This document shows, piece after piece, positions 1 through 64,000 of a stretch of 64,000 nt of DNA. Below the pieces are notes generated by a model. The model was given only the letters and a program-made list of their open reading frames with translations. It did not search any database and was not told the origin of the DNA. Every line of letters begins with the position of its first letter. Positions within the stretch are counted from its first letter, which is position 1. The position numbers and the translations under genes are program-made. Source of the DNA: Bacillota bacterium (GTDB lineage Bacteria; Bacillota; SHA-98; UBA4971). The stretch covers positions 10,340 to 74,339 of the forward strand of contig JAPXLY010000001.1 of NCBI GenBank assembly GCA_033809295.1, read 5' to 3'.

Positions 1-1
1 T

Positions 2-1270
2 GATGCGCCTTCGACTATCAGGACAACTCTTGGTCCCGACGAGTGGGCGGTCAGCGAGGCGACAGGGGGGAAACTTGTCGCAGAAGAGGCGGAAGGCGCT
101 ACGGTCAGTGTTATTGAGTTTGAACCTGTGCCAAGAGATGAGGGTATCCCTGAAGATGAAACCGGCCTTCTTGAAGTTGAGGAATATCAAGAAGAGCCGG
201 AGAAGAGTGTTGTTGAGCTTTCATATCCCATAGCGTACAATTTCAGCCCGCCAAAAACCTTCGGAGCGACCTTCAATTACTGGATAGACGCATCCCCCGA
301 CTCCAAGACGGAACTGGAGTGCGTAGTGGAGACACCCGGGGGGAAAGAGTATAGTCTATGGGGAAAGTCGTATTCAGGCGCTCTTAGTAATCAGCCTGCC
401 AGAGTGGACTCAAGAGACTTGACTCTCAAACAGAGGTTAGGCCTTACGATTTTTGACGACCCTGCTCCGAAAATCTTTTCATCTAAGGGAGACTACAGGC
501 TTATACTGCGAGCGAGATCCACTTCCGGAGAAGAGCCGACGCGCGTATACATCAGTAACGCGGAGTTCTATATCCCTGGCATGGTACACGGCCTGCTCGG
601 CGCAGATCATATGGGCTCAGACCTCTGGACTCAGCTCGTATATGGCACAAGAATATCGCTTTCTATCGGCCTTTCGGCTGCTGCCATTTCAGTGGCTGTA
701 GGGACTGCAGTGGGAATAATATGTGGCTATCTGGGCGGAGTCGTTGATGAGTTTATGATGAGGGTTGTTGACGTTCTTATGGCCATTCCCACTTTGCCAA
801 TTCTCATAATCCTCGGTGCAATACTTGGAAAGAGCGTATGGAACATCGTCCTTTTGATTTCCGCGTTCGCTTGGATGGGAACAGCAAGGTTGGTTCGCTC
901 ACAGACTCTGTCATTAAGGGAGCGCGTATTTGTGGAATCTGCCAAAGCATCAGGCGCGTCCGATGCTTACGTAATGCTTGTTCATATACTGCCTAACGTA
1001 CTGCCTCTTGTATTTGCCGGCATGGTGCTTCGCATCCCGGCAGCAATATTGACAGAGGCCTCCCTTAGTTTCCTGGGACTTGGTGACCCAAGGGTCGCTA
1101 CCTGGGGACGTATGTTACATAACGCGAGGGGATTTGGCGCATTCACCACACTTGCATGGTGGTGGCTTGTGCCGCCGGGGCTGGCTATTACATTCTTGAG
1201 CCTTGCCTTTGTGTTCATTGGCAACGCAGTCAATGAGATCCTCAATCCAAGGTATAGGGAGAGATCATAA
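2..1270 (+). CDS. ABC oligopeptide/dipeptide transporter permease (OppC/DppC family), 5' partial; long extracytoplasmic loop before the conserved transmembrane core
   Basis: The frame is open from the window edge. C-terminal half carries the typical OppC signature (…EASLSFLGLGDP…). The ORF track shows only the portion from the first Met at 128. Confidence 0.8.
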   Translation, partial: DAPSTIRTTLGPDEWAVSEATGGKLVAEEAEGATVSVIEFEPVPRDEGIPEDETGLLEVEEYQEEPEKSVVELSYPIAYNFSPPKTFGATFNYWIDASPDSKTELECVVETPGGKEYSLWGKSYSGALSNQPARVDSRDLTLKQRLGLTIFDDPAPKIFSSKGDYRLILRARSTSGEEPTRVYISNAEFYIPGMVHGLLGADHMGSDLWTQLVYGTRISLSIGLSAAAISVAVGTAVGIICGYLGGVVDEFMMRVVDVLMAIPTLPILIILGAILGKSVWNIVLLISAFAWMGTARLVRSQTLSLRERVFVESAKASGASDAYVMLVHILPNVLPLVFAGMVLRIPAAILTEASLSFLGLGDPRVATWGRMLHNARGFGAFTTLAWWWLVPPGLAITFLSLAFVFIGNAVNEILNPRYRERS

Positions 1271-1272
1271 CC

Positions 1273-2265
1273 ATGGCTCTACTTGAAGTGCGAGACCTCA
1301 AGATGTATTACAAGACCCTTCGCGGTCATGTGAAGGCAGTTGACTCTGTGAGCTTTGATATTGAAAGAGGGGAAGCCTTAGGCATAGCAGGCGAGTCAGG
1401 GTGCGGGAAAACAAGTATGGCTGTCGCGGTCCTCAGATTGCTTCCCAGTAACGGCAAGATCCACGGAGGATCAGTTGAGCTGGACGGTGTTGACATCGTC
1501 AAGCTGGATGACGAGGAGTTCAGGGAGTCCATCCGCTGGAAGAAGATATCCATGGTATTCCAAGGCGCAATGAATGCTCTTAACCCTGTGCATCGAGTAG
1601 GCGACCAAATCGTTGAGGCAATATTGGCTCACGAAGACGTGCCGCACCAGGATGCGGTGGCACGGGCTGAACAACTCCTTGATATGGTAGGAATTAACCC
1701 CAAAAGGTATAAAGAGTATCCCCACGAATTCAGCGGAGGCATGAAACAGAGGGTTGTTATAGCTATGGCCCTTGCCTGCAATCCTGATCTCATCATTGCT
1801 GATGAGCCCACCACTGCACTGGATGTCATGGTACAGTCTCAGGTTCTGAAAGCCATGGAAGACTTAAGGAAGAGACTGGACCTTTCCATGATGCTCATCA
1901 CCCATGATTTATCAGTAATTGCCCAGACATGTGATGATATCGCGATTATGTACGCAGGAAAGATTGTGGAATACGGTAACGTCATTGACGTTTTCGATCA
2001 TCCCACACATCCCTATGGTATGGGGCTTGTAAAATCGTTCCCTAATATCAAAGCTGAGAGAACCCGTGTGCGGTCACTGCCGGGATTTCCGCCTAACTTG
2101 TTAGCGCCCCCCAGAGGCTGTAGATTCCATCCCAGATGCCCGTTGGCCGGAGATATCTGTATGGAAGAAGAGCCTGAACTCATCGAGATCGGTTCAAACA
2201 GTCATAAGGTTGCCTGCCACAAGGTAGATATGCTTGAGAGGGGGGTCGACATATGGGAGCAGTAA
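1273..2265 (+). CDS. Oligopeptide/dipeptide ABC transporter ATP-binding protein (OppD/DppD-like)
   Basis: Walker A GESGCGKTS, signature LSGGMKQR, Walker B IIADEPTTALD. C-terminal oligopeptide-transporter extension with Cys cluster. Confidence 0.85.
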   Translation: MALLEVRDLKMYYKTLRGHVKAVDSVSFDIERGEALGIAGESGCGKTSMAVAVLRLLPSNGKIHGGSVELDGVDIVKLDDEEFRESIRWKKISMVFQGAMNALNPVHRVGDQIVEAILAHEDVPHQDAVARAEQLLDMVGINPKRYKEYPHEFSGGMKQRVVIAMALACNPDLIIADEPTTALDVMVQSQVLKAMEDLRKRLDLSMMLITHDLSVIAQTCDDIAIMYAGKIVEYGNVIDVFDHPTHPYGMGLVKSFPNIKAERTRVRSLPGFPPNLLAPPRGCRFHPRCPLAGDICMEEEPELIEIGSNSHKVACHKVDMLERGVDIWEQ

Positions 2266-3287
2266 GCGCCACTGAACAGGAGAGAAGCGTAGGGCACGGT
2301 GAATTCATTCTTGACGTAGAGAATCTTGTGAAGCACTTTCCACTGCGTCGTGGAATAGCGCAGTCCCTGCGAGGAGAGCCCGAGCGGGCTGTAAAGGCTG
2401 TTGACGGAGTCAGCTTCAATGTGAAGAAAGGCGAGCTCTTCGGCGTTGTCGGTGAGTCAGGTTGTGGCAAGACCACCATGGGCAGGACGATACTTAGGTT
2501 GCTTGAGCCTACAGGCGGAAGAGTAACATTTGAAGACATAGATGTAACATCCCTGAGCGCCGAGCAGTTAAAGCAGCTCAGGACGAGAATGCAAATCATA
2601 TTCCAGGATCCTTATGAGTCAATGAACCCGCGCCTGGATGTTCACAGGATCATAGCAGAGCCTTTGAGAATACAAGGAATGGTAAGCAATTCAAAAGACG
2701 CTATACCTTACATCGAGAAGGCGCTTGAAGACGTGGAAATGACACCCCCTGAAGAGTATCTCTACAGATATCCACATGAGCTTTCAGGTGGACAGAGACA
2801 GAGGATTGCCGTGGCAAGAGCCCTTGTGTTGGATCCGGAATTCATAGTGGCTGATGAACCTGTGTCAATGCTTGACGTATCCATTCGCGGTGAGATTCTT
2901 AACTTAATGTTGAACTTGTCCCGCGAAAGGGGAGTTACGTTCCTCTATATCACTCATGACTTGGCTACTGCTCGTCATATTTGTGATCGGATAGCAGTGA
3001 TGTATCTGGGGAAGATGGTTGAGAAGGGTCCCACCGATAATCTGGTTAAGCACCCTCTACATCCATATACCAGGGCTCTGATAGGCGCTGTGTTTGTTCC
3101 GGATCCCAAGCGAAAGGGCTTCGGAAAAGTCCTGAAGGGCGAAGTCCCCAGCCCGGTTGACCCTCCGAGCGGGTGCAGACTTCACCCCAGATGTCCTGTT
3201 GCGCAGGATATCTGTAAGGAAGTAGAACCTGAACTGGTTGCGGTTGATGATAATCACATGGTAGCATGTCATTTCGCTCTCGGGTGA
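2253..3287 (+). CDS. Oligopeptide/dipeptide ABC transporter ATP-binding protein (OppF/DppF-like)
   Basis: Walker A GESGCGKTT, LSGGQRQR, Walker B ADEPVSMLD. Overlaps the upstream gene by 13 nt, which suggests an operon. Confidence 0.85.
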   Translation: MGAVSATEQERSVGHGEFILDVENLVKHFPLRRGIAQSLRGEPERAVKAVDGVSFNVKKGELFGVVGESGCGKTTMGRTILRLLEPTGGRVTFEDIDVTSLSAEQLKQLRTRMQIIFQDPYESMNPRLDVHRIIAEPLRIQGMVSNSKDAIPYIEKALEDVEMTPPEEYLYRYPHELSGGQRQRIAVARALVLDPEFIVADEPVSMLDVSIRGEILNLMLNLSRERGVTFLYITHDLATARHICDRIAVMYLGKMVEKGPTDNLVKHPLHPYTRALIGAVFVPDPKRKGFGKVLKGEVPSPVDPPSGCRLHPRCPVAQDICKEVEPELVAVDDNHMVACHFALG

Positions 3288-3398
3288 TGCTGAGGTTGAG
3301 AGTCTTCGCAGGGTTATTGAATTGACTCCGGCCTGGAAGTGAGCACGTTCACTGTGTTCTCTTATGAGACGGTGAAAAGGCCGTAAACAGGAGGCTCT

Positions 3399-3905
3399 AT
3401 GAAAGGGAATAACAAGCGCTTGCGTAGGAATAGCATGATTCTTGTGGTCATGTGTTTCTTGGCTGCCTGCTCAATAGGGTTGACACTGGCGACTGTCAAG
3501 AACTACCTTGGGGCGGCGACAGCGGCTGCCAAGTTTCAAAGTACCATATCAGCCGTAACATGTAGGCAGGAAGACTCCGGGTATACTATTGATATATACC
3601 TAGACTTCGACAACCAAAGTGAATGGGATTTGTCTATTACGGCTGTGCGGCCTACGGTATATGTTGACGGGCAATATATTTGGGGGCGCAACTACGATTG
3701 GCTGGGCAATCCTTTCGAGCTGCCCAAGAAAAGCGAAAGAGGCATAGTTCTTGAGATAGAAGTGCCTGATACCAAGACAGAGGTTGTGGCCGCCGGCAAA
3801 GATGCATGGGCTATAAGAGTATCAGGCCTTCTTGACATGCCGCGTTTGGGGACCAAGCTCTTTATCACGAATGCCCAAATACCGGTGGAAAGAGGCAATG
3901 AATAA
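3399..3905 (+). CDS. Hypothetical lipoprotein
   Basis: N-terminal signal with lipobox L-A-A-C (MILVVMCFLAACS). No recognisable catalytic motif. Start may be the internal Met at 3435. Confidence 0.5.
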   Translation: MKGNNKRLRRNSMILVVMCFLAACSIGLTLATVKNYLGAATAAAKFQSTISAVTCRQEDSGYTIDIYLDFDNQSEWDLSITAVRPTVYVDGQYIWGRNYDWLGNPFELPKKSERGIVLEIEVPDTKTEVVAAGKDAWAIRVSGLLDMPRLGTKLFITNAQIPVERGNE

Positions 3906-4303
3906 TGGACCGGACAAGAACAGTCGCAGGCGTTGCTCTGATGGGAATATTCATGTGCGGGCTTTTCACTTGCCAGGCCCTTCCGCTCCTTGCGCCTTTT
4001 GAGGCCGCCCGGGAATACGGTACTGCGCTTCTATTCCTTGGAGCATTGGTTACGGGATTTCTCTTCGGCATGTTGAGCCCTTCAATAGCCAATGGGATAT
4101 TCGCCGGGTTTGCCAGCATTGTATTAGGCCTTGTTTTGGCCGGGTTTATACTGGCTTTGCCGGCATTACTGGGGATAGCCGGCCAGCTAGGAATGATCTC
4201 AGAGGTCGCTATTGAGCGAGCCTTAATCCTTGGGATCATGCTTACCCCGATTTCGGCTGTAGGCACGTTTATAGGAGTTTTGGCGCAGAATCATAGCATT
4301 TAG
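3905..4303 (+). CDS. Hypothetical small integral membrane protein (about 4 TM)
   Basis: Hydrophobic segments rich in G/A/L. Start overlaps the upstream stop (ATAATGG). Confidence 0.45.
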   Translation: MDRTRTVAGVALMGIFMCGLFTCQALPLLAPFEAAREYGTALLFLGALVTGFLFGMLSPSIANGIFAGFASIVLGLVLAGFILALPALLGIAGQLGMISEVAIERALILGIMLTPISAVGTFIGVLAQNHSI

Positions 4304-5208
4304 ACTGTCTCTTGGTAGTCATATACTATTTTCGATATATGGGCAATTCTGGCAAAACCGTCATCAATATCGGATATGCCCTTAGATAGGACAACCAGGA
4401 TGTAAGGCTTATCTCGGAAGACTATGCCTACATCGTTGGCGATTCCTGAAACGTCGCCTTCCTTATGGGCCACAAGTACCTTATCCGGCAGATTTCCGGG
4501 AATCCCCACGTGATATATGGGATGCGACATGTCGTCTAAGAGTCGCAATCCCAAATCAGGATGGGCTTTGGAAAAGTCTATAACTGCCTCGACGTATGCG
4601 CCCATATCCCTGGCGCATGTAATGTTTCTGCCCTCAGGGAATACGATTTTGCCGCCGAGGTCTTCCATGAAATCGACGATGTTTTCCCTACCGAGATGAC
4701 GTGTGAGCATCCTATAGGCGATGTTGTCGCTTATTGTTATTGCCAGGTTAGCCAACACGCGCAAGGAAAACATATCCCCGTCCCTTGCTGTAAACTGCAG
4801 TATCCCGGCGCCATCCTGCCAATCGGTACTGCTGTTGTATGCGACCCTGTCATTCCAATCCAATCTGCCTTCGGCTACGAGAGTATTAAGATATAGCACG
4901 ACAGGGAGTTTAACGGTGCTGGCAGCAGTAATAGGTTCATCTTCGTTTATGCCGAAAGACTCGCCTGACTCAATATCTTTAAAGAATATGCCGTAAGTCG
5001 CGTCGTTCCACTCTTCGAGCGCACTTTCAAGCTCGCCTTTGAGCGCTGCATAATTCGAAGGTGCTTCTCGTGATGCGGCGCTTGCTGTGGCATTGGAAGA
5101 ACGCAGCCACTGTGTGCTGCCTCTCAAATCCCTACACATAACTTGCGCTGAGGCCAGCGCCAGAATTACCAGGCCTATGAGCACGAATCTCCGCTTCATG
5201 CGTGTCAC
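4300..5208 (-). CDS. Class A beta-lactamase-like serine hydrolase, secreted
   Basis: Signal peptide. S-x-x-K motif (STVK), SDN motif (ISDNIAY), and KEG in place of the KTG triad. Confidence 0.6.
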   Translation of the reverse strand: MTRMKRRFVLIGLVILALASAQVMCRDLRGSTQWLRSSNATASAASREAPSNYAALKGELESALEEWNDATYGIFFKDIESGESFGINEDEPITAASTVKLPVVLYLNTLVAEGRLDWNDRVAYNSSTDWQDGAGILQFTARDGDMFSLRVLANLAITISDNIAYRMLTRHLGRENIVDFMEDLGGKIVFPEGRNITCARDMGAYVEAVIDFSKAHPDLGLRLLDDMSHPIYHVGIPGNLPDKVLVAHKEGDVSGIANDVGIVFRDKPYILVVLSKGISDIDDGFARIAHISKIVYDYQETV

Positions 5209-5437
5209 AAGTATTCCTCCCCTCTCTCCCTCTCAAAACGTGACATGTCATTATATATTCCGAGCGCCTGGATTTCCAGGGCAAATACCGGATGCCTATC
5301 CAAGGCAACCCAGGGCAGGCCAATGGAATTAGCCGGACAGTCACGAGAATACATGGCTATCTATGTCCTATCGTTGAGCATAATACCTATAGAACGGCAA
5401 TGTGAAATGACATGACTTTGATTGGGGGCGCATACCG

Positions 5438-6388
5438 GTGAATGGTAATCGCAGGAAGGTGTTAATGTGGATTGGCGTAGGACTTCTTGCAGTAATTGTC
5501 GTGGCTATGGGAATCTCAAGATCAAGACGGGCAGCCCTCGGGAAGGAACCTACTATCAGGGTGTACATTGATGCGGAGAAGCGGGTTCTGGACCTGCCGA
5601 TGGAGGAGTATGTCGCCGCAGTGGTAGGAGGAGAGATGAAGAACTACTGGCCTCACGAAGCCCTTGCCGCCCAGGCCATCGTGGCAAGGACATTTGCCTT
5701 AAAGGCGCTGGAGGAAAAGCCGGGGTCAGGCCCTATGGGCTCTGATATACAGGCCGGGTTCAAGGAGGCCCAAGAATACAAACCGGAAAACGTCAACGAG
5801 GCAATAAGGAAAGCGGTCAAAGAGACCCGGGGGAAAGTCCTGACAGAAGGGGGAAAGCTTGTTAATGCATGGTTTCATTCGAACGCAGGTGGGAAGACAG
5901 CCTTAGCCAAGGAAGGCCTGAATTTCACCGGTCCGGAGCCTGCGTATACCGTTGTCCGGGACAGTCCCGATGATACGGAAGACGTGCCTCTTTCAGATCG
6001 CAGGTGGAAGGCAGAGTTTTCTACCGCGGAAATCGAGGCTGCCCTCGCCAAAGTTGGGCTGCAAGTGAAAGGCATCGGGAATGTGACCATAGTCAAGCGG
6101 GGACCCTCAGGGCGTGCGGAGGCGATAGCCATTCACCATTCAGGCGGCGTGACTACAATAGGCGGAAACGATCTCCGGGTCGCTCTGGATCCTATGCGCA
6201 TGAGATCGAATTTCCTGACAAAGCTCGAGGTCAAAGACGGCAAGGTTGCCATGGAAGGAAAGGGATTCGGACATGGGGTCGGGTTATCTCAATGGGGTGC
6301 TCATAATATGGCGAAAATGGGAAAACGGCATGAGCAAATCTGTCAGTACTACTTCAAAAACGTCAAGGTGGAAAAGCGCTGGGCGTGA
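5438..6388 (+). CDS. spoIID: Stage II sporulation protein D (SpoIID/LytB amidase-enhancer family)
   Basis: N-terminal TM. Conserved EALAAQAIVARTFAL and HSNAGGKT segments, as in B. subtilis SpoIID. Confidence 0.8.
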   Translation: MNGNRRKVLMWIGVGLLAVIVVAMGISRSRRAALGKEPTIRVYIDAEKRVLDLPMEEYVAAVVGGEMKNYWPHEALAAQAIVARTFALKALEEKPGSGPMGSDIQAGFKEAQEYKPENVNEAIRKAVKETRGKVLTEGGKLVNAWFHSNAGGKTALAKEGLNFTGPEPAYTVVRDSPDDTEDVPLSDRRWKAEFSTAEIEAALAKVGLQVKGIGNVTIVKRGPSGRAEAIAIHHSGGVTTIGGNDLRVALDPMRMRSNFLTKLEVKDGKVAMEGKGFGHGVGLSQWGAHNMAKMGKRHEQICQYYFKNVKVEKRWA

Positions 6389-6493
6389 AAACCACATAAG
6401 CAACTGAAATATGAAGGATTTTGCGCGTTTCTAGAGAAAACTAACCTGATGTTGTATGATCGAGACGAGTGTGGGAAGGAGGAATCGTATGCC

Positions 6494-7474
6494 GTGATCG
6501 AGGTACGCAATCTTACTAAGAGATATGGCAAGGCCAGGGGAATCGAGGAACTCACCTTTACCGTTGATAAAGGCGAGATCCTCGGGTTTTTGGGGCCAAA
6601 CGGCGCAGGGAAAACCACCACCATGCGTATTATCACCGGATACCTTGCCGCCACCTCAGGCACGGTCAAGGTTGACGGTTTTGATGTGTTTGAGGATGCG
6701 ATGGAAACCAGACGGAGAATCGGGTACCTTCCTGAAAACCCTCCGCTTTACCGGGAGATGACAGTCAGCGGCTACCTGCGGTTTGTGAGTGAACTGAAAG
6801 GCATTCCGAAATCGAAGAGGAAGTCTGCAATCAGTTCTGCGGTGGAGGCTGCAGGCATAGACGCTGTCTATAACCGCGTCATTGCTAATCTCTCCCGAGG
6901 TTACAGGCAAAGGGTTGGGTTAGCCCAGGCCCTTCTGGGGAATCCCGAGGTTTTGATACTTGATGAACCTACCGTAGGCCTTGATCCGAGACAGATTATA
7001 GAAATTCGTAAGCTTATTCACAGTTTGGGAGAGAAACACACAATCATTCTCAGCTCTCACATTCTGCCTGAGGTCAGCATGACCTGTAATCGCGTGGTAA
7101 TCATTAGTAACGGCCGGTTGGTAGCTTCAGATACTCCTTCAGGGCTTTCCGGAAGGCTTGAAGGGCGAGGACGCATTGCAGTGCGTGTCCGGGGGCCCGA
7201 AGATGAAGCCTCAAGACTCATCCGGGGGATTACCGGTGTTGCTTCCGTTTCTGTTGAAACACAGGATTTCGCAGCCAAGAATCGGGAAGTTCTTTTTGTC
7301 GTCGAAACAGACTGCTCATCTGACGTGCGGGAAGCCATATTTTTCGCTATGGCAGACCGCGGCTGGCCAATTGTTGAGATGAAGACAATAGACATGAGCT
7401 TGGAGGATGTATTCCTGAAGCTCACTACAGAAGAAATACTGGAAGACGAAGCGGAGGTGGCGCCCGGTGCGTAA
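6494..7474 (+). CDS. ABC-2 type transporter ATP-binding protein (GldA-like)
   Basis: Walker A GPNGAGKTT, LSRGYRQR, Walker B LILDEPTVGLD. GTG start 9 nt after a GGAGG site. The ORF track start at 6449 is probably too far upstream. Confidence 0.8.
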   Translation: MIEVRNLTKRYGKARGIEELTFTVDKGEILGFLGPNGAGKTTTMRIITGYLAATSGTVKVDGFDVFEDAMETRRRIGYLPENPPLYREMTVSGYLRFVSELKGIPKSKRKSAISSAVEAAGIDAVYNRVIANLSRGYRQRVGLAQALLGNPEVLILDEPTVGLDPRQIIEIRKLIHSLGEKHTIILSSHILPEVSMTCNRVVIISNGRLVASDTPSGLSGRLEGRGRIAVRVRGPEDEASRLIRGITGVASVSVETQDFAAKNREVLFVVETDCSSDVREAIFFAMADRGWPIVEMKTIDMSLEDVFLKLTTEEILEDEAEVAPGA

Positions 7475-8177
7475 TGTGTGGCCCATTTTCAAGAGGGAGG
7501 TCGCCGCCTATTTTCTATCTCCCATGGCATATGTAATGGGGGCAGTGTTTCTTATGCTCTCAGGTTATTTCTTTTCTGTTATTCTGTTAGCGACTCATAG
7601 TGCGAGTCTGCAGGGAGTATTAGGAAATATGGCGGTGATTTTCCTCTTTATCGCTCCCGTCCTCACCATGCGATTGCTGGCAGAAGAGCGAAAGCTCGGC
7701 ACAGATGAGCTTATCATGACGTCACCTGTGAGCATAACTTCGATAGTAGTAGGGAAGTATCTTGCCGCTGTTTTCACATATCTGGCCTATCTTGCCGTAA
7801 CCATGATCTACCCTGTTATTCTTATTAAGTACGGAAACCCGGATATGGGTCCGATATACTCCGGTTATCTGGGAATGTTTCTTTTTGGGGCCGGGTGCTT
7901 GGCTGTAGGGACATTTTCATCATCGCTTACTGACAATCAGATGGTAGCCGGTGTCGTCGGGTTTGGACTGCTCCTCCTTTTCTGGATTCTTGGATGGGCA
8001 GGAGCGGTCGTTACAGGGCCTGTAGGAGATGCGCTGTCCAATTTCTCGCTTCTCAAGCGCTTTGACGATTTTCAGAAGGGGATTATAGACTTCTCCGGTG
8101 TGTTGTATTACGCAAGCTTCATCTTTATCTTTATCTTCCTTGCCGTTAGGGTCGTAGACTCAAGGAGGTGGAGTTGA
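7467..8177 (+). CDS. ABC-2 family transporter permease (GldF-like)
   Basis: Six hydrophobic helices. 8-nt overlap with the upstream ATPase gene. Confidence 0.7.
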   Translation: MRNVWPIFKREVAAYFLSPMAYVMGAVFLMLSGYFFSVILLATHSASLQGVLGNMAVIFLFIAPVLTMRLLAEERKLGTDELIMTSPVSITSIVVGKYLAAVFTYLAYLAVTMIYPVILIKYGNPDMGPIYSGYLGMFLFGAGCLAVGTFSSSLTDNQMVAGVVGFGLLLLFWILGWAGAVVTGPVGDALSNFSLLKRFDDFQKGIIDFSGVLYYASFIFIFIFLAVRVVDSRRWS

Positions 8178-9598
8178 TGAAGCCTCAAACGTCCAAAACA
8201 GGTAAGCTGCGTGCGATCTTGACCGGCCGAAAAATGCGCTATGGATCAAATGCAGTAGTTCTGACCATCGCCGTAGTGGCAATTGTGCTAATGGTAAACG
8301 TGCTCGCAGGGCGCCATTCGCGGAAGCTCGACCTAACCAAAGACCGTTTTTACACGCTGTCAGAAGCCACTTGCGAATTCCTCCGCAAATTGGACCAACG
8401 AGTGAAGATTACTGCATTTTTTCCCGAGGACGACGCTATGGGGGAAGTAGTCCGAGACCTACTTCGGGAATATACCCGGATTTCCCCGAAGATTCAAGTT
8501 GAGTTTGTCGACCCTGATAAGATGCCGTCCGTTGCAAAGCAGTATGATATTACTGCATACGGGACTTCGGTTGTGGAAGTAGGGTTGAAGTCCCGCAAAG
8601 TCATGGAGTATGAACTCCTTGATTACGAAACTACCGGTGATATGGCAAACTTCTCAGGGGAGCAGGCATTCACCAGGGCCCTGGTGAGCCTATTTACTGA
8701 GGATATGAGGCAAGTCTATTTTACCACCGGCCACGATGAGCGAAACCTCACCGGGAATTACCTTCAGACTAAGACATTTCTGGAAGGCGAAGGATATGTT
8801 GCCGCAACTGTGAACCTTGCGACGGAAGGACGAGTCCCGGATGATACGGATGTTCTTGTGATTGCAGGACCTGTGAGAGACTTCACACAGGAAGAAGCTG
8901 ATGCAGTCGAGACTTATTTAGAAGAGGGAGGCAAGGTAGTTGTTGCCCTGGACCCCTCAGGACAAGAAGGCGATCTTACGAATCTCAAAGAAGTCCTGGG
9001 AGCCTGGGGTATAGGTGTCAACGACGACTTGGTGATAGACCCGGGCAGTCATTATTTCCTGGATATGGCCGGCCTGATACCTAAGATAAATCTTCACCCC
9101 ATAACTGAGAAACTTATTACGAAAGGCCTCGCAACATTTCTGCCAAGGAGCAGGAGTCTGTATTATGTGGGAGAAGGGAAGACTCACGGTATTACTGTAG
9201 AGCCTATTCTTGAAACCACTGACAAGGCATGGGGTGAGACGGATTTTACCGATAAGGCTGTATTCGATCCCAAGACTGATATAGAAGGCCCTTTGCCTCT
9301 GGCGTATGCCGCTCATATGCAAGACCCTACTGCAGTCCTCCTTGTATTGGGCAATGCCGGTTTTCTCGATAATGATATAGTGACTTTCCAGGGGAACATA
9401 GACTTCTTCATGAATGCCATAGGCTGGATGACAGGCAAAGAAGACTCCATATCCATAAGGCCTAAGGCGCCTGGTTTTGAACAAGTGTATCTTTCAGACC
9501 TCCAGGCGAAGTCTGTATTCTACGGGACAGTCATGGTGATACCTATGTGCTTTGCGCTTCTTGGCGTCGTTGTATGGGCAAGGAGGCGTAACCTGTGA
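8177..9598 (+). CDS. ABC-type uncharacterized transport system auxiliary protein (GldG-like)
   Basis: N- and C-terminal TM helices flank a large extracytoplasmic domain. Sits third in the GldA/GldF/GldG-type cluster. Confidence 0.65.
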   Translation: MKPQTSKTGKLRAILTGRKMRYGSNAVVLTIAVVAIVLMVNVLAGRHSRKLDLTKDRFYTLSEATCEFLRKLDQRVKITAFFPEDDAMGEVVRDLLREYTRISPKIQVEFVDPDKMPSVAKQYDITAYGTSVVEVGLKSRKVMEYELLDYETTGDMANFSGEQAFTRALVSLFTEDMRQVYFTTGHDERNLTGNYLQTKTFLEGEGYVAATVNLATEGRVPDDTDVLVIAGPVRDFTQEEADAVETYLEEGGKVVVALDPSGQEGDLTNLKEVLGAWGIGVNDDLVIDPGSHYFLDMAGLIPKINLHPITEKLITKGLATFLPRSRSLYYVGEGKTHGITVEPILETTDKAWGETDFTDKAVFDPKTDIEGPLPLAYAAHMQDPTAVLLVLGNAGFLDNDIVTFQGNIDFFMNAIGWMTGKEDSISIRPKAPGFEQVYLSDLQAKSVFYGTVMVIPMCFALLGVVVWARRRNL

Positions 9599-10893
9599 AG
9601 AAATTCCGAACAACTTTCGTCGCGATTGCAATTATGCTGACACTTGCTGCCTACATGGTATTCACAGGACGCCAAAAGCCGGCCACAGGTATGGATGACC
9701 CCATGATTTTCGGTGTGAATTCCGACGCTATACGGAGGATTTACATTGCCCATGGTGACAGCGAAGTGAATATTGAGAAGGGCAATGACAGAACCTGGGT
9801 TGTCGATGTGCCGGAAACCTATGAAATAAGTCAGGAAGCAGTGAATGCCCTTGTCACGGCAATCTCCGGAGCGAAATTCGAAAAGGAAATTGAAGCTGAC
9901 CCCGGTGATCTTGAAGCATTCGGACTCTCCTCCCCGGATACCCGCATAGTAGTGGAGGGTGACAGGGGAGGCAAGAAGACCTTGCTAATAGGTTCTTTAA
10001 CACCTGTCGGGTCAGGATACTATGTGAAATCGGGAGATGATACAAAAGTATGGGTCATCCCTAATACTGTGGCTGACGATCTCATAAAGACCGCTGATGA
10101 TCTCAGGGAGAAGAAGATAATCAAGGCCTTGTCCGAGTCTGTTGACGGCATCCGGATTGTCAGGCGTATGGAAGATGATATGACAGACGTTATCTGCCAG
10201 AAGCAGGGTGAAGACTGGTATCTCGCACGTCCCATTATTGACAAAGCTGACGAGGAAGTAATTGACGGACTCCTTGCGGACATAACCGGGCTTACCGTAG
10301 AGAGCTTCGTTGATGATGAAGGTTCCGGCCTGTCCCGTTGGGGGCTTGATCGGCCCAGATCGAGAATAGACCTGACAGTGGCAGGGAGAGGGACAGCTCT
10401 CCAGGTATTCGTAGGTGACCCGGGCCCGAATGAAGAAGGTTTCTATATCAAGACCGGAGACTCACCTGCCGTCTATTTGGTTAAACCCTCGGATTTTTCG
10501 CCCCTTGAGCTTACACCGCCTGACCTGGTTAAGAGGCAACTGGCCCAATGGGATCACGACAAAGTCGAGACAGCCACTTGGACGCTTGGCGAGAAACTTA
10601 TCCCGCCTGTATCTTCCGGTTTAGACACGCTCCTTGCTGCGCTGCAAGATATCCGAATTACCGGGGTCGGCGAGAGTCTGGAGTATGATGTTGACCTTGA
10701 TTCCCTCGGGTTTCGTAATCCTCGTATTTATGTGAAGCTTGATTTCGGGGACGGGAACATATTCGAGGTCAAAGTTGGGAAGGAGATTGAAGAGGGATTC
10801 TACGCAATTGCAACAGGCAGAAACTTCGTGTATCTTGTGGCCAAAGACGGTATAAAAGCCTTGGATGAGACTCTAAGAGAGCTATCTCCTTAG
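9595..10893 (+). CDS. DUF4340-like protein following the GldG-like gene
   Basis: N-terminal TM. Position and size match the DUF4340 proteins that usually follow GldG-like genes. 4-nt overlap with the upstream gene. Confidence 0.5.
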   Translation: MKKFRTTFVAIAIMLTLAAYMVFTGRQKPATGMDDPMIFGVNSDAIRRIYIAHGDSEVNIEKGNDRTWVVDVPETYEISQEAVNALVTAISGAKFEKEIEADPGDLEAFGLSSPDTRIVVEGDRGGKKTLLIGSLTPVGSGYYVKSGDDTKVWVIPNTVADDLIKTADDLREKKIIKALSESVDGIRIVRRMEDDMTDVICQKQGEDWYLARPIIDKADEEVIDGLLADITGLTVESFVDDEGSGLSRWGLDRPRSRIDLTVAGRGTALQVFVGDPGPNEEGFYIKTGDSPAVYLVKPSDFSPLELTPPDLVKRQLAQWDHDKVETATWTLGEKLIPPVSSGLDTLLAALQDIRITGVGESLEYDVDLDSLGFRNPRIYVKLDFGDGNIFEVKVGKEIEEGFYAIATGRNFVYLVAKDGIKALDETLRELSP

Positions 10894-10958
10894 TCTTTGG
10901 CGACCTTGAAGTAGCCTGCTCATTAAAGAAGTGGAAATCACCCCACTACAAACAGGAG

Positions 10959-12347
10959 GTGGAGGTTTTGCAGAACCTGCTACAATCAGTTGTAGCAAAC
11001 ATAGATGAATACGTTGAAATACGATATCACAAGCGTATTGAGACAATTATCGATGCACGCAGCGGTGCTCTCAGAAAGGTAGAGAGAAGAACCCTTGCGG
11101 GGGCCGGTGTGAGAAGCCTTGTGGACGGGTGTTGGGGATTTGTCTCTACGACAGATGTAAGCAAAGAAGGATTACAGAATGCAGTCAACGAGGCGTTGCA
11201 GGCAGCCAAAGCCGGAGCCCCGCTCAGAGATAACAAGGTGAGTCTTGCGCCTGCACGCTTCGGCCATGGCGAATTCACTTACTACGATAGCAGCAAAGAA
11301 CCTGATATTTCCCAGAAGATACAGTATATCCTTGCCGCGGAAAAGCGTATGCGAGAGGCTTCTCCTCTCGTGGAAGGCAGTATTGTCTATTACCTACAGT
11401 ATGAAGATGAGAAAATCATTGCTACATCCCACGGCGCATCTGTGCACGTTAAAGACAACAAGCCCAGTTTTCAGGTAACAGCCACAGTTCTGAGAGACGG
11501 AAAGCGTGAGACGGCTACGAAATCGTCAGGGGTAACCGGCGGCTGGGATGACCTGATAGCGAAAAGAGACCTCAGTGAGTTGGTTGATACTGCAGTGGAG
11601 CTAGCAATAAAGAAACTCGACGCGGACTATGCCAAAGGGGGTCAGTACACGGTTATCTTGGACCCGAAACTTGTAGGTATTCTGTCCCATGAAGCGATAG
11701 GACATACCGTGGAAGCTGACTTTGTCCTTAGCGGGTCAATTGTCCGGGACAAGCTCGGCAGGAAGGTGGCGTCAGACCTCGTGACTCTTGTTGACGACGG
11801 GTCAGTGGAAGGCGCAGCAGGCATGGTTCTCGTGGATGATGAAGGCGTGCTTGGTGAGGGTACAGTCATCATTGATAAGGGAGTTTTAAAAAGCTATCTC
11901 CATAACAGAGAGTCTGCGTCTGTATTTGCGGCAGTTCCTTGCGGGAACGCCAGGGCATTTACTTATCGCGACGAGCCTATCATCAGGATGACCAACACAT
12001 TCATCATGCCGGGGAAAAGCGACCTGAAAGAAATGATTGCCGGGATTGATAAAGGCTTTCTTCTCATAGATTTGGCTCATGGAGGGCAGGCGGATTCCAG
12101 CGCTGAGTTTATGTTCGGGGTCTCCGAAGCCTACAGAATCGAAAACGGCAACCTCAAGGGGCTTGTCAAAGGAGTGACCATCTCAGGTCAAGCGTTCGAC
12201 GTGCTAATGAGCGTAGATGCTGCATCTTCCGACTTTCAGATGGACACAGGTGCAGGACATTGCGGCAAATGGCAGCCTGCAAAGGTTGACGGAGGCGGTC
12301 CATACCTCCGCTGTCAGGTGACTGTCGGAGGACGCCATGAAGAGTAG
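10959..12347 (+). CDS. tldD: Metalloprotease TldD
   Basis: TldD/PmbA fold with intact HExxxH (HEAIGHTVEAD). GTG start after ACAGGAGG. Confidence 0.8.
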   Translation: MEVLQNLLQSVVANIDEYVEIRYHKRIETIIDARSGALRKVERRTLAGAGVRSLVDGCWGFVSTTDVSKEGLQNAVNEALQAAKAGAPLRDNKVSLAPARFGHGEFTYYDSSKEPDISQKIQYILAAEKRMREASPLVEGSIVYYLQYEDEKIIATSHGASVHVKDNKPSFQVTATVLRDGKRETATKSSGVTGGWDDLIAKRDLSELVDTAVELAIKKLDADYAKGGQYTVILDPKLVGILSHEAIGHTVEADFVLSGSIVRDKLGRKVASDLVTLVDDGSVEGAAGMVLVDDEGVLGEGTVIIDKGVLKSYLHNRESASVFAAVPCGNARAFTYRDEPIIRMTNTFIMPGKSDLKEMIAGIDKGFLLIDLAHGGQADSSAEFMFGVSEAYRIENGNLKGLVKGVTISGQAFDVLMSVDAASSDFQMDTGAGHCGKWQPAKVDGGGPYLRCQVTVGGRHEE

Positions 12348-13695
12348 CGGAGGGATTGGAGTGCAAGGCCAAGAATTGTGTAGTAGTCTGGTGAGCGAGG
12401 CAGTGCGGCTGGGAGCTGACGAGGCCGAGGTGTATTATACAAGAAGCCGTAAGCTGGAAGTCGTGTTTGAGAAAAATGACCTGCAGGTGCCAAAAGGTGA
12501 CAATTACGAAGGCATCGGAATTAGAGTCATCTATCGTGGAAAACAAGGGTTTGCGGCAACTAACATCCTGTCCCCGGACTCTTTAGACGACACGCTGCGA
12601 TCTGCGCTTTCGATTGCGGATGCTTCCCCTTTTGATCCCAATCATTGGCTGCCTGAGCCTTCTCAGGTTGCGCCCGTTTCGGGCATCTATGACCCGCCGG
12701 CAGGGTGCCTGGAACTTCGGGAGGCAGTCTCTAAAGGGAAGCTTCTTATAGAGTCTGCACGTGGTTTCGACCCCCGAGTCACTGTTGACTCCGGAGTCTT
12801 CGCAGTGGAAACAGGGACCAGATTCATAGCAAATTCCAAGGGAGTACAACTCGGTGAAGACGCGAGTTACGTTTGGTGTGTTGCCATGGGATTTGCAAGG
12901 GAGAAAGAAGATGTCTCGTCTTTTGACGCGGAATATGCTATTTCCTGTAAATTGCAGGATGTGGATCCTTACGCAGTGGGCAGAAAACTTGCTGAAAAAG
13001 TCGTCAAATCCCTTGGCGCGACAAGCGTGCCCAGTTTCAGAGGTAGTGTGATTCTCACCCCCTACGCCGGACTCGACCTTTTGATAGAGCCTATTGTGTT
13101 TTCTGTCAATGCGGAGAATATCCAAAACGGGCAATCCCAATGGAAGGGTAGATTGAACACCCAGGTTGGCTCGCCTCTGCTTTCCATTACAGACGATCCT
13201 ACGCTTCCCGGGCGAATCGGGTCTACCGCATTTGATCGCGAAGGTATTCCTGTAAAGCCCCTTCCCATCCTTCGGCAGGGAATACTCAATCATTACCTTT
13301 ACAACTGCTATACTGCGCGACGCGAAGGGCTGGAATCCAATGGACATGCAGTAGGCAGTGATAGGAGCGTACCCGGGATTGGGGTGACTAATCTGGTTGT
13401 AGCACCGGGGAAGGTCTCGCTGGAGGAGATGATTGAAGGGACTTCCAAAGGCCTTGTAGTAAATAGATATTCAGGGAGTGTTGATCCGGTTAGCGGTGAT
13501 TTCTCAGGTGTTGTGAAAGGAGGTCACTATATCGAATCCGGCAAAGTGATACAGCCGGTTAAGGAAGTCATGATTGCAGGGAACATCTATGAGCTCTTGG
13601 GGCAGATTGGAGCTGTCTCGCGAGAGGTTATGACCTTGGGGAACGTTAGTCTGCCCTACGTAGCGATGGACGGGTGTTCGATTACCGGGAAGTAA
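12337..13695 (+). CDS. pmbA: TldE/PmbA family protein (partner of TldD)
   Basis: TldD/PmbA family without the HExxxH motif. Overlaps tldD by 11 nt. Confidence 0.75.
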   Translation: MKSSGGIGVQGQELCSSLVSEAVRLGADEAEVYYTRSRKLEVVFEKNDLQVPKGDNYEGIGIRVIYRGKQGFAATNILSPDSLDDTLRSALSIADASPFDPNHWLPEPSQVAPVSGIYDPPAGCLELREAVSKGKLLIESARGFDPRVTVDSGVFAVETGTRFIANSKGVQLGEDASYVWCVAMGFAREKEDVSSFDAEYAISCKLQDVDPYAVGRKLAEKVVKSLGATSVPSFRGSVILTPYAGLDLLIEPIVFSVNAENIQNGQSQWKGRLNTQVGSPLLSITDDPTLPGRIGSTAFDREGIPVKPLPILRQGILNHYLYNCYTARREGLESNGHAVGSDRSVPGIGVTNLVVAPGKVSLEEMIEGTSKGLVVNRYSGSVDPVSGDFSGVVKGGHYIESGKVIQPVKEVMIAGNIYELLGQIGAVSREVMTLGNVSLPYVAMDGCSITGK

Positions 13696-13749
13696 CGACC
13701 GGCTTATGCAGGGAACAGGACGTAAGCGTAAAGAGGGGAGGTTGAAACC

Positions 13750-14610
13750 ATGGATAAACCTTGTGTGAGAACAGTGAACGTAAGTGAGGTAATGCAGGCT
13801 GTTCGGAAGCTTGCCATGAATACTACGTCAAACGTGCCGAAAGGTGCAATCCATGCCTTGGAAGAGGCATATCTACGAGAGGAGTCTCCTGTAGGTAAGG
13901 AAGTAATCAAGCAGATCCTGGAGAACCATAGGATTGCCAGGGATGAGAATGTGCCTGCGTGTCAAGACACAGGAGTCGCCATGCTTTTCCTTGAAGTCGG
14001 CCAGGATGTAAGATTTGAAGGCGGTGATCTCTACGAAGCGATTAACGAAGGAGTGAGGCAGGGCTATGTCCAAGGGTACCTTCGAAAATCCATTGTCACG
14101 GATCCGCTTTTCGAAAGGGTCAATACAGGAGACAACACACCTGCCGTAATCTACACGGACATAGTTCCCGGCACTGATATCAAGATAATGTTTGCAGCCA
14201 AAGGCGGCGGTGCGGAAAACATGAGCGGCCTCATAATGCTACCGCCGGCGGCAGGGGTTGAAGGCGTTCGGAAATTCGTCATCGACCAAGTGAGAAAAGC
14301 CGGGCCGAATCCTTGTCCGCCCGTAGTGGTTGGGGTTGGGATTGGCGGAACCTTCGACAGAGTTGCACTTCTGGCAAAGAAAGCAGTCATTCGTGATGTT
14401 GGCACAAGTAACCCTCACCCGAAATATGCCCGGTTGGAGAGGGAGCTCCTCGATGAAATCAACAATCTGGGAATTGGGCCGCAAGGGTTCGGCGGACGAA
14501 CAACTGCGCTGGCTGTCAATATTGAATTTGCTCCATGTCATATCGCCAGTTTGCCCGTGGCCTGCAACCTGAATTGCCATGCAGGGCCCCATGACTCCAT
14601 CGTGATATAG
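13750..14610 (+). CDS. Fe-S hydro-lyase alpha subunit (class I fumarate hydratase / L(+)-tartrate dehydratase alpha)
   Basis: Typical alpha-subunit sequence (…PACQDTGVAMLF…, GGTFD…) with Cys ligands. Confidence 0.8.
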   Translation: MDKPCVRTVNVSEVMQAVRKLAMNTTSNVPKGAIHALEEAYLREESPVGKEVIKQILENHRIARDENVPACQDTGVAMLFLEVGQDVRFEGGDLYEAINEGVRQGYVQGYLRKSIVTDPLFERVNTGDNTPAVIYTDIVPGTDIKIMFAAKGGGAENMSGLIMLPPAAGVEGVRKFVIDQVRKAGPNPCPPVVVGVGIGGTFDRVALLAKKAVIRDVGTSNPHPKYARLERELLDEINNLGIGPQGFGGRTTALAVNIEFAPCHIASLPVACNLNCHAGPHDSIVI

Positions 14611-14637
14611 AAAGAGCGACTAAACGGAGGTGAACAG

Positions 14638-15204
14638 GTGATGGCCGTTATTAGGATATCTACGCCCCTGACTGATGAGGTTACGGCTTCTCTTAAGGCA
14701 GGCGATAACGTAATAATATCGGGCACGCTTTATACGGCAAGAGATGCTGCGCACAAGCGTCTCGTAAGTCTTATCGGGGAAGGAAAGGAGCTTCCCATGG
14801 ACATCGAGGGCCAGATAATCTACTACGTTGGGCCTGCTCCGGCAAAACCGGGCCAGGCCATAGGTTCCGCAGGTCCCACCACCAGTTATCGTATGGATTC
14901 ATACGCTCCTATCCTCATGGAACACGGACTCAAAGGTATGATCGGAAAAGGCTCGAGATCACAGATCGTAAGAGATGCCATGGTGAAGTATAAGGCTGTG
15001 TACTTTGCAGCTATCGGAGGAGCGGGAGCGCTACTTGCAAAATGCGTGAAGGCATCGGAGATTGTGGCATATGAAGAATTAGGCCCTGAAGCTATCAGAA
15101 AACTCACTGTAGAAGACTTCCCTGCAGTCGTAGTCAATGACACTTTCGGTAATGACCTTTATGAGCAAGGCGTTAAGGAATACAGGATTGACGCGTGTAA
15201 GTAA
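14638..15204 (+). CDS. Fe-S hydro-lyase beta subunit (class I fumarate hydratase / tartrate dehydratase beta)
   Basis: Beta-subunit swivelling-domain sequence, immediately downstream of the alpha subunit. Confidence 0.8.
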   Translation: MMAVIRISTPLTDEVTASLKAGDNVIISGTLYTARDAAHKRLVSLIGEGKELPMDIEGQIIYYVGPAPAKPGQAIGSAGPTTSYRMDSYAPILMEHGLKGMIGKGSRSQIVRDAMVKYKAVYFAAIGGAGALLAKCVKASEIVAYEELGPEAIRKLTVEDFPAVVVNDTFGNDLYEQGVKEYRIDACK

Positions 15205-15320
15205 TCAGAAGGCATGTTAGGCATGTTGCTGCAATCATAACTGAACAGGGTGTCATTCATTCGCCGTGTGCCAACAGCATAAAGAAATTGCTCGATGGAG
15301 GCAAAGAGTAGGCTGTTTAG

Positions 15321-15366
15321 AGAGGCCGTCCCTTTTAACTGATGAAAGGTGTGGCCTCTTTTTTCG
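15321..15366 (+). terminator. Rho-independent terminator after the hydro-lyase operon
   Basis: GAGGCC…GGCCTC hairpin followed by TTTTTT. Confidence 0.6.
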
Positions 15367-15371
15367 GGCCC

Positions 15372-15400
15372 TTGTCTCAATCCGGTTTGTCTAGTATAAT
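15372..15400 (+). promoter_or_regulatory. Putative sigma-A promoter for nhaC (TTGTCT-17-TATAAT)
   Basis: -35 TTGTCT, 17-nt spacer, perfect -10 TATAAT. About 150-nt leader. Confidence 0.45.
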
Positions 15401-15553
15401 CAAGATAATTTTCACGGAGCGGGAGGTGGTTGGGGAGAGGCCATAATGACTGCGGAGAAGACGACCGAAATTCTGTGAGTGCCATGAGTATGGAGTAGGT
15501 CAGATTGTATCAATTCGGTGGCAAATCTCCTATTGAAGGTGAGGTTATGAGAA

Positions 15554-17128
15554 GTGGAGTACGGATGGTTAACGATAGTCCCGCCTCTTGTTGCTATTAC
15601 CCTTGCCCTCCTTACTAAGCAAGTAATCCTTTCGCTGCTTATTGGGATACTTTCAGGGTCATTTATTCTTACGAATTTCAGCCCTGTGGGCGCAATTAGC
15701 CTTTCAGCGATGACTATGTGGGAGAATATCACGGATCCTTGGAATATGGCGATCCTGGTCTTCCTGGTCACGCTCGGGATACTTACGTACCTCATGGTTA
15801 TTGCCGGAGGAGCGGCCGCCTATGGGGAATGGGCGGCAAAGCGTATAAAGTCAAGGGCAGGAGCCCAGCTTGCAAGCTTGCTTCTGGGGATAATCATATT
15901 CATCGATGACTATTTCAATTGCCTTACAGTAGGCACAGTCATGATCCCCGTCACAGACAGGTTCCGGGTGTCGCGAGCAAAGCTTGCTTATATCATTGAT
16001 TCGACGGCTGCTCCCGTTTGTGTGCTTGCCCCTGTATCAAGCTGGGTTGTGACTATTATGTCCACTATGGGTGACAAATTCCGAGACGTAGGTATTACCT
16101 TGGAGCCTTTTACAGCATTTATCAGGACTCTGCCTATGAACCTCTATGCATGGGCTACACTTGTCATGGTTGCGTTTGTTGCAGTTACCGAGCTTGATTT
16201 CGGGCCTATGGGGCGCTTTGAAAGAGAAGCGAAAGTTACAGGAAACATCTACGGGCCCCGGGCTTCAGAGGAAAAAGTGAAGCTTCCAAAAATCAGCACG
16301 AAGGGGACTGTTCCGGATTTGGTAGTCCCTGTTGTAGGGCTTATAGGCTTCGCGATTATTATGATGGCTTACACCGGCGGGTATTTCGTGGAAAACATCG
16401 GGTTTCTTGATGCTATCAAGAATACTGATGCTGCCACAGCCCTGATGTATGCCGGATTTCTTTCTCTCGCCCTTGCTTTGGTAATGTTCCTTTCGCGGGG
16501 AGTGATATCGGTTGGGAGGCTTCCCGAAGCAGCGTGGCAAGGATTCTTATCCATGGTCCCTGCCATACTGATCCTTTGCTTCGCATGGACTATAGGCGGA
16601 ATCATAAATCAACTGGGGACAGGATTATTTCTGGCGACAAGGGTAGGGCAGGCCCTTAACCCCGCACTATATCCTTTGATAATGTTCATCTTATCCTGCA
16701 TCATCGCATTCGCAACCGGTACTTCCTGGGGCACGTTTGCAATCATGATCCCAATCGCTGTGGACTTCGCTGTCTTGCTTGCGCCGGATCTGCTAATCGG
16801 AATGATCGGGGCAGTCCTTGCAGGCGCGGTTTATGGGGATCACTGTTCACCTATTTCTGACACTACCATCTTGTCATCTACCGGCGCAGGGTGTAACCAT
16901 ATCGACCATGTTTCGACTCAGCTCCCATACGCGACGGTGTCTGCCTTGATGTGCGGGATTGGGTACATAGTGTATGGATTCATGGCTCAATCAGGCGCGA
17001 ATCCGGCAGTGGCTGTTGCTGTGAGCTTCCTTGTAACCCTGGGACTTTTAGGCCTTGCGCTCAAAGGCCTCAATACTCTGACATTGAGCTCCGAATCCGG
17101 GATAGAAACGGGCAGGAGGATTGCGTGA
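15554..17128 (+). CDS. nhaC: Na+/H+ antiporter NhaC family protein
   Basis: About 12 TM. Sequence typical of the NhaC family (…FIDDYFNCLTVGTVM…). Confidence 0.8.
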   Translation: MEYGWLTIVPPLVAITLALLTKQVILSLLIGILSGSFILTNFSPVGAISLSAMTMWENITDPWNMAILVFLVTLGILTYLMVIAGGAAAYGEWAAKRIKSRAGAQLASLLLGIIIFIDDYFNCLTVGTVMIPVTDRFRVSRAKLAYIIDSTAAPVCVLAPVSSWVVTIMSTMGDKFRDVGITLEPFTAFIRTLPMNLYAWATLVMVAFVAVTELDFGPMGRFEREAKVTGNIYGPRASEEKVKLPKISTKGTVPDLVVPVVGLIGFAIIMMAYTGGYFVENIGFLDAIKNTDAATALMYAGFLSLALALVMFLSRGVISVGRLPEAAWQGFLSMVPAILILCFAWTIGGIINQLGTGLFLATRVGQALNPALYPLIMFILSCIIAFATGTSWGTFAIMIPIAVDFAVLLAPDLLIGMIGAVLAGAVYGDHCSPISDTTILSSTGAGCNHIDHVSTQLPYATVSALMCGIGYIVYGFMAQSGANPAVAVAVSFLVTLGLLGLALKGLNTLTLSSESGIETGRRIA

Positions 17129-17188
17129 TGAAAGGGTGGCCGGCGATTGTTTTGTCAAGGCAACCCGCTTGGGGAGTCGTCCCCTTAG

Positions 17189-17391
17189 TGCAACACCTGC
17201 CTCAGAAAACGTACGTACCGTGCGGGCCCACCCAAGACGATCGGAAAACCGGCGGTAACTAATGAACGAGACCGTTGTTCTCTCCCACATTATGTTAACG
17301 CAGCTCGCTTGAATCGCAAAGACCGGTCGCCGTCTTCGGCGAAACTGGCAGCTACTGGAGAAGTTCAACGGTCTCATGGTGATCTACTTAG
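17189..17391. repeat. Mosaic dispersed intergenic repeat, copy A (modules M1 + M2 + M3, with TGCAACACC flank)
   Basis: Convergent nhaC/feoB gap. Shares 57-nt module M1, 108-nt module M2 and the 26-bp inverted-repeat end M3 with the copies at 21395-21501 and 36697-36917. Spurious ORF 17048-17377(-) translates it. Confidence 0.7.
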
Positions 17392-18794
17392 AGCCGGCCA
17401 CCCTGCAGAAGTGCATAGACTTGCGTTATCAGAAAGCATGCGCCTGTAGCGATGAGAAGAGGCATCAATGCAGCGAAGAGCGTCCATTTTACGTCGCGGG
17501 TCTCATGCCAAATCGTCCACAAGGTCGTGGCGCACGGATAGTGGAGGACTGAGAAAGCAATAAAGCACAGGGCGGTTCGAGAGGTCCACCCACATGACAT
17601 GAGAAGGCCTCGAAGAGCGTTCAGGCTGTTCATGTCTACCATGACCCCTCCCGATGAGTACCCCATAGTCAAGACGGGAAGGACTATTTCATTTGCCGGG
17701 AGCCCCAGAAGAAATGCAGTGAGGATGAAACCGTCAAGGCCGATGGCATTCCCAAGCGGAGTAAGGGCGTCTGCGAGACGGAGAAGGAGGCTCACTCCGT
17801 GGAGACGGGTGTTCGCCAAGACCCATGTGACCATCCCTGCAGGAGCTGCCACAGACGCTGCTCTGGTAAGGACAAATACAGTTTTGTCGAGGAATGATCG
17901 AACAAGGATCTTCATGATTTGAGGCGGTCTATATGGTGGTAGTTCAATGGCAAATGCAGAAGGCATGCCCCTTAAGATGGTCCTGGATAATGCATGTGAC
18001 ACAATGAATGTCACGATTACTCCGAGGAACACCGAAAACATTAGCCAGACAGTTGTTGCGCCCGCACCGGCCACTGATGAAATACCTGATCTTAAGAACA
18101 TCGAGGATACCAGAATTATCGCCGGGAACCTTCCGTTACACGGAACAAAAGTGTTGGTGAGAAGCGCGATCAGCCTTTCTCTCGGAGAATCAATGATCCT
18201 GCACGCTACTGCCCCCGCTGCATTACATCCGAATCCCATGCACATTGTTAAAGCCTGTTTGCCATGACTTCCTACGCGCTTGAAGAATGTATCCAAGTTA
18301 AAGGCTATTCTCGGCAAGTACCCCAGGTCTTCCAGCAAGGCAAAACACGGGAAGAAAATTGCTATCGGCGGGAGCATGACTGATACTACCCATGCAAGAC
18401 ACCTATATGCGCCGAATACTGTTATGCCGATGAACCATTCTTGGGCATTAAAATGCCTGAAAACGCTCACAAAGTAGTCTTCAACTGAAAACAGAAGTCT
18501 GAAAAGAAGCGAAGAAGGCCAATTTGCCCCGACGAGAGTAATCCAGAAAACAGCCACAAGCAGTAATAGCATGGACGGGTACCCGGTTATGGGAGACGTA
18601 AGTATATCATCCAGCGCCGACGTTAGATCTCTTTCGTATCCGCCATGATTGTGCACGTTTGCCTTGCAGATCTCCTCTGAAGTTCTGCTTAACGATTCCG
18701 CAATAACATCAGAGAGCTCGCTATCGGAAAATGATTGGGCTTCCTCGGCTATTCTCATCACGTCTCGTAGTGAAGAAGGCATCGAGCTTCTCAT
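17388..18794 (-). CDS. feoB: Ferrous iron transporter FeoB, membrane (C-terminal) part, as a separate ORF
   Basis: Typical FeoB Gate/TM domains. Start ATG overlaps the upstream stop as ATGA, with AGAGGGTGG 9 nt upstream. The ORF track extends the frame to 18938, but that N-terminal 48 aa is Arg-rich and non-homologous. Confidence 0.75.
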   Translation of the reverse strand: MRSSMPSSLRDVMRIAEEAQSFSDSELSDVIAESLSRTSEEICKANVHNHGGYERDLTSALDDILTSPITGYPSMLLLLVAVFWITLVGANWPSSLLFRLLFSVEDYFVSVFRHFNAQEWFIGITVFGAYRCLAWVVSVMLPPIAIFFPCFALLEDLGYLPRIAFNLDTFFKRVGSHGKQALTMCMGFGCNAAGAVACRIIDSPRERLIALLTNTFVPCNGRFPAIILVSSMFLRSGISSVAGAGATTVWLMFSVFLGVIVTFIVSHALSRTILRGMPSAFAIELPPYRPPQIMKILVRSFLDKTVFVLTRAASVAAPAGMVTWVLANTRLHGVSLLLRLADALTPLGNAIGLDGFILTAFLLGLPANEIVLPVLTMGYSSGGVMVDMNSLNALRGLLMSCGWTSRTALCFIAFSVLHYPCATTLWTIWHETRDVKWTLFAALMPLLIATGACFLITQVYALLQGGRL

Positions 18795-19939
18795 GCGGAC
18801 ATGCCACCCTCTGATACTGCTTTCTCGAGTCTTTCGATAAGCTCTTCGCGAAGCCCCGGGTCTCCGTCGACAAGACGAAGGGCAATCCACCGCGCCGGAA
18901 GACTGCATGAATCTCTTTGGATTGCGCTTTCGATCCAAGGCTCAATGAGGCTGACGATTCTCTCTATGCGCTCATCGTACCTGGGCCGCAACGGATCTGT
19001 CTCAATACGTCCGTCAGCCACGGCTTGGACTGTGTCCATGAGTTTCTTAAGCCCTCTGCCAAGCCTGGCTACTGTAGGAATTACCGGCACTCCGAGAGAG
19101 GAGGAGAGCCCTGAGATATCGATGGAGATTCTCTTTCGACAGGCTTCGTCCACGAGGTTGAGGGCAACTACCACACGGGAGGTGACTTCCAGTATTTCCA
19201 GGACCACATCAAGGTTTCTCTCAAGGCATGTCGCGTCAGTCACTACCACAGTGACATCAGGAGCGCCGAAGCATATAAAGTCTCTTGCGACTTCCTCCTC
19301 CTTTGAGCTTGTCAGCAAGGAATATGTGCCGGGCAGATCTATGAGTCGGAACCATGCGCCTTCATGCACGGAGAGGCCCTCAGCTACTGCAACTGTCTTG
19401 CCGGGCCAGTTACCCGTGTGCTGATTTAGGCCTGTGAGGGCATTGAATAAGGCGCTCTTTCCCGTATTGGGGTTGCCTGCCAAAGCCACTGTATATTTGG
19501 GAGTGGGATTTCCTCTGATTCGCATAGTACCCGGTACGGTATAGGCAAGACGTGTTCGTGCGCGACGGGCCAGGGTATCGAAATTATCCGGTGTCATCAG
19601 GCCCGTCGGCACCTGGCTATGACAACAAAGCTTGTGCGCGTTGACGGGGCTATCATAAGATTTGCTGTCAGGAGAAGGCGGGACATCCGGGGCCACTATG
19701 ATTTCGTCAGCTTGTTCTCGTCTTAGCGCGACCATAGCGCCTCGTACGGAATATGCAGTAGGATCGCCTGCCGGACTTCGTCGGATGGGGGTGACTTGCG
19801 CTCCGGGAGCAAACCCGATATGCAGAAGGCGTCGCCTGGCCTGATCCTTCAGAGCGAGCCGGCATATTCTGCAGGTCACGTAGAGCGGTACTGCTGAAAG
19901 AGGAACTCCTTCTCCTGTATTGGCGCTGCGAAATCCCAT
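18791..19939 (-). CDS. feoAB: FeoA domain fused to FeoB N-terminal GTPase domain
   Basis: N-terminal FeoA-like SH3 segment. G1 GNPNTGKS, G3 DLPG, G4 NLVD, then part of the helical domain. Stop TGA overlaps the downstream ATG. Confidence 0.8.
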   Translation of the reverse strand: MGFRSANTGEGVPLSAVPLYVTCRICRLALKDQARRRLLHIGFAPGAQVTPIRRSPAGDPTAYSVRGAMVALRREQADEIIVAPDVPPSPDSKSYDSPVNAHKLCCHSQVPTGLMTPDNFDTLARRARTRLAYTVPGTMRIRGNPTPKYTVALAGNPNTGKSALFNALTGLNQHTGNWPGKTVAVAEGLSVHEGAWFRLIDLPGTYSLLTSSKEEEVARDFICFGAPDVTVVVTDATCLERNLDVVLEILEVTSRVVVALNLVDEACRKRISIDISGLSSSLGVPVIPTVARLGRGLKKLMDTVQAVADGRIETDPLRPRYDERIERIVSLIEPWIESAIQRDSCSLPARWIALRLVDGDPGLREELIERLEKAVSEGGMSA

Positions 19940-20099
19940 GATTTCACCTCATCCGCATGAAACACGTCTTTACATACTATGACTGAAAGACAGCAAGGGG
20001 TCACTTCAATACAATGTCAATAGAGTTAAATGCCAATAGAGTAATTGATTGACCGTTCGGGAAATGGTAAGATATAGATGTTCCACAATTGAATCCAAG

Positions 20100-20361
20100 A
20101 CCTGACAGGTGCCCTTTCAGGGAGAATAGGGAAGAGGAAGCAGGATATAACCTGTAATCCCGCGGTTCCCGCCACTGTATCCGGCGAGCGTCCTTTCATC
20201 TTGCCACTCAATATGGGGAAGGCTTAAGGACTTGCAATGACCCGGAAGCCAGGAGACCTGCCTGTCCAAGTTTGCTTGTTACGCCTTCGGTGAAAGGGGG
20301 TTGCAAGCCAAAAGTTTGTTTTGGCGATGTGCCCCGGTGGAAGGCCGGGGTACTTCTTTTT
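20100..20361 (+). promoter_or_regulatory. Cobalamin (B12) riboswitch with intrinsic terminator
   Basis: GCCACTG motif at 20171-20177. B12 box AAGCCAGGAGACCTGCC at 20245-20262. Terminator CCCCGGTGGAAGGCCGGGG plus T-run at 20332-20360. Confidence 0.75.
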
Positions 20362-20444
20362 CAAGGAAGCCCAGGAGGAAAGCTCAAAGCTTGTCGCAAA
20401 CCGGCGGCCACTCGCCGGCTGACAGCACGATTGGAGGTTATGAC

Positions 20445-21398
20445 GTGGATGTAAACCGATGTGTAGGCGGTTCCGATTACCGGAGGAGGCCTTCCCCCTT
20501 TTCGGAAAGGCTGGCCCTCGTCGTTACTATTTCGGTACTTGGCATCTTGATAATGGGAGGTCGTGCCAACGCTGTAACGCGTGACGAAGTCACCGTTATT
20601 GACGCGCTTGGCAGGGAGGTCAAAGTGGGATTGCCGGTTGAGGCCATTGTGTCAATTGCCCCGAGCAACACTGAGATTCTGTTTGCTTTGGGTCTCGGCG
20701 CGAAAGTGGTAGGTGTTACAGAGGCGTGTGATTATCCTCCGGATGCCAAATCAAAACCGAAAGTCGGTCAAGTGGAGATGAACATAGAAAAGATAGCAGA
20801 GATGTCACCTGACCTTGTGGTAGCAGTTGCAAGCATGCAATTGCCGGTTATTGAAACCCTTTCCAATCTGGGCATACCTGTCTTGGCCCTGGACCCAAAG
20901 AACCTTTCGGATGTCCTGGATAGCATAACTATAGTGGGCACAGCCACAGGGGCGGAGGAAGCCTCAAGATTGCTTGTCACGGGACTTGCCGGCCGGATTC
21001 AAGATATTCAACGAAAGGCACTTAAAGCCATAGCAGAAGAAGGCAGGCCCAGGGTTTTTGTGGAGATATGGGACGACCCGTTGATGACCGCAGGGCCGGG
21101 CACTTTCATTGACGAGCTCATTAGGATTGCAGGCGGAGAGAATATAGCAGGTGACGCAGGTATGGAATGGCCTGAGTTCAGCGTGGAGGTTGTCGTTGAG
21201 AGGGATCCCGACGTGATAATCACGGTATGGACGGAACCGGAAGACGTGCTTGCGAGACCTGCTTGGAACCGGATATCCGCTTGTAAGAAAGGCAGGATTC
21301 GAAAAGTGAATCCTGACATCCTGACTCGTCCCGGGCCCAGATTGGTTGAGGGCTTAGCCGAGCTCCTGGAGATTATGCACCCGGGTTCAATCGACTAA
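20445..21398 (+). CDS. btuF: Cobalamin/iron-siderophore ABC transporter periplasmic binding protein (BtuF-like)
   Basis: TroA-like fold with signal peptide. GTG start 7 nt after GGAGG. The ORF track start at 20301 lies inside the riboswitch. Confidence 0.75.
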   Translation: MDVNRCVGGSDYRRRPSPFSERLALVVTISVLGILIMGGRANAVTRDEVTVIDALGREVKVGLPVEAIVSIAPSNTEILFALGLGAKVVGVTEACDYPPDAKSKPKVGQVEMNIEKIAEMSPDLVVAVASMQLPVIETLSNLGIPVLALDPKNLSDVLDSITIVGTATGAEEASRLLVTGLAGRIQDIQRKALKAIAEEGRPRVFVEIWDDPLMTAGPGTFIDELIRIAGGENIAGDAGMEWPEFSVEVVVERDPDVIITVWTEPEDVLARPAWNRISACKKGRIRKVNPDILTRPGPRLVEGLAELLEIMHPGSID

Positions 21399-21501
21399 GA
21401 AGATCACCATAAGTGATCGCCGGTTTTAGAGAGTGTTTGTACCGTGCGGGGCCACCCAAGCCAATCGGAAAACCGGCGAAAACTAATGAGCTCATACTTA
21501 G
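21395..21501. repeat. Mosaic dispersed intergenic repeat, copy B (M3-like end + M1, no M2)
   Basis: Between btuF and btuC. CTAAGAAGATCACCAT overlaps the btuF stop. M1-like GTACCGTGCGGGGCCACCCAAGCCAATCGGAAAACCGGCGAAAACTAATGAG. Confidence 0.6.
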
Positions 21502-21560
21502 CATTCCTATGGAATGTGCCTTCCGGTACGGCACACCAACGAGAGGAGATCCGAAGACCC

Positions 21561-22628
21561 ATGAAACGGGAGCCTGCGGCCTACTTTACTTACAGGGATA
21601 GACGGAAGAAGTATCTTGTAATATTAACCTTGCTCCTTCTGGCAGCCATTGTTGTTGCAGCCGGGGTCGGCGCTGTACCGATACCCATACGTAAGGTTTC
21701 GTCCATCCTCTTGCGGGGCATTCCCTTGGCAAGTCGATGGATACCGGACATAGGCAGTGAGGATGCACATGCGACTATAATACTCGAGGTAAGGTTACCC
21801 CGAATTCTGCTCGCTGTAATAATCGGCGGCTCATTGGCAGGAGCAGGCGCCACGCTCCAGGGCCTGTTCGGCAATCCTTTGGCAGACCCGTACATAATGG
21901 GGATATCTTCCGGCGCTGCTTTGGGAGCGACTATCGCCATTTCGTCCAGGTTGCCGTCTCTTGTCCCCGGACTGAGTCCTGTGCCTGTTGCTGCATTTAT
22001 CGCCTCTATTGCCACTATGATGATGGTATACTACCTCGCAGGAGTCCCAGGCAGGGTATCTATGGATACGTTTCTTCTATCAGGTGTAGTTGTGAGTTCA
22101 TTCCTCTGGGCGGTCATGTCCTTTATCATGATGATGTCCGGCGATTCACTTAGGGAAATCATGATGTGGCTTATGGGAAGCCTTTCAAACAAAGGCTATG
22201 CCCATGTGAAAATGGCTTCTCCTTATGCCATATTCGGGGTTTTCGTTCTCGTAATCATGGCACGGGACCTGAACCTCATTTGCCTTGGCGATGATGAAGC
22301 GAGGCACTTAGGTGTTGACCCTGAGCGTGCAAAGACGATTACTATGTTCGCTTCTTCCCTGGTGACTGCAGCTTCCGTCTCCGTAGGGGGAATAATCGGT
22401 TTTGTCGGGCTTATCGTCCCGCACATAATGCGAATCATGCTCGGGCCTGACCACAGGCTATTGTTGCCTGCTTCCATTATTGCAGGCGGCATATTCCTTG
22501 TGCTGGCAGACACCGTTGCCCGCACCTTAATTGCACCTGCGGAAATCCCTGTCGGCGTTATCACTGCGCTTGTAGGCGCACCCTTTTTCTTCTACGTACT
22601 AAGACGTCGCAAGGCGCCTGGGAAATGA
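21561..22628 (+). CDS. btuC: Cobalamin/iron ABC transporter permease (BtuC/FecCD family)
   Basis: FecCD-family TM protein. Start taken at Met40 of the ORF-track frame because upstream codons overlap repeat copy B. Start is uncertain. Confidence 0.7.
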   Translation: MKREPAAYFTYRDRRKKYLVILTLLLLAAIVVAAGVGAVPIPIRKVSSILLRGIPLASRWIPDIGSEDAHATIILEVRLPRILLAVIIGGSLAGAGATLQGLFGNPLADPYIMGISSGAALGATIAISSRLPSLVPGLSPVPVAAFIASIATMMMVYYLAGVPGRVSMDTFLLSGVVVSSFLWAVMSFIMMMSGDSLREIMMWLMGSLSNKGYAHVKMASPYAIFGVFVLVIMARDLNLICLGDDEARHLGVDPERAKTITMFASSLVTAASVSVGGIIGFVGLIVPHIMRIMLGPDHRLLLPASIIAGGIFLVLADTVARTLIAPAEIPVGVITALVGAPFFFYVLRRRKAPGK

Positions 22629-22702
22629 TTTCAGAGTCAGGGCCGGATGGGGTTTTTGGGCCTGGACAACTGAAACATGAAAGAGAGCGAGATGGACAGA
22701 TC

Positions 22703-23518
22703 ATGAGGCTTGATGCGTTTTCCATATGTCATAAGTACGGTATAATAATAGCCATAGACGACGTATCATTGTCTTTGGAAAGCGGAGAATTCGTCGGTAT
22801 TCTGGGCCCCAACGGTTCAGGAAAGACTACTCTCCTCCGAGTGCTGGCAGGAGCTATAAAGCCATCCGGAGGAAACGTCCTTCTCGATGGAGAAGACATT
22901 CATAAGATGCGCCCTAAGTCGGTTGCAGGGAAGATTGCCGTAGTACCGCAAAACGGACACATGCCCTTTCCTTTTTCTGTTTTCGAGATGGTAATGATGG
23001 GCCGCGAGCCTCACATGACGAGGTTTTCCAGGGAGAGCCCGAGAGACGTGGAGATTGTCTCACAGGCTATGGCAGCCACAGGTGTAGCCCATCTTGCAGG
23101 CAGGTCAGTGCTTGAGTTGTCTTACGGTGAGAGGCAGAGGGTTGTTGTTGCAAGAGCCCTTGCCCAGGAACCCGGAATACTGTTGTTAGATGAGCCTACT
23201 TCTCACCTTGACCCTGGTTACCGTATGGAGATCATGGATGTCTTCAAGTCCTTGTCGAGTCGCAGGAATATCGGAGTGCTGGCTGTTTTGCATGATGTCA
23301 ATTTGGCTTCTCAGTACGCAGACAGGTTGATCATGCTGAAACAAGGCAGAAAAGTGGCAGACGGGATCCCCCGGGAAGTTGTTACGAAAGAGATATTGGA
23401 AAGCGTCTACAGGGTGGACGCCATAGTCCGGGCTCACCCGGTAGTCGGTTGCCCCCAAATGATCCTGGTGCCGGGCTTCAGGGAGGGCCAGGGTGAGGAC
23501 AATTCCCCGGAAAACTGA
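22703..23518 (+). CDS. btuD: Cobalamin/iron ABC transporter ATP-binding protein (BtuD/FepC-like)
   Basis: Walker A GPNGSGKTT, LSYGERQR, Walker B LLLDEPTSHLD. Alignment begins at MRLDAFSI. An ATGA-coupled start at 22625 is an alternative. Confidence 0.75.
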   Translation: MRLDAFSICHKYGIIIAIDDVSLSLESGEFVGILGPNGSGKTTLLRVLAGAIKPSGGNVLLDGEDIHKMRPKSVAGKIAVVPQNGHMPFPFSVFEMVMMGREPHMTRFSRESPRDVEIVSQAMAATGVAHLAGRSVLELSYGERQRVVVARALAQEPGILLLDEPTSHLDPGYRMEIMDVFKSLSSRRNIGVLAVLHDVNLASQYADRLIMLKQGRKVADGIPREVVTKEILESVYRVDAIVRAHPVVGCPQMILVPGFREGQGEDNSPEN

Positions 23519-23528
23519 AGGTGATGAA

Positions 23529-24128
23529 ATGAGATGTCAAGATGAGGCCGTGCCCGGCCTTGTCCAGGTCTACACAGGGGATGGCAAAGGGAAGACCACT
23601 GCAGCTTTAGGCCTTGCCTTGAGAGCAGGCGGCCATAGATTTTCTGTGACAATCATCCAATTTGCCAAAGGCGTCAGCTACACAGGAGAGCTGTTTTCCA
23701 TCCAGCGGTTGTATCCTGAAATCCGGTTATACCAGTTTGGACGGGATTGCAGGCGCTCCTCTGCGATAAGACAGGGCCTCGAGGGTTGCAAGGGGTGCGG
23801 TGAGTGCATGCTCAGGCGCGGAGAGATAACAGATGAGGATCGCCGGTTGGCGAAGACAGGGCTCAGTCTCGCACTTGCCATCGCCACGGGGAATGAAGCT
23901 GACATTCTGATCCTTGATGAAATAGCTCTTGCCGTAAATTTCGGTTTGCTTGCCGTAGACGACGTGGTTGCCCTAATCGAGAGAAAGTCTAATCATATAG
24001 AGCTTGTTCTCACCGGCAGAGGCATGCCCCGGGAGATACTGGCATGTGCGGATCTCATTACGGAAATGCGCGAGATAAGGCATCCTTATGCCCAGGGCAT
24101 ACCGGCTCGCAGGGGAATTGAGTACTAA
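23529..24128 (+). CDS. cobO: Cob(I)yrinic acid a,c-diamide adenosyltransferase (CobO/BtuR)
   Basis: P-loop VYTGDGKGKTTAA and CobA/CobO family motifs. RBS GAAGGTGA. Confidence 0.8.
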   Translation: MRCQDEAVPGLVQVYTGDGKGKTTAALGLALRAGGHRFSVTIIQFAKGVSYTGELFSIQRLYPEIRLYQFGRDCRRSSAIRQGLEGCKGCGECMLRRGEITDEDRRLAKTGLSLALAIATGNEADILILDEIALAVNFGLLAVDDVVALIERKSNHIELVLTGRGMPREILACADLITEMREIRHPYAQGIPARRGIEY

Positions 24129-24152
24129 ACCGTTATTCTGGAGGGGGCTGTA

Positions 24153-25310
24153 ATGAATTTCCCCGGATACTATCGAAGCCGACGCGGATCGTTTATCGGT
24201 TATTTCTTGGTAGGCCTTGCAGGGGCTCTCATAGGCGGCCTGGTTGTCGGATCCGTCTTTTTGGAGCAGGTGGACAGGCGTATTGCCGCAATACCTAAAA
24301 GCGTACCTGACTTAGGTGAACCCGGCAAGGTTGATACGCCGAGGACAGACTACTTGGCTCCGAGCGGGCAAGGGCTTGGTGTAGCAGGTATAGCCAGGGA
24401 AGTAGGCCCTGCTGTAGTCAAGATATCCACTCTCAAGGAGCGAGTTTACTACACTTTCTTCTTCGAGCGCATGGTTCAAGAAGAGCAGGGGTTAGGCTCA
24501 GGTGTCATATTCGACAGAAGAGGGTTTGTGCTCACGAATTATCACGTGATTGAACAGGCCAAGGAAATCGGAGTCGTGCTTTCCGACGGACGCGAATTTC
24601 GAGCTGCCGTGGTCGGGGGTGATTACTACACCGATCTGGCAGTGCTGAAAATAGACGGAGAGAACTTACCTTGCGCTACATTGGGGGACTCCGATATTGT
24701 GCAAGTAGGCGAGGCTGCAGTTGCGATAGGCAACCCATTTGGATTTGACAATACGGTCACTGCAGGCGTGGTCAGCGCTTTGGGAAGAGCAGTCCCTCTT
24801 GACGCTGAACAAGGGCTTTATCTTGAGAACCTAATCCAGACAGACGCTCCTATTAACCCGGGAAACAGCGGAGGCGCGCTTGCTGATGAGCGTGGCACTG
24901 TTGTTGGAATCAATACCGCTATCTATGCGGAAGCTCAAGGTATCGGGTTTGCGATCCCGATAAACACCGCGAGGGAAATAGCCAAGGAGCTCGTGGAATT
25001 CGGGAAAGTAAGGCGTCCGTGGATTGGGATCACTCAGGTTTGGGTAATCACTCCCAAGGTCGCTCGTGACTATCGTCTCGGCATTGACCATGGCCTGGCC
25101 ATCGCAGGCTATGTGAGGCAGAGCCCGGTAAGTTCAGCAGGCCTTCGTCGCGGCGACATTATTACGTCAGCCGGAGGGAAAGCTACGAAGTCAGTGGCTG
25201 ACTTGAGAAACGCCGTAAACGCTGTGGGTATAGGAGGCAGGCTCGAGCTCACAGTCTACCGCGACGGAAGGACGTTTACTGTATCACTCAGTGTAAATGA
25301 AGCCCCGTGA
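24153..25310 (+). CDS. htrA: Serine protease HtrA/DegP (trypsin-like with C-terminal PDZ)
   Basis: N-terminal TM. His/Asp/Ser triad context (GNSGGAL). PDZ-like C-terminus. Confidence 0.8.
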   Translation: MNFPGYYRSRRGSFIGYFLVGLAGALIGGLVVGSVFLEQVDRRIAAIPKSVPDLGEPGKVDTPRTDYLAPSGQGLGVAGIAREVGPAVVKISTLKERVYYTFFFERMVQEEQGLGSGVIFDRRGFVLTNYHVIEQAKEIGVVLSDGREFRAAVVGGDYYTDLAVLKIDGENLPCATLGDSDIVQVGEAAVAIGNPFGFDNTVTAGVVSALGRAVPLDAEQGLYLENLIQTDAPINPGNSGGALADERGTVVGINTAIYAEAQGIGFAIPINTAREIAKELVEFGKVRRPWIGITQVWVITPKVARDYRLGIDHGLAIAGYVRQSPVSSAGLRRGDIITSAGGKATKSVADLRNAVNAVGIGGRLELTVYRDGRTFTVSLSVNEAP

Positions 25311-25320
25311 CACACGAAGA

Positions 25321-26067
25321 TCAGAGCCCTGTGGGAGCCTGAACAAATACTGTGGGAAGCCCCAATTTGGCCTCTATGTGTCTTCCCAGAGCCTTGGGCC
25401 CCAGTGTTTCAGTGGCGTAATGGCCTGCAAATATGATACTTGTTTCGGCGTCCCGTGCGAGAGCCACTGCCTCATGGGACGCTTCTCCTGTAAGATAAAG
25501 ATCCGCGCCTGCTTCTATCGCTTGATCCAGGTCCCCTCCTCCTCCTCCGCTGCAGATGGCAACAGAGGTGATTTTGCGCCTCGAGAACGGAAACACTTGG
25601 ATACCGCTGCCAATCTGATTCTCTAAGAGTCTTGCCACCTCATGGATATTCACGGCCTCTATGTCCCCGATAAGGCCGATCAAGGAGCCCTTATACCTTA
25701 GAAAGGGCCTGGCATTCTTTATGCCCAGTATTCTCGCAAGTTCCGCATTGTTCCCCACTTCTTCGTGCATGTCTAAAGGAAGATGTGCAGCATAAAGACC
25801 TATACGGTTCTCAATAAGATATCGGACGCGTCGATAAAGGGGCCCTCTGATCGGCACCTTGTCCCAAAACAGTCCGTGGTGCGCAATAACGAGTTCCGCC
25901 TGGTGTTTCTTGGCTTGCTCAAATGTTTCCAAGGTTGCATCCACTGCCATGGCGACTTTGATGATATCCCGATCCGTCTCTACCTGTAATCCGTTGAGCG
26001 AGGAATCGGGAATGTGAGGAACCATAAGAAAACAATCAAGGTACTCAACAATCTCTGAGAGTTTCAT
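25321..26067 (-). CDS. Nif3-like dinuclear metal centre protein (YqfO family)
   Basis: Nif3-family sequence with His-rich metal ligands. Short form without an inserted domain. Confidence 0.75.
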   Translation of the reverse strand: MKLSEIVEYLDCFLMVPHIPDSSLNGLQVETDRDIIKVAMAVDATLETFEQAKKHQAELVIAHHGLFWDKVPIRGPLYRRVRYLIENRIGLYAAHLPLDMHEEVGNNAELARILGIKNARPFLRYKGSLIGLIGDIEAVNIHEVARLLENQIGSGIQVFPFSRRKITSVAICSGGGGGDLDQAIEAGADLYLTGEASHEAVALARDAETSIIFAGHYATETLGPKALGRHIEAKLGLPTVFVQAPTGL

Positions 26068-26162
26068 CGAAATTCACCGCCTCTCGAAACGCCTCTTGTC
26101 TTTCCTTTTCGGCATGAATCGATCATACCACAACTCCTGGCGATACGTGCAGCGTTTGTCTC

Positions 26163-26192
26163 TGAATAGCAAACACTCGAGGCGGCATAATA
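26163..26192 (+). promoter_or_regulatory. Possible sigma-G type forespore promoter for sleB-ypeB (TGAATA-17-CATAATA)
   Basis: Matches the sigma-G consensus -35 GHATR and -10 CATXHTA with 17-nt spacing. Inference only. Confidence 0.3.
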
Positions 26193-26226
26193 AGTCCAGG
26201 TTTGAACACAGCCGGAGGTGAAAGCC

Positions 26227-26757
26227 GTGCCGGACGGAGTTGGGAAGTTCGTGTTTGCAATTACCATTCTTGTAGTAGTAGTCACGGTTTTGTGGCATGT
26301 CCAATCCGGAGGAGTCTTCGGCAACAGGGCAGCGTATCGTCGAGAGAACGAAGACAGACTTCCTTACATGGCTGAAGTTGACTTGGCAGATCCGGGCCAG
26401 AGCTACAGCTACAATGTGGAACTGATGGCAAGAGTAATCTCTGCGGAAGCAGAAGGTGAGCCATACCTCGGTCAGGTTGCAGTCGGGGCTGTTATCCTAA
26501 ACAGATTAGACCATCCTCATTTCCCCAAGACTATTCCAGGAGTCATTTTTGAGCCTGATGCTTTTACTGCAGTCACCACAGGGCATGTATGGTATCCTCC
26601 TGTCTCTTCCTCTTATCGGGCTGCACAGGACGCTTTGGCAGGCTGGGATCCTTCAGGCGGCGCAATCTACTACTATAACCCGGCCAAGGCCACAAATTGG
26701 TGGGTTGCCACCAGGAGCTACATTATTCAGATAGGAAGACACATATTTCTTAGGTAA
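26227..26757 (+). CDS. sleB: Spore cortex-lytic enzyme SleB/CwlJ family (Hydrolase_2 domain)
   Basis: N-terminal TM. Hydrolase_2 signature (…EAEGEPYLGQVAVGAVILNR…). Confidence 0.75.
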   Translation: MPDGVGKFVFAITILVVVVTVLWHVQSGGVFGNRAAYRRENEDRLPYMAEVDLADPGQSYSYNVELMARVISAEAEGEPYLGQVAVGAVILNRLDHPHFPKTIPGVIFEPDAFTAVTTGHVWYPPVSSSYRAAQDALAGWDPSGGAIYYYNPAKATNWWVATRSYIIQIGRHIFLR

Positions 26758-26777
26758 TCGTCTGCGAGGTGGTAAAT

Positions 26778-28145
26778 ATGAGGCGAAGATGGGGATGGGC
26801 GGCTTTAGGCTTGGCCGTTGTCATATTAGGCCTCATAGGGCTCAGAGAGTACTCATTGAGAAAGGAAGTGGAACTTAAGACAGAAAACCAGTATCAACGT
26901 GCATTCCAGGAAGTCGTCTATCATGTGGACTCGCTTGCCGATGAACTAACAAAGGCGGCAGTGTCAGGTTCTTATCCCATGACTCAGAAAGCCCTTGCAG
27001 ACGCATGGAGACACACTGAATCCGCCAGGTCCGGCCTGGGGCAACTGCCTATAGGCACAATTGAGCTTTCCACGACTGAAGACTTCTTGTCACAGGTGGC
27101 TTCGTTTACTTACACTCTGTCGCAAAGAGGCGAATCCGGAAGCGGACTCTCAGACAGAGAATGGGCAATCCTCGGAGATCTCCGCCGGGAAGCGACTTTT
27201 GCAGCCGAGGAACTCACAAATCTAGGCGGGGCAATTGCCTCCCGACGGCTCAGATGGATAGATGTTCAGCGCGAAAGTATGGCTACTGCAGCTATGCGCC
27301 CTGAACGAGAGAAGACGCAAGGCGCGCCTTCTAACCAAGTGACAAAAGGGCTCAAGATGCTGGAAGACGGAATGACAAGGTTCCCAACGCCTGACTTTGA
27401 GGGGGTGATCCCGCCTCCCAGGAAGAAGCTGCCCGGTATTCCCGGCCCTGAAATAAGCACAGATGACGCTATACTGATAGCTATGAAGTTTGCCGGATAC
27501 TCGATTCAAGAAGGCGCAAGAGGCGAGGTCATAGCCAAGATAGCTTCAGAGCCTGAAAGCTACAGAGTAGAGATAACTCCTCCTCGAGGCCCGGTTTCCA
27601 AGGCGTGGGCAGACGTGTCCGTGAGGGGCGGCAGAGTGCTGTGGATGTACAGGGATTCGCCTATAGGTCCTGAGACCATTACACCTGCCATAGCTGTCGA
27701 TGCGGCTAAGGCATTTCTGGCATCTCATGGTTTTCAAGACATGCGAGAGATTTCCAGACGTGATTATCAGGGAGTGTCCTCCATAGGGTTTGCTTACGAG
27801 CAAAACGGCGTCGTAATATATCCCGACTACGTTGTGGTAAGGGTGGCGTTGGATGACGGCCTCATAGATGGATTTGAGGGCACGAATTACCAGATATTTC
27901 ATAGAGTAAGGCCGCTGAAAGAGCCCGGGCTTTCTGAGGCTGAAGCAAGGGAGAGGTTAAATCCCAGATTGACTGTGATAGGTTCAAGGTTGGCCGTCAT
28001 ACTTGATGATTTCTATCAGGAGAAGTTGGTATACGAGTTTCGATGTAAGCTTGAGAAGGATACGTACTTGGTTTACGTAAATGCGGAAACAGGCGAGGAG
28101 GAGGAAGTGAAAAAGGCCGGAACCGGAGGTTTCGAGCTAGTGTAA
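26778..28145 (+). CDS. ypeB: Germination protein YpeB-like (SleB partner)
   Basis: About 450 aa with an N-terminal TM, immediately downstream of sleB as in the Bacillus sleB-ypeB operon. Assigned by context. Confidence 0.55.
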   Translation: MRRRWGWAALGLAVVILGLIGLREYSLRKEVELKTENQYQRAFQEVVYHVDSLADELTKAAVSGSYPMTQKALADAWRHTESARSGLGQLPIGTIELSTTEDFLSQVASFTYTLSQRGESGSGLSDREWAILGDLRREATFAAEELTNLGGAIASRRLRWIDVQRESMATAAMRPEREKTQGAPSNQVTKGLKMLEDGMTRFPTPDFEGVIPPPRKKLPGIPGPEISTDDAILIAMKFAGYSIQEGARGEVIAKIASEPESYRVEITPPRGPVSKAWADVSVRGGRVLWMYRDSPIGPETITPAIAVDAAKAFLASHGFQDMREISRRDYQGVSSIGFAYEQNGVVIYPDYVVVRVALDDGLIDGFEGTNYQIFHRVRPLKEPGLSEAEARERLNPRLTVIGSRLAVILDDFYQEKLVYEFRCKLEKDTYLVYVNAETGEEEEVKKAGTGGFELV

Positions 28146-28919
28146 CAGGTTGACTCTGATTTCTTCAGATGCTCTTGCAATGAATAGGGAGTTGGTCGGC
28201 ACTCGCTCAGCATCCAAGTCTGAAAAGGCGCCGAAGAGTTTCTTCAACCGGATAGGATCTCCTTCTTTCCAGGTCTTGCGGATTGCGTACCTGATGGCAG
28301 CCTCCACCACTGGACGTGTAGTCTCGTGCCGTTCTGCGATTTTCCTATAGAGGTCCGCGGCGATCGGTGCGTACATATGGACGTCTTCAAGTACCATGCA
28401 AATAGCGTCTTTGAGATAGGAGTACCCTTTAAAATAAGCAGGCATGCGCAACTCGAAAAGGAGCTTGGCTACATGTACCTCTATGTCGTTTCCGAATTCG
28501 TGGGGTGCTGAGTCTTGGTTTCTGTGGGTTTGGACAGGCTTGAGTCCTGCAGTCTGTTTAATCCTGTTGATGAGTGTTGCAGCATCAATCGGTTTGAGGA
28601 GATAGTAGTCAACTCCCAGTTTTGAAAGGGCCCTAATAGTGTCCTGTTCCGCAACAGCACTTAGTATTATTATCCTCGGCTTCTCTTCGGGGCACATTGT
28701 AATCAATTGCTCAACAAAAGCGACTCCGTCAAGGCGCGGCATGATAATGTCTAAGAGGATTACATCAGGCTTCAAGCTGCTGATTGTTTCAAGAGCCAAA
28801 ACGCCGTCTTTCGCACAACCCACCCATTCCAAATCAGGATCGCTCTTTATGACTGCTTCCAGCATCTCGCATACATCTATGTTGTTATCTATCACCATTA
28901 CCCTTATTCTCTTCCTCAT
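28137..28919 (-). CDS. spo0A: Sporulation master regulator Spo0A
   Basis: Receiver domain (MRKRIRVMVIDNN…D…LKP) plus Spo0A-specific C-terminal DNA-binding domain (…FKGYSYLKDAI…, …AIRYAIRKTWKEGD…SEFIA…). ORF-track start at 29015 adds 32 non-homologous residues. Confidence 0.85.
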   Translation of the reverse strand: MRKRIRVMVIDNNIDVCEMLEAVIKSDPDLEWVGCAKDGVLALETISSLKPDVILLDIIMPRLDGVAFVEQLITMCPEEKPRIIILSAVAEQDTIRALSKLGVDYYLLKPIDAATLINRIKQTAGLKPVQTHRNQDSAPHEFGNDIEVHVAKLLFELRMPAYFKGYSYLKDAICMVLEDVHMYAPIAADLYRKIAERHETTRPVVEAAIRYAIRKTWKEGDPIRLKKLFGAFSDLDAERVPTNSLFIARASEEIRVNLLH

Positions 28920-29379
28920 GTCCTTCGGCCCCCTCGGCCATTTCCTTGACCAGGTGAGTACATTGGCCTTATTCGCTACTTGTCTCAAATGTCCTTTTGC
29001 GTCATATATTTCCATGAATTCCTTTGAACAGAATGTCGAATTAATCGAGTTGTCTCAACGTTACCACACCCACGTGTCGGCTTTTCCATCACACATTGCA
29101 GAGCCGCGTTGGAAAGTAGGACACGGTTCTCCGGCGACCGCATGGAAGCCCTCAAATTCATCGGAATGGCTCTCTAGGCGGGCGGGCCATTCGACTGGGA
29201 TACCCTTTAGGGGGGTAAGGAGGTCTATACGCTCTTTCATAGATGGGCGAAGCTCTCATCCAATCTAATAGCTACAAATAGCATGTGAGCTGGGACGCAG
29301 ATCCGGTGAAAATAACGCTTGCAGAATTCCTGGAAAGAAGGGGCAAGGACTTGACATATGCGGGGAATCCGCATAAATA

Positions 29380-29456
29380 TGGTGCGCCTAGCAGGACTTG
29401 AACCTGCGCACCCGGCTCCGGAGGCCGGTGCTCTATCCCCTGAGCTATAGGCGCAC
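29380..29456 (-). tRNA. tRNA-Arg (anticodon CCG)
   Basis: 77-nt cloverleaf GTGCGCC…CTCCGGA anticodon loop…GGTTCAAGTCC…CGCACCA, with encoded CCA. Confidence 0.8.
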
Positions 29457-29518
29457 TACCTGTGTACATCATAGCAAGTCAGACCATGAGTGTCAAACAA
29501 AAATCCTTGGGGCCCTGT

Positions 29519-30514
29519 TTATGTTCTGGCAGAACCGGCAGGGCTTCGGTTTCCCTGCTTGGTGGAAAACCTCTCGTATATGCGAATGCAGCTCCAGATG
29601 GCAATAACGCCTCCTAGGGCTGTAGTTCCGAGCCTGCCGCCAATTCCCCCGAGGGAAGGTGCCCCCCATACCAAGACGAGCCCTGCAACGATACCTGCCA
29701 ATGCCATAAACCATTCGTTAGGGATTCGTGCCCTGGTGGACATACCTGCATAAGACCCACAGGCACAGGCGGCTGCTAAAGTCGCGCCAACCTCAGGAAA
29801 TAGGGCTGGCAGGATCAGCCCACCTACAACGCTTACGATACCGCTTCCCATAATCGGACCGTGTTTGAACCTGGTGCTGACAATATATGCGGCTTCCGCA
29901 GAAACAACCGCCACCGGCACGACGTATTTACCTACAGACCAATCCGGCACCGAAGCTGTAAGCATCTTGTTACCTGCTATCAATGCTGCTATGGTGCAAC
30001 CTGCTGCTGCCATGGCACCGAGTTTCCCGCCGAGACCGTTCATGGTTTCTTTTGCAAGCACGAATACAATTCCGGCTATTGCTGAAGCCAGTATCAGGTA
30101 CGGCACGCCCGGTAGGACCTTCATGGATACCATGCCGCAAAAGCTTCCGCAAGTGATAGCTGCGCCAAAGGCGGGCATAATCAGCGCAGCCAGAACTGTA
30201 ACCAGGCCTGCACCTAATACCGCTCCAAGACCTAGGGTTACGTTCAACCAATGGCTGGCCAGAGCCCCTCCAATAACTGCAACAACGAGTTGTAGGTCGG
30301 AAGCGCTAAGGGGCGGGTTCTTGGCGTTTTGAGCTGTAGGCCACTCAAACCAGTATCCTACCAGGAGGGTAAGCACTGCAAGCGCCAGTGGCACTGCAGC
30401 AGGTGAAGTAAGGACTACACTTTGCATAAAGCCTGTTATGTACAGATAACCGCTTATTGCCACCAGTACGACGAACCCTATCATTGACCTTTTCATTGTG
30501 ACGCTCCTCTCCAC
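29519..30514 (-). CDS. Hypothetical Gly/Ala-rich polytopic membrane protein (about 10 TM)
   Basis: Highly hydrophobic, no soluble domains. Adjacent to fdhD, so a small-solute transporter role is possible but unsupported. Confidence 0.5.
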   Translation of the reverse strand: MERSVTMKRSMIGFVVLVAISGYLYITGFMQSVVLTSPAAVPLALAVLTLLVGYWFEWPTAQNAKNPPLSASDLQLVVAVIGGALASHWLNVTLGLGAVLGAGLVTVLAALIMPAFGAAITCGSFCGMVSMKVLPGVPYLILASAIAGIVFVLAKETMNGLGGKLGAMAAAGCTIAALIAGNKMLTASVPDWSVGKYVVPVAVVSAEAAYIVSTRFKHGPIMGSGIVSVVGGLILPALFPEVGATLAAACACGSYAGMSTRARIPNEWFMALAGIVAGLVLVWGAPSLGGIGGRLGTTALGGVIAIWSCIRIYERFSTKQGNRSPAGSART

Positions 30515-30648
30515 AAGGTATTTTCAGTTGTTAGGCGATTTAGCGATCGTGCTTTGGGTTACGCTTTAGAGTCAAAGCTCAATCCATTGAGGCAGGACGC
30601 TGCTGCGTAGCAGGTAAAACCAGCGCCTGCCGGATCCCAACATCATGT

Positions 30649-31482
30649 TTAGCCAGGTTTAGTATGTTTTCGGCCGGCAGGGTCTATGCCTGCCACCCGT
30701 TCCGAATTCGAATACACCGTCATGCGCCGGTCTCTGACAAACCCTATTATGGTCACTCCTGTCTTTTGAGCAGTTTTTACTGCCACATCCGTTGGAGGCG
30801 CTTTTGACGCTACTATAGGTATTTCGGCGGAAACCATCTTGTCCACGATTTCTGCGTTAATCCTACCGGTTAGAGCGACCATCTTATTGTCCAGAGGAAT
30901 TCTTTCAAGAAACGCATGGCCTATCACTTTATCTACAGCGTTGTGGCGGCCTATATCTTCGTGCCACAGCAAGATTCCTTTATTGTCACACAATGCTGCA
31001 GCGTGAGAGGCGCCTGTCATTTCAAAAAGTGAGGAGCGCTTCAGCAGGTCATCGAATATCTCACACATGGTTCCCGGGTCAAATATGGGATATGGCTCTG
31101 AAACAGGTGGGGTCTGTTCCAGGTGGCAGCCTGAGCCTGCTTCCGGCAATTCTGCCGGTTTCGGTGCATCTTCCGGGGCCGTTTGCTCTGTCTCCACGTA
31201 GATTACATTCTTTTCAGGGAGGCACCTCAGTTCCACCACCCGGTCAGCATATCTAAGCAATCCTCCGGTTAAGAGGTGTCCCAGGGCAAGATACTTCATA
31301 CCGGACGGAGAACATGACGGAATATTCACTGAAATAGTACGGTAAAGCACAGTCAAGCTTGACTCAACTATGACCGTGTCCCGTGCTTCGCTGACTGTTT
31401 CGCCATTTGTCCCTATTGCAGAAAACCGTTTTATGGGGACTTCTGCATAGTCCGGACAATCTGAAGTATGGCCCACTCTCAA
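30649..31482 (-). CDS. fdhD: Formate dehydrogenase accessory sulfurtransferase FdhD
   Basis: FdhD family sequence (…DIGRHNAVDKVIG…) with conserved Cys. Confidence 0.8.
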   Translation of the reverse strand: MRVGHTSDCPDYAEVPIKRFSAIGTNGETVSEARDTVIVESSLTVLYRTISVNIPSCSPSGMKYLALGHLLTGGLLRYADRVVELRCLPEKNVIYVETEQTAPEDAPKPAELPEAGSGCHLEQTPPVSEPYPIFDPGTMCEIFDDLLKRSSLFEMTGASHAAALCDNKGILLWHEDIGRHNAVDKVIGHAFLERIPLDNKMVALTGRINAEIVDKMVSAEIPIVASKAPPTDVAVKTAQKTGVTIIGFVRDRRMTVYSNSERVAGIDPAGRKHTKPG

Positions 31483-31539
31483 CCCCTCTTTTAGTGTCCC
31501 TACATGCTTGAACGCCTTCGAATAGGACTATAAGCGCGC

Positions 31540-32217
31540 TTACCGTAAACTATGCTGTAAATTACACATGAACTTACACAAATCCTCTTTCGTATTTATG
31601 TTCACGAAAGACCGCAGTTCAGGGTCAATGGCCCGGATGTCAGTTTCATCCGCATAGCCTATGTTGACCTTGGAGAATACGCTTCTTACGCGGTAGTCTC
31701 CTTTTGCCAGGCTATCTCTGATCGGCGCCATGCATTTTCTGGAGTATAGTGCAAATAGCGGTTCGAGGTAAGAACCGAGCCTCGGGATAAAAATATCATA
31801 GCCGTCGCAACCTGTGACCATCCACCTTATCAGGTTGGAGTCAGCACACGGCATGTCGCAAGCAATAACGAAACAATAAGGGGTTTTGCACACTGACAGG
31901 GCACTGTAAATCCCAACCAGGGGTCCGTTTCCCTCTATACAATCGCCAATCGTCCGAACCCCGGGCACATGAAAGTCATCTGCATTCTTGGCTACAATAA
32001 GGATGTCTGAAAAGGCCTCTCTAAGTGCGTCAACAACATACATGATCATCTGCCTGCCATCAACGACTATGGAGGGCTTGTCCAAGCCCATCCTTCTACT
32101 TTTCCCCCCGGCGAGCACTGCACCGGTGATATGGTCGTTTCTCATTTTTGCAGCATAATTACGATTTACCGCATATTTGAGCCCGAATCCCCGGATGCAT
32201 AAGCTAAATTGCAGCAA
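31540..32217 (-). CDS. mobA: Molybdenum cofactor guanylyltransferase MobA
   Basis: AVLAGGKSRRMG motif. Probable start at the internal Met (MRNDHITGAVLAGG). 14-nt overlap with the fdhA end. Confidence 0.7.
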   Translation of the reverse strand: MLQFSLCIRGFGLKYAVNRNYAAKMRNDHITGAVLAGGKSRRMGLDKPSIVVDGRQMIMYVVDALREAFSDILIVAKNADDFHVPGVRTIGDCIEGNGPLVGIYSALSVCKTPYCFVIACDMPCADSNLIRWMVTGCDGYDIFIPRLGSYLEPLFALYSRKCMAPIRDSLAKGDYRVRSVFSKVNIGYADETDIRAIDPELRSFVNINTKEDLCKFMCNLQHSLR

Positions 32218-34981
32218 CCGGAGAAGCCAATTCCTGGTCGGGCGGTATCGGCCGGTCTTCTCCAGTAGGGTTTACCTGTACCTTTCCTTTGGCTTCATCA
32301 GGAAGGCGGTCTATTCGTACAGCACATACTTTAAACTCAGGGATTTTTGCCTTTGGATCCAAAGCCGGATTAGTCAGCACGTTGGCTGCCGCTTCAGCGA
32401 AGTGGAACGGCATAAATACCACACCGGGAGCAGGCCACGAAGTAACCATGGCCTTAACTTTGACTTCGCCTCTGCGGGAAGACACCAGAACCATCTCTCC
32501 GTCAGCGATACCCAGGTCTTTAGCAGTTTCCGGCGAGATTTCAATATACCCTTCAGGCCTATGGGCGTTGAGTGCCTTGGCCCTTCTGGTCATTGAGCCC
32601 GTATGGTAGTGATACAGCATCCGTCCTGTTGTAAGAGTTAACGGGTATTCTTCATCAGGGAGCTCTGCCGCGGGAATATATTCAACAGCAGTGAACAGTC
32701 CCAGGCCGCGGGAGAATTTGCCTTTATGCAAGTATGGCGTACCAGGGTGGTCCTCTGCAGGGCATGGCCACTGGAGCCCGTCGCCGGCTAACCGGCTATT
32801 AACTATTCCTCCGTAGATTGGCGTAAGCGAAGCGATCTCATCCAGTACTTCAGCAGGTGAGGAGTAGTTCATCGGATAACCCATCCGGTTTGATATCTCA
32901 GTGATGATTTCCCAGTCAGTCCTTGCTTCACCCGGAGGGTTTACTGCTTTTCTCACAAGCTGGACCCGTCTTTCCGTGCTGGTGAAAGTCCCCTCTTGTT
33001 CTGCGAAACAAGCGGAAGGAAGCACTACGTCTGCCAGTCTGGCTGTCTCCGTAAGAAAAATATCTTGCACGACCAGGAAGTCAAGATTCCTGAGTGCAGT
33101 TTCCACATGGTTGATGTCCGGGTCAGACACCATTGGGTTTTCACCCATAATGTAGAGGCCTTTGAGATTGCCATCGTAGGCGGCATTGATAGCTTCAGTT
33201 ACCGCAAGGCCTGGATTGGGTGGTAGTTCACATCCCCATGCCTTTTCGAATTTACCTCGAATGGCAGGGTCAGTGACTGCCTGATAACCCGGGAAAAGGT
33301 TGGGGAGTGCGCCCATGTCGCAGGCTCCTTGAACGTTATTCTGCCCGCGAAGGGGGTTGACTCCGACGCTTTCCTTACCCAGATTACCTGTGAGCATGGC
33401 CAAGTTTGCAGTTGAAAGCACGTTGTCGGTTCCGGTGGAATGCTGGGTTATGCCCATTGAGTAGATTAGGCTGGCCGTATCCGCTGTCGCGTAGGCTATT
33501 GCAGCTTCGATTATGTCGTCGGCTGGAACGCCGGTTATTTCTGATACGTGCTCAGGGGTATATTTACTTACAGAGTCCTTAAGAGCCTCAAAATTCTCAG
33601 TCCTTGTTTCGATGAAGTCCTTGTCGTGGAGGCCTTTGTCTATAATTACGTTCATCATACCGTTCAGAAGCGCAACGTCGGTACCGGGGCGATGCTGCAG
33701 GTAAATGTGTGCTTTTTGAGCCAGTTCAACTCTTCTGGGGTCTGCAACGATAAGTTTGGCGCCTCTTCTGAGTGCTTCTTTTACCTGAATACCGATTACA
33801 GGATGGTTTTCAGTAGTATTTGAACCAATGATGAACACTGCCTTGGCGTCTGCTATTTCGTGGATGGAGTTTGTCATAGCACCACTGCCGAAACTTGCGG
33901 CAAGTCCCGCAACGGTTGAAGCGTGACATAACCTGGCACAATGGTCAACGTTGTTAGTGCCTATAGTAGCTCTGGCAAGTTTTTGCATGAGATAGTTCGC
34001 TTCGTTTGTGCATTTGGCAGAGGAGAAAAATGCTACCGCATCAGGGCTGTGGCTATGTGCCAATTCGCCGAGTTTGGAACTCACGAGTTCAAGGGCTTCA
34101 TCCCAGGAGGCCTCCCTAAACCCATCGCCTTCCCTGATTAACGGTACCCTAAGCCGGTCCGGGTGATGGATAAAGTCAAGTCCGAACCTACCCTTAACGC
34201 AAGTGAATCCTTTGTTCACAGGGCCGTCCGCACCCGAAGCACCTACTACCTTGCCGTTTTTAACGTGCAGGTAAATGAGGCATCCTGTGCCACAGTACGG
34301 ACACGTGGTTTCCACTTTCGCGATCTCCCAAAAGCGGCCCTGCCCAATGCTTTGCTTTGGAATGAGGGCCCCTACAGGACAAACTTGCACGCAGTTGCCA
34401 CAAAATACGCATGGGGAGTTTTCTAACGGTTCTCCCCATGCAGGTGCCACTACAGTTTCATAGCCCCTGCCCACTGGGCTAATAGCATCCTGTCCTTGGA
34501 TGTCACTGCAAACAGCGACACATCGTCCGCATAAAATGCATTTACTTAAGTCTCTGATAAAGAAGGGGTTGGTATCGTCCAGTTCGGGAGCAGTTCTGTC
34601 TGAAGGGAATCTTCGCTCTTCCAGGCCGTACTCGTATGCGTACTCCTGAAGTTTGCAATCTCCGTTTTTTTCACAAGTCATACAATCCGTACGGTGGTTT
34701 GACAAGATGAGTTCCAGCACATTGCGTCTTGCTTGGCGCACAAATTCGGTATTAGTTTTGACTACCATGTTATTGACTACTGGAGTCACGCACGAAGCCA
34801 CAAGCGTCTTGGCCCTTTCAACTTCCACCAGGCATACTCTGCATCTGCCGGTTTCGTTTATATCCTTGAGATAACACAATGACGGTATCTCAATTCCGGC
34901 AGTTTTAGCAGCCTCCAAGATTGACGTTCCCTCTTCAACTTGAACCTGCGCACCGTCAATTGTCAGCGTTACCGAAGGCAT
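32204..34981 (-). CDS. fdhA: Formate dehydrogenase catalytic subunit (Mo/W-bisPGD), Cys-type, with NuoG-like N-terminal 2Fe-2S/4Fe-4S domains
   Basis: N-terminal 2Fe-2S ferredoxin, His-ligated cluster and two 4Fe-4S motifs. Molybdopterin oxidoreductase body. Active-site segment HCARLCH has Cys where Sec would be. No in-frame TGA. Confidence 0.85.
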   Translation of the reverse strand: MPSVTLTIDGAQVQVEEGTSILEAAKTAGIEIPSLCYLKDINETGRCRVCLVEVERAKTLVASCVTPVVNNMVVKTNTEFVRQARRNVLELILSNHRTDCMTCEKNGDCKLQEYAYEYGLEERRFPSDRTAPELDDTNPFFIRDLSKCILCGRCVAVCSDIQGQDAISPVGRGYETVVAPAWGEPLENSPCVFCGNCVQVCPVGALIPKQSIGQGRFWEIAKVETTCPYCGTGCLIYLHVKNGKVVGASGADGPVNKGFTCVKGRFGLDFIHHPDRLRVPLIREGDGFREASWDEALELVSSKLGELAHSHSPDAVAFFSSAKCTNEANYLMQKLARATIGTNNVDHCARLCHASTVAGLAASFGSGAMTNSIHEIADAKAVFIIGSNTTENHPVIGIQVKEALRRGAKLIVADPRRVELAQKAHIYLQHRPGTDVALLNGMMNVIIDKGLHDKDFIETRTENFEALKDSVSKYTPEHVSEITGVPADDIIEAAIAYATADTASLIYSMGITQHSTGTDNVLSTANLAMLTGNLGKESVGVNPLRGQNNVQGACDMGALPNLFPGYQAVTDPAIRGKFEKAWGCELPPNPGLAVTEAINAAYDGNLKGLYIMGENPMVSDPDINHVETALRNLDFLVVQDIFLTETARLADVVLPSACFAEQEGTFTSTERRVQLVRKAVNPPGEARTDWEIITEISNRMGYPMNYSSPAEVLDEIASLTPIYGGIVNSRLAGDGLQWPCPAEDHPGTPYLHKGKFSRGLGLFTAVEYIPAAELPDEEYPLTLTTGRMLYHYHTGSMTRRAKALNAHRPEGYIEISPETAKDLGIADGEMVLVSSRRGEVKVKAMVTSWPAPGVVFMPFHFAEAAANVLTNPALDPKAKIPEFKVCAVRIDRLPDEAKGKVQVNPTGEDRPIPPDQELASPVAAI

Positions 34982-35052
34982 GACGACACCTCTCTTCGTT
35001 CAGTGTATTCCGTGCTGTTCAAGATTATTGAATTCAGTTGCAATTCGCTAAT

Positions 35053-35081
35053 ATAATAACAAAAAACATAAAATAAGGCAA
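35053..35081 (-). promoter_or_regulatory. Putative sigma-A promoter for fdhA-mobA (TTGCCT-17-TATTAT on the minus strand)
   Basis: Good -35/-10 hexamers with 17-nt spacing, about 70 nt upstream of the fdhA start. Confidence 0.35.
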
Positions 35082-35351
35082 CGCCGGTCCACAAAAGCCA
35101 GGAATTCCCCAAGCGCCACGTTCCCCGCGTCTTCCTTTATGTATGTTGATCTATTGGGCTTAGGGCGCGGGGACTCTCTCTTCTCCGCAGTATTCGCGCA
35201 GGTTTGCCACATGTTGCGCTCTATGCCTTGCGGAATGCATGCACAAAAGCTGTCTACTCCGTGCAAGCGCATAGCACAAAACCCGAAGCTGTTACTTAGT
35301 ATAGACATGTAAGGGGAGGAATGTCTTCTCCTTTGGAAGGGGGTGGAATGC

Positions 35352-35711
35352 ATGAGATGGCTGAAGGTTCTCTGGAACGTGATAACCAGTGAGTCAGTGA
35401 TGGAGCCGCTAATCATAATCCTTGTAGGTTATGCGCTGCAAGTATATCAGAGGAACCGCAAATACCAGATTATTGCGGATACTACTGTAGACATAGTGGA
35501 CTATATTGAAGAGCACTATAAAGAATGGGGCATAAAAGGCGATCAGAAAATGGAGAAATTCATCGAGCTCTTCATTGAGGAATACAAGAAAGCTACCGGG
35601 AGAGTTCCAAAGGGAGAAGATCTCCAGACCGCAAGACTCAGGGCTGAAGCCCATGTTCAGCGTGGGCGGCGAGGGGACATGATTAACTTGCGGAATCGTA
35701 GAGTCGCGTGA
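35352..35711 (+). CDS. Hypothetical small membrane protein, holin-like (LL-H / Holin_6 family architecture)
   Basis: One N-terminal TM followed by a charged helical C-terminal domain. Sequence pattern resembles LL-H family phage holins. No phage neighbours. Confidence 0.4.
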   Translation: MRWLKVLWNVITSESVMEPLIIILVGYALQVYQRNRKYQIIADTTVDIVDYIEEHYKEWGIKGDQKMEKFIELFIEEYKKATGRVPKGEDLQTARLRAEAHVQRGRRGDMINLRNRRVA

Positions 35712-35742
35712 GAAGAATCTGTTGTTGGAAGCCATGCGCCTC

Positions 35743-35770
35743 TTGATATGTGGGCCGGCAGTGATATAAT
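35743..35770 (+). promoter_or_regulatory. Near-consensus sigma-A promoter (TTGATA-16-TATAAT) in front of the trkH fragment
   Basis: Strong hexamers directly upstream of the truncated trkH/ktrB remnant. Confidence 0.45.
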
Positions 35771-35814
35771 TCCGTTGCCCCTAAGGGATTGTCCCGAGTA
35801 TCGGAGGAGTTGGA

Positions 35815-36081
35815 TTGGCTGCCGAGGCGCAAAGGCCGGTGTCAGGGAACCGGCGGAAGTTCTCGGGAAGGTTTAGCAGGTTAAGCCCGCAGCAAGTTCT
35901 TGTAATAGGCTTCGCTGCTCTCATAGTTCCAGGTGGCGTGCTCCTCAGCCTCCCGGTAGCTTCTCGCAGTGGTGGCAGGCTTCCTTTTGAAGATGCGCTT
36001 TTTACATCTACATCGGCTGTGTGCGTAACCGGACTTGTAGTTGACTATGTTCAGCGGCCGTTTAGGCCCGCTTTACAGTAG
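35815..36081 (+). pseudogene. trkH: Truncated N-terminal fragment (88 codons) of a TrkH/KtrB K+ transporter
   Basis: …LSPQQVLVIGFAALIVPGGVLLSLPVAS…LFTSTSAVCVTGLVV matches the first TrkH/KtrB helix-pore region. Homology is lost and a stop appears about 80 codons in. Full length would be about 450 aa. Confidence 0.6.
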
Positions 36082-36231
36082 CTGCTGCAATTGCTCAGAA
36101 ACAGCATGTTGTGCAAGTGCGTTATCCCGAAGAAAAAGTCATGGTCGGATAAAAATCAGCATTCCGGCTTGGCGCGAGTCATCATAGTATATAAGCGATT
36201 CCGAATCTAGTCAGTGGGAGGGGGCAAGAGA

Positions 36232-36690
36232 ATGCTGCCGACTCCACGGAGATTCACGTTGGTTGCAGGAAGCGCAGAAGGGGATACGCAACTTACAGCA
36301 TTCGATAAGGCGTTGCTTGTGGCGGGCGTTGGTAATTTGAACCTTGTCAGGGTTTCCAGTATTCTTCCCCCCGGTGCTGAGTATTCGCAGCAAATTGATA
36401 TTCCACCCGGATTTCTCACGCCGATTGCATATGGGACTATCAGCAGCGAAGTTCCCGGCCTTGTTATCTCTGCTGCTATCGGCGTAGGCGTCATAACCGG
36501 AAGCTTCGGCGTGATCATGGAATTTACCGGGATATGCAGGAAAGCCGAGGCAGAGAAGAGGGTTGAGAAGATGGTGCGCGAAGCCCTGGCCATCCGTAAT
36601 GCCCATCCTGAGAGAATAATGGTGAAGGCCACGGAACACGTGGTAGAGAAAGTGGGGTGTTCATTTGCCGGCGCCGTCCTATGGTACTGA
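36232..36690 (+). CDS. pdaD: Pyruvoyl-dependent arginine decarboxylase (PdaD family)
   Basis: …LLVAGVGNLNLVRVSSILPPG… matches the pyruvoyl-ArgDC motif including the SS self-cleavage site. Size about 150 aa. RBS GGGAGGGGG before the ATG at 36232. Confidence 0.7.
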   Translation: MLPTPRRFTLVAGSAEGDTQLTAFDKALLVAGVGNLNLVRVSSILPPGAEYSQQIDIPPGFLTPIAYGTISSEVPGLVISAAIGVGVITGSFGVIMEFTGICRKAEAEKRVEKMVREALAIRNAHPERIMVKATEHVVEKVGCSFAGAVLWY

Positions 36691-36696
36691 GTATGG

Positions 36697-36917
36697 GTTC
36701 ATTAGTTTTCGCCGGTTTTCCGATTGTCTTGGGTGGCCTCGCACGGTACGTACGTTTCTCAGAGCTAGCGATTACTTGTGGCGAAGACCGTTCGACTTCT
36801 CCAGTAATCGCCAGTTTCGCCGAAGACGTCGGCCAGTTCTTGCGATTCGGGCGGGCTGTGTTAACATAATATGGGAGAGAACAACGGTCTCATGGCGATC
36901 TACTTAGATGCAACACC
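36697..36917. repeat. Mosaic dispersed intergenic repeat, copy C (M1 and M2 inverted relative to copy A, 29-nt insert, M3 end, TGCAACACC flank)
   Basis: Starts 7 nt after the pdaD stop. M1 and M2 are each the reverse complement of their copy-A counterparts, but in the same left-to-right order, with M3 unchanged at the right end. Spurious ORFs 36657-36907 and 36665-36907 translate it. Confidence 0.7.
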
Positions 36918-37036
36918 GGAGGAAACACCGGAGGAAATTGGTTGTCATTAGACATCGGTCACAGTTATAATGTATGATGGTAACCCGGGGCGTTCGGTAA
37001 TGCCCGGCTGCAACAGAGTATTTGGAGCTGCAATTT

Positions 37037-38797
37037 ATGAGACGGAAATTTCAGGTGTTAGATGACTTTTTTGCGCGACATCGGTATAGGTATGTCATAG
37101 GGGTGCTGTTCTTTCTCGCTGTTGATGTTCTTCAACTGCTGGTTCCACGGCTGCTCGGTAATATGACTGATGAGTTTCGAGAAGGCGTCTTGACAATGCA
37201 AGGACTCCTTCGTTACGTATTTCTTATTATCGGCATAGCCGTCCTTGTGGCAGTGGGAAGGTACTTCTGGCGCATCTACCTGTTTGGAACGGCAAGACTC
37301 CTTGACTATGCTCTGAGGAACAAGTTCTTTGCCCACCTTGAGACGCTATCCGCGGATTTCTTCAACAGGCACAAGACAGGCGAACTGATGGCACATGCTA
37401 CCAATGATATCCATGCAGTCCGCCATGCATTCGGACAAGGCATAATGTTATCGATAGACGCAGTATTTCTCACTATCGCCACTGTCTCGATTATGCTGAC
37501 TACTATTGATACTCGCCTTGTACTCCTGGGCCTTCTGCCGTTACCCTTCGTTGCCCTGGTCGTCACCGGGTTTTCCAGAGTGATACATTCGAGGTTTCTC
37601 AGAGTCCAAGAAGCTTTCGCCGGCCTTACTGACTTTGTTCAGGAGAATCTCAGCGGTATCCGAGTGGTCAAGGCTTTTGTCCAGGAAGAAGCTGAATTGG
37701 CAAGGTTCATGCATTCAAATGAGACGCTTGTTGCCACTAACATGCATTTAGTCAAGGTGTGGGGCCTTTTCTGGCCTCTTGTGCAGTATTTGGCCGGACT
37801 TAGCTTTGTGGTGGTACTGGGTTACGGTGGACGGTTGGTTGTCTTAGGTGACATAAGCCTCGGTGATTTCGTGGCATTTACGGGATATCTCGGAATAGCG
37901 ATATGGCCTATGATGGCAATAGGCTGGGTAGTCAACACTCTTCAACGAGGCATGGCGTCCATGGATAGGCTTAATCTGATATTCCGGGTACAGCCGAAAA
38001 TCACTGATCACGAGGATGCGGTGGATACTTCGGAGATTGAAGGGGAGATTGAATTTCGGGCTTTGACATTTGAGTATCCTGATGCGATTTCACCGGTGCT
38101 TCACGGAATCACCCTCCAAATCCCTCAAGGCATGACTCTGGGCATTCTTGGTCGTACAGGCAGTGGAAAAAGCACTCTTACAGATCTCCTCCTCAGAGTC
38201 TACGATCCTTCCCCCGGCGAGCTCCTCATTGATGGGATAGATATTACAAAGATCCCCTTGGCGATATTGAGGAGAGATATCGGCTATGTGCCGCAGGACG
38301 ACTTCTTGTTTTCAGCATCAATAGGGGAAAACATCGGATTTGCAAGTTCGGAGTTTTCTCGTGAAGAGGTGGAACACGCTGCTGAACTTGCAGGGGTCAA
38401 AGATGATATCCAGGGATTTCCCAAAGGGTTTGATACTCTTGTGGGCGAGCGGGGAGTTACCCTTTCCGGCGGGCAAAAACAGAGGGTTGCAATAGCGAGA
38501 GCGCTCGTTAAGGATCCCAGAATACTAATTCTCGATGACTGCTTCTCGGCAGTGGATACCGGAACAGAGGAGAGGATCCTCGAGTCACTGCGGGATGTAA
38601 GGCGGGGGAGGACGACTATCTTAATCTCCCATAGAATCTCCACTCTGAAGGAAGCGGATGAAATCATAGTCTTAGACGAGGGGCAAGTAGTCGAGAGGGG
38701 AGATCATGAGTCTCTTGTGGCTGCAGGGGGACTATATGCAGAGATTCATAGGCGACAATTGCTGGAAGCTGAACTCAGCTCTGATGAGGAGACATAA
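37037..38797 (+). CDS. ABC exporter, fused TMD-NBD half-transporter (heterodimer subunit 1)
   Basis: Six TM followed by Walker A GRTGSGKST, LSGGQKQR, Walker B LILDDCFSAVD. Confidence 0.8.
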   Translation: MRRKFQVLDDFFARHRYRYVIGVLFFLAVDVLQLLVPRLLGNMTDEFREGVLTMQGLLRYVFLIIGIAVLVAVGRYFWRIYLFGTARLLDYALRNKFFAHLETLSADFFNRHKTGELMAHATNDIHAVRHAFGQGIMLSIDAVFLTIATVSIMLTTIDTRLVLLGLLPLPFVALVVTGFSRVIHSRFLRVQEAFAGLTDFVQENLSGIRVVKAFVQEEAELARFMHSNETLVATNMHLVKVWGLFWPLVQYLAGLSFVVVLGYGGRLVVLGDISLGDFVAFTGYLGIAIWPMMAIGWVVNTLQRGMASMDRLNLIFRVQPKITDHEDAVDTSEIEGEIEFRALTFEYPDAISPVLHGITLQIPQGMTLGILGRTGSGKSTLTDLLLRVYDPSPGELLIDGIDITKIPLAILRRDIGYVPQDDFLFSASIGENIGFASSEFSREEVEHAAELAGVKDDIQGFPKGFDTLVGERGVTLSGGQKQRVAIARALVKDPRILILDDCFSAVDTGTEERILESLRDVRRGRTTILISHRISTLKEADEIIVLDEGQVVERGDHESLVAAGGLYAEIHRRQLLEAELSSDEET

Positions 38798-38800
38798 ATC

Positions 38801-40831
38801 ATGGCCATCCATCATGAAGATGAAGTACTGGGAAAAGCATACGACCGGAAGCTCATGAAAAGGCTGCTTAAGTACGCCTTGCCCTATCGATGGTTTCTTG
38901 TGGGATGTATAGCGCTTTTGCTGCTCATTACAGGACTGGATCTAGTGCAGCCTTATCTCATAAAGATCGCAATAGACAATCATATGAATGCCCTCACCGA
39001 ACCTATGCTGGCGTTTGCTCCAGGGGACGAACCGTGCCCGGGCATCGCATTTGACGAATACGTATTTGTCCGAGAGAGGGAACTTACAGGTAAGTCCGCG
39101 CCAGGTTACGAAAGTTCCCCGGAACCTATAAAGGCCAGGATTGAACAGGTGGGGGACAAGTATTACCTGCTAATGGAGTCTCCGGGCGATGTTATTCTAA
39201 GGCGAGAGCTGACAGGTGCCGAGTTGCGCGTATTCAAAGAGTATGATATTCGCGCTGTGACAAGGTTGGGCTTTATTCTACTCGGTGCTTTGACTCTTGC
39301 ATTTCTTCTCAATTACATACAGGTTTATGCTCTTCAGTACACAGGCTTGAAGATTGTCTCAAGCATGAGGCTTGAGGTTTTCCGGCATTTGCAGCGCTTG
39401 TCATTGTCTTTCTTCGACAAGAACCCTATAGGCCGGCTTGTCACCAGAGTAACCAATGACATGGACGCACTGAATGAGATGTACACTGCGGTTTTGGTGA
39501 ACTTGTTCAAAGATGTTTTCCTTCTTGCCGGAATCATCATAGTGATGTTGAAGATGAATGTTAGGCTTGCACTGGTCAGTTTCGCTATGCTGCCTGTAAT
39601 ATTCACGGTTACGGCGATATTTCGCAAGAAGGCCAGGGACGCGTATAGGGCAGTCAGGGTAAGGCTCGCCAGGATCAATGCCGCTATGGCTGAGAATATC
39701 TCGGGAATGCGCATAATTCAGATTTTCGGCAGGGAAAAAAAGAAATTCGAGGAGTTTGACCGGGTCAATCACGACTACTTCCGTGCCGGTATGCAAGAAC
39801 TCAGAGTATACGCGATTTTCAGGCCTGCCATGGATCTTATCTCGTCTCTTGCTCTTGCGCTTCTAATTTGGTTTGGCGGAAGGCATGTAATGTGGGGCAC
39901 ACTGGAATTCGGTGTGCTTTTCGCGTTCACCAATTACCTGCAGCAATTCTTCCGCCCTATTAATGATCTTACTGAGAAATACAATATTATGCAGGCTGCC
40001 ATGGCTTCGGCAGAACGAATCTTCATGCTTCTTGACGCTTGCGAAGTTGAGCCTGATCCTCCGGAACCCGTAGCCTTCCGAAGACCAAAAGGAGAGATTG
40101 AATTTCAGAATGTATGGTTTGCATACAACGAAAACGACTGGGTATTAAGGGATGTCAGCTTTCGCATTGAGCCGGGTGAAACCTGCGCTTTTGTAGGCGC
40201 GACAGGGGCGGGAAAGACCTCAATCATCAGCCTGATAGGACGGATGTATGAGATATCCCGTGGGCGAATACTCATCGACGGGGTGGATATCAGAGATATA
40301 CCCAGGCATGAGTTGCGACGTCACATAGGCGTAGTACAGCAGGATGTATTCTTGTTTACGGGGGACGTTAAAAGCAACATAAGGTTGGGTGACAGTGGCA
40401 TCACCGATGACCAAGTGCGGGAAGCTGCCGCTTTCGTAAACGCTGACAAGTTTATAGGCAGACTCCATGGAGGGTATGACGCGCCTGTCAGGGAGAGAGG
40501 CGTTACGTTATCAGCCGGTGAGAGGCAGCTCTTGGCGTTTGCACGGGCATTGGCGAGAGATCCTGCCATACTCGTCTTAGATGAAGCTACCGCAAGTATT
40601 GACACTGAGACTGAAGCCCTTATCCAGGACGCTCTGACAAAGCTGATTCGTGGAAGGACTACTCTTGTTGTGGCCCATAGACTGTCAACGATTCAGAATG
40701 CAGATAAGATTATCGTAATCCACAAAGGAAGGATTAGAGAGATCGGAACTCACCAGGAGCTGCTGGCAAAGCACGGCATTTACCATCAACTTTATCTTCT
40801 TCAGTACAGAGAGCAGACAGAAGTATCGTAG
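38801..40831 (+). CDS. ABC exporter, fused TMD-NBD half-transporter (heterodimer subunit 2) with enlarged extracytoplasmic loop
   Basis: Walker A GATGAGKTS, LSAGERQ, Walker B LVLDEATASID. About 100-aa insertion between TM1 and TM2. Confidence 0.8.
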   Translation: MAIHHEDEVLGKAYDRKLMKRLLKYALPYRWFLVGCIALLLLITGLDLVQPYLIKIAIDNHMNALTEPMLAFAPGDEPCPGIAFDEYVFVRERELTGKSAPGYESSPEPIKARIEQVGDKYYLLMESPGDVILRRELTGAELRVFKEYDIRAVTRLGFILLGALTLAFLLNYIQVYALQYTGLKIVSSMRLEVFRHLQRLSLSFFDKNPIGRLVTRVTNDMDALNEMYTAVLVNLFKDVFLLAGIIIVMLKMNVRLALVSFAMLPVIFTVTAIFRKKARDAYRAVRVRLARINAAMAENISGMRIIQIFGREKKKFEEFDRVNHDYFRAGMQELRVYAIFRPAMDLISSLALALLIWFGGRHVMWGTLEFGVLFAFTNYLQQFFRPINDLTEKYNIMQAAMASAERIFMLLDACEVEPDPPEPVAFRRPKGEIEFQNVWFAYNENDWVLRDVSFRIEPGETCAFVGATGAGKTSIISLIGRMYEISRGRILIDGVDIRDIPRHELRRHIGVVQQDVFLFTGDVKSNIRLGDSGITDDQVREAAAFVNADKFIGRLHGGYDAPVRERGVTLSAGERQLLAFARALARDPAILVLDEATASIDTETEALIQDALTKLIRGRTTLVVAHRLSTIQNADKIIVIHKGRIREIGTHQELLAKHGIYHQLYLLQYREQTEVS

Positions 40832-40848
40832 GCTGCATTCGGGAGTAC

Positions 40849-40878
40849 TTTGCCGTATCCGATATCCCATTGTATAAT
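40849..40878 (+). promoter_or_regulatory. Putative sigma-A promoter for the sigma-54 activator gene (TTTGCC-18-TGTATAAT)
   Basis: Perfect TATAAT with an upstream TG. Lies just inside the ORF-track N-terminal extension of the activator ORF. Confidence 0.4.
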
Positions 40879-40900
40879 GTGTTGTGTGGGGGGGAGTAGG

Positions 40901-42193
40901 TTGCCGGGATTTGTCTTTGTCGATGACGATAAGTGTAATAGGTGTGGCGTGTGTATTCCGAACTGCCCTGTTGACGCCATATCCTCTGTGAGAGATAGAA
41001 TCATCGTGGATCCGCAAAGATGCGACGGATGCGGCGCATGCTTCAAGGTGTGCCCTGAAACCGCGTTCAGGCTTTCAGACGATCTTAAGGCAGTTTTGTG
41101 GGTATTGGCTTCAGGCGGGCAGGTGTCAAAAGAGCTTGATCAAACCTTTGCCGAAGCTCTTCCAGGTGTCGATAAAGATCGCATTACCAAAGCTGCCGGG
41201 CTTCTCCTGTCCTGGGAATCTCAGGATGCTAAGAAGTCCCGTGATTCCGCGGGAAACCCTATCATTGCATACAGCGTGGAAATGGGCAAAGTGTTGCAGG
41301 TAGCGACTAAGGTAGCACACGTGACCACGACTATTCTCATCCTGGGCGAATCAGGAGTCGGAAAAGAAGTGATCGCGCGATTCATCCATAATGCAAGCCT
41401 TCGCAAGAGTGGCCCCTTTGTCACCATAAACTGCGGAGCAATCCCTCCGAATCTTCTTGAATCCGAGTTATTCGGGTACGAGGCCGGCGCATTCACCGGT
41501 GCAAAACGCGAAGGCAAACCCGGGATGATAGAAGTCGCGTCTTCCGGCACACTCTTTCTTGACGAGATATCTGATCTCCCTCTTGATCTTCAAGTGAAAC
41601 TACTTCAAGTTATTCAGGAACGTCGTCTTACGCGGGTCGGCGGGATTCATCCTATTGAGGTTGATATCAGGATAATTGCCGCCACCAACAGGGACCTGGC
41701 AAAAATGGTGGAAAGAGGGGAGTTTCGTGCTGATCTCTTCTACAGACTGAATGTGGTCCCAATAGTCATCCCACCCCTGCGCAGCAGACGGGATGATATC
41801 ATTCCCTTGATTTATCATTTCTTAGCGAAACATAACAATACTCACCGGTACAACAAAACGATTTCCCGGGAGACAAGGGAAGTATTAACCCAGTACTCAT
41901 GGCCCGGTAACGTCAGGGAGCTTGAAAACCTTATAGAACGGCTTGTGGTCACAGTAGAAGGAGACGAAATCGGTGTAGAGGACTTGCCTCAGTATGTTAA
42001 GGAACGGGGTGTCAATTCCAATTCCAAGGTGACAGTGGAAGGAGTAATACCACTCCGTGAGGCTGTGGAAGAGGTTGAAAGGCAGTTAATCAAGCAGGCC
42101 AAGGAAGAGCATGAGACTACTTATGAAATAGCTGAGGCCCTCGGGGTGAACCAATCCACCGTTGTCAGGAAGCTAAAGAAATATGCACATTAA
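40901..42193 (+). CDS. Sigma-54-dependent transcriptional activator with N-terminal di-[4Fe-4S] ferredoxin-type sensor domain
   Basis: Two CxxCxxCxxxCP motifs (CNRCGVCIPNCP, CDGCGACFKVCP). AAA+ sigma-54 interaction domain with GAFTGA (ESELFGYEAGAFTGA). C-terminal Fis-type HTH. TTG start after GGGGGAG. Confidence 0.8.
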   Translation: MPGFVFVDDDKCNRCGVCIPNCPVDAISSVRDRIIVDPQRCDGCGACFKVCPETAFRLSDDLKAVLWVLASGGQVSKELDQTFAEALPGVDKDRITKAAGLLLSWESQDAKKSRDSAGNPIIAYSVEMGKVLQVATKVAHVTTTILILGESGVGKEVIARFIHNASLRKSGPFVTINCGAIPPNLLESELFGYEAGAFTGAKREGKPGMIEVASSGTLFLDEISDLPLDLQVKLLQVIQERRLTRVGGIHPIEVDIRIIAATNRDLAKMVERGEFRADLFYRLNVVPIVIPPLRSRRDDIIPLIYHFLAKHNNTHRYNKTISRETREVLTQYSWPGNVRELENLIERLVVTVEGDEIGVEDLPQYVKERGVNSNSKVTVEGVIPLREAVEEVERQLIKQAKEEHETTYEIAEALGVNQSTVVRKLKKYAH

Positions 42194-42207
42194 TGCACGT
42201 GTGCATT
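42192..42207 (+). promoter_or_regulatory. Palindrome AATGCAC-GT-GTGCATT, candidate enhancer (UAS) site
   Basis: 7-bp arms with a 2-bp spacer, overlapping the activator stop, about 320 bp upstream of the sigma-54 promoter. Confidence 0.3.
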
Positions 42208-42376
42208 ATGCGATGCTTGTTTGCATTTACTGCTGAATTCCCCGGTTTCGCCCGGCCTTTAAGGAATCAAGGAGACAATGCAAACGTCATTCCCCAGCTT
42301 GCAACTGTTAATAGCTCCGTGCAATTGAGATCCGTGTCATAAATAAACTTTCCAAAGAACGTGAAAATGAAGCAGA

Positions 42377-42415
42377 GCACGCCCGAATCCGTGCCGGTAA
42401 TGCACCGGCGCATTA
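42377..42415 (+). promoter_or_regulatory. Paired palindromes (GCACG-N8-CGTGC and TAATGC-ACCGGC-GCATTA), candidate enhancer sites
   Basis: 100-135 bp upstream of the sigma-54 promoter. Second palindrome shares the AATGCAC half-site with the 42192 element. Confidence 0.3.
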
Positions 42416-42512
42416 ATTCCGGCGGATTTTGTCATTGCTTGTCTGTTCGCCGATTGACTTTGTGACGCCTTTCACAAGGCTTTAGCGGAAATATGCCTGA
42501 TCCGGTGTGGAC

Positions 42513-42528
42513 TGGCACGATCCTTGCA
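42513..42528 (+). promoter_or_regulatory. Sigma-54 (-24/-12) promoter TGGCAC-N5-TTGCA for the hydrogenase operon
   Basis: Exact consensus GG-N10-GC spacing, 80 nt upstream of the hydC start. Confidence 0.7.
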
Positions 42529-42607
42529 CTACAATAGACTGTGGTTCCCGTTTCGGCAGGTATGGCAGTGCCCGTTTGCGGCTCTGGATCGGTAAGGAGG
42601 AATAGGT

Positions 42608-43102
42608 ATGGCCTGTGAGACGTGTACATGTATTAGCGAGATTACTGATGAACAAAGGGAGAAAGTCAGGGAGATAATCAAACACTACAAAGGGAAACCG
42701 GGTGTCCTGATTCAAACTCTACACGAAGCCCAGCAAGTGGTGGGTTATCTTCCCAGGGAAATCCAGGTTATGATTGCTGAGGGGCTGGATATTCCTCTCA
42801 GCGAGGTTTACAGCGTTGTAACGTTTTACGCGTTATTTTCGCTGAAGCCTAAGGGTAGGAATGTTATCAGTGTTTGCAAGGGAACGGCATGTTATGTTAA
42901 GGGCGTGGACGCCATAATGGAGAAACTCGAAGAAGACTTGGGGATCAAAGGGGAAGACACCACTGATGACGGAAGGTTCTCGGTGGAGATTGTCAGGTGT
43001 ATGGGAGCTTGCGGCCTTGGACCCGTGGTCAGAGTGAACGAGGATATATACGCGAGGGTCAAGCCGGATCAAATGAAGGAAGTATTGGCTAAGTATGAGT
43101 GA
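42608..43102 (+). CDS. hydC: [FeFe]-hydrogenase / NADH dehydrogenase 24-kDa-type subunit (HydC/NuoE-like, 2Fe-2S thioredoxin-like)
   Basis: NuoE-family sequence with CKGTAC…CMGACGLGP cluster motifs. Confidence 0.8.
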   Translation: MACETCTCISEITDEQREKVREIIKHYKGKPGVLIQTLHEAQQVVGYLPREIQVMIAEGLDIPLSEVYSVVTFYALFSLKPKGRNVISVCKGTACYVKGVDAIMEKLEEDLGIKGEDTTDDGRFSVEIVRCMGACGLGPVVRVNEDIYARVKPDQMKEVLAKYE

Positions 43103-43179
43103 TGTCATGACGTTTCCGGCTTGTTTTGAGCGTCGGTCTAAATTTGTGTGGTTGTTCCAGGATAAGGAGGCTTGGTAAC

Positions 43180-46100
43180 ATGGGTTCCTACAGGACACAT
43201 GTTCTGGTTTGCGGCGGGGCGGGTTGTGCCTCGTCAGGATGCAAAGATGTTGAACAGGCGCTTAATGATGAAATCACCAAGCAAGGCCTCGCCGACGAAA
43301 TCAGGGTTATCGTTACAGGATGTATGGGTCCTTGCGAATTGGGCCCCATCATTATTGTCTATCCGGAAGGGGTCCTTTATAGAAATCTCAAACCCGACGA
43401 CGCCCGTTTAATAGTCAAGGAGCATCTTTTGAAAGGGAGAATAGTTGACAGACTTCTTTACGTAACCCCGGACACAATGCAAAAAGTCCCTACGTATTCT
43501 GACATGGTTTTCTTCAACAGACAGCTTCGGATTGCACTTCGAAACACAGGCAAGATCGATCCTCTGGAAATAGAGGAGTACATAGCTGAAAACGGATATG
43601 CAGCCCTTGCAAAGGTCCTCTCCGAGATGACTCCGGAAGACGTGATAAACGTTCTGAAGAGTTCAGGCCTTCGAGGGAGAGGAGGGGCAGGGTTCCCCAC
43701 CGGTTTGAAATGGGACTTTACACGGAGAGCCAAGGGGGACCAGAAGTACGTAGTATGTAATGCTGACGAAGGCGACCCCGGTGCGTTCATGGACAGAAGC
43801 ATTATCGAAGGGGATCCCCATGCGATAATTGAGGCCATGTCAATCGCAGGCTACACTGTCGGGGCGAATCAGGGATATGTGTACGTCAGAGCCGAATATC
43901 CCCTGGCAGTTGCCCATCTTACACACGCTATCAACCAGGCCAGAGAGTATGGGCTCTTGGGCAAGGATATTCTCGGCAAAGGCTTCGATTTCGATTTGGA
44001 TATAAGGGTTGGAGCAGGCGCTTTTGTATGCGGAGAAGAGACGGCTCTTCTTGCTTCAGTCGAGGGTAGGCGCGGAGAACCAAGGCCCAGGCCGCCTTTC
44101 CCTGCCAGTAAAGGGTTGTTCGGAAAACCGACTCTTCTCAATAACGTAGAGACTTACGCGAATGTTCCTCCGATAATCCTCCGGGGCCCTGAGTGGTTTG
44201 CAGGCATCGGAACGGAAAAGAGCAAAGGCACGAAAGTGTTTGCCCTCGCAGGCAAAATCAACAATACAGGCCTTGTTGAGGTCCCCATGGGTACGCCCTT
44301 GGGAGAAGTCGTCTTTGATATCGGAGGAGGGATCCCCGACGGCAAAAAGTTTAAGGCAGCGCAGACCGGAGGGCCTTCAGGCGGATGCGTCCCAGCGGAA
44401 TTCCTCAATACGCCCATGGACTATGAGTCCTTAACCAAGCTTGGGACGATCATGGGCTCAGGCGGCCTCGTGGTAATGGACGAAGACACATGTATGGTAG
44501 ACTTGGCCAGGTTCTTCTTAGAGTTTACGCAGGATGAATCCTGTGGGAAGTGTGCTCCGTGCCGTATAGGTACAAAGAGGATGCTGGAGATTCTGACCAG
44601 AATCACCCGAGGCGAAGGACGCGAAGGAGACATCGAGCGTCTGATTAAACTGGGAACATGGATAAAAGAGACAGCCCTCTGCGGTTTGGGGCAGACTGCC
44701 CCGTCTCCGGTTCTCACTACTATACGTTACTTCAGAGACGAATACGAAGCTCACATAAGAGACAAGAAATGTCCGGCTTCAGTATGTGCTTCCTTGTTTG
44801 AATCACCGTGTCAGAACGCGTGTCCTGCTGATGTTGATGTGCCAAGGTACATCAATCTCATCAGACAGAAGAGATATCAGGAAGCTGTGAAGCTGATAAA
44901 GGAGAAAAACCCGTTCCCTGCGGTGTGCGGCCGGGTTTGCACTCATCCGTGTGAAGGCAAATGCAGAAGAGCCCAACTTGACCAGGCGCTTGCCATTTGC
45001 GAGCTAAAGCGGTTCGCTGCTGACTATGAGCTCGAGAATCCAATCCCTGTGGAGAAGCCTGAGGTTCAGAAAGGTACTAAAGTGGCAATTGTCGGGGCCG
45101 GCCCTGCAGGCCTTACCGCAGCTTACTACCTGGCTCAACTGGGACACGAAGTGACGGTGTTCGAAGCCTTACCGAAACCGGGTGGCATGTTACTTGTGGG
45201 AATCCCCGAGTACAGACTGCCCAAGGACATCCTCGGCGCGGAGATCGACTACATTGAGAGAATGGGAGTCCGGATACGCACAGGAGAAAAGGTAGGTAAG
45301 GACGTAACCATTGATGACCTGAAGGCTGACGGGTACAAGGCAATACTCATCACAGTCGGTGCCAACGTTAGCCAGAGGCTTGGAGTGCCAGGGGAAGACC
45401 TGGACGGCGTAATCGGCGCTGTTGAGTTCCTCCAAGACGTCAATTTGGGCAGAAATCCAAAGGTTGGCAAGAAGGTTGCAGTAATAGGAGGAGGTAACGC
45501 CGCTATAGACGCTGCCAGAACTGCTCTTCGTCTGGGGGCATCTGAGGTTCACATTATATACAGGCGCCAGCGAGAAGACATGCCTGCAGACAAAGCGGAA
45601 ATAGCTGAGGCTGAACGCGAAGGGATCAAGATACACTTCCTGACTGTGCCGGTGAAAATGATAGGTAGAGAGGGCAAGCTCACTAACATGGAGTGTGTCA
45701 GAATGTCCTTGGGCGAATTCGACCGCAGCGGACGAAGGCGTCCTGTTGAGATAGAGGGGTCGAATTTCATTGTTGATGTGGACATGGTTATCCCTGCCAT
45801 AAGCCAGAGGCCCGATATGTCTGTCTTGCCCGGTAGATCCGGAATTGAGACCACGAGATGGTCTACGATAGTTGCAGACACAAGGACTCTTGCCACAGGC
45901 GAACCCGGAATATTCGCAGGTGGTGACTGTGTACACGGGCCTGATACTGTAATTCAGGCGATTGCAGACGGTAGACGCGCTGCAATGGAGATTGATAAGT
46001 ACCTTGGCGGAACCGGGGAGATTCCTGTAAGCCCTGACCTTGGTCGGGAGCAGATCGGCGAAATCCACGAGGAACAGATGCCAAGGCAACATCCAGGTGT

Positions 46101-46212
46101 GCTACCCGTTGAGCGGAGATACGCCAACTTCAACGAAGTCGTTGATAAGTTCACTGAGGCTCAAGCACTCTTTGAAGCTTCGCGCTGTCTCCGGTGCGAC
46201 GTGAAGGACTAA
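43180..46212 (+). CDS. hydB: HydB/NuoF-like flavoprotein subunit fused to a C-terminal GltD-like NAD(P)H oxidoreductase domain
   Basis: N-terminal thioredoxin-like 2Fe-2S domain. NuoF FMN/NADH site GLRGRGGAGFPTGLKW and 4Fe-4S motifs. GltD-type Fe-S linker. Rossmann motifs VAIVGAGPAGLTAA and VAVIGGGNAAIDAA. Confidence 0.8.
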   Translation: MGSYRTHVLVCGGAGCASSGCKDVEQALNDEITKQGLADEIRVIVTGCMGPCELGPIIIVYPEGVLYRNLKPDDARLIVKEHLLKGRIVDRLLYVTPDTMQKVPTYSDMVFFNRQLRIALRNTGKIDPLEIEEYIAENGYAALAKVLSEMTPEDVINVLKSSGLRGRGGAGFPTGLKWDFTRRAKGDQKYVVCNADEGDPGAFMDRSIIEGDPHAIIEAMSIAGYTVGANQGYVYVRAEYPLAVAHLTHAINQAREYGLLGKDILGKGFDFDLDIRVGAGAFVCGEETALLASVEGRRGEPRPRPPFPASKGLFGKPTLLNNVETYANVPPIILRGPEWFAGIGTEKSKGTKVFALAGKINNTGLVEVPMGTPLGEVVFDIGGGIPDGKKFKAAQTGGPSGGCVPAEFLNTPMDYESLTKLGTIMGSGGLVVMDEDTCMVDLARFFLEFTQDESCGKCAPCRIGTKRMLEILTRITRGEGREGDIERLIKLGTWIKETALCGLGQTAPSPVLTTIRYFRDEYEAHIRDKKCPASVCASLFESPCQNACPADVDVPRYINLIRQKRYQEAVKLIKEKNPFPAVCGRVCTHPCEGKCRRAQLDQALAICELKRFAADYELENPIPVEKPEVQKGTKVAIVGAGPAGLTAAYYLAQLGHEVTVFEALPKPGGMLLVGIPEYRLPKDILGAEIDYIERMGVRIRTGEKVGKDVTIDDLKADGYKAILITVGANVSQRLGVPGEDLDGVIGAVEFLQDVNLGRNPKVGKKVAVIGGGNAAIDAARTALRLGASEVHIIYRRQREDMPADKAEIAEAEREGIKIHFLTVPVKMIGREGKLTNMECVRMSLGEFDRSGRRRPVEIEGSNFIVDVDMVIPAISQRPDMSVLPGRSGIETTRWSTIVADTRTLATGEPGIFAGGDCVHGPDTVIQAIADGRRAAMEIDKYLGGTGEIPVSPDLGREQIGEIHEEQMPRQHPGVLPVERRYANFNEVVDKFTEAQALFEASRCLRCDVKD

Positions 46213-46232
46213 AGAATGGAGAGTGAACCAGG

Positions 46233-47957
46233 ATGGATATGCTTACTGTGACTATAGACGGCAATAAGGTTCAAGTGCCCGCAGGATCAACGATTCTCGA
46301 TGCGGCGCATGTAGCTGGGGTAGACATACCTACTCTCTGTTACTTGGAAGATATCAACGTTGTGGGAGTCTGTCGTATTTGCGTGGTTGAGGTTGAAGGT
46401 GCAAAATCCTTGCAAGCCTCGTGTGTCACTCCTGCTTCAGATGGTATGGTAGTCAGGACTAATACTCCTGCCGTACGTGAAGCTCGAAGGACTGTTCTCG
46501 AGCTTATCATATCAAACCACCCTTACGAGTGTCTGACTTGTGAGCGATCCGGAAACTGCGAGCTTCAAGCGATGGCGGATAGGTTCAACATACGTGACAT
46601 CGGGTATGAAGGAGAGAAAAGCGAATTTCCGAAAGACTCTTCAAGCCCGTCAATTGTCCGGGATCCTAACAAGTGCATCCTTTGCAGGCGATGTGTAAGC
46701 GTTTGCCAGGAAGTCCAATCTGTGTGCGCGCTTGCGCCCAATGACAGAGGGTTCGACACAATGGTCGGCCCGGCATTTGCCGATGATCTCATGCAAGCAG
46801 TCTGCACCATGTGCGGCCAATGTGTTCTTGTGTGTCCTGTCGGGGCCTTGACGGAACATGACGCTACGGAAGATGTCTGGGCTGCGCTGGCGGATCCCAC
46901 GAAGCATGTGGTAGTTCAGACTGCGCCTGCAGTGAGAGCCAGCATCGGGGAAGAACTGGGTATGCCTGCAGGCTCCAGAGTTACAGGTCAAATGGTGGCA
47001 GCCCTCCGAAGGCTGGGATTTGACAGAGTGTTCGACACGGACTTCACCGCTGACCTTACGATCATAGAAGAAGGACACGAACTGCTGGAGCGGCTCAACA
47101 CCGGAGGGGCATTGCCACTCATTACTTCGTGCAGTCCGGGCTGGATCAAGTTCATTGAGCACTTCTTCCCAAGCTTGTTGCCGCATGTGTCTACATGCAA
47201 GTCTCCTCAGCAGATGTTCGGGGCTCTTGCCAAGACTTACTATGCCGAGAAGGCAGGCATTGACCCTAAGGACATCTTTGTCGTGTCAGTGATGCCGTGT
47301 ACTGCCAAGAAGTTCGAGGCACAGAGGCCTGAGATGACATCAAGCGGCTATCCTGATGTAGACGTCGTCCTGACCACGAGAGAGCTGGGGAGGATGATAC
47401 GGGAGGCAGGGATTGACTTCCAGTCGCTGCCTGCTGAAGACTATGATGACCCGCTGGGTATATCCACAGGCGCAGCAGTTATCTTCGGGGCGTCAGGCGG
47501 AGTAATGGAAGCCGCCTTGAGGACTGTGTACGAAGTAGTCACTGACAGTGAGTTGGAGAACATCGACTTTAAGGATGTACGAGGCATTGAAGGCTGTAAG
47601 GAAGCCCAGGTTGACATCAATGGCACCGTTGTCAATGTAGCGGTGACCAACGGGCTGAAGAACGCAAGGAAGCTTCTGGAAAGGATAGCAAAAGGTGAAG
47701 CGGATTATCACTTTGTTGAAATCATGGCATGTCCCGGTGGGTGCATAGGCGGAGGCGGACAGCCGATTCCTACTAACACAGAAACCAGGTTGAAAAGGAT
47801 CAGTGCAATATATGAGGAAGACAGGAACATGCCGATTCGTAAGTCTCACCTAAATCCTCAAATCCAGGAGCTGTATAAGGAATTCCTTGGGAAACCTCTC
47901 GGAGAGAAATCCCATGAACTCCTCCATACTCACTATACTCCCAGACTCAAGGTGTAG
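46233..47957 (+). CDS. hydA: [FeFe]-hydrogenase catalytic subunit (HydA, CpI-like M3 architecture) with Ser at the proton-relay Cys position
   Basis: 2Fe-2S and accessory 4Fe-4S domains. H-cluster motifs L1 TSCSPGW (normally TSCCPxW), L2 MPCTAKKFE, L3 EIMACPGGCIGGGGQP. Confidence 0.85.
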   Translation: MDMLTVTIDGNKVQVPAGSTILDAAHVAGVDIPTLCYLEDINVVGVCRICVVEVEGAKSLQASCVTPASDGMVVRTNTPAVREARRTVLELIISNHPYECLTCERSGNCELQAMADRFNIRDIGYEGEKSEFPKDSSSPSIVRDPNKCILCRRCVSVCQEVQSVCALAPNDRGFDTMVGPAFADDLMQAVCTMCGQCVLVCPVGALTEHDATEDVWAALADPTKHVVVQTAPAVRASIGEELGMPAGSRVTGQMVAALRRLGFDRVFDTDFTADLTIIEEGHELLERLNTGGALPLITSCSPGWIKFIEHFFPSLLPHVSTCKSPQQMFGALAKTYYAEKAGIDPKDIFVVSVMPCTAKKFEAQRPEMTSSGYPDVDVVLTTRELGRMIREAGIDFQSLPAEDYDDPLGISTGAAVIFGASGGVMEAALRTVYEVVTDSELENIDFKDVRGIEGCKEAQVDINGTVVNVAVTNGLKNARKLLERIAKGEADYHFVEIMACPGGCIGGGGQPIPTNTETRLKRISAIYEEDRNMPIRKSHLNPQIQELYKEFLGKPLGEKSHELLHTHYTPRLKV

Positions 47958-48026
47958 TACAGGACTTATGCATGCAAGCCGGTTAGCGCGAATCCCGCTT
48001 ACATGCAAGTGATTGATAAGGAATCG

Positions 48027-48064
48027 TCAGCGCCATGGCATTCCACATGGCGCTGGCTTTTTCT
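48027..48064 (+). terminator. Rho-independent terminator after hydA
   Basis: CAGCGCCATG…CATGGCGCTG hairpin followed by a T-run. Confidence 0.6.
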
Positions 48065-48217
48065 TGATACTTCTATTATCATCATCTATGATAAGCAGGA
48101 ATACCTCTTTGACTGAAAGTACTGTATAATCTATAAGCATAACGGTATAAGCATAATGGGTACCGGAACGAGGATCCCGCACATAGATGGGGCCACCCGC
48201 TAAAAGGGGGCATATTC

Positions 48218-49036
48218 GTGGATCTTGTGACGTATTTGAAAAACTCCAAATTGAGGCGAAATAATACGCAATCAAGAATGAAATTTATGCTATTGGTGGG
48301 TTTATCCTTAATCCTGTGTGTTGCTCTGCAAGATGTGCCTATGTTAATGTGCAGTGTCTCGGCGGAGAATTCGTCTGATGAGGTAGTTCTGGAGTTTGAT
48401 ACCCTATCAGATAAGACCCATACGTATCAGGTTTTGATAAGTGAGACTGTATACTCAGAGGGGCAGAGACTGACAAATCTCTATAGAGAAGATTTTAAGA
48501 TACAGGAGACTGCTGTCGCAAACGGCAAGGTCTTACGGGCTGTTGTGTGTGTAGGCAGCGTCGCTCCTGTAGGCGGGGAAATCAGGAAGCTGGATCCTTC
48601 GGACTACTACTTGACTGTTGACAAGACCGGCCGAATTATTGAGGTACGAGGCCTCAAACCTTGGGACGGGCGTCGTTTGGAAACTATCTGGCTGGCCCAG
48701 GCGCTTCTCCCTGAGCATCCTGTTCGCCCAGGAGATACGTGGACGGTAAATGATGCCTTTTTCTCTATGACTTCAGCCGGGAAGACGCCGGAGAAACGTG
48801 CCTACCGGTTCCTGGGAACAGAGGACCTGGGTACTGCCACTGCATATAAGATTGGATATGAAATTGTCGGTAAGGGACAAGATGGCTTGCAAGACTACAC
48901 TTATGTCTCTACCGGCTCCTTCTATCTGGCGTCCGGAACCCTTGTGAAGCTGGATGCATCTGAAATGCTGACTTACGCCGGTAGTTCCGAGGACTCCAAA
49001 ATCATTACGATGGTACAGGTAAACATTGTAAATTAG
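48218..49036 (+). CDS. Hypothetical exported protein
   Basis: Signal-peptide-like MKFMLLVGLSLILCVA segment. No motif recognised. Alternative start at 48278. Confidence 0.5.
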   Translation: MDLVTYLKNSKLRRNNTQSRMKFMLLVGLSLILCVALQDVPMLMCSVSAENSSDEVVLEFDTLSDKTHTYQVLISETVYSEGQRLTNLYREDFKIQETAVANGKVLRAVVCVGSVAPVGGEIRKLDPSDYYLTVDKTGRIIEVRGLKPWDGRRLETIWLAQALLPEHPVRPGDTWTVNDAFFSMTSAGKTPEKRAYRFLGTEDLGTATAYKIGYEIVGKGQDGLQDYTYVSTGSFYLASGTLVKLDASEMLTYAGSSEDSKIITMVQVNIVN

Positions 49037-49149
49037 TGGGATAAACATAGGCAACAGAGTGTTAGCCAAGGGCTTGGTGTGTCTTGAGATACTCCTTGGG
49101 CATATACTGTTTCGTGTAGACATTTCATGTGTCGAAGGGGGTATCTCCC

Positions 49150-49305
49150 ATGATTCAATGTCCAAATTGCGGGGCTCAAAATTCCGATTCGGCGAATGAG
49201 TGTGAGAAGTGCAGGCAGCCGCTGATGCCAGGCAAGACTGAGGTCATAATCCATGAGACTCCTAAACTGCCGTTTATTAAAAGAGCCCCTTTCAGAAAGG
49301 GGTAG
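49150..49305 (+). CDS. Small zinc-ribbon protein (51 aa)
   Basis: CPNC…CEKC double CxxC. RBS AAGGGGG 8 nt upstream. Below the 60-aa cutoff of the ORF track. Confidence 0.4.
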   Translation: MIQCPNCGAQNSDSANECEKCRQPLMPGKTEVIIHETPKLPFIKRAPFRKG

Positions 49306-49394
49306 GCCTCTTCTTGACCGGGTTCTTGCGCTATGCTAAACTGAATGCACGAGTGGGAATGCTATACGTATTAGTGTGGTAAATTAGATATGCT

Positions 49395-49706
49395 ATGGAG
49401 ACGATGACAGGGACGAGTAGGTTGCATCCCGGAGTTTCAGCGAACCGAGGGAGGTGTAAGTCGGGGCTCAGGAGCGCCGAAAATCACCCTGGAGTAGCCA
49501 CGCGAAATCAGAGACGGTACTTTGTGCCGGACGACGAGAGTAGACGTGGCCGGGCCCTCCCGATACAGAGGTATGGCATTTTGGACGCAGCATGGCTTAG
49601 GCTGGGTTTAATGTGTCTATGAGTGGGTTGCCAGAGGCAGCCAATTTGGGTGGTACCGCGAGAGTTGAGTCTCCCGTCCCGATTTCGGGGCGGGAGATTT
49701 TTGTAC
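49395..49706 (+). promoter_or_regulatory. T-box riboswitch leader (Ile-specific, putative) controlling ileS
   Basis: T-box sequence AATTTGGGTGGTACCGCG at 49643-49660. Terminator CTCCCGTCCC…GGGGCGGGAG plus T-run. Candidate AUC specifier in GAAAATCACC. Confidence 0.75.
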
Positions 49707-49738
49707 GTTAATGTCCTGTAGTTTGAGGAGGATGTGCC

Positions 49739-52700
49739 ATGTTCAGGAAAGTCGAACCAGGAAGGAACATGCCTCATATGGAGGAGGAAATCCTGGAATT
49801 CTGGAAGAAGCAGGGGATTTTTCAAAAAACGCTGCAGAAAACCAAAGACGGGCCGAGATTTATATTCTATGAAGGCCCGCCGACTGCAAATGCAATGCCC
49901 CACCCAGGGCATGTGCTTACTCGTGTCATGAAGGATCTCATTCCCAGGCATCGGACAATGTGCGGCTACCATGTGCCGAGAAAAGGCGGATGGGACACTC
50001 ATGGGCTTCCTGTGGAACTGGAGATAGAAAAGGAATTAGGCATAAGCGGGAAGCCTCAGATAGAGGAGTACGGTGTCGAGAATTTCATCGAGAAGTGCAA
50101 GGAAAGCGTATTCCGCTACAAGAGAGAGTGGGAACGCATGACAGAGCGCGTAGGTTTTTGGATTGACTTGGACAACGCCTACGTGACGTATGAGGACTAC
50201 TACATTGAGTCTGTATGGTGGGCTCTGAAAAAGATATGGGATAAAGGCCTCCTGTATAAAGGGCATAAGGTGGTCCCGTATTGTCCAAGGTGTGGGACAG
50301 CCTTGTCAAGTCATGAGGTTGCCCAGGGCTATCAAGAGGTTGAAGACCCGTCTGTTTATGTCAAATTCTCGCTAAAGGGTGAAGATGATACAGCGTTTCT
50401 TGTATGGACCACAACTCCGTGGACTCTTCCGTCTAACGTAGCCCTGGCAGTACATGCGGACGCTATCTACGTGAAAATTGGACTGACCGGCACAGGCAGC
50501 AAATTAATTCTGGCAAAGGAACTTCTGAGTTCTGCAATCCCTGATGATGAAGGCTACGAGGTCATAGATGAATTCAAAGGCGAATCTTTGGTCGGAGCAG
50601 AGTATGAGCCCTTGTTCCGGTATACCGTGCCACGTAAGAAAGCTTGGTATGTGGTGAGCCAGGACTTTGTCACTCTTTCAGACGGCACAGGTATAGTCCA
50701 TTTGGCCCCTGCGTTCGGCGAAGATGACATGAATGCGTCCTTGCAGCATGATCTGCCTGTAATCCAACTGGTAGACGAGGAAGGAAGGTTCACCGAGGAA
50801 GTGACGGAGTGGAAAGGGATGCCTGTCAAAGAAGCCGATCCTTTGATCATAGAAGACCTCAAGTCCCGCGGCAGTCTTTACAGAAGCCAGGAATACGCTC
50901 ACACCTATCCATTCTGTTGGAGATGTGACACTCCGCTTCTCTATTACGCTCGGACTTCGTGGTTTATTAAGACTACTGCCGTAAAGGACGCCTTGCTGCG
51001 TAACAACAACGCAGTATCTTGGTATCCGCAATACATCAAAGATGGGCGCATGGGAAACTTCCTGGAAAACGTCATTGATTGGGCAGTCAGCAGAGAACGT
51101 TACTGGGGCACTCCTCTCCCTATCTGGATATGTGATGATTGTGGCGAAACCCATTGTGTAGGGAGTATTGAGGAGCTTAAGGAAATGGCATTTGAGCTTC
51201 CTGAAAAGCTGGAACTCCACAGGCCTTATATAGACAAGGCACGTCTTCGTTGCCCGAAGTGCGGAGGCTCCATGGGAAGAACCAAAGAGGTTATAGACGC
51301 GTGGTTTGACTCAGGGTCTATGCCATTTGCCCAGTGGCACTATCCTGTGGAAAACGATGATGAATTCAAGCGCAATTTCCCGGCGGACTTCATCAGTGAG
51401 GCTATAGATCAGACCCGTGGATGGTTCTACACCTTGCTTGTTATCTCAACTCTGCTTTTCGACAAGCCTCCGTTTGAGAGTGTCCTCGTGCTGGGGCATG
51501 TACTTGACGCGGAAGGGATGAAAATGAGCAAGAGCAAGGGGAATGTGGTGGACACGTGGGAAGTGTTCAACACATACGGGGCTGACGCATTTCGTTGGTA
51601 CCTCTATACCGTCAATCCTCCCTGGAACCCGACACGTTTTTACCTTGAAGCGATAGGCGAATCGCAGCGGAGATTCTTGTCGACTTTATGGAACGTGTAT
51701 TCCTTCTATGTTCTTTATGCGAACGTAGACGGGTTTGATCCCGGTGCGTATCAACTACCGGTGGAAGAGAGAGGGATTCTTGACAGGTGGATTATCTCAC
51801 GGTTCAACAGGCTCGCAGAGACCGTGCAGACTGAGCTTGAAGCCTACAGCATTACACCTGCAGCCAGGGCTATAGAAGAATTTACAGATGACTTGAGCAA
51901 CTGGTACGTAAGGCGATCAAGGCGCCGCTACTGGGGCGCTGAGATGACTCAGGACAAAATTGCGGCATATCTTACGTTGCACGAGATGCTTGTAGGCCTC
52001 TCGAAGTTGCTTGCCCCGTTTACTCCCTTTATATCAGAGGAGATATATAGGAATCTCGAAGGAGAAAGGAGAAACGGAGCCCCTGAAAGCGTCCACCTTT
52101 GCGAGTACCCTGTCTGTAGTCAGAATCTGATGGATCCTGAATTGGAGCAAAACATGGCAGTTGCAAGGAAACTGGTAACCTTAGGCAGGTCTGCCAGAAG
52201 CAAGGTTAACATCAAGATTAGGCAGCCTCTCAGTGAAATGGTGGCTGTTCTTCAGGATCCCAGGGGTCAAAAGGCTGTTTGCGAGCTGGCGACGATAATT
52301 AAAGAGGAACTGAATGTTAAATCCATCCGGGTGGCAGAGGATGTCAGCGAGTTTGTGGCCTATAGAGTAAAACCCAGGTTTGACCTCCTGGGTCCGAAAT
52401 ACGGCAAGCTTATGAGACATATTGTGGCCGGGCTGGAGGGCCTAAATCCCAGAGACATAGTGGCTGAGCTTGAAGATAAGGGACGTGTTGACATTCCTTG
52501 CGGGGAAGAGGCCGTATCTGTCCTCGCTGAGGAGCTGATTGTTGACACTGTGGAGCAGGAAGACTTTGCCATTGAAAGTGAGGGAGAGGTAACCTGCGCT
52601 CTTCGCACGGCTTTGTCTCGTGAGTTAGTCATGGAGGGTCTTGCCAGAGAGATGGTAAACAAGATCCAGACAATGCGGAAGGAAGCTGACTTCAATGTTG

Positions 52701-52939
52701 AGGACAGAATCGTTACAGTGTTCTGGTCTGACAGCGAAGTAGAAGAAGCGTGTATGCTCCACAAGGATTACATCATGGAAGAGACTCTTTCCAGGGATTT
52801 CGTATATGGTGGTGAGGCCGGACTCGCGAAGCCTGTAGGGGAGCATTATCGAGAGTGGGATCTAAATGGCCACCTTACCGCAATCAGCGTAAGTCGTAAA
52901 GAGGTGGACGAACTTGGACAGAGAGGTTCAGAAGCATGA
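49739..52939 (+). CDS. ileS: Isoleucyl-tRNA synthetase, type 2 (eukaryote-like)
   Basis: HIGH-region variant HPGH, KMSKS present, 1066 aa. N-terminus (MFRKVEPGRNMPHMEEEILEFW) resembles the type-2 enzymes. Confidence 0.9.
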   Translation: MFRKVEPGRNMPHMEEEILEFWKKQGIFQKTLQKTKDGPRFIFYEGPPTANAMPHPGHVLTRVMKDLIPRHRTMCGYHVPRKGGWDTHGLPVELEIEKELGISGKPQIEEYGVENFIEKCKESVFRYKREWERMTERVGFWIDLDNAYVTYEDYYIESVWWALKKIWDKGLLYKGHKVVPYCPRCGTALSSHEVAQGYQEVEDPSVYVKFSLKGEDDTAFLVWTTTPWTLPSNVALAVHADAIYVKIGLTGTGSKLILAKELLSSAIPDDEGYEVIDEFKGESLVGAEYEPLFRYTVPRKKAWYVVSQDFVTLSDGTGIVHLAPAFGEDDMNASLQHDLPVIQLVDEEGRFTEEVTEWKGMPVKEADPLIIEDLKSRGSLYRSQEYAHTYPFCWRCDTPLLYYARTSWFIKTTAVKDALLRNNNAVSWYPQYIKDGRMGNFLENVIDWAVSRERYWGTPLPIWICDDCGETHCVGSIEELKEMAFELPEKLELHRPYIDKARLRCPKCGGSMGRTKEVIDAWFDSGSMPFAQWHYPVENDDEFKRNFPADFISEAIDQTRGWFYTLLVISTLLFDKPPFESVLVLGHVLDAEGMKMSKSKGNVVDTWEVFNTYGADAFRWYLYTVNPPWNPTRFYLEAIGESQRRFLSTLWNVYSFYVLYANVDGFDPGAYQLPVEERGILDRWIISRFNRLAETVQTELEAYSITPAARAIEEFTDDLSNWYVRRSRRRYWGAEMTQDKIAAYLTLHEMLVGLSKLLAPFTPFISEEIYRNLEGERRNGAPESVHLCEYPVCSQNLMDPELEQNMAVARKLVTLGRSARSKVNIKIRQPLSEMVAVLQDPRGQKAVCELATIIKEELNVKSIRVAEDVSEFVAYRVKPRFDLLGPKYGKLMRHIVAGLEGLNPRDIVAELEDKGRVDIPCGEEAVSVLAEELIVDTVEQEDFAIESEGEVTCALRTALSRELVMEGLAREMVNKIQTMRKEADFNVEDRIVTVFWSDSEVEEACMLHKDYIMEETLSRDFVYGGEAGLAKPVGEHYREWDLNGHLTAISVSRKEVDELGQRGSEA

Positions 52940-53378
52940 GGTCAGCGCAGGTATAGTAGTGTTTGCCAATGACAGGGTGCTCGTGATCCGAAACCGGTTC
53001 GGTGAATGGGTCTTACCTAAAGGCAAAGTGGAGCCTGAGGAGACTCCTCCCGAAGCTGCTTTGAGGGAGGTGTTTGAGGAGACCGGGGTCAGAGCGGAGC
53101 TCATGTGCTCATTAGGCACGACTGATTACACATACGTGTCAGATGCCACAGGTGAGCTTATAGACAAGACTGTGTATTGGTATGCAGGAGCACCTATTGA
53201 AAATGACAACGGAGTGTACCCGCATACAGAACCTCAAAGGGAAGAAGGAATCTCTTATGCCGGATTTGTCCCCTGGCGGTCTGCGCGAGACATGTTGACT
53301 TACAAAGACAGCAGAAACCTAGTGAGCCTGGTAGTGAGCCTGGCACATGAGCGCTTGTCGAAGACAGAGCCGTTTTAA
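52914..53378 (+). CDS. NUDIX hydrolase
   Basis: Nudix box GKVEPEETPPEAALREVFEETGV. Overlaps the ileS 3' end by 26 nt. Confidence 0.7.
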   Translation: MDREVQKHEVSAGIVVFANDRVLVIRNRFGEWVLPKGKVEPEETPPEAALREVFEETGVRAELMCSLGTTDYTYVSDATGELIDKTVYWYAGAPIENDNGVYPHTEPQREEGISYAGFVPWRSARDMLTYKDSRNLVSLVVSLAHERLSKTEPF

Positions 53379-53473
53379 ACGTGGTAATCGGCCTTGAGCA
53401 GGATATTACGAGTCTACGGCGAATTGGTATTTATTCATGGTAAATGGCGGGTAATGCAAAAGGAGGCAACCCA

Positions 53474-54451
53474 ATGTACCGAAAGCTTTACCGGGAGGCG
53501 TTGATCCGCGTACTTCTCGTGTCAGTCCTTATCGGGGCGGCTTGCTGTGCAACAACTGTTGCAGCAGATTTCGGCTCAAAGGCCGAACCCCCCAGAGTCG
53601 TACAGGTCTATCCGTCTAATGGCATGGAGCATGTGCCTATAGACACTTCCATACATATTATTTTCAGCGGACCTATGGATGAGGCATCAGCAATTCAGGC
53701 GATTGCCATATCTCCCACCCCCGAGTTGTCATCGACGAGTTGGCAGTTTCTCCACGACAATTCGGTTCTGGTGATTACTCCTGCTCGTCCCCTGAAGTAT
53801 TCCACTATCTATAGAGTGACGGTAAAAGGGAGCGCGATGAATTCCCGCAACACCCAACTGGGGAAGGATCACGACTGGTCATTCACTACTGTCGAAAGCC
53901 CGGCGTCCCCTGTTGAGTTGCCGAAGAACGGCGGATTCGCGGAAGGAGACATCACAGGTTGGAAATGGTCTCATACAGAAGAGCGAGGATCGAGAGCCGC
54001 TCAGTGGGGCGTGGTACCGGACAAAGATAGGGAACACGTTCTTCGCGTATCTCGCCCGCCGACTTTTGAGATGGGCTCCTGTAGCTTGGAGCAGGCTATT
54101 AATGCTGAAGTTCCTCTGTCGGGTTTAGTGTTTCTATCGTTTGATGTGTTAATCGGTGACTACACGCTCAAGCAGTATGACCCGAAGGATACATATCCTC
54201 TGAAAGTCACCGTTACCTACCTGGATAGGGACGGAAAAGAACGGTCTTTCGTCAGGGCGTACTATTACTATATGCCTGTTGAAGGTGGGATTGCCCGCTT
54301 TTCTGAATTCGTCGAGATAGGGAAGTGGGCTCAAAAGTCATATAACTTGAGCGCCGAGATTCCAAGGCCTTCCTACATCAAGTCGATCAAGCTTGAATTC
54401 CAGGGTTGGGCATGGCTTTGCATGGTGGACAACATAAGGTTCGTGTGGTAG
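53474..54451 (+). CDS. Hypothetical exported protein with N-terminal Ig-like (SbsA/Big_5-type) domain
   Basis: Signal peptide. …VVQVYPSNGMEHVPIDTSIHIIFSGPMD… is typical of SbsA_Ig domains. RBS AAAGGAGG. Confidence 0.55.
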   Translation: MYRKLYREALIRVLLVSVLIGAACCATTVAADFGSKAEPPRVVQVYPSNGMEHVPIDTSIHIIFSGPMDEASAIQAIAISPTPELSSTSWQFLHDNSVLVITPARPLKYSTIYRVTVKGSAMNSRNTQLGKDHDWSFTTVESPASPVELPKNGGFAEGDITGWKWSHTEERGSRAAQWGVVPDKDREHVLRVSRPPTFEMGSCSLEQAINAEVPLSGLVFLSFDVLIGDYTLKQYDPKDTYPLKVTVTYLDRDGKERSFVRAYYYYMPVEGGIARFSEFVEIGKWAQKSYNLSAEIPRPSYIKSIKLEFQGWAWLCMVDNIRFVW

Positions 54452-54800
54452 CTTTCAGGACAGCGAGCATCGAGTTCAGGACCTCGGGGCGCCGACGAGC
54501 ACAGGACCTCGGGATACCGCCGAGTCCACCGTCTTAGGGCGCTGACGAGTTCAGAGCCCCAGGACTGAGAGCCATCCAAGTGAGTTTGGCGGCCCCCTGC
54601 CGGCCGAGTGGCTTTCCCTCAGAGCCACTTAAGCCAATCTCGCAGCGGGCCGGTGAGCAAGTGGCTCTTCCCGAGAGCCACTCAAAGGGATCTTGGGGCC
54701 TTTCGGTAGTCGAGTGGCCTACCCAGTGAGCCATTCACCGGTATGCCGAGGCTTTCGCGCGGTCGGATGGCCCACCCAGTGAGCCATCCAGGGAGGCGAA
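54452..54800. repeat. Degenerate tandem repeat region: about 4 copies of a CAGGACCTCGGG-type unit, then 4-5 copies of a roughly 50-nt unit each holding an AGTGGC-N9-11-GAGCCACT hairpin
   Basis: Units read directly: GAGTGGCTTTCCCTCAGAGCCACTT, CAAGTGGCTCTTCCCGAGAGCCACTC, CGAGTGGCCTACCCAGTGAGCCATTC, GGATGGCCCACCCAGTGAGCCATCC. No plausible coding frame. Confidence 0.55.
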
Positions 54801-54905
54801 TTAGGTTAGAATACCCTGATCCCAGGTGAAGGCTATTGTGCGCTTATGTTTGGCGGCTGCTTATGGCAGGTATGATTTATGTCCGCATGATTTATGGAAG
54901 GCATG

Positions 54906-54953
54906 ATAAAAAATTCGACGGGCTCTTACAGGGGAATTCGCAGCTCGTCGAAT
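54906..54953 (-). terminator. Rho-independent terminator of rpmB
   Basis: ATTCGACG…CGTCGAAT hairpin followed on the minus strand by a T-run. Confidence 0.6.
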
Positions 54954-54997
54954 AGTGGGGAAAGAATATAAGAGTTTCTATCTTCTTAGGGTTGTGT

Positions 54998-55189
54998 TCA
55001 CCGTGCACGTTCAACTTTTCCCGCGCGAAGACATCTTGTGCAGACCTTAATTCGCTTTGTCTTGCCGTTCACATACGCCCTTACGCGGCGGATATTTGGA
55101 AGCCATCTCCGAGAAGATACCTTATGAGAGTGGCTTATCTGCCTGCCTACTTGCGGTTCTTTTCCACATATGTCGCATCGACTTGCCAT
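54998..55189 (-). CDS. rpmB: 50S ribosomal protein L28
   Basis: MASRCDICGK…SHSHKVS…RRWLPNIRRVRAYVNGKTKRIKVCTRCLRAGKVER matches L28. The ORF-track start at 55219 is 10 codons too long. Confidence 0.85.
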   Translation of the reverse strand: MASRCDICGKEPQVGRQISHSHKVSSRRWLPNIRRVRAYVNGKTKRIKVCTRCLRAGKVERAR

Positions 55190-55398
55190 GCCTATTAGCA
55201 CCCCCCGTCTTGAAAACACCTCGCGCGTATTGTATCATAGCAGCGCGGGCTGCGCAAGAAGCCTTTGTCTTCCGGGGACGTGTTTCTAAAGGCACAAGGG
55301 ATATGAATAGCATTACAGAAAAGGAATTCCTCGAGTTTCGGAGAAATAAAAGGAAAGTCTTTGCTGCCGAATGGCTGAGGCAGGGGGTAGCTAGTTAA

Positions 55399-55776
55399 AT
55401 GGGAAGAGAGGTCAGCACCGAACTGGGCCAGATTACCATCTCTGATGACGTGATAGCCCTCATTAGTGGGATGGCGGCAACTGAGTGTTATGGCCTTGTC
55501 GGGATGGCGTCAAGAAACATTCAAGACGGAATAGCTGAGCTCCTCGGCATGGATAACATGGGCCGGGGTGTGGAAGTGAGGCTTGCCGGGGATGAGGTTG
55601 TGGTGGGCCTCTACATCATAGTTGAGTATGGAACAAAGATTACTGAAGTAGCACATAATGTTATGGACAAGGTTAGGTATGTCGTGGAAAGCATGACAGG
55701 CCTTAAGGTTTCAAGAGTAAATATTACGGTACAAGGTGTGAGGGTGACACATGCCCGAGAGGATGAGAGCAAGTGA
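55399..55776 (+). CDS. Asp23/Gls24 family envelope stress protein
   Basis: Asp23 family sequence. Positioned before the DAK2 protein as in many Firmicutes. Confidence 0.8.
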   Translation: MGREVSTELGQITISDDVIALISGMAATECYGLVGMASRNIQDGIAELLGMDNMGRGVEVRLAGDEVVVGLYIIVEYGTKITEVAHNVMDKVRYVVESMTGLKVSRVNITVQGVRVTHAREDESK

Positions 55777-57526
55777 CCGGCGACAGGGGGTTAGCCCGTT
55801 GGGGCGGAATTTACTTGACGCAGAAGATTTCGCACGTGCGATTGCTGCTGGGACAGAATGGCTAGGCGCAAATAAAGAACTTGTGAATGAGCTGAACGTA
55901 TTTCCGGTCCCTGATGGAGATACAGGTACGAATATGCACCTGACACTTCTCGCCGCTGTGCGGGAGATCGGCAATGTCCAAGGTAAGGCGCTGTCTGATC
56001 TGGCTGAAGCGGTGGCGCTAGGCTCCCTAATGGGAGCAAGGGGGAATTCAGGTGTCATACTTTCGCAGCTCCTTCGAGGGTTTGCAAAGGGTGTTGAAGG
56101 CAAAACAACCCTCGATGTAGCAGGACTTGCGCGAGGGTTGCAAGTAGCAGCATCCATGGCGTATAAAGCAGTGATGAAACCGGTTGAAGGCACTATGCTT
56201 ACAGTGGCCCGTGCGGCTGCTCGTTCTGCCGCAGAATGCAGGCGGGACAACTTGGATATCGTGTCCGCGGTAGAGAAAATCCTAGGAGATGCCCGGGACA
56301 CCCTGGAGAAGACCCCTGAGATGCTTCCCACACTCAAAGAGGCCGGTGTTGTGGATGCCGGCGGACAGGGGCTCGTGTTCTTCTGGGAGGGACTTGTAAA
56401 GTCAATTCGAGGAGAGGCGGTATTCGCCAGGAGGGAACCACTGATCGTGGTTCCTCAGAAAGCAGACGCAGGACCTGCTGTAAGAAAAGGTAAAGAGATC
56501 GCAGAAGCGGATCTGGTGTTCAAATACTGCACGGAATTCCTTGTTAAGGGCAAGAATCTACCTCTTGATATGCTCAGGCAGGACCTGGCTCGGTTCGGTG
56601 ATTGTGTCCTTGTTGTAGGCACCAGCGATGTGGCGAAAGTGCATATTCATACTAACCATCCCGGGCAAGTGCTGGAGCACTGCATTCGCCTGGGCGAGCT
56701 GCATGAGATGAAGATAGACAATATGGCTTACCAGCACAATGAATTTGAGGAAGCAAGGATAAGGCGTAACAGTGCTGTTCCTGCCGGTCATGATGATGAG
56801 GAAGAGGATTTCGAGGATAATGTGGGTTCGGGAGAGGCGGCTAATCCTAAAGAACGCAAGATAGAGAAGCCTGTAGGGGTTGTAGCCGTAGCTATCGGAG
56901 AGGGACTCTCAGCTATCTTGAGAAGCCTGGGCGCTGACGTTGTTGTTGAAGGCGGACAGACAATGAACCCAAGTATTGAGGAGCTGAGAGACGCTGTTTA
57001 CGAGGTGTCGGCAAAGAGCGTCATTATTCTGCCGAACAACGGCAATGTAATTCTTACGGCAAATAAGGTGAAGGAGCTTGCTCCTGACATAAATACCGTA
57101 GTAGTCCCGACAAAAACCATTCCCCAAGGGGTTGCGGCTCTTGTCACTTATAATCCTCTGGCAGACGCTGAATCTAACCGAGAATCAATGCAAGGCATGA
57201 TACCACAGGTAAGCACAGGGGAGGTTACCTATGCAGTTCGTGCTTCCAACGTAAACGGATTTTCCATTGATGAGAAGGACTTCATCGGGATAAAAGACGG
57301 TGAGCTATGCTCAACAGGGAAAGATCGCAATGAAGTGGCTATGAATCTCGTAAGTCAGATGGTAGACGCTGATACGTCCCTCATAACCATATACCACGGC
57401 GAGGATGTTCACTCTGACGACGCTAACGGGCTGGCGGAACGGCTTGCCGATATCTATCCGTATCTGGAGGTCGAAGTTCACTATGGCGGGCAGCCTGTTT
57501 ACTATTACATCATTTCCACTGAGTAA
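55751..57526 (+). CDS. yloV: DAK2 domain fusion protein YloV (DhaL-like plus DegV-like)
   Basis: NVFPVPDGDTGTNM motif. C-terminal DegV-like fatty-acid-binding region. Confidence 0.8.
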   Translation: MPERMRASDRRQGVSPLGRNLLDAEDFARAIAAGTEWLGANKELVNELNVFPVPDGDTGTNMHLTLLAAVREIGNVQGKALSDLAEAVALGSLMGARGNSGVILSQLLRGFAKGVEGKTTLDVAGLARGLQVAASMAYKAVMKPVEGTMLTVARAAARSAAECRRDNLDIVSAVEKILGDARDTLEKTPEMLPTLKEAGVVDAGGQGLVFFWEGLVKSIRGEAVFARREPLIVVPQKADAGPAVRKGKEIAEADLVFKYCTEFLVKGKNLPLDMLRQDLARFGDCVLVVGTSDVAKVHIHTNHPGQVLEHCIRLGELHEMKIDNMAYQHNEFEEARIRRNSAVPAGHDDEEEDFEDNVGSGEAANPKERKIEKPVGVVAVAIGEGLSAILRSLGADVVVEGGQTMNPSIEELRDAVYEVSAKSVIILPNNGNVILTANKVKELAPDINTVVVPTKTIPQGVAALVTYNPLADAESNRESMQGMIPQVSTGEVTYAVRASNVNGFSIDEKDFIGIKDGELCSTGKDRNEVAMNLVSQMVDADTSLITIYHGEDVHSDDANGLAERLADIYPYLEVEVHYGGQPVYYYIISTE

Positions 57527-57757
57527 GGCGGGCAAGGACAGTCTTGTCATGGGTAAACATAAGACGACGGTCTTACGACCGTCATCCCGTGGGAGAGGAG
57601 AAACCGGAGGAAGAGCTTATGGGGGAGGGTTTTGGAACCCCGGCACCGCCCAGGTACCGTTATCCTCGGCTCTTCTTTCGATTGTAGTTTGTGCGGGGTT
57701 AGGTGTTCTATACAAGGAATCTCATGGTAAATGATGCCATTGGAGGTGTTTGTTTCA

Positions 57758-58312
57758 TTGAGGGTTATCGGGGGGGTTGCCAAGGGACGTCGTCTAACCG
57801 GAGCAGGCGGCGGAAGAACACGTCCTATTCCCGATAATGTCAAGAAATCCTTGTTTGATATCTTGACTCCTTATGTCCCTGACTCCAGATGTCTTGATCT
57901 ATTTGCCGGGACAGGTGCAATTGGGATTGAGTCGTTGAGCAGAGGAGCCCAGTGGGTGACTTTTGTTGAGTGTTCACCTGGAATGGCCAAGGTGATTCAG
58001 AGCAATCTGGATGCCACAGGTTTTGCATCTTCGGCAAAGGTAATCCTAGGTGACGTAAGGAGGCTTGTGCCTGCTCTCTGCCGGCAGCATGAAGTGTTTC
58101 ACATAATCTTTGCGGATCCGCCTTATGGCCATGGCCTGGCGCCTGTAACCCTGGACATTCTTTCTGCGCATAGATTATTGGATTCAAACGGAATCATTGT
58201 CACGCGTCACGAGAGCAGACAAGAAATGCCGGAGGTCTTGGAAGATCTTGAATTAACAAGACAGGAGAAATACGGCGATACGATAATATCTTTCTATATG
58301 TTTCAACGGTAA
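57758..58312 (+). CDS. rsmD: 16S rRNA (guanine966-N2)-methyltransferase RsmD
   Basis: …LRVIGGVAKGRRL…DLFAGTGAIGIE…FADPPY. TTG start after GGAGGTG. Confidence 0.8.
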   Translation: MRVIGGVAKGRRLTGAGGGRTRPIPDNVKKSLFDILTPYVPDSRCLDLFAGTGAIGIESLSRGAQWVTFVECSPGMAKVIQSNLDATGFASSAKVILGDVRRLVPALCRQHEVFHIIFADPPYGHGLAPVTLDILSAHRLLDSNGIIVTRHESRQEMPEVLEDLELTRQEKYGDTIISFYMFQR

Positions 58313-58358
58313 GGCTTATGTCAGGCCTTTCCCACAGCTTCGTATGGAGGCCGCCAGA

Positions 58359-58856
58359 ATGAAGATAGCAGTATATCCAGGTAGTTTTGACCCGGTTACC
58401 AATGGACACATAGACATTGCAGAACGTGGCGCAGGGCTATTTGATAAGCTTATTGTAGCAGTGGCCAAGAATCCGGCTAAGGAGCCGCTTTTTACGCTTG
58501 ACGAACGTATCGCAATGCTGGAGGAATCTCTTAGCCATCTTCGAAACGTGGAGATTTCATGTTTTAGAGGGCTGCTTGTGGATTTTGCCCGTCTTCAGCA
58601 AGCCACTGCTATCTTGAAAGGACTACGGGCCTTATCGGATTTTGAATATGAATTTCAGATGGCGTCAGTAAACAGAAAAATTGGCGATATAGAGACTGTC
58701 TTCATGATGACCAGCAATGAGTACGCCTACTTAAGCTCCAGCGCTGTAAAAGAAGTGGCAAGCCTCGGAGCGTGCGTGAAGGGTTTCGTTCCTCCGCATG
58801 TGGGGGAGATGCTCATTGAGAAGTATAAGCGGAAGAAGACAGACTCTCGGGAATGA
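58359..58856 (+). CDS. coaD: Phosphopantetheine adenylyltransferase
   Basis: MKIAVYPGSFDPVTNGHIDI. The ORF-track start at 58344 is 5 codons early. Confidence 0.85.
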   Translation: MKIAVYPGSFDPVTNGHIDIAERGAGLFDKLIVAVAKNPAKEPLFTLDERIAMLEESLSHLRNVEISCFRGLLVDFARLQQATAILKGLRALSDFEYEFQMASVNRKIGDIETVFMMTSNEYAYLSSSAVKEVASLGACVKGFVPPHVGEMLIEKYKRKKTDSRE

Positions 58857-58871
58857 GGGGGAAGAGCCAGG

Positions 58872-59339
58872 GTGGGGAAGATGGGACTGATTGAACTCCT
58901 GGACAGGCTGGAAGGAATAATTGAGGACAGCAGGAAAATGCCGCTCACGAACAAGGTGGTGGTAGACGCTTACGACGTCTTGGAGCTTCTTGACAAGATA
59001 CGGATTTCTCTCCCGGATGAAGTGAAGAAAGCAGAAGAATTGCTTAAGGAACGGGACAAGATTGTCGCTGAGGCCGCTCGGGAAGCTGAAAACCTGAGAG
59101 GGTCGGCAAGTGAGTACTTGAAGTCTATGGTTTCTGAAGAAGAGGTAGTTAAAGCTGCTGAAATAGAGTCAGGGAGGATTATCGACGAGGCTAAGCGGGA
59201 AGCTGAAAGCATTCGAAAAGGAGCATCTCAATATGCGGCTGAAATGCTCATGAAACTTGATGAGAACCTTGATCGAGCCTTGCAAGTGGTGAGGCGCGGA
59301 GTCGAGGAGCTCGAGAAGACTTCTACTTCACACCCCTGA
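58872..59339 (+). CDS. Hypothetical coiled-coil protein (ATP synthase b/E-like Glu/Ala-rich repeats)
   Basis: Charged heptad repeats. No catalytic motif. Confidence 0.45.
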   Translation: MGKMGLIELLDRLEGIIEDSRKMPLTNKVVVDAYDVLELLDKIRISLPDEVKKAEELLKERDKIVAEAAREAENLRGSASEYLKSMVSEEEVVKAAEIESGRIIDEAKREAESIRKGASQYAAEMLMKLDENLDRALQVVRRGVEELEKTSTSHP

Positions 59340-60576
59340 TCCGTATGAACACCAGTTGTACTCGTCGGAAGAACCATACAGTGATGGAAATCCCTAGCAT
59401 TATGGCCACTATCGTGAGAAGTCTTGTAAATGATGTAAGAAGCTTAAGATAAAACGGCGCCTGGATTTCTGCCTGCCTGAGCGCGAACACAGGTGCTACC
59501 AGTTTTGCCAGGCTTTGTCCGTAAGGGCTCATAATCATTGCGGTGATAACGGCTGCAACTGTTGCGTGGATGAGCCGGGCTATGAAGTAAGGCGCCATCC
59601 TTATGTCTGTCCCTGATACCATTGCAGATACTTGCCCGAATACTGATAACCCGGACCATGCGATTACCGCATTTGCCACCATAAGTCTGTCCAGTAACGG
59701 CGCTGCTGCTTTACTTGCAAGCTCTGTCCCAAGGGTGATTTCGAATAAGCCGCTGATCACAGGCGAAATCAAGGTGTCTTTTATCTTAAGCGGACCCATG
59801 ATGAGGGTGAGGGGCGCCTCGATCAGTTTCAGCGCTCCTGAGACGGTGAGTACGTCAATGATTACAGAGAACATCATGATGAAACCCCCGACCAGCAGCA
59901 GGCTGCCTACTGAATCACGGACAGAATCTCCAAATATCTGTCCTATAGGCCTGCCGTCTGCCTGACGCGCCTTATATAGTTCATGAAAAGCCCTTCTGAA
60001 GATATTCCCTTTGCCGGTGAGGCCGGTCTCGGGAACCTTGCGCCTCTGGGAGCCTCCATGCAGTCTCAGCAGCACTCCGAGTATGATAGCGGAGATGTAG
60101 TGTACACCGCATATTGATCCCGCGAGATCCGGTGCATGAAACATTCCAACGGCTACTGCCCCTGACATGAAAAGGGGATCTGCGGTATTTGTGAAAGCCG
60201 CCAGGCGCTCTCCTTCTATCTGGTTGCACAGGCCCCTTCTTCTGAGGTTTGCGGTGATTTTCGCTCCGATGGGATATCCGCCGGTAATACCCATGGCCAG
60301 AGCGAAGGCGCCTACTCCCGGCACGTCAAAAACAGGTCTCATGAAAGGTTCCAGGAGAACGCCTAAAAAATGTACTACGCCGAGGGCCATTAGGATTTCC
60401 GCTGCCACGAAAAACGGAAGTAAGGCCGGAAACACAATTTCCCACCACACGCGCAGACCTTCTACGGAGGCCTGAAAGGCGACACTCGGGTATAGTACGA
60501 TTACTATGGTAATAAAGAGAGCGCAACCTGCCACAAGATACGCGCTCCTTCGACTGAGAGGCGCCCTGCTAATCAT
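59323..60576 (-). CDS. ylbJ: Sporulation integral membrane protein YlbJ (nucleoside-recognition Gate domains)
   Basis: Polytopic, about 410 aa. Sits between coaD and ylbL-like genes on the opposite strand, as in Bacillus. Confidence 0.7.
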   Translation of the reverse strand: MISRAPLSRRSAYLVAGCALFITIVIVLYPSVAFQASVEGLRVWWEIVFPALLPFFVAAEILMALGVVHFLGVLLEPFMRPVFDVPGVGAFALAMGITGGYPIGAKITANLRRRGLCNQIEGERLAAFTNTADPLFMSGAVAVGMFHAPDLAGSICGVHYISAIILGVLLRLHGGSQRRKVPETGLTGKGNIFRRAFHELYKARQADGRPIGQIFGDSVRDSVGSLLLVGGFIMMFSVIIDVLTVSGALKLIEAPLTLIMGPLKIKDTLISPVISGLFEITLGTELASKAAAPLLDRLMVANAVIAWSGLSVFGQVSAMVSGTDIRMAPYFIARLIHATVAAVITAMIMSPYGQSLAKLVAPVFALRQAEIQAPFYLKLLTSFTRLLTIVAIMLGISITVWFFRRVQLVFIRIRGVK

Positions 60577-60755
60577 GGCGTGGAATCCTCCTTACGTTGC
60601 TCTTGCTGTCCGCATTTCTAATCAAGTATATTTGAATTAACTTAGGGATATGCTTTCGCCCCTCTACCCGGCGGCGAATATCATAAGTCGGGGCAAAGTA
60701 GAATAGATAAAAGAATCGACGAATACGTAAGGCAATGCCGGAGGGAAATAGGTTC

Positions 60756-61778
60756 ATGAGAAAGAGAAACAGATGGCTGGAAGTAGGAGCGGTGCTTATC
60801 ATAGTTGCCGGCATCCAGGGCTATCTTGCACGGAATTACCTGATTATCGGTCCGGGCCCGGTTCAGAAGCTTGAGGAAATGGTGACTGTTGAGACCGGCA
60901 GCAAGGATGCTCAAGGAGCGTTCTTGCTAACCGCTGTGACCAGCACCCCTGCGAGCATCCCTTCATGGATTGCAGCTCTCGCATCTCCTGACATTGATAT
61001 TGCGAAGAGGGCACAAGAAATTCCCAAAGGCATGGATCTTGAGAGATATATCAGCATCATGGAAAGCCTGATGCGGGAGAGCCAGGTAGTCGCAGGGGCC
61101 GTGGCCTTGGAAAGACTGGGTTTTCCTGTCAGAGTGGAGACTGTGGTGAGAGTTGAGGCTGTGCTCGCCAGTAGTCCGGCCAAGGGAATACTTCAGCAAG
61201 GAGACATTATTCTGGCTGTTGATGGCAAGCGAGTAGCCACTGCAGATGAGGCAGTGAAAATCATTGGCCGAAGGGCACCGGGTGAGAAAACGTTGCTTAC
61301 TGTCTCCAGGCAAGGGAAAGCTCAGAGGCTCCAAGTAGGTACCGGCCCCCATCCTGAGGACCGGGCGCGGGCGGCTATAGGAATTCTTGTCAGCTCCAGC
61401 CTCACATATGATCTTCCGATTAGTATTGAAATTGATTCCCGTAATGTCAAAGGTTCATCCGGAGGCCTAATGTTTACGCTTGAGATCCTTAACCAGTTAG
61501 ATCCGGCTGATTTGACGGGGGGCCACGTCATTGCGGGAACCGGGACTATTGGACTTGATGGTGTTATCGGCCCTATTGCCGGGGTTAAGCAGAAAGTAGT
61601 ATCTGCCGAGCGGGGAGGAGCTGCATACTTCCTGGTTCCTATGGAGAACCTTGATTCCGCGTCGAAGATTGCGAGGAACCTCAGATCCATCGAGGTTATC
61701 GGGGTCAGTGACATAAATGATGCGCTTGCAAGATTGGATGGCATTTCCAGGAGGAATAACGGCACGTCTGGAGAATAA
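60756..61778 (+). CDS. ylbL: PDZ domain / Lon-like S16 protease (YlbL/SepM family)
   Basis: N-terminal TM, PDZ domain, then Lon proteolytic-like domain (…GSSGGLMFTLEI…GTGTIGLDGVIGPIAGVKQK). Confidence 0.7.
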   Translation: MRKRNRWLEVGAVLIIVAGIQGYLARNYLIIGPGPVQKLEEMVTVETGSKDAQGAFLLTAVTSTPASIPSWIAALASPDIDIAKRAQEIPKGMDLERYISIMESLMRESQVVAGAVALERLGFPVRVETVVRVEAVLASSPAKGILQQGDIILAVDGKRVATADEAVKIIGRRAPGEKTLLTVSRQGKAQRLQVGTGPHPEDRARAAIGILVSSSLTYDLPISIEIDSRNVKGSSGGLMFTLEILNQLDPADLTGGHVIAGTGTIGLDGVIGPIAGVKQKVVSAERGGAAYFLVPMENLDSASKIARNLRSIEVIGVSDINDALARLDGISRRNNGTSGE

Positions 61779-61823
61779 TAGAGAGACAAGAAATGAATTC
61801 CGGGTTTCGGGGGGCGATTTGTT

Positions 61824-62717
61824 TTGGCGCTCTGCGTTTGGAGAGCCAGACCGCAAGGGACAGTCATTGCTCTCGTTTTGCTTTTGCTTTTGCTTTGTAC
61901 ATGCTTGCCTGTAGCCGCAAGTTATCAAGGTGTCTTGAAAAAGGGAATGCAGGGCGATGCTGTTCGGGAACTCCAGGATGTCCTTATCGGCCTTGGGTTC
62001 TTGGAAGGACAGAGTGACGGATTATTCGGGGATAAAACACTGGATGCCGTAACTGCTTTTCAAAGAGCAAACAATCTCAACGTTGACGGTGTGGTGGGCG
62101 CTAATACATGGAATCTCCTTGAGACCGAGATTGCCCGCACGAGAATGAAGACCTACATAGTCAGCCGGGGAGATACCCTTTATGACCTTGCCAGACGACT
62201 TGACGTGACCGTTGCCGAGCTTGCAGCCATCAACAACATATCTGATCCTGCGTTGATCAAGGTCGGACAGGAACTCTTGGTTCCTGCTCCGGGCAGTGTC
62301 GTGTCCAGGGGAGAGCGTGGATCTTGTGAAATGCTGCACTGGGATTCAGTGAATCGTATTTTCAAGGTAGGCAGTATAGCTACGGTAATCGATGTTAGGA
62401 CAGGCCTGGCATTTTGTGTAAGGAGAAGGGGAGGAAGCCTCCACGCTGACGTAGAGCCCCACACAAAAGAGGATACGGCTATCATGAAAAGGATCTGTGG
62501 AGGAAGCTGGACCTGGGATAGAAGGCCCATCATAGTCCAGATAGGTGGGCGCAGGATAGCAGCTTCCATGAATGGAATGCCCCACGGAGGCCAGAGCCTT
62601 GGCAACAACAACTTCAAAGGCCACTTCTGCCTGCATTTCGCCGGCAGCAAGCTTCATAACTCTCGCAAGTCTTGCCCTCTTCACCAAAAGTGCGTAAGGG
62701 AGGCTGCCACAAGCTAA
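61824..62717 (+). CDS. Secreted peptidoglycan-binding protein (PG_binding_1 plus LysM plus Cys/His-rich C-terminal domain), putative cell-wall hydrolase
   Basis: Signal peptide with Leu run. PG_binding_1 repeat (…FGDKTLDAVTAFQRANNLNVDGVVGANTW…). LysM (TYIVSRGDTLYDLARRL…). C-terminal domain unassigned. Confidence 0.6.
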   Translation: MALCVWRARPQGTVIALVLLLLLLCTCLPVAASYQGVLKKGMQGDAVRELQDVLIGLGFLEGQSDGLFGDKTLDAVTAFQRANNLNVDGVVGANTWNLLETEIARTRMKTYIVSRGDTLYDLARRLDVTVAELAAINNISDPALIKVGQELLVPAPGSVVSRGERGSCEMLHWDSVNRIFKVGSIATVIDVRTGLAFCVRRRGGSLHADVEPHTKEDTAIMKRICGGSWTWDRRPIIVQIGGRRIAASMNGMPHGGQSLGNNNFKGHFCLHFAGSKLHNSRKSCPLHQKCVREAATS

Positions 62718-62796
62718 CTGCACGGCCCGTCTTTTTTCTTGACTCAAGCTAATCCCTGTTCTATAATTCAGTAGGTTTTACTTAGGGAGTGCTCTT

Positions 62797-63336
62797 ATGA
62801 TAATAGACATATCCACGGTAAAGGATATAAAAGGCGCAAGCATTGAGGTGGAGTTGGAAGGCCCTCCGGATCCTATGGCAATAGCGGCTGTAAGCCTTAC
62901 GCCGGTGACGCCGGTACATGTTGCTGCGAAAGCAACCTCCACAGGGCATAGCGCTATCCTTGTCGAGGGGAAGGCCAGGGCGGAGTTTAGGGCTGAATGC
63001 CACAGATGCCTTAGGGAATTCATATTCGGCGTTGAGACGGAGTTTCAAGAGCAATACTATAAGGCGTCCCACAGGCCTTCTCTGATGTCAGACAGCGAAA
63101 AGGATGAGGTTTTGACTTATAATGGAGATTTTGTTGATATTTCCAAGGAAGTCAACTCCCATTTGGCGTTGTCGCTCCCCATTCGACTTATTTGTTCCAG
63201 CGAGTGCAAAGGCTTGTGCCCTGTCTGCGGCAAGGACCTAAATGAAGGTGAGTGCGCGTGTTCCGAGGAAGAAGGGGATATTCGTCTTGCACCCCTTGCG
63301 CAGCTCTACCCGAGTCAAACTAAAGACGAGTTCTAG
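62797..63336 (+). CDS. yceD: DUF177 protein YceD/YlbN (large ribosomal subunit accumulation), upstream of rpmF
   Basis: Conserved CxxC…CxxC and acidic tail. Canonical position before rpmF. Confidence 0.8.
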   Translation: MIIDISTVKDIKGASIEVELEGPPDPMAIAAVSLTPVTPVHVAAKATSTGHSAILVEGKARAEFRAECHRCLREFIFGVETEFQEQYYKASHRPSLMSDSEKDEVLTYNGDFVDISKEVNSHLALSLPIRLICSSECKGLCPVCGKDLNEGECACSEEEGDIRLAPLAQLYPSQTKDEF

Positions 63337-63355
63337 TGACTGGAGTGAGAGTTAA

Positions 63356-63553
63356 GTGGCAAATCCTACAGGGAAATTCGGCAAGTCGAGGACACGGAAA
63401 CGTCGTGCAAATTGGAAGATTGAAGCGCCGACACTCATTGAGTGCGAAAAGTGCCATGCTCTGAGGAGGCCACACAGGGTGTGCGCTGAGTGTGGCTACT
63501 ATGACGGACGGCAGGTCATCGTTGCCGAGGGGAAGAAGAAAAAGAGAGCGTAG
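63356..63553 (+). CDS. rpmF: 50S ribosomal protein L32
   Basis: …KSRTRKRR…CEKCHALRRPHRVCAECGYYDGRQV. GTG start. Confidence 0.85.
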   Translation: MANPTGKFGKSRTRKRRANWKIEAPTLIECEKCHALRRPHRVCAECGYYDGRQVIVAEGKKKKRA

Positions 63554-63602
63554 ATACACGTAGCTGTTGTTTCTCGCTAAATACTTTGTTCTCGTGTCTC
63601 TC

Positions 63603-63640
63603 AAAGGCCGGCAGCACCTCGCGCGGCCTTTTGTCATTTC
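63603..63640 (+). terminator. Possible terminator after rpmF
   Basis: AAGGCCG…CGGCCTT hairpin followed by TTTTGTCATTTC. Confidence 0.4.
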
Positions 63641-63664
63641 AACCCCTAATATTTCATTTGTCCT

Positions 63665-63714
63665 TGCAAGTAGCAATAGAACCGATATATACTAAGTTTA
63701 GTATCTGCTATTAA
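63665..63714 (+). promoter_or_regulatory. fapR promoter (TTGCAA-18-TATACT) with overlapping FapR-box-like palindrome TTAGTATCTGCTATTAA
   Basis: Imperfect 17-bp palindrome (TTAGTA-N5-TATTAA) at 63698-63714. -10 element at 63687-63692. Confidence 0.45.
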
Positions 63715-63773
63715 GACTTGGTCATAATGCTTGTTCTTCTCTTACTATGTTTGGCACTGAGAGTTGATTAGAT

Positions 63774-64000
63774 GTGAAGCCCAGACTCCAAAAGACAGAT
63801 CGCCTTCGCCGCCTCGCGCAGGTCATAGAAGATGACCCGTTCATAACAGACAGAGAACTGGCAGGCGTGTTCGGGGTCAGTATCCAGACTGTCCGTCTGG
63901 ACAGGCTTGAACTTGGAATTCCGGAATCACGAGAGCGTACCAGGCGTTTGGCTGAAGAAGCCACGAACCAAGTGCGCTCAGTGGAAACGGGGGAAGTCAT
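63774..64000 (+). CDS. fapR: Fatty acid/phospholipid biosynthesis regulator FapR, 3' partial (runs off the window)
   Basis: VKPRLQKTDRLRRLAQVIEDDPFITDRELAGVFGVSIQTVRLDRLELGIPE… matches the FapR N-terminal HTH. GTG start. Absent from the ORF track because there is no stop in the window. Confidence 0.8.
   Translation, partial: MKPRLQKTDRLRRLAQVIEDDPFITDRELAGVFGVSIQTVRLDRLELGIPESRERTRRLAEEATNQVRSVETGEV

Follow-up and report, generated by a model that had tools for sequence, protein, structure and literature searches.

The 64,000-nt stretch of DNA analysed here (hereafter, the window) encodes a sigma-54-dependent bacterial enhancer-binding protein (EBP or bEBP) that begins with a ferredoxin-type domain (Fer4) containing two [4Fe-4S] motifs, and, judging from sequence comparison, this regulator is very probably the dedicated activator of the adjacent hydrogenase (hyd) operon. 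Features of the regulator gene, in window coordinates, are listed below.

40850..40878, +: predicted sigma-A-type promoter of the regulator gene, TTGCCG-17-TATAAT (consensus scan, 10/12 matches)
40890..40896, +: Shine-Dalgarno sequence GGGGGAG, read from the sequence before TTG 40901
40901..42193, +: Fer4-EBP gene, 430 aa, TTG start and TAA stop (frame, Pfam and orthologue alignment)
40907..41074, +: 2x[4Fe-4S] ferredoxin-type domain, residues 3-58 (Pfam Fer4; eight invariant Cys)
41075..41260, +: Cys-free linker, residues 59-120 (AF2 models; conserved motif)
41261..42022, +: sigma-54 interaction AAA+ domain with lid (Pfam Sigma54_activat, AAA_lid_14)
42053..42184, +: C-terminal Fis-type HTH DNA-binding domain (Pfam HTH_50, HTH_8)

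An important check concerned the start of this gene, because several homologue entries in databases have internal starts (P0042 of 327 aa, P0038 and P0286) and could be read as two genes, namely a small ferredoxin ORF followed by a separate sensor-less EBP starting past the Cys motifs. The open frame around the gene extends over 40850..42193 (+), and no stop interrupts the passage from Fer4 to AAA+, either here or in those orthologous loci that were translated. Orthologue N-termini of the form M/L-P-G-(F/H)-V-F-V-D align at the start position of the window protein, the start codon being TTG in the window's clade and ATG in a GC-rich clade; a GGAGG-type Shine-Dalgarno sequence is conserved 5' of it in all orthologues, and the TATAAT box, about 20 nt 5' of the start codon, is kept in the orthologous loci of both clades. 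P0042 was examined as an apparent orthologue without a sensor, which would have spoken for a dispensable sensor; the ORF at its locus (L065), however, extends upstream to 472 aa with Fer4 x2 and a four-Cys motif, and this candidate was rejected as a mis-called start. With the single frame and with the start codon and Shine-Dalgarno sequence conserved at the N-terminus, the two-gene reading is scarcely credible; the start at TTG 40901 given in the original prediction is upheld, the start downstream of the ferredoxin motifs that it had raised as a concern was not found, and its single-polypeptide bEBP with an N-terminal two-cluster ferredoxin domain agrees with the Pfam matches, the uninterrupted frame and the conserved start.

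The motor and DNA-binding parts are of the standard type. Profile-HMM annotation, which had been proposed as a check, found Fer4, Sigma54_activat (PF00158; residues 121-288, E 2e-69), AAA_lid_14 (residues 294-374, E 8e-26) and, at residues 385-428, HTH_50 (E 1.3e-12) and HTH_8 (E 3.4e-5). Walker A (GESGVGKE, residues 149-156, nt 41345-41368) and Walker B (LFLDE, residues 218-222, nt 41552-41566) are both present, and the GAFTGA motif is intact as originally described, being exact at residues 196-201 (nt 41486-41503) and invariant in homologues. The recognition-helix residues NQST.VRK are invariant among orthologues. A full-length fold search with Foldseek returned AAA+ EBP structures only, with NtrC1 (1ny5), FlrC and FleQ at the top, and the NCBIfam match to FhlA was below its cut-off. 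Walker A and B, GAFTGA and the Fis-type HTH are thus accompanied by predicted enhancer sites and a -24/-12 target promoter, as a bEBP should be; no rpoN was found among the ORFs scanned in the 64-kb window.

The regulator gene is followed by three hyd genes and a terminator.

42608..43102, +: hydC, NuoE/HoxE-like [2Fe-2S] subunit, 164 aa (Pfam 2Fe-2S_thioredx, E 1e-51; NCBIfam NuoE, HoxE)
43126..46212, +: hydB::gltD, NuoF-like FMN/NADH subunit fused to a GltD/NfnB-like FAD/NADPH module, 1028 aa
46233..47957, +: hydA, [FeFe]-hydrogenase catalytic subunit, 574 aa (Pfam Fe_hyd_lg_C, E 1.7e-105)
48026..48057, +: intrinsic terminator ending the hyd operon, 12-bp stem with 8 GC pairs, then a T-run

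These genes (hydC-hydB::gltD-hydA) presumably encode an electron-confurcating or bifurcating [FeFe]-hydrogenase of the HydABC type, in which a HydA with H-cluster motifs (TSCSPGW, MPCTAKK and MACPGGC in the translation) is found together with NuoE-like and NuoF-like subunits. The operon differs from typical HydABC in that HydB carries a GltD fusion, with Complex1_51K, NADH_4Fe-4S, Fer4_20 and Pyr_redox_2 domains (Pfam) and matches to NuoF and to PRK12771 NAD(P)-binding protein (NCBIfam). This fusion to an NADPH module, which the original prediction did not mention, is kept in all orthologous loci. Because of the TSCSPGW motif and the GltD module, we also considered whether the operon might be a Stn-type transhydrogenase with a dead HydA, and rejected this candidate. 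HydA scores 946 bits against a curated NCBIfam cut-off of 765 (NF040763), and its best PDB match is Acetobacterium woodii HydA1 (7q4v, E 2e-215; molecule name per PDB), which we take to be a bifurcating hydrogenase and in which TSCSPGW is likewise present in the alignment. The subunit architecture is also different, because in Stn/NfnABC (Bfu) the GltD module is fused to a NuoG/FdhF-like subunit without H-domain (PMC10482914, PMC7483475), whereas in the window GltD is joined to NuoF and the operon has a genuine HydA.

Between the regulator and hydC lie the following predicted control sites, those of the first four lines having no strand assigned.

42192..42207: candidate enhancer UAS1, AATGCACGTGTGCATT, overlapping the regulator stop codon (palindrome conservation)
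42212..42227: candidate enhancer UAS2, GATGCTTGTTTGCATT, 20 bp from UAS1 (orthologous alignment)
42399..42414: candidate enhancer UAS3, AATGCACCGGCGCATT, about 108 bp 5' of the -24 element (alignment)
42460..42477: predicted Rex-type operator, TTGTGACGCCTTTCACAA, 3' of UAS3 and 5' of the promoter, sole match of the 64-kb window
42513..42528, +: sigma-54 promoter -24/-12 element, TGGCACGATCCTTGCA

The three UAS are conserved ATGC-N6-GCAT palindromes, and the longer form AATGC-N6-GCATT occurs in the window at these sites only (2 observed against 0.11 expected). UAS1 is present in all orthologous loci with conserved arms and a variable core, and its 20-bp spacing to UAS2 is kept in L003, L006, L009, L010, L012-L017 and L063. 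The operon had been called sigma-54-dependent, and TGGCACGATCCTTGCA is indeed the sole zero-mismatch match in the 64-kb window. A perfect-consensus search across the orthologous loci found nothing, because orthologues use TGGCAT/TGGTAT variants; a relaxed scan recovered the elements, and GG-N10-GC is found at the equivalent position. The orthologous intergenic regions are diverged, with islands kept at UAS1, UAS2, UAS3, the Rex box, -24/-12 and the RBS, and the enhancer/promoter layout recurs in more than ten orthologous loci. On the basis of conserved synteny, enhancer palindromes and the -24/-12 element, the original view that the regulator is wired to the hydrogenase operon stands, and we assign its identity as an EBP and its regulon with high confidence.

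The Rex-type operator, on which the original prediction was silent, is an 18-bp palindrome that departs at one position from the published Rex consensus TTGTGAANNNNTTCACAA (PMC6391272), and it stands out as an invariant block when the orthologous intergenic regions are aligned. Nine other orthologous loci have sites with at most one mismatch to the full consensus and four more have sites with 2-3 mismatches; the consensus scan of the orthologous loci found no site in L004 and L014. The GC-rich clade has another copy, directly adjoining the -24 element. No rex gene was found among the ORFs scanned in the 64-kb window. An 18-bp TTGTGAANNNNTTCACAA-type palindrome 5' of a hydrogenase operon is shared with Rex-controlled hydrogenase and fermentation operons of Gram-positive anaerobes, but here the operator lies in the DNA that would loop between the enhancers and a sigma-54 promoter. 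The familiar role of Rex operators is that of repressor sites at the promoters they control (PMC5355995), and the position of the present site therefore suggests repression of the EBP-dependent promoter and a second input, NADH/NAD+.

We next consider the ferredoxin-type domain, on which the question of the signal depends. Fer4 (PF00037) matches in two stretches, residues 6-28 and 35-53 (E 3.5e-13), with 49.2 bits against a cut-off of 21.1; six further dicluster Fer4 models also match the protein, and Fer4_10, Fer4_6, Fer4_7 and Fer4_9 are above their own cut-offs. The two CxxCxxCxxxCP motifs described in the original prediction are CNRCGVCIPNCP (residues 12-23, nt 40934-40969) and CDGCGACFKVCP (residues 41-52, nt 41021-41056), whereas the length of 75 residues given there must be corrected to about 58 according to Pfam and the motif positions. 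The motif starts are separated by 29 residues, which we take to be the spacing of clostridial 2x[4Fe-4S] ferredoxins. Another concern raised originally was that the Cys motifs might not be conserved; all eight ligand Cys are invariant in full-length orthologues of 54-98% identity (alignments A1, A2 and A4) and are thus kept down to 54%. In the unsaturated pair of the window and L006, dN/dS is 0.088 for Fer4, 0.043 for AAA+ and 0.23 for the linker, and Fer4, by this measure of substitution, is under purifying selection. In the full-length AF2 model, residues 1-60 have pLDDT 74-86 with short strands and helices, against 44-57 for the same part of the N-terminal-only model, whose pLDDT of 58.6 was too poor to justify a fold search. 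The window protein probably carries functional Fe-S clusters.

These constraints also bear on the reading that Fer4 is structural or vestigial and the EBP is a constitutive, signal-blind activator, control being exerted by Rex and by the regulator's own expression. The conserved Rex operator in the looping region fits this reading, and so does the labile sensor content at the locus, which includes H-domain, FeS, PAS and single-motif variants; P0036 has only one Cys motif, which shows that the sensor can erode. Nevertheless, Fer4 is under constraint equal to that of the HTH and close to that of AAA+, the Cys are invariant over the whole identity range mentioned above, and the one apparent sensor-less homologue (P0042) is a gene-call artefact, and we regard a signal-blind activator as very unlikely.

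The linker, originally estimated at about 60 aa, has 62 residues, with helices predicted by AF2 at 62-70, 74-86 and 94-115 and then a disordered tether at 107-118, and it contains a motif, AVLW.LA.GG...D.AF..ALPG, conserved in orthologues. When residues 1-120 were searched against 1.84 billion proteins, generic ferredoxin domains dominated the matches, and the linker was covered by two fragments only; a further apparent linker-covering match, P0261, was rejected as a CbiA/ParA-Fer4 protein. In hhalign, the linker is weakly and collinearly similar to the part of hydrogenase-like EBPs that follows Fer4 (P 0.0065), a faint hint that it may be an H-domain remnant, and against catalytic HydA the first helix alone aligns. 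As an alternative, origin from an FeS-domain segment is suggested by a multiple alignment that sets the linker against this segment of P0039-P0041, for which hhalign gives no such match.

A database search for Fer4-bearing EBPs and their neighbours, proposed in the original prediction, returned orthologues adjoined by the same hyd operon, and in every relative examined (L001-L004, L063-L068) the regulator lies directly 5' of these three genes. The sensor at this same locus differs among other uncultured Bacillota, being Fer4 plus an [FeFe]-hydrogenase H-domain, Fer4 plus a Cx2Cx4Cx16C motif (P0039, P0040 and the L065 ORF), or PAS. For example, P0048 combines Fer4, Fe_hyd_lg_C, AAA+ and HTH, and its loci (L063, L064) correspond to the present one in position and UAS layout. 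In H-domain-bearing relatives the four H-cluster-ligand Cys are conserved, and these relatives presumably report H2; the Fer4 domain is the one element kept in all Fe-S variants. Both facts favour another explanation, that the ferredoxin domain is an electron-accepting dock for a separate HydS-like protein or for HydABC, so that the regulator would still report H2, sensed in trans. Fused sensors have often been split into separate proteins during evolution, which counts for it as well, but neither the window nor any of the orthologous loci examined has a HydS-like gene beside the regulator, and we consider H2 sensing in trans distinctly unlikely.

Such swapping of H-domain, four-Cys and PAS sensors at one locus, a series that was not part of the original prediction, points to the window protein as what appears to be the minimal Fe-S member, or a cut-down relative, of a HydS-derived sensor series. 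The sensory [FeFe]-hydrogenases HydS (M2e/M2f; T. maritima HydS and T. mathranii HydA) have a domain set composed of an F-cluster Fer4 domain, an H-domain, Cx2Cx4Cx16C as the C-terminal four-Cys motif, and PAS (PMC6984386), and the sensors of the present regulator family are made up of these same modules. In that description HydS lacks an AAA+ or DNA-binding output, whereas in the window protein the F-cluster domain is the one part kept and is fused directly to a transcriptional output. In the AAA+/HTH tree, the Fer4-only clade is monophyletic (98/100) and the Fer4-H clade is likewise recovered (100/100); deeper nodes are unsupported, and domain loss as the direction of change is therefore argued from parsimony and from distribution.

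The closest named proteins are hydrogenase-like EBPs with the order Fer4-Fe_hyd_lg_C-FeS-AAA+-HTH_8, namely CHY1547 of Carboxydothermus hydrogenoformans, TherJR_2992, CFE_2753 and P0058 of Moorella naiadis. They share with the window protein an N-terminal two-motif Fer4, the AAA+/HTH chassis and adjoining hydrogenase genes, and P0058 is about 52% identical over residues 44-429. The N-terminal profile-profile match to this class has E 1e-17; by N-terminal domain scores, its members are no closer than generic ferredoxins. In the window protein, however, Pfam found neither the PF02906 H-domain nor the PF04060 four-Cys FeS motif (Cx2Cx4Cx16C; present in P0039-P0041, the L065 ORF and P0058), and the Cys-free three-helix linker stands in their place. 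Since both domains are absent, the window protein should be unable to bind an H-cluster or H2, and by its domain content it is a reduced relative outside this class. Hydrogenase-like EBPs were flagged as putative H2-responsive regulators in 2005 (PMC1287953) and listed in a 2019 catalogue (PMC6615313), and no experimental follow-up was found in the literature searched. The architecture had been called uncommon, and the Fer4-only form accounts for 0 of the 490 Clostridiales EBPs in that catalogue (PMC6615313) and was not found in the other literature searched.

Sigma-54 EBPs dedicated to hydrogenase or formate-hydrogenlyase operons are known in HoxA/HupR (for [NiFe]-hydrogenase) and FhlA. In HoxA/HupR the signal enters at a receiver domain supplied by an H2-sensing kinase cascade, in FhlA at formate-binding GAF domains, and none of them has an intrinsic ferredoxin domain.

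A further explanation is that the clusters form an integrity (holo/apo) switch of the FNR or VnfA kind, in which loss or non-assembly of [4Fe-4S] would report O2, ROS, NO or Fe-S/iron status, so that an O2-sensitive, cluster-rich hydrogenase would be made only under iron-replete anoxia with the ferredoxin pool uninvolved. Fe-S integrity sensing is the commonest mode among Fe-S transcription factors, the hydrogenase subunits encoded here contain many Fe-S clusters and an H-cluster that is labile to O2, and the conserved Cys and low dN/dS fit this explanation equally well. VnfA is the one EBP reported with an Fe-S cluster, which is proposed to lie in its N-terminal regulatory region and to be needed for activity, and it is reported to be inhibited by metal chelators and superoxide generators (PMC9542535), which also favours such a switch. 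VnfA/AnfA of Azotobacter vinelandii and the window protein are alike as sigma-54 EBPs with a proposed N-terminal Cys-ligated Fe-S cluster; the VnfA cluster (suggested to be [3Fe-4S]) is on a short Cys motif inside a GAF domain, whereas the window protein, in which Pfam found no GAF domain, has an autonomous dicluster ferredoxin-type domain. A canonical low-potential dicluster domain from the electron relay of hydrogenases (F-cluster) is unlike a labile single-cluster site, and the host is apparently a spore-forming Bacillota from biogas/digester samples, for which O2 exposure is probably uncommon. We therefore think an integrity switch unlikely.

The explanation we propose instead, which as a whole has somewhat better than even prospects, is that of a one-component sigma-54 EBP whose C-terminal HTH would bind the three ATGC-N6-GCAT palindromes, about 110-320 bp 5' of the -24/-12 promoter, and whose AAA+ ring would open the sigma-54 closed complex via its GAFTGA loops. 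The sole input module of this protein would be the ferredoxin-like 2x[4Fe-4S] domain at its N-terminus, joined to the ATPase through the three-helix linker, in a sensor family apparently built from the HydS domain set of F-cluster, H-domain, four-Cys and PAS. Because only the F-cluster domain remains, direct H2 binding should be impossible in this lineage. The oxidation state of the clusters may be set by electron exchange with ferredoxin or the low-potential pool and may control AAA+ oligomerisation or ATPase activity, the hydrogenase then being induced when ferredoxin is over-reduced. Sensing of the ferredoxin pool or redox state specifically, as first put forward in the original prediction, is plausible, and we would place its chances a little short of even. 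The Rex operator between enhancer and promoter would add NADH/NAD+ control, and transcription would thus answer to both reductants that a confurcating hydrogenase consumes. The complete proposal, in which a direct ferredoxin-pool sensor forms a two-input gate with Rex and arose by stripping an H2-sensing HydS-type regulator to its electron-relay domain, is more tentative still.

Ferredoxin is the central low-potential carrier of fermentation, acetogenesis and syntrophy. To our knowledge, ferredoxin redox sensing in anaerobes is poorly understood, and Rex reports only NADH/NAD+. A compact one-component regulator with a ferredoxin domain as its sole input may therefore be a tractable system to test for ferredoxin-pool sensing, with DNA sites, promoter and target operon all defined, as predictions, by comparative genomics. 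The natural domain-deletion series (H-domain, four-Cys, PAS and Fer4-only) can be used for dissecting how a sensory hydrogenase signals to its output, and the regulator may serve as a component of redox-responsive gene circuits in anaerobic hosts. The locus also provides a case of predicted dual control by sigma-54 and Rex over an unusual HydB::GltD hydrogenase in uncultured Bacillota of biogas/digester metagenomes. If the proposal is correct, expression of the confurcating hydrogenase would require an excess of both its reductants, reduced ferredoxin and NAD(P)H, and the stripping of the sensor to its electron-relay domain would have changed the signal from H2 to the ferredoxin redox state.

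The regulator is encoded by ORF 40850..42193 on the forward strand, one unbroken reading frame on translation, and its protein carries the following features.

Residues 6-28 and 35-53: Fer4, two stretches (Pfam, E 3.5e-13)
Residues 12-23: cysteine motif 1, CNRCGVCIPNCP
Residues 41-52: cysteine motif 2, CDGCGACFKVCP
Residues 59-120: linker, containing no Cys
Residues 121-288: Sigma54_activat (Pfam, E 2e-69)
Residues 196-201: GAFTGA
Residues 294-374: AAA_lid_14 (Pfam)
Residues 385-428: HTH_50/HTH_8 (Pfam)

These domains and motifs on an uninterrupted translation confirm the original prediction that an N-terminal ferredoxin domain and an AAA+ domain with GAFTGA share one polypeptide, and the identity of the protein as a sigma-54 enhancer-binding protein (EBP) is strongly supported; the ferredoxin part exceeds the Pfam cut-offs of six more dicluster models and covers about 58 residues instead of the 75 claimed. 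TTG 40901 holds as the start: GGGGGAG precedes it, and orthologues start at the same codon (M/L-PG(F/H)VFVD; TTG in the window's clade, ATG in the GC-rich clade), so the true start does not lie downstream of the cysteine motifs. A TATAAT box about 20 nt 5' of the start is also conserved. The Cys motifs are likewise conserved, with 8/8 Cys retained by every full-length orthologue compared, to as low as 54% identity. Immediately 5' of the regulator lie two ABC exporter genes of the fused TMD-NBD type (37022-40831), with pyruvoyl arginine decarboxylase and arginase ahead of them; they are probably unrelated to the regulator, and this arrangement is kept in loci L003 and L066 and not in L001 and L004.

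Between the window and L006, the orthologue pair with the least saturation (dS 0.3-0.7), dN/dS was 0.088 for Fer4, 0.23 for the linker, 0.043 for AAA+ and 0.086 for the HTH. Fer4 is therefore constrained like the DNA-binding domain, and a conserved, selected dicluster domain, rather than a decaying remnant, is strongly supported by these comparisons. This selection speaks against the reading, which we consider improbable, that the activator is blind to any signal and that Rex is what really controls the operon. The AlphaFold2 model (35-sequence alignment; mean pLDDT 83) has a small alpha/beta N-terminal domain, linker helices at 62-70, 74-86 and 94-115, a disordered tether at 107-118 and a standard EBP core. 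The closest solved structures were NtrC1 (1ny5), FlrC and FleQ, and no EBP with a ferredoxin-type sensor was found among the top structural matches.

The region downstream of the regulator contains the following elements.

42192-42207: UAS1, palindrome with ATGC-N6-GCAT core
42212-42227: UAS2, same core
42399-42414: UAS3, same core
42460-42477: Rex-type operator TTGTGACGCCTTTCACAA (TTGTGA-N6-TCACAA type)
42513-42528: -24/-12 element, perfect TGGCAC-N5-TTGCA, its single occurrence in the 64 kb window
42608-43102: hydC, NuoE/HoxE-like [2Fe-2S] protein
43126-46212: hydB::gltD, NuoF-like plus GltD/NfnB-like FAD/NADPH module, 1028 aa
46233-47957: hydA, [FeFe]-hydrogenase
48026-48057: strong terminator 3' of hydA

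When six orthologous intergenic regions were aligned, similarity rose above noise only in islands over the three UAS (UAS2 keeping its 20-bp distance from UAS1 throughout), the Rex box, the -24/-12 element and the RBS, and a motif scan recovered all or most elements in nearly all of 13 other loci. Such islands have the character of a classical phylogenetic footprint, and this is the main evidence that the EBP activates the hyd promoter and that a Rex-type repressor acts there too. The predicted wiring to a sigma-54-dependent hydrogenase operon is thus strongly supported by the palindromes, the -24/-12 element, the footprint and conserved synteny: the regulator lies directly 5' of the same three-gene operon in L001/L002 (74% identity), L003 (63%) and L004 (53%). 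Also strongly supported is the presence of the Rex-type operator, which keeps its place between enhancers and promoter. TTGTGACGCCTTTCACAA differs from the published consensus (PMC6391272) by one mismatch, and the operator recurs at L001 9564, L006 8560, L009 8563, L010 8560, L012 8565, L016 8949, L017 8659/8704 and L018 1957; in the GC-rich clade a second Rex-like box abuts the -24 element. As judged from the operator, NADH/NAD+ control would be layered on the EBP-dependent promoter.

HydA matches HydA1 of the bifurcating hydrogenase from A. woodii (7q4v; 2e-215), shares TSCSPGW with it, contains MPCTAKK and MACPGGC, and scores 946 bits on NCBIfam NF040763 (cut-off 765). A dead hydrogenase was ruled out by the 7q4v match, the shared TSCSPGW and the NF040763 score. 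An Stn-like transhydrogenase was rejected on the same score and on architecture: GltD is fused to a NuoG-like subunit in Stn/NfnABC, whereas here it is fused to NuoF-like HydB. The HydB::GltD fusion, present in every orthologous operon, suggests coupling to NADP(H) as well; no account of the fusion turned up in the literature searched.

Elsewhere in the window we observed the following.

20090-20279: cobalamin riboswitch (RF00174, 89 bits), 5' of ORFs starting at 20301 (+)
23493-24128: cobalamin adenosyltransferase gene
29383-29454 (-): tRNA gene (Rfam RF00005, 69 bits)
29519-34981 (-): formate dehydrogenase region, with no sigma-54 promoter or ATGC-N6-GCAT enhancer seen
30649-31482 (-): fdhD
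31540-32217 (-): mobA
32204-34981 (-): formate dehydrogenase alpha subunit, NuoG/HydA-like N-terminal Fe-S region
48218-49036: 272-aa ORF just 3' of the hyd terminator, no Pfam or NCBIfam match; L003 and L004 have 226-260 aa ORFs without Pfam match at the matching position
49395-49684: T-box leader (Rfam RF00230, 101 bits), 5' of the isoleucyl-tRNA synthetase gene (49739-52939)

Scans of genomes and contigs located the full-length protein in 13 species-level MAGs, all uncultured Bacillota save one labelled Betaproteobacteria, several from biogas or digester samples; public annotations are generic. About 36 clusters among the nearest homologues have the Fer4-only architecture, and alongside them stand homologues of 707-752 aa that combine Fer4, Fe_hyd_lg_C, AAA+ and HTH, some of them with PF04060 in addition. 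The key finding is that different sensors occupy the same locus, each variant regulator lying immediately 5' of the NuoE / NuoF::GltD / HydA operon.

P0048 (L063 8001-10172; L064): Fer4 plus hydrogenase domain, four H-cluster-ligand Cys conserved
P0040, P0039 and the L065 ORF (L004 8001-9425; L068 378-1757; L065 5566-6984): Fer4 plus Cx2Cx4Cx16C
P0049 (L067 4998-6383): PAS
P0036 (L066 6001-7146): single Cys motif

In the P0048 loci, too, the ATGC-N6-GCAT sites are arranged tandem-plus-one and are accompanied by a Rex-like box and a -24/-12 element. P0042 (327 aa, L065 6001-6984) was rejected as a sensor-less homologue, its start being mis-called in an ORF of about 472 aa with Fer4 x2 and the four-Cys motif; the short entries P0038 and P0286 could likewise be artefacts, or else fragments. 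In the Fer4-FeS loci, hydC and hydB::gltD are separated by an additional ORF of 151-160 aa that has no Pfam match (L004 10434-10901, L065 8033-8515, L068 2642-3097) and is absent in the window. The H-domain and PAS regulators are preceded by a stretch of about 1.35-1.4 kb in which no gene is called (L063 6654-8001, L067 3577-4998).

EBPs controlling hydrogenase genes, with metallo-sensor relatives, are a known kind of system: in 2005 CHY1547, beside a hydrogenase cluster, was picked out as a sigma-54 regulator that probably responds to H2 (PMC1287953). A 2019 list of 490 Clostridiales EBPs has two of Fer4-Fe_hyd_lg_C-FeS type and no Fer4-only member (0/490; PMC6615313), in agreement with the architecture having been called uncommon. 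The searchable literature yielded no experimental follow-up of hydrogenase-like EBPs, and no description of a Fer4-only sensor with defined regulon and operator set, of a locus-level sensor-swapping series or of the sigma-54 and Rex combination. HydS-type sensory hydrogenases end in Cx2Cx4Cx16C (PMC6984386), the motif also carried by P0040, P0039 and the L065 ORF; with the varied sensors at one locus, this indicates that the regulator sensors were assembled from the HydS domain set, and the window protein is the minimal Fe-S member of this regulator family. Fer4-only proteins form a monophyletic clade (98/100), whose neighbour in the point tree is a Fer4-FeS protein; deeper nodes are unsupported, so origin by domain loss is put forward on parsimony. 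The linker is collinear with the post-Fer4 segment of hydrogenase-like EBPs in a weak alignment (P 0.0065), its match to catalytic HydA is limited to the first helix, and a multiple alignment places it against the FeS-domain segment instead.

Unlike CHY1547-type EBPs, which carry Fer4-Fe_hyd_lg_C, the window protein has no H-domain and so would be unable to sense H2 directly; that a separately encoded sensory hydrogenase supplies its electrons seems doubtful. Most plausibly, the two predicted low-potential clusters would pass electrons to and from ferredoxin or an enzyme that depends on it, and their redox state would be relayed by the linker helices to the AAA+ domain, affecting its assembly or its ATPase activity. 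Direct sensing of the ferredoxin pool is our tentative reading; a cluster-integrity switch responding to O2, ROS or iron is unlikely, if somewhat less so than the sensory-hydrogenase route. The sensor variants 5' of the same operon amount to a natural series of domain swaps and deletions. If the ferredoxin pool is sensed, hyd transcription would, with Rex, follow both reductants used by confurcating HydABC, reduced ferredoxin and NAD(P)H.
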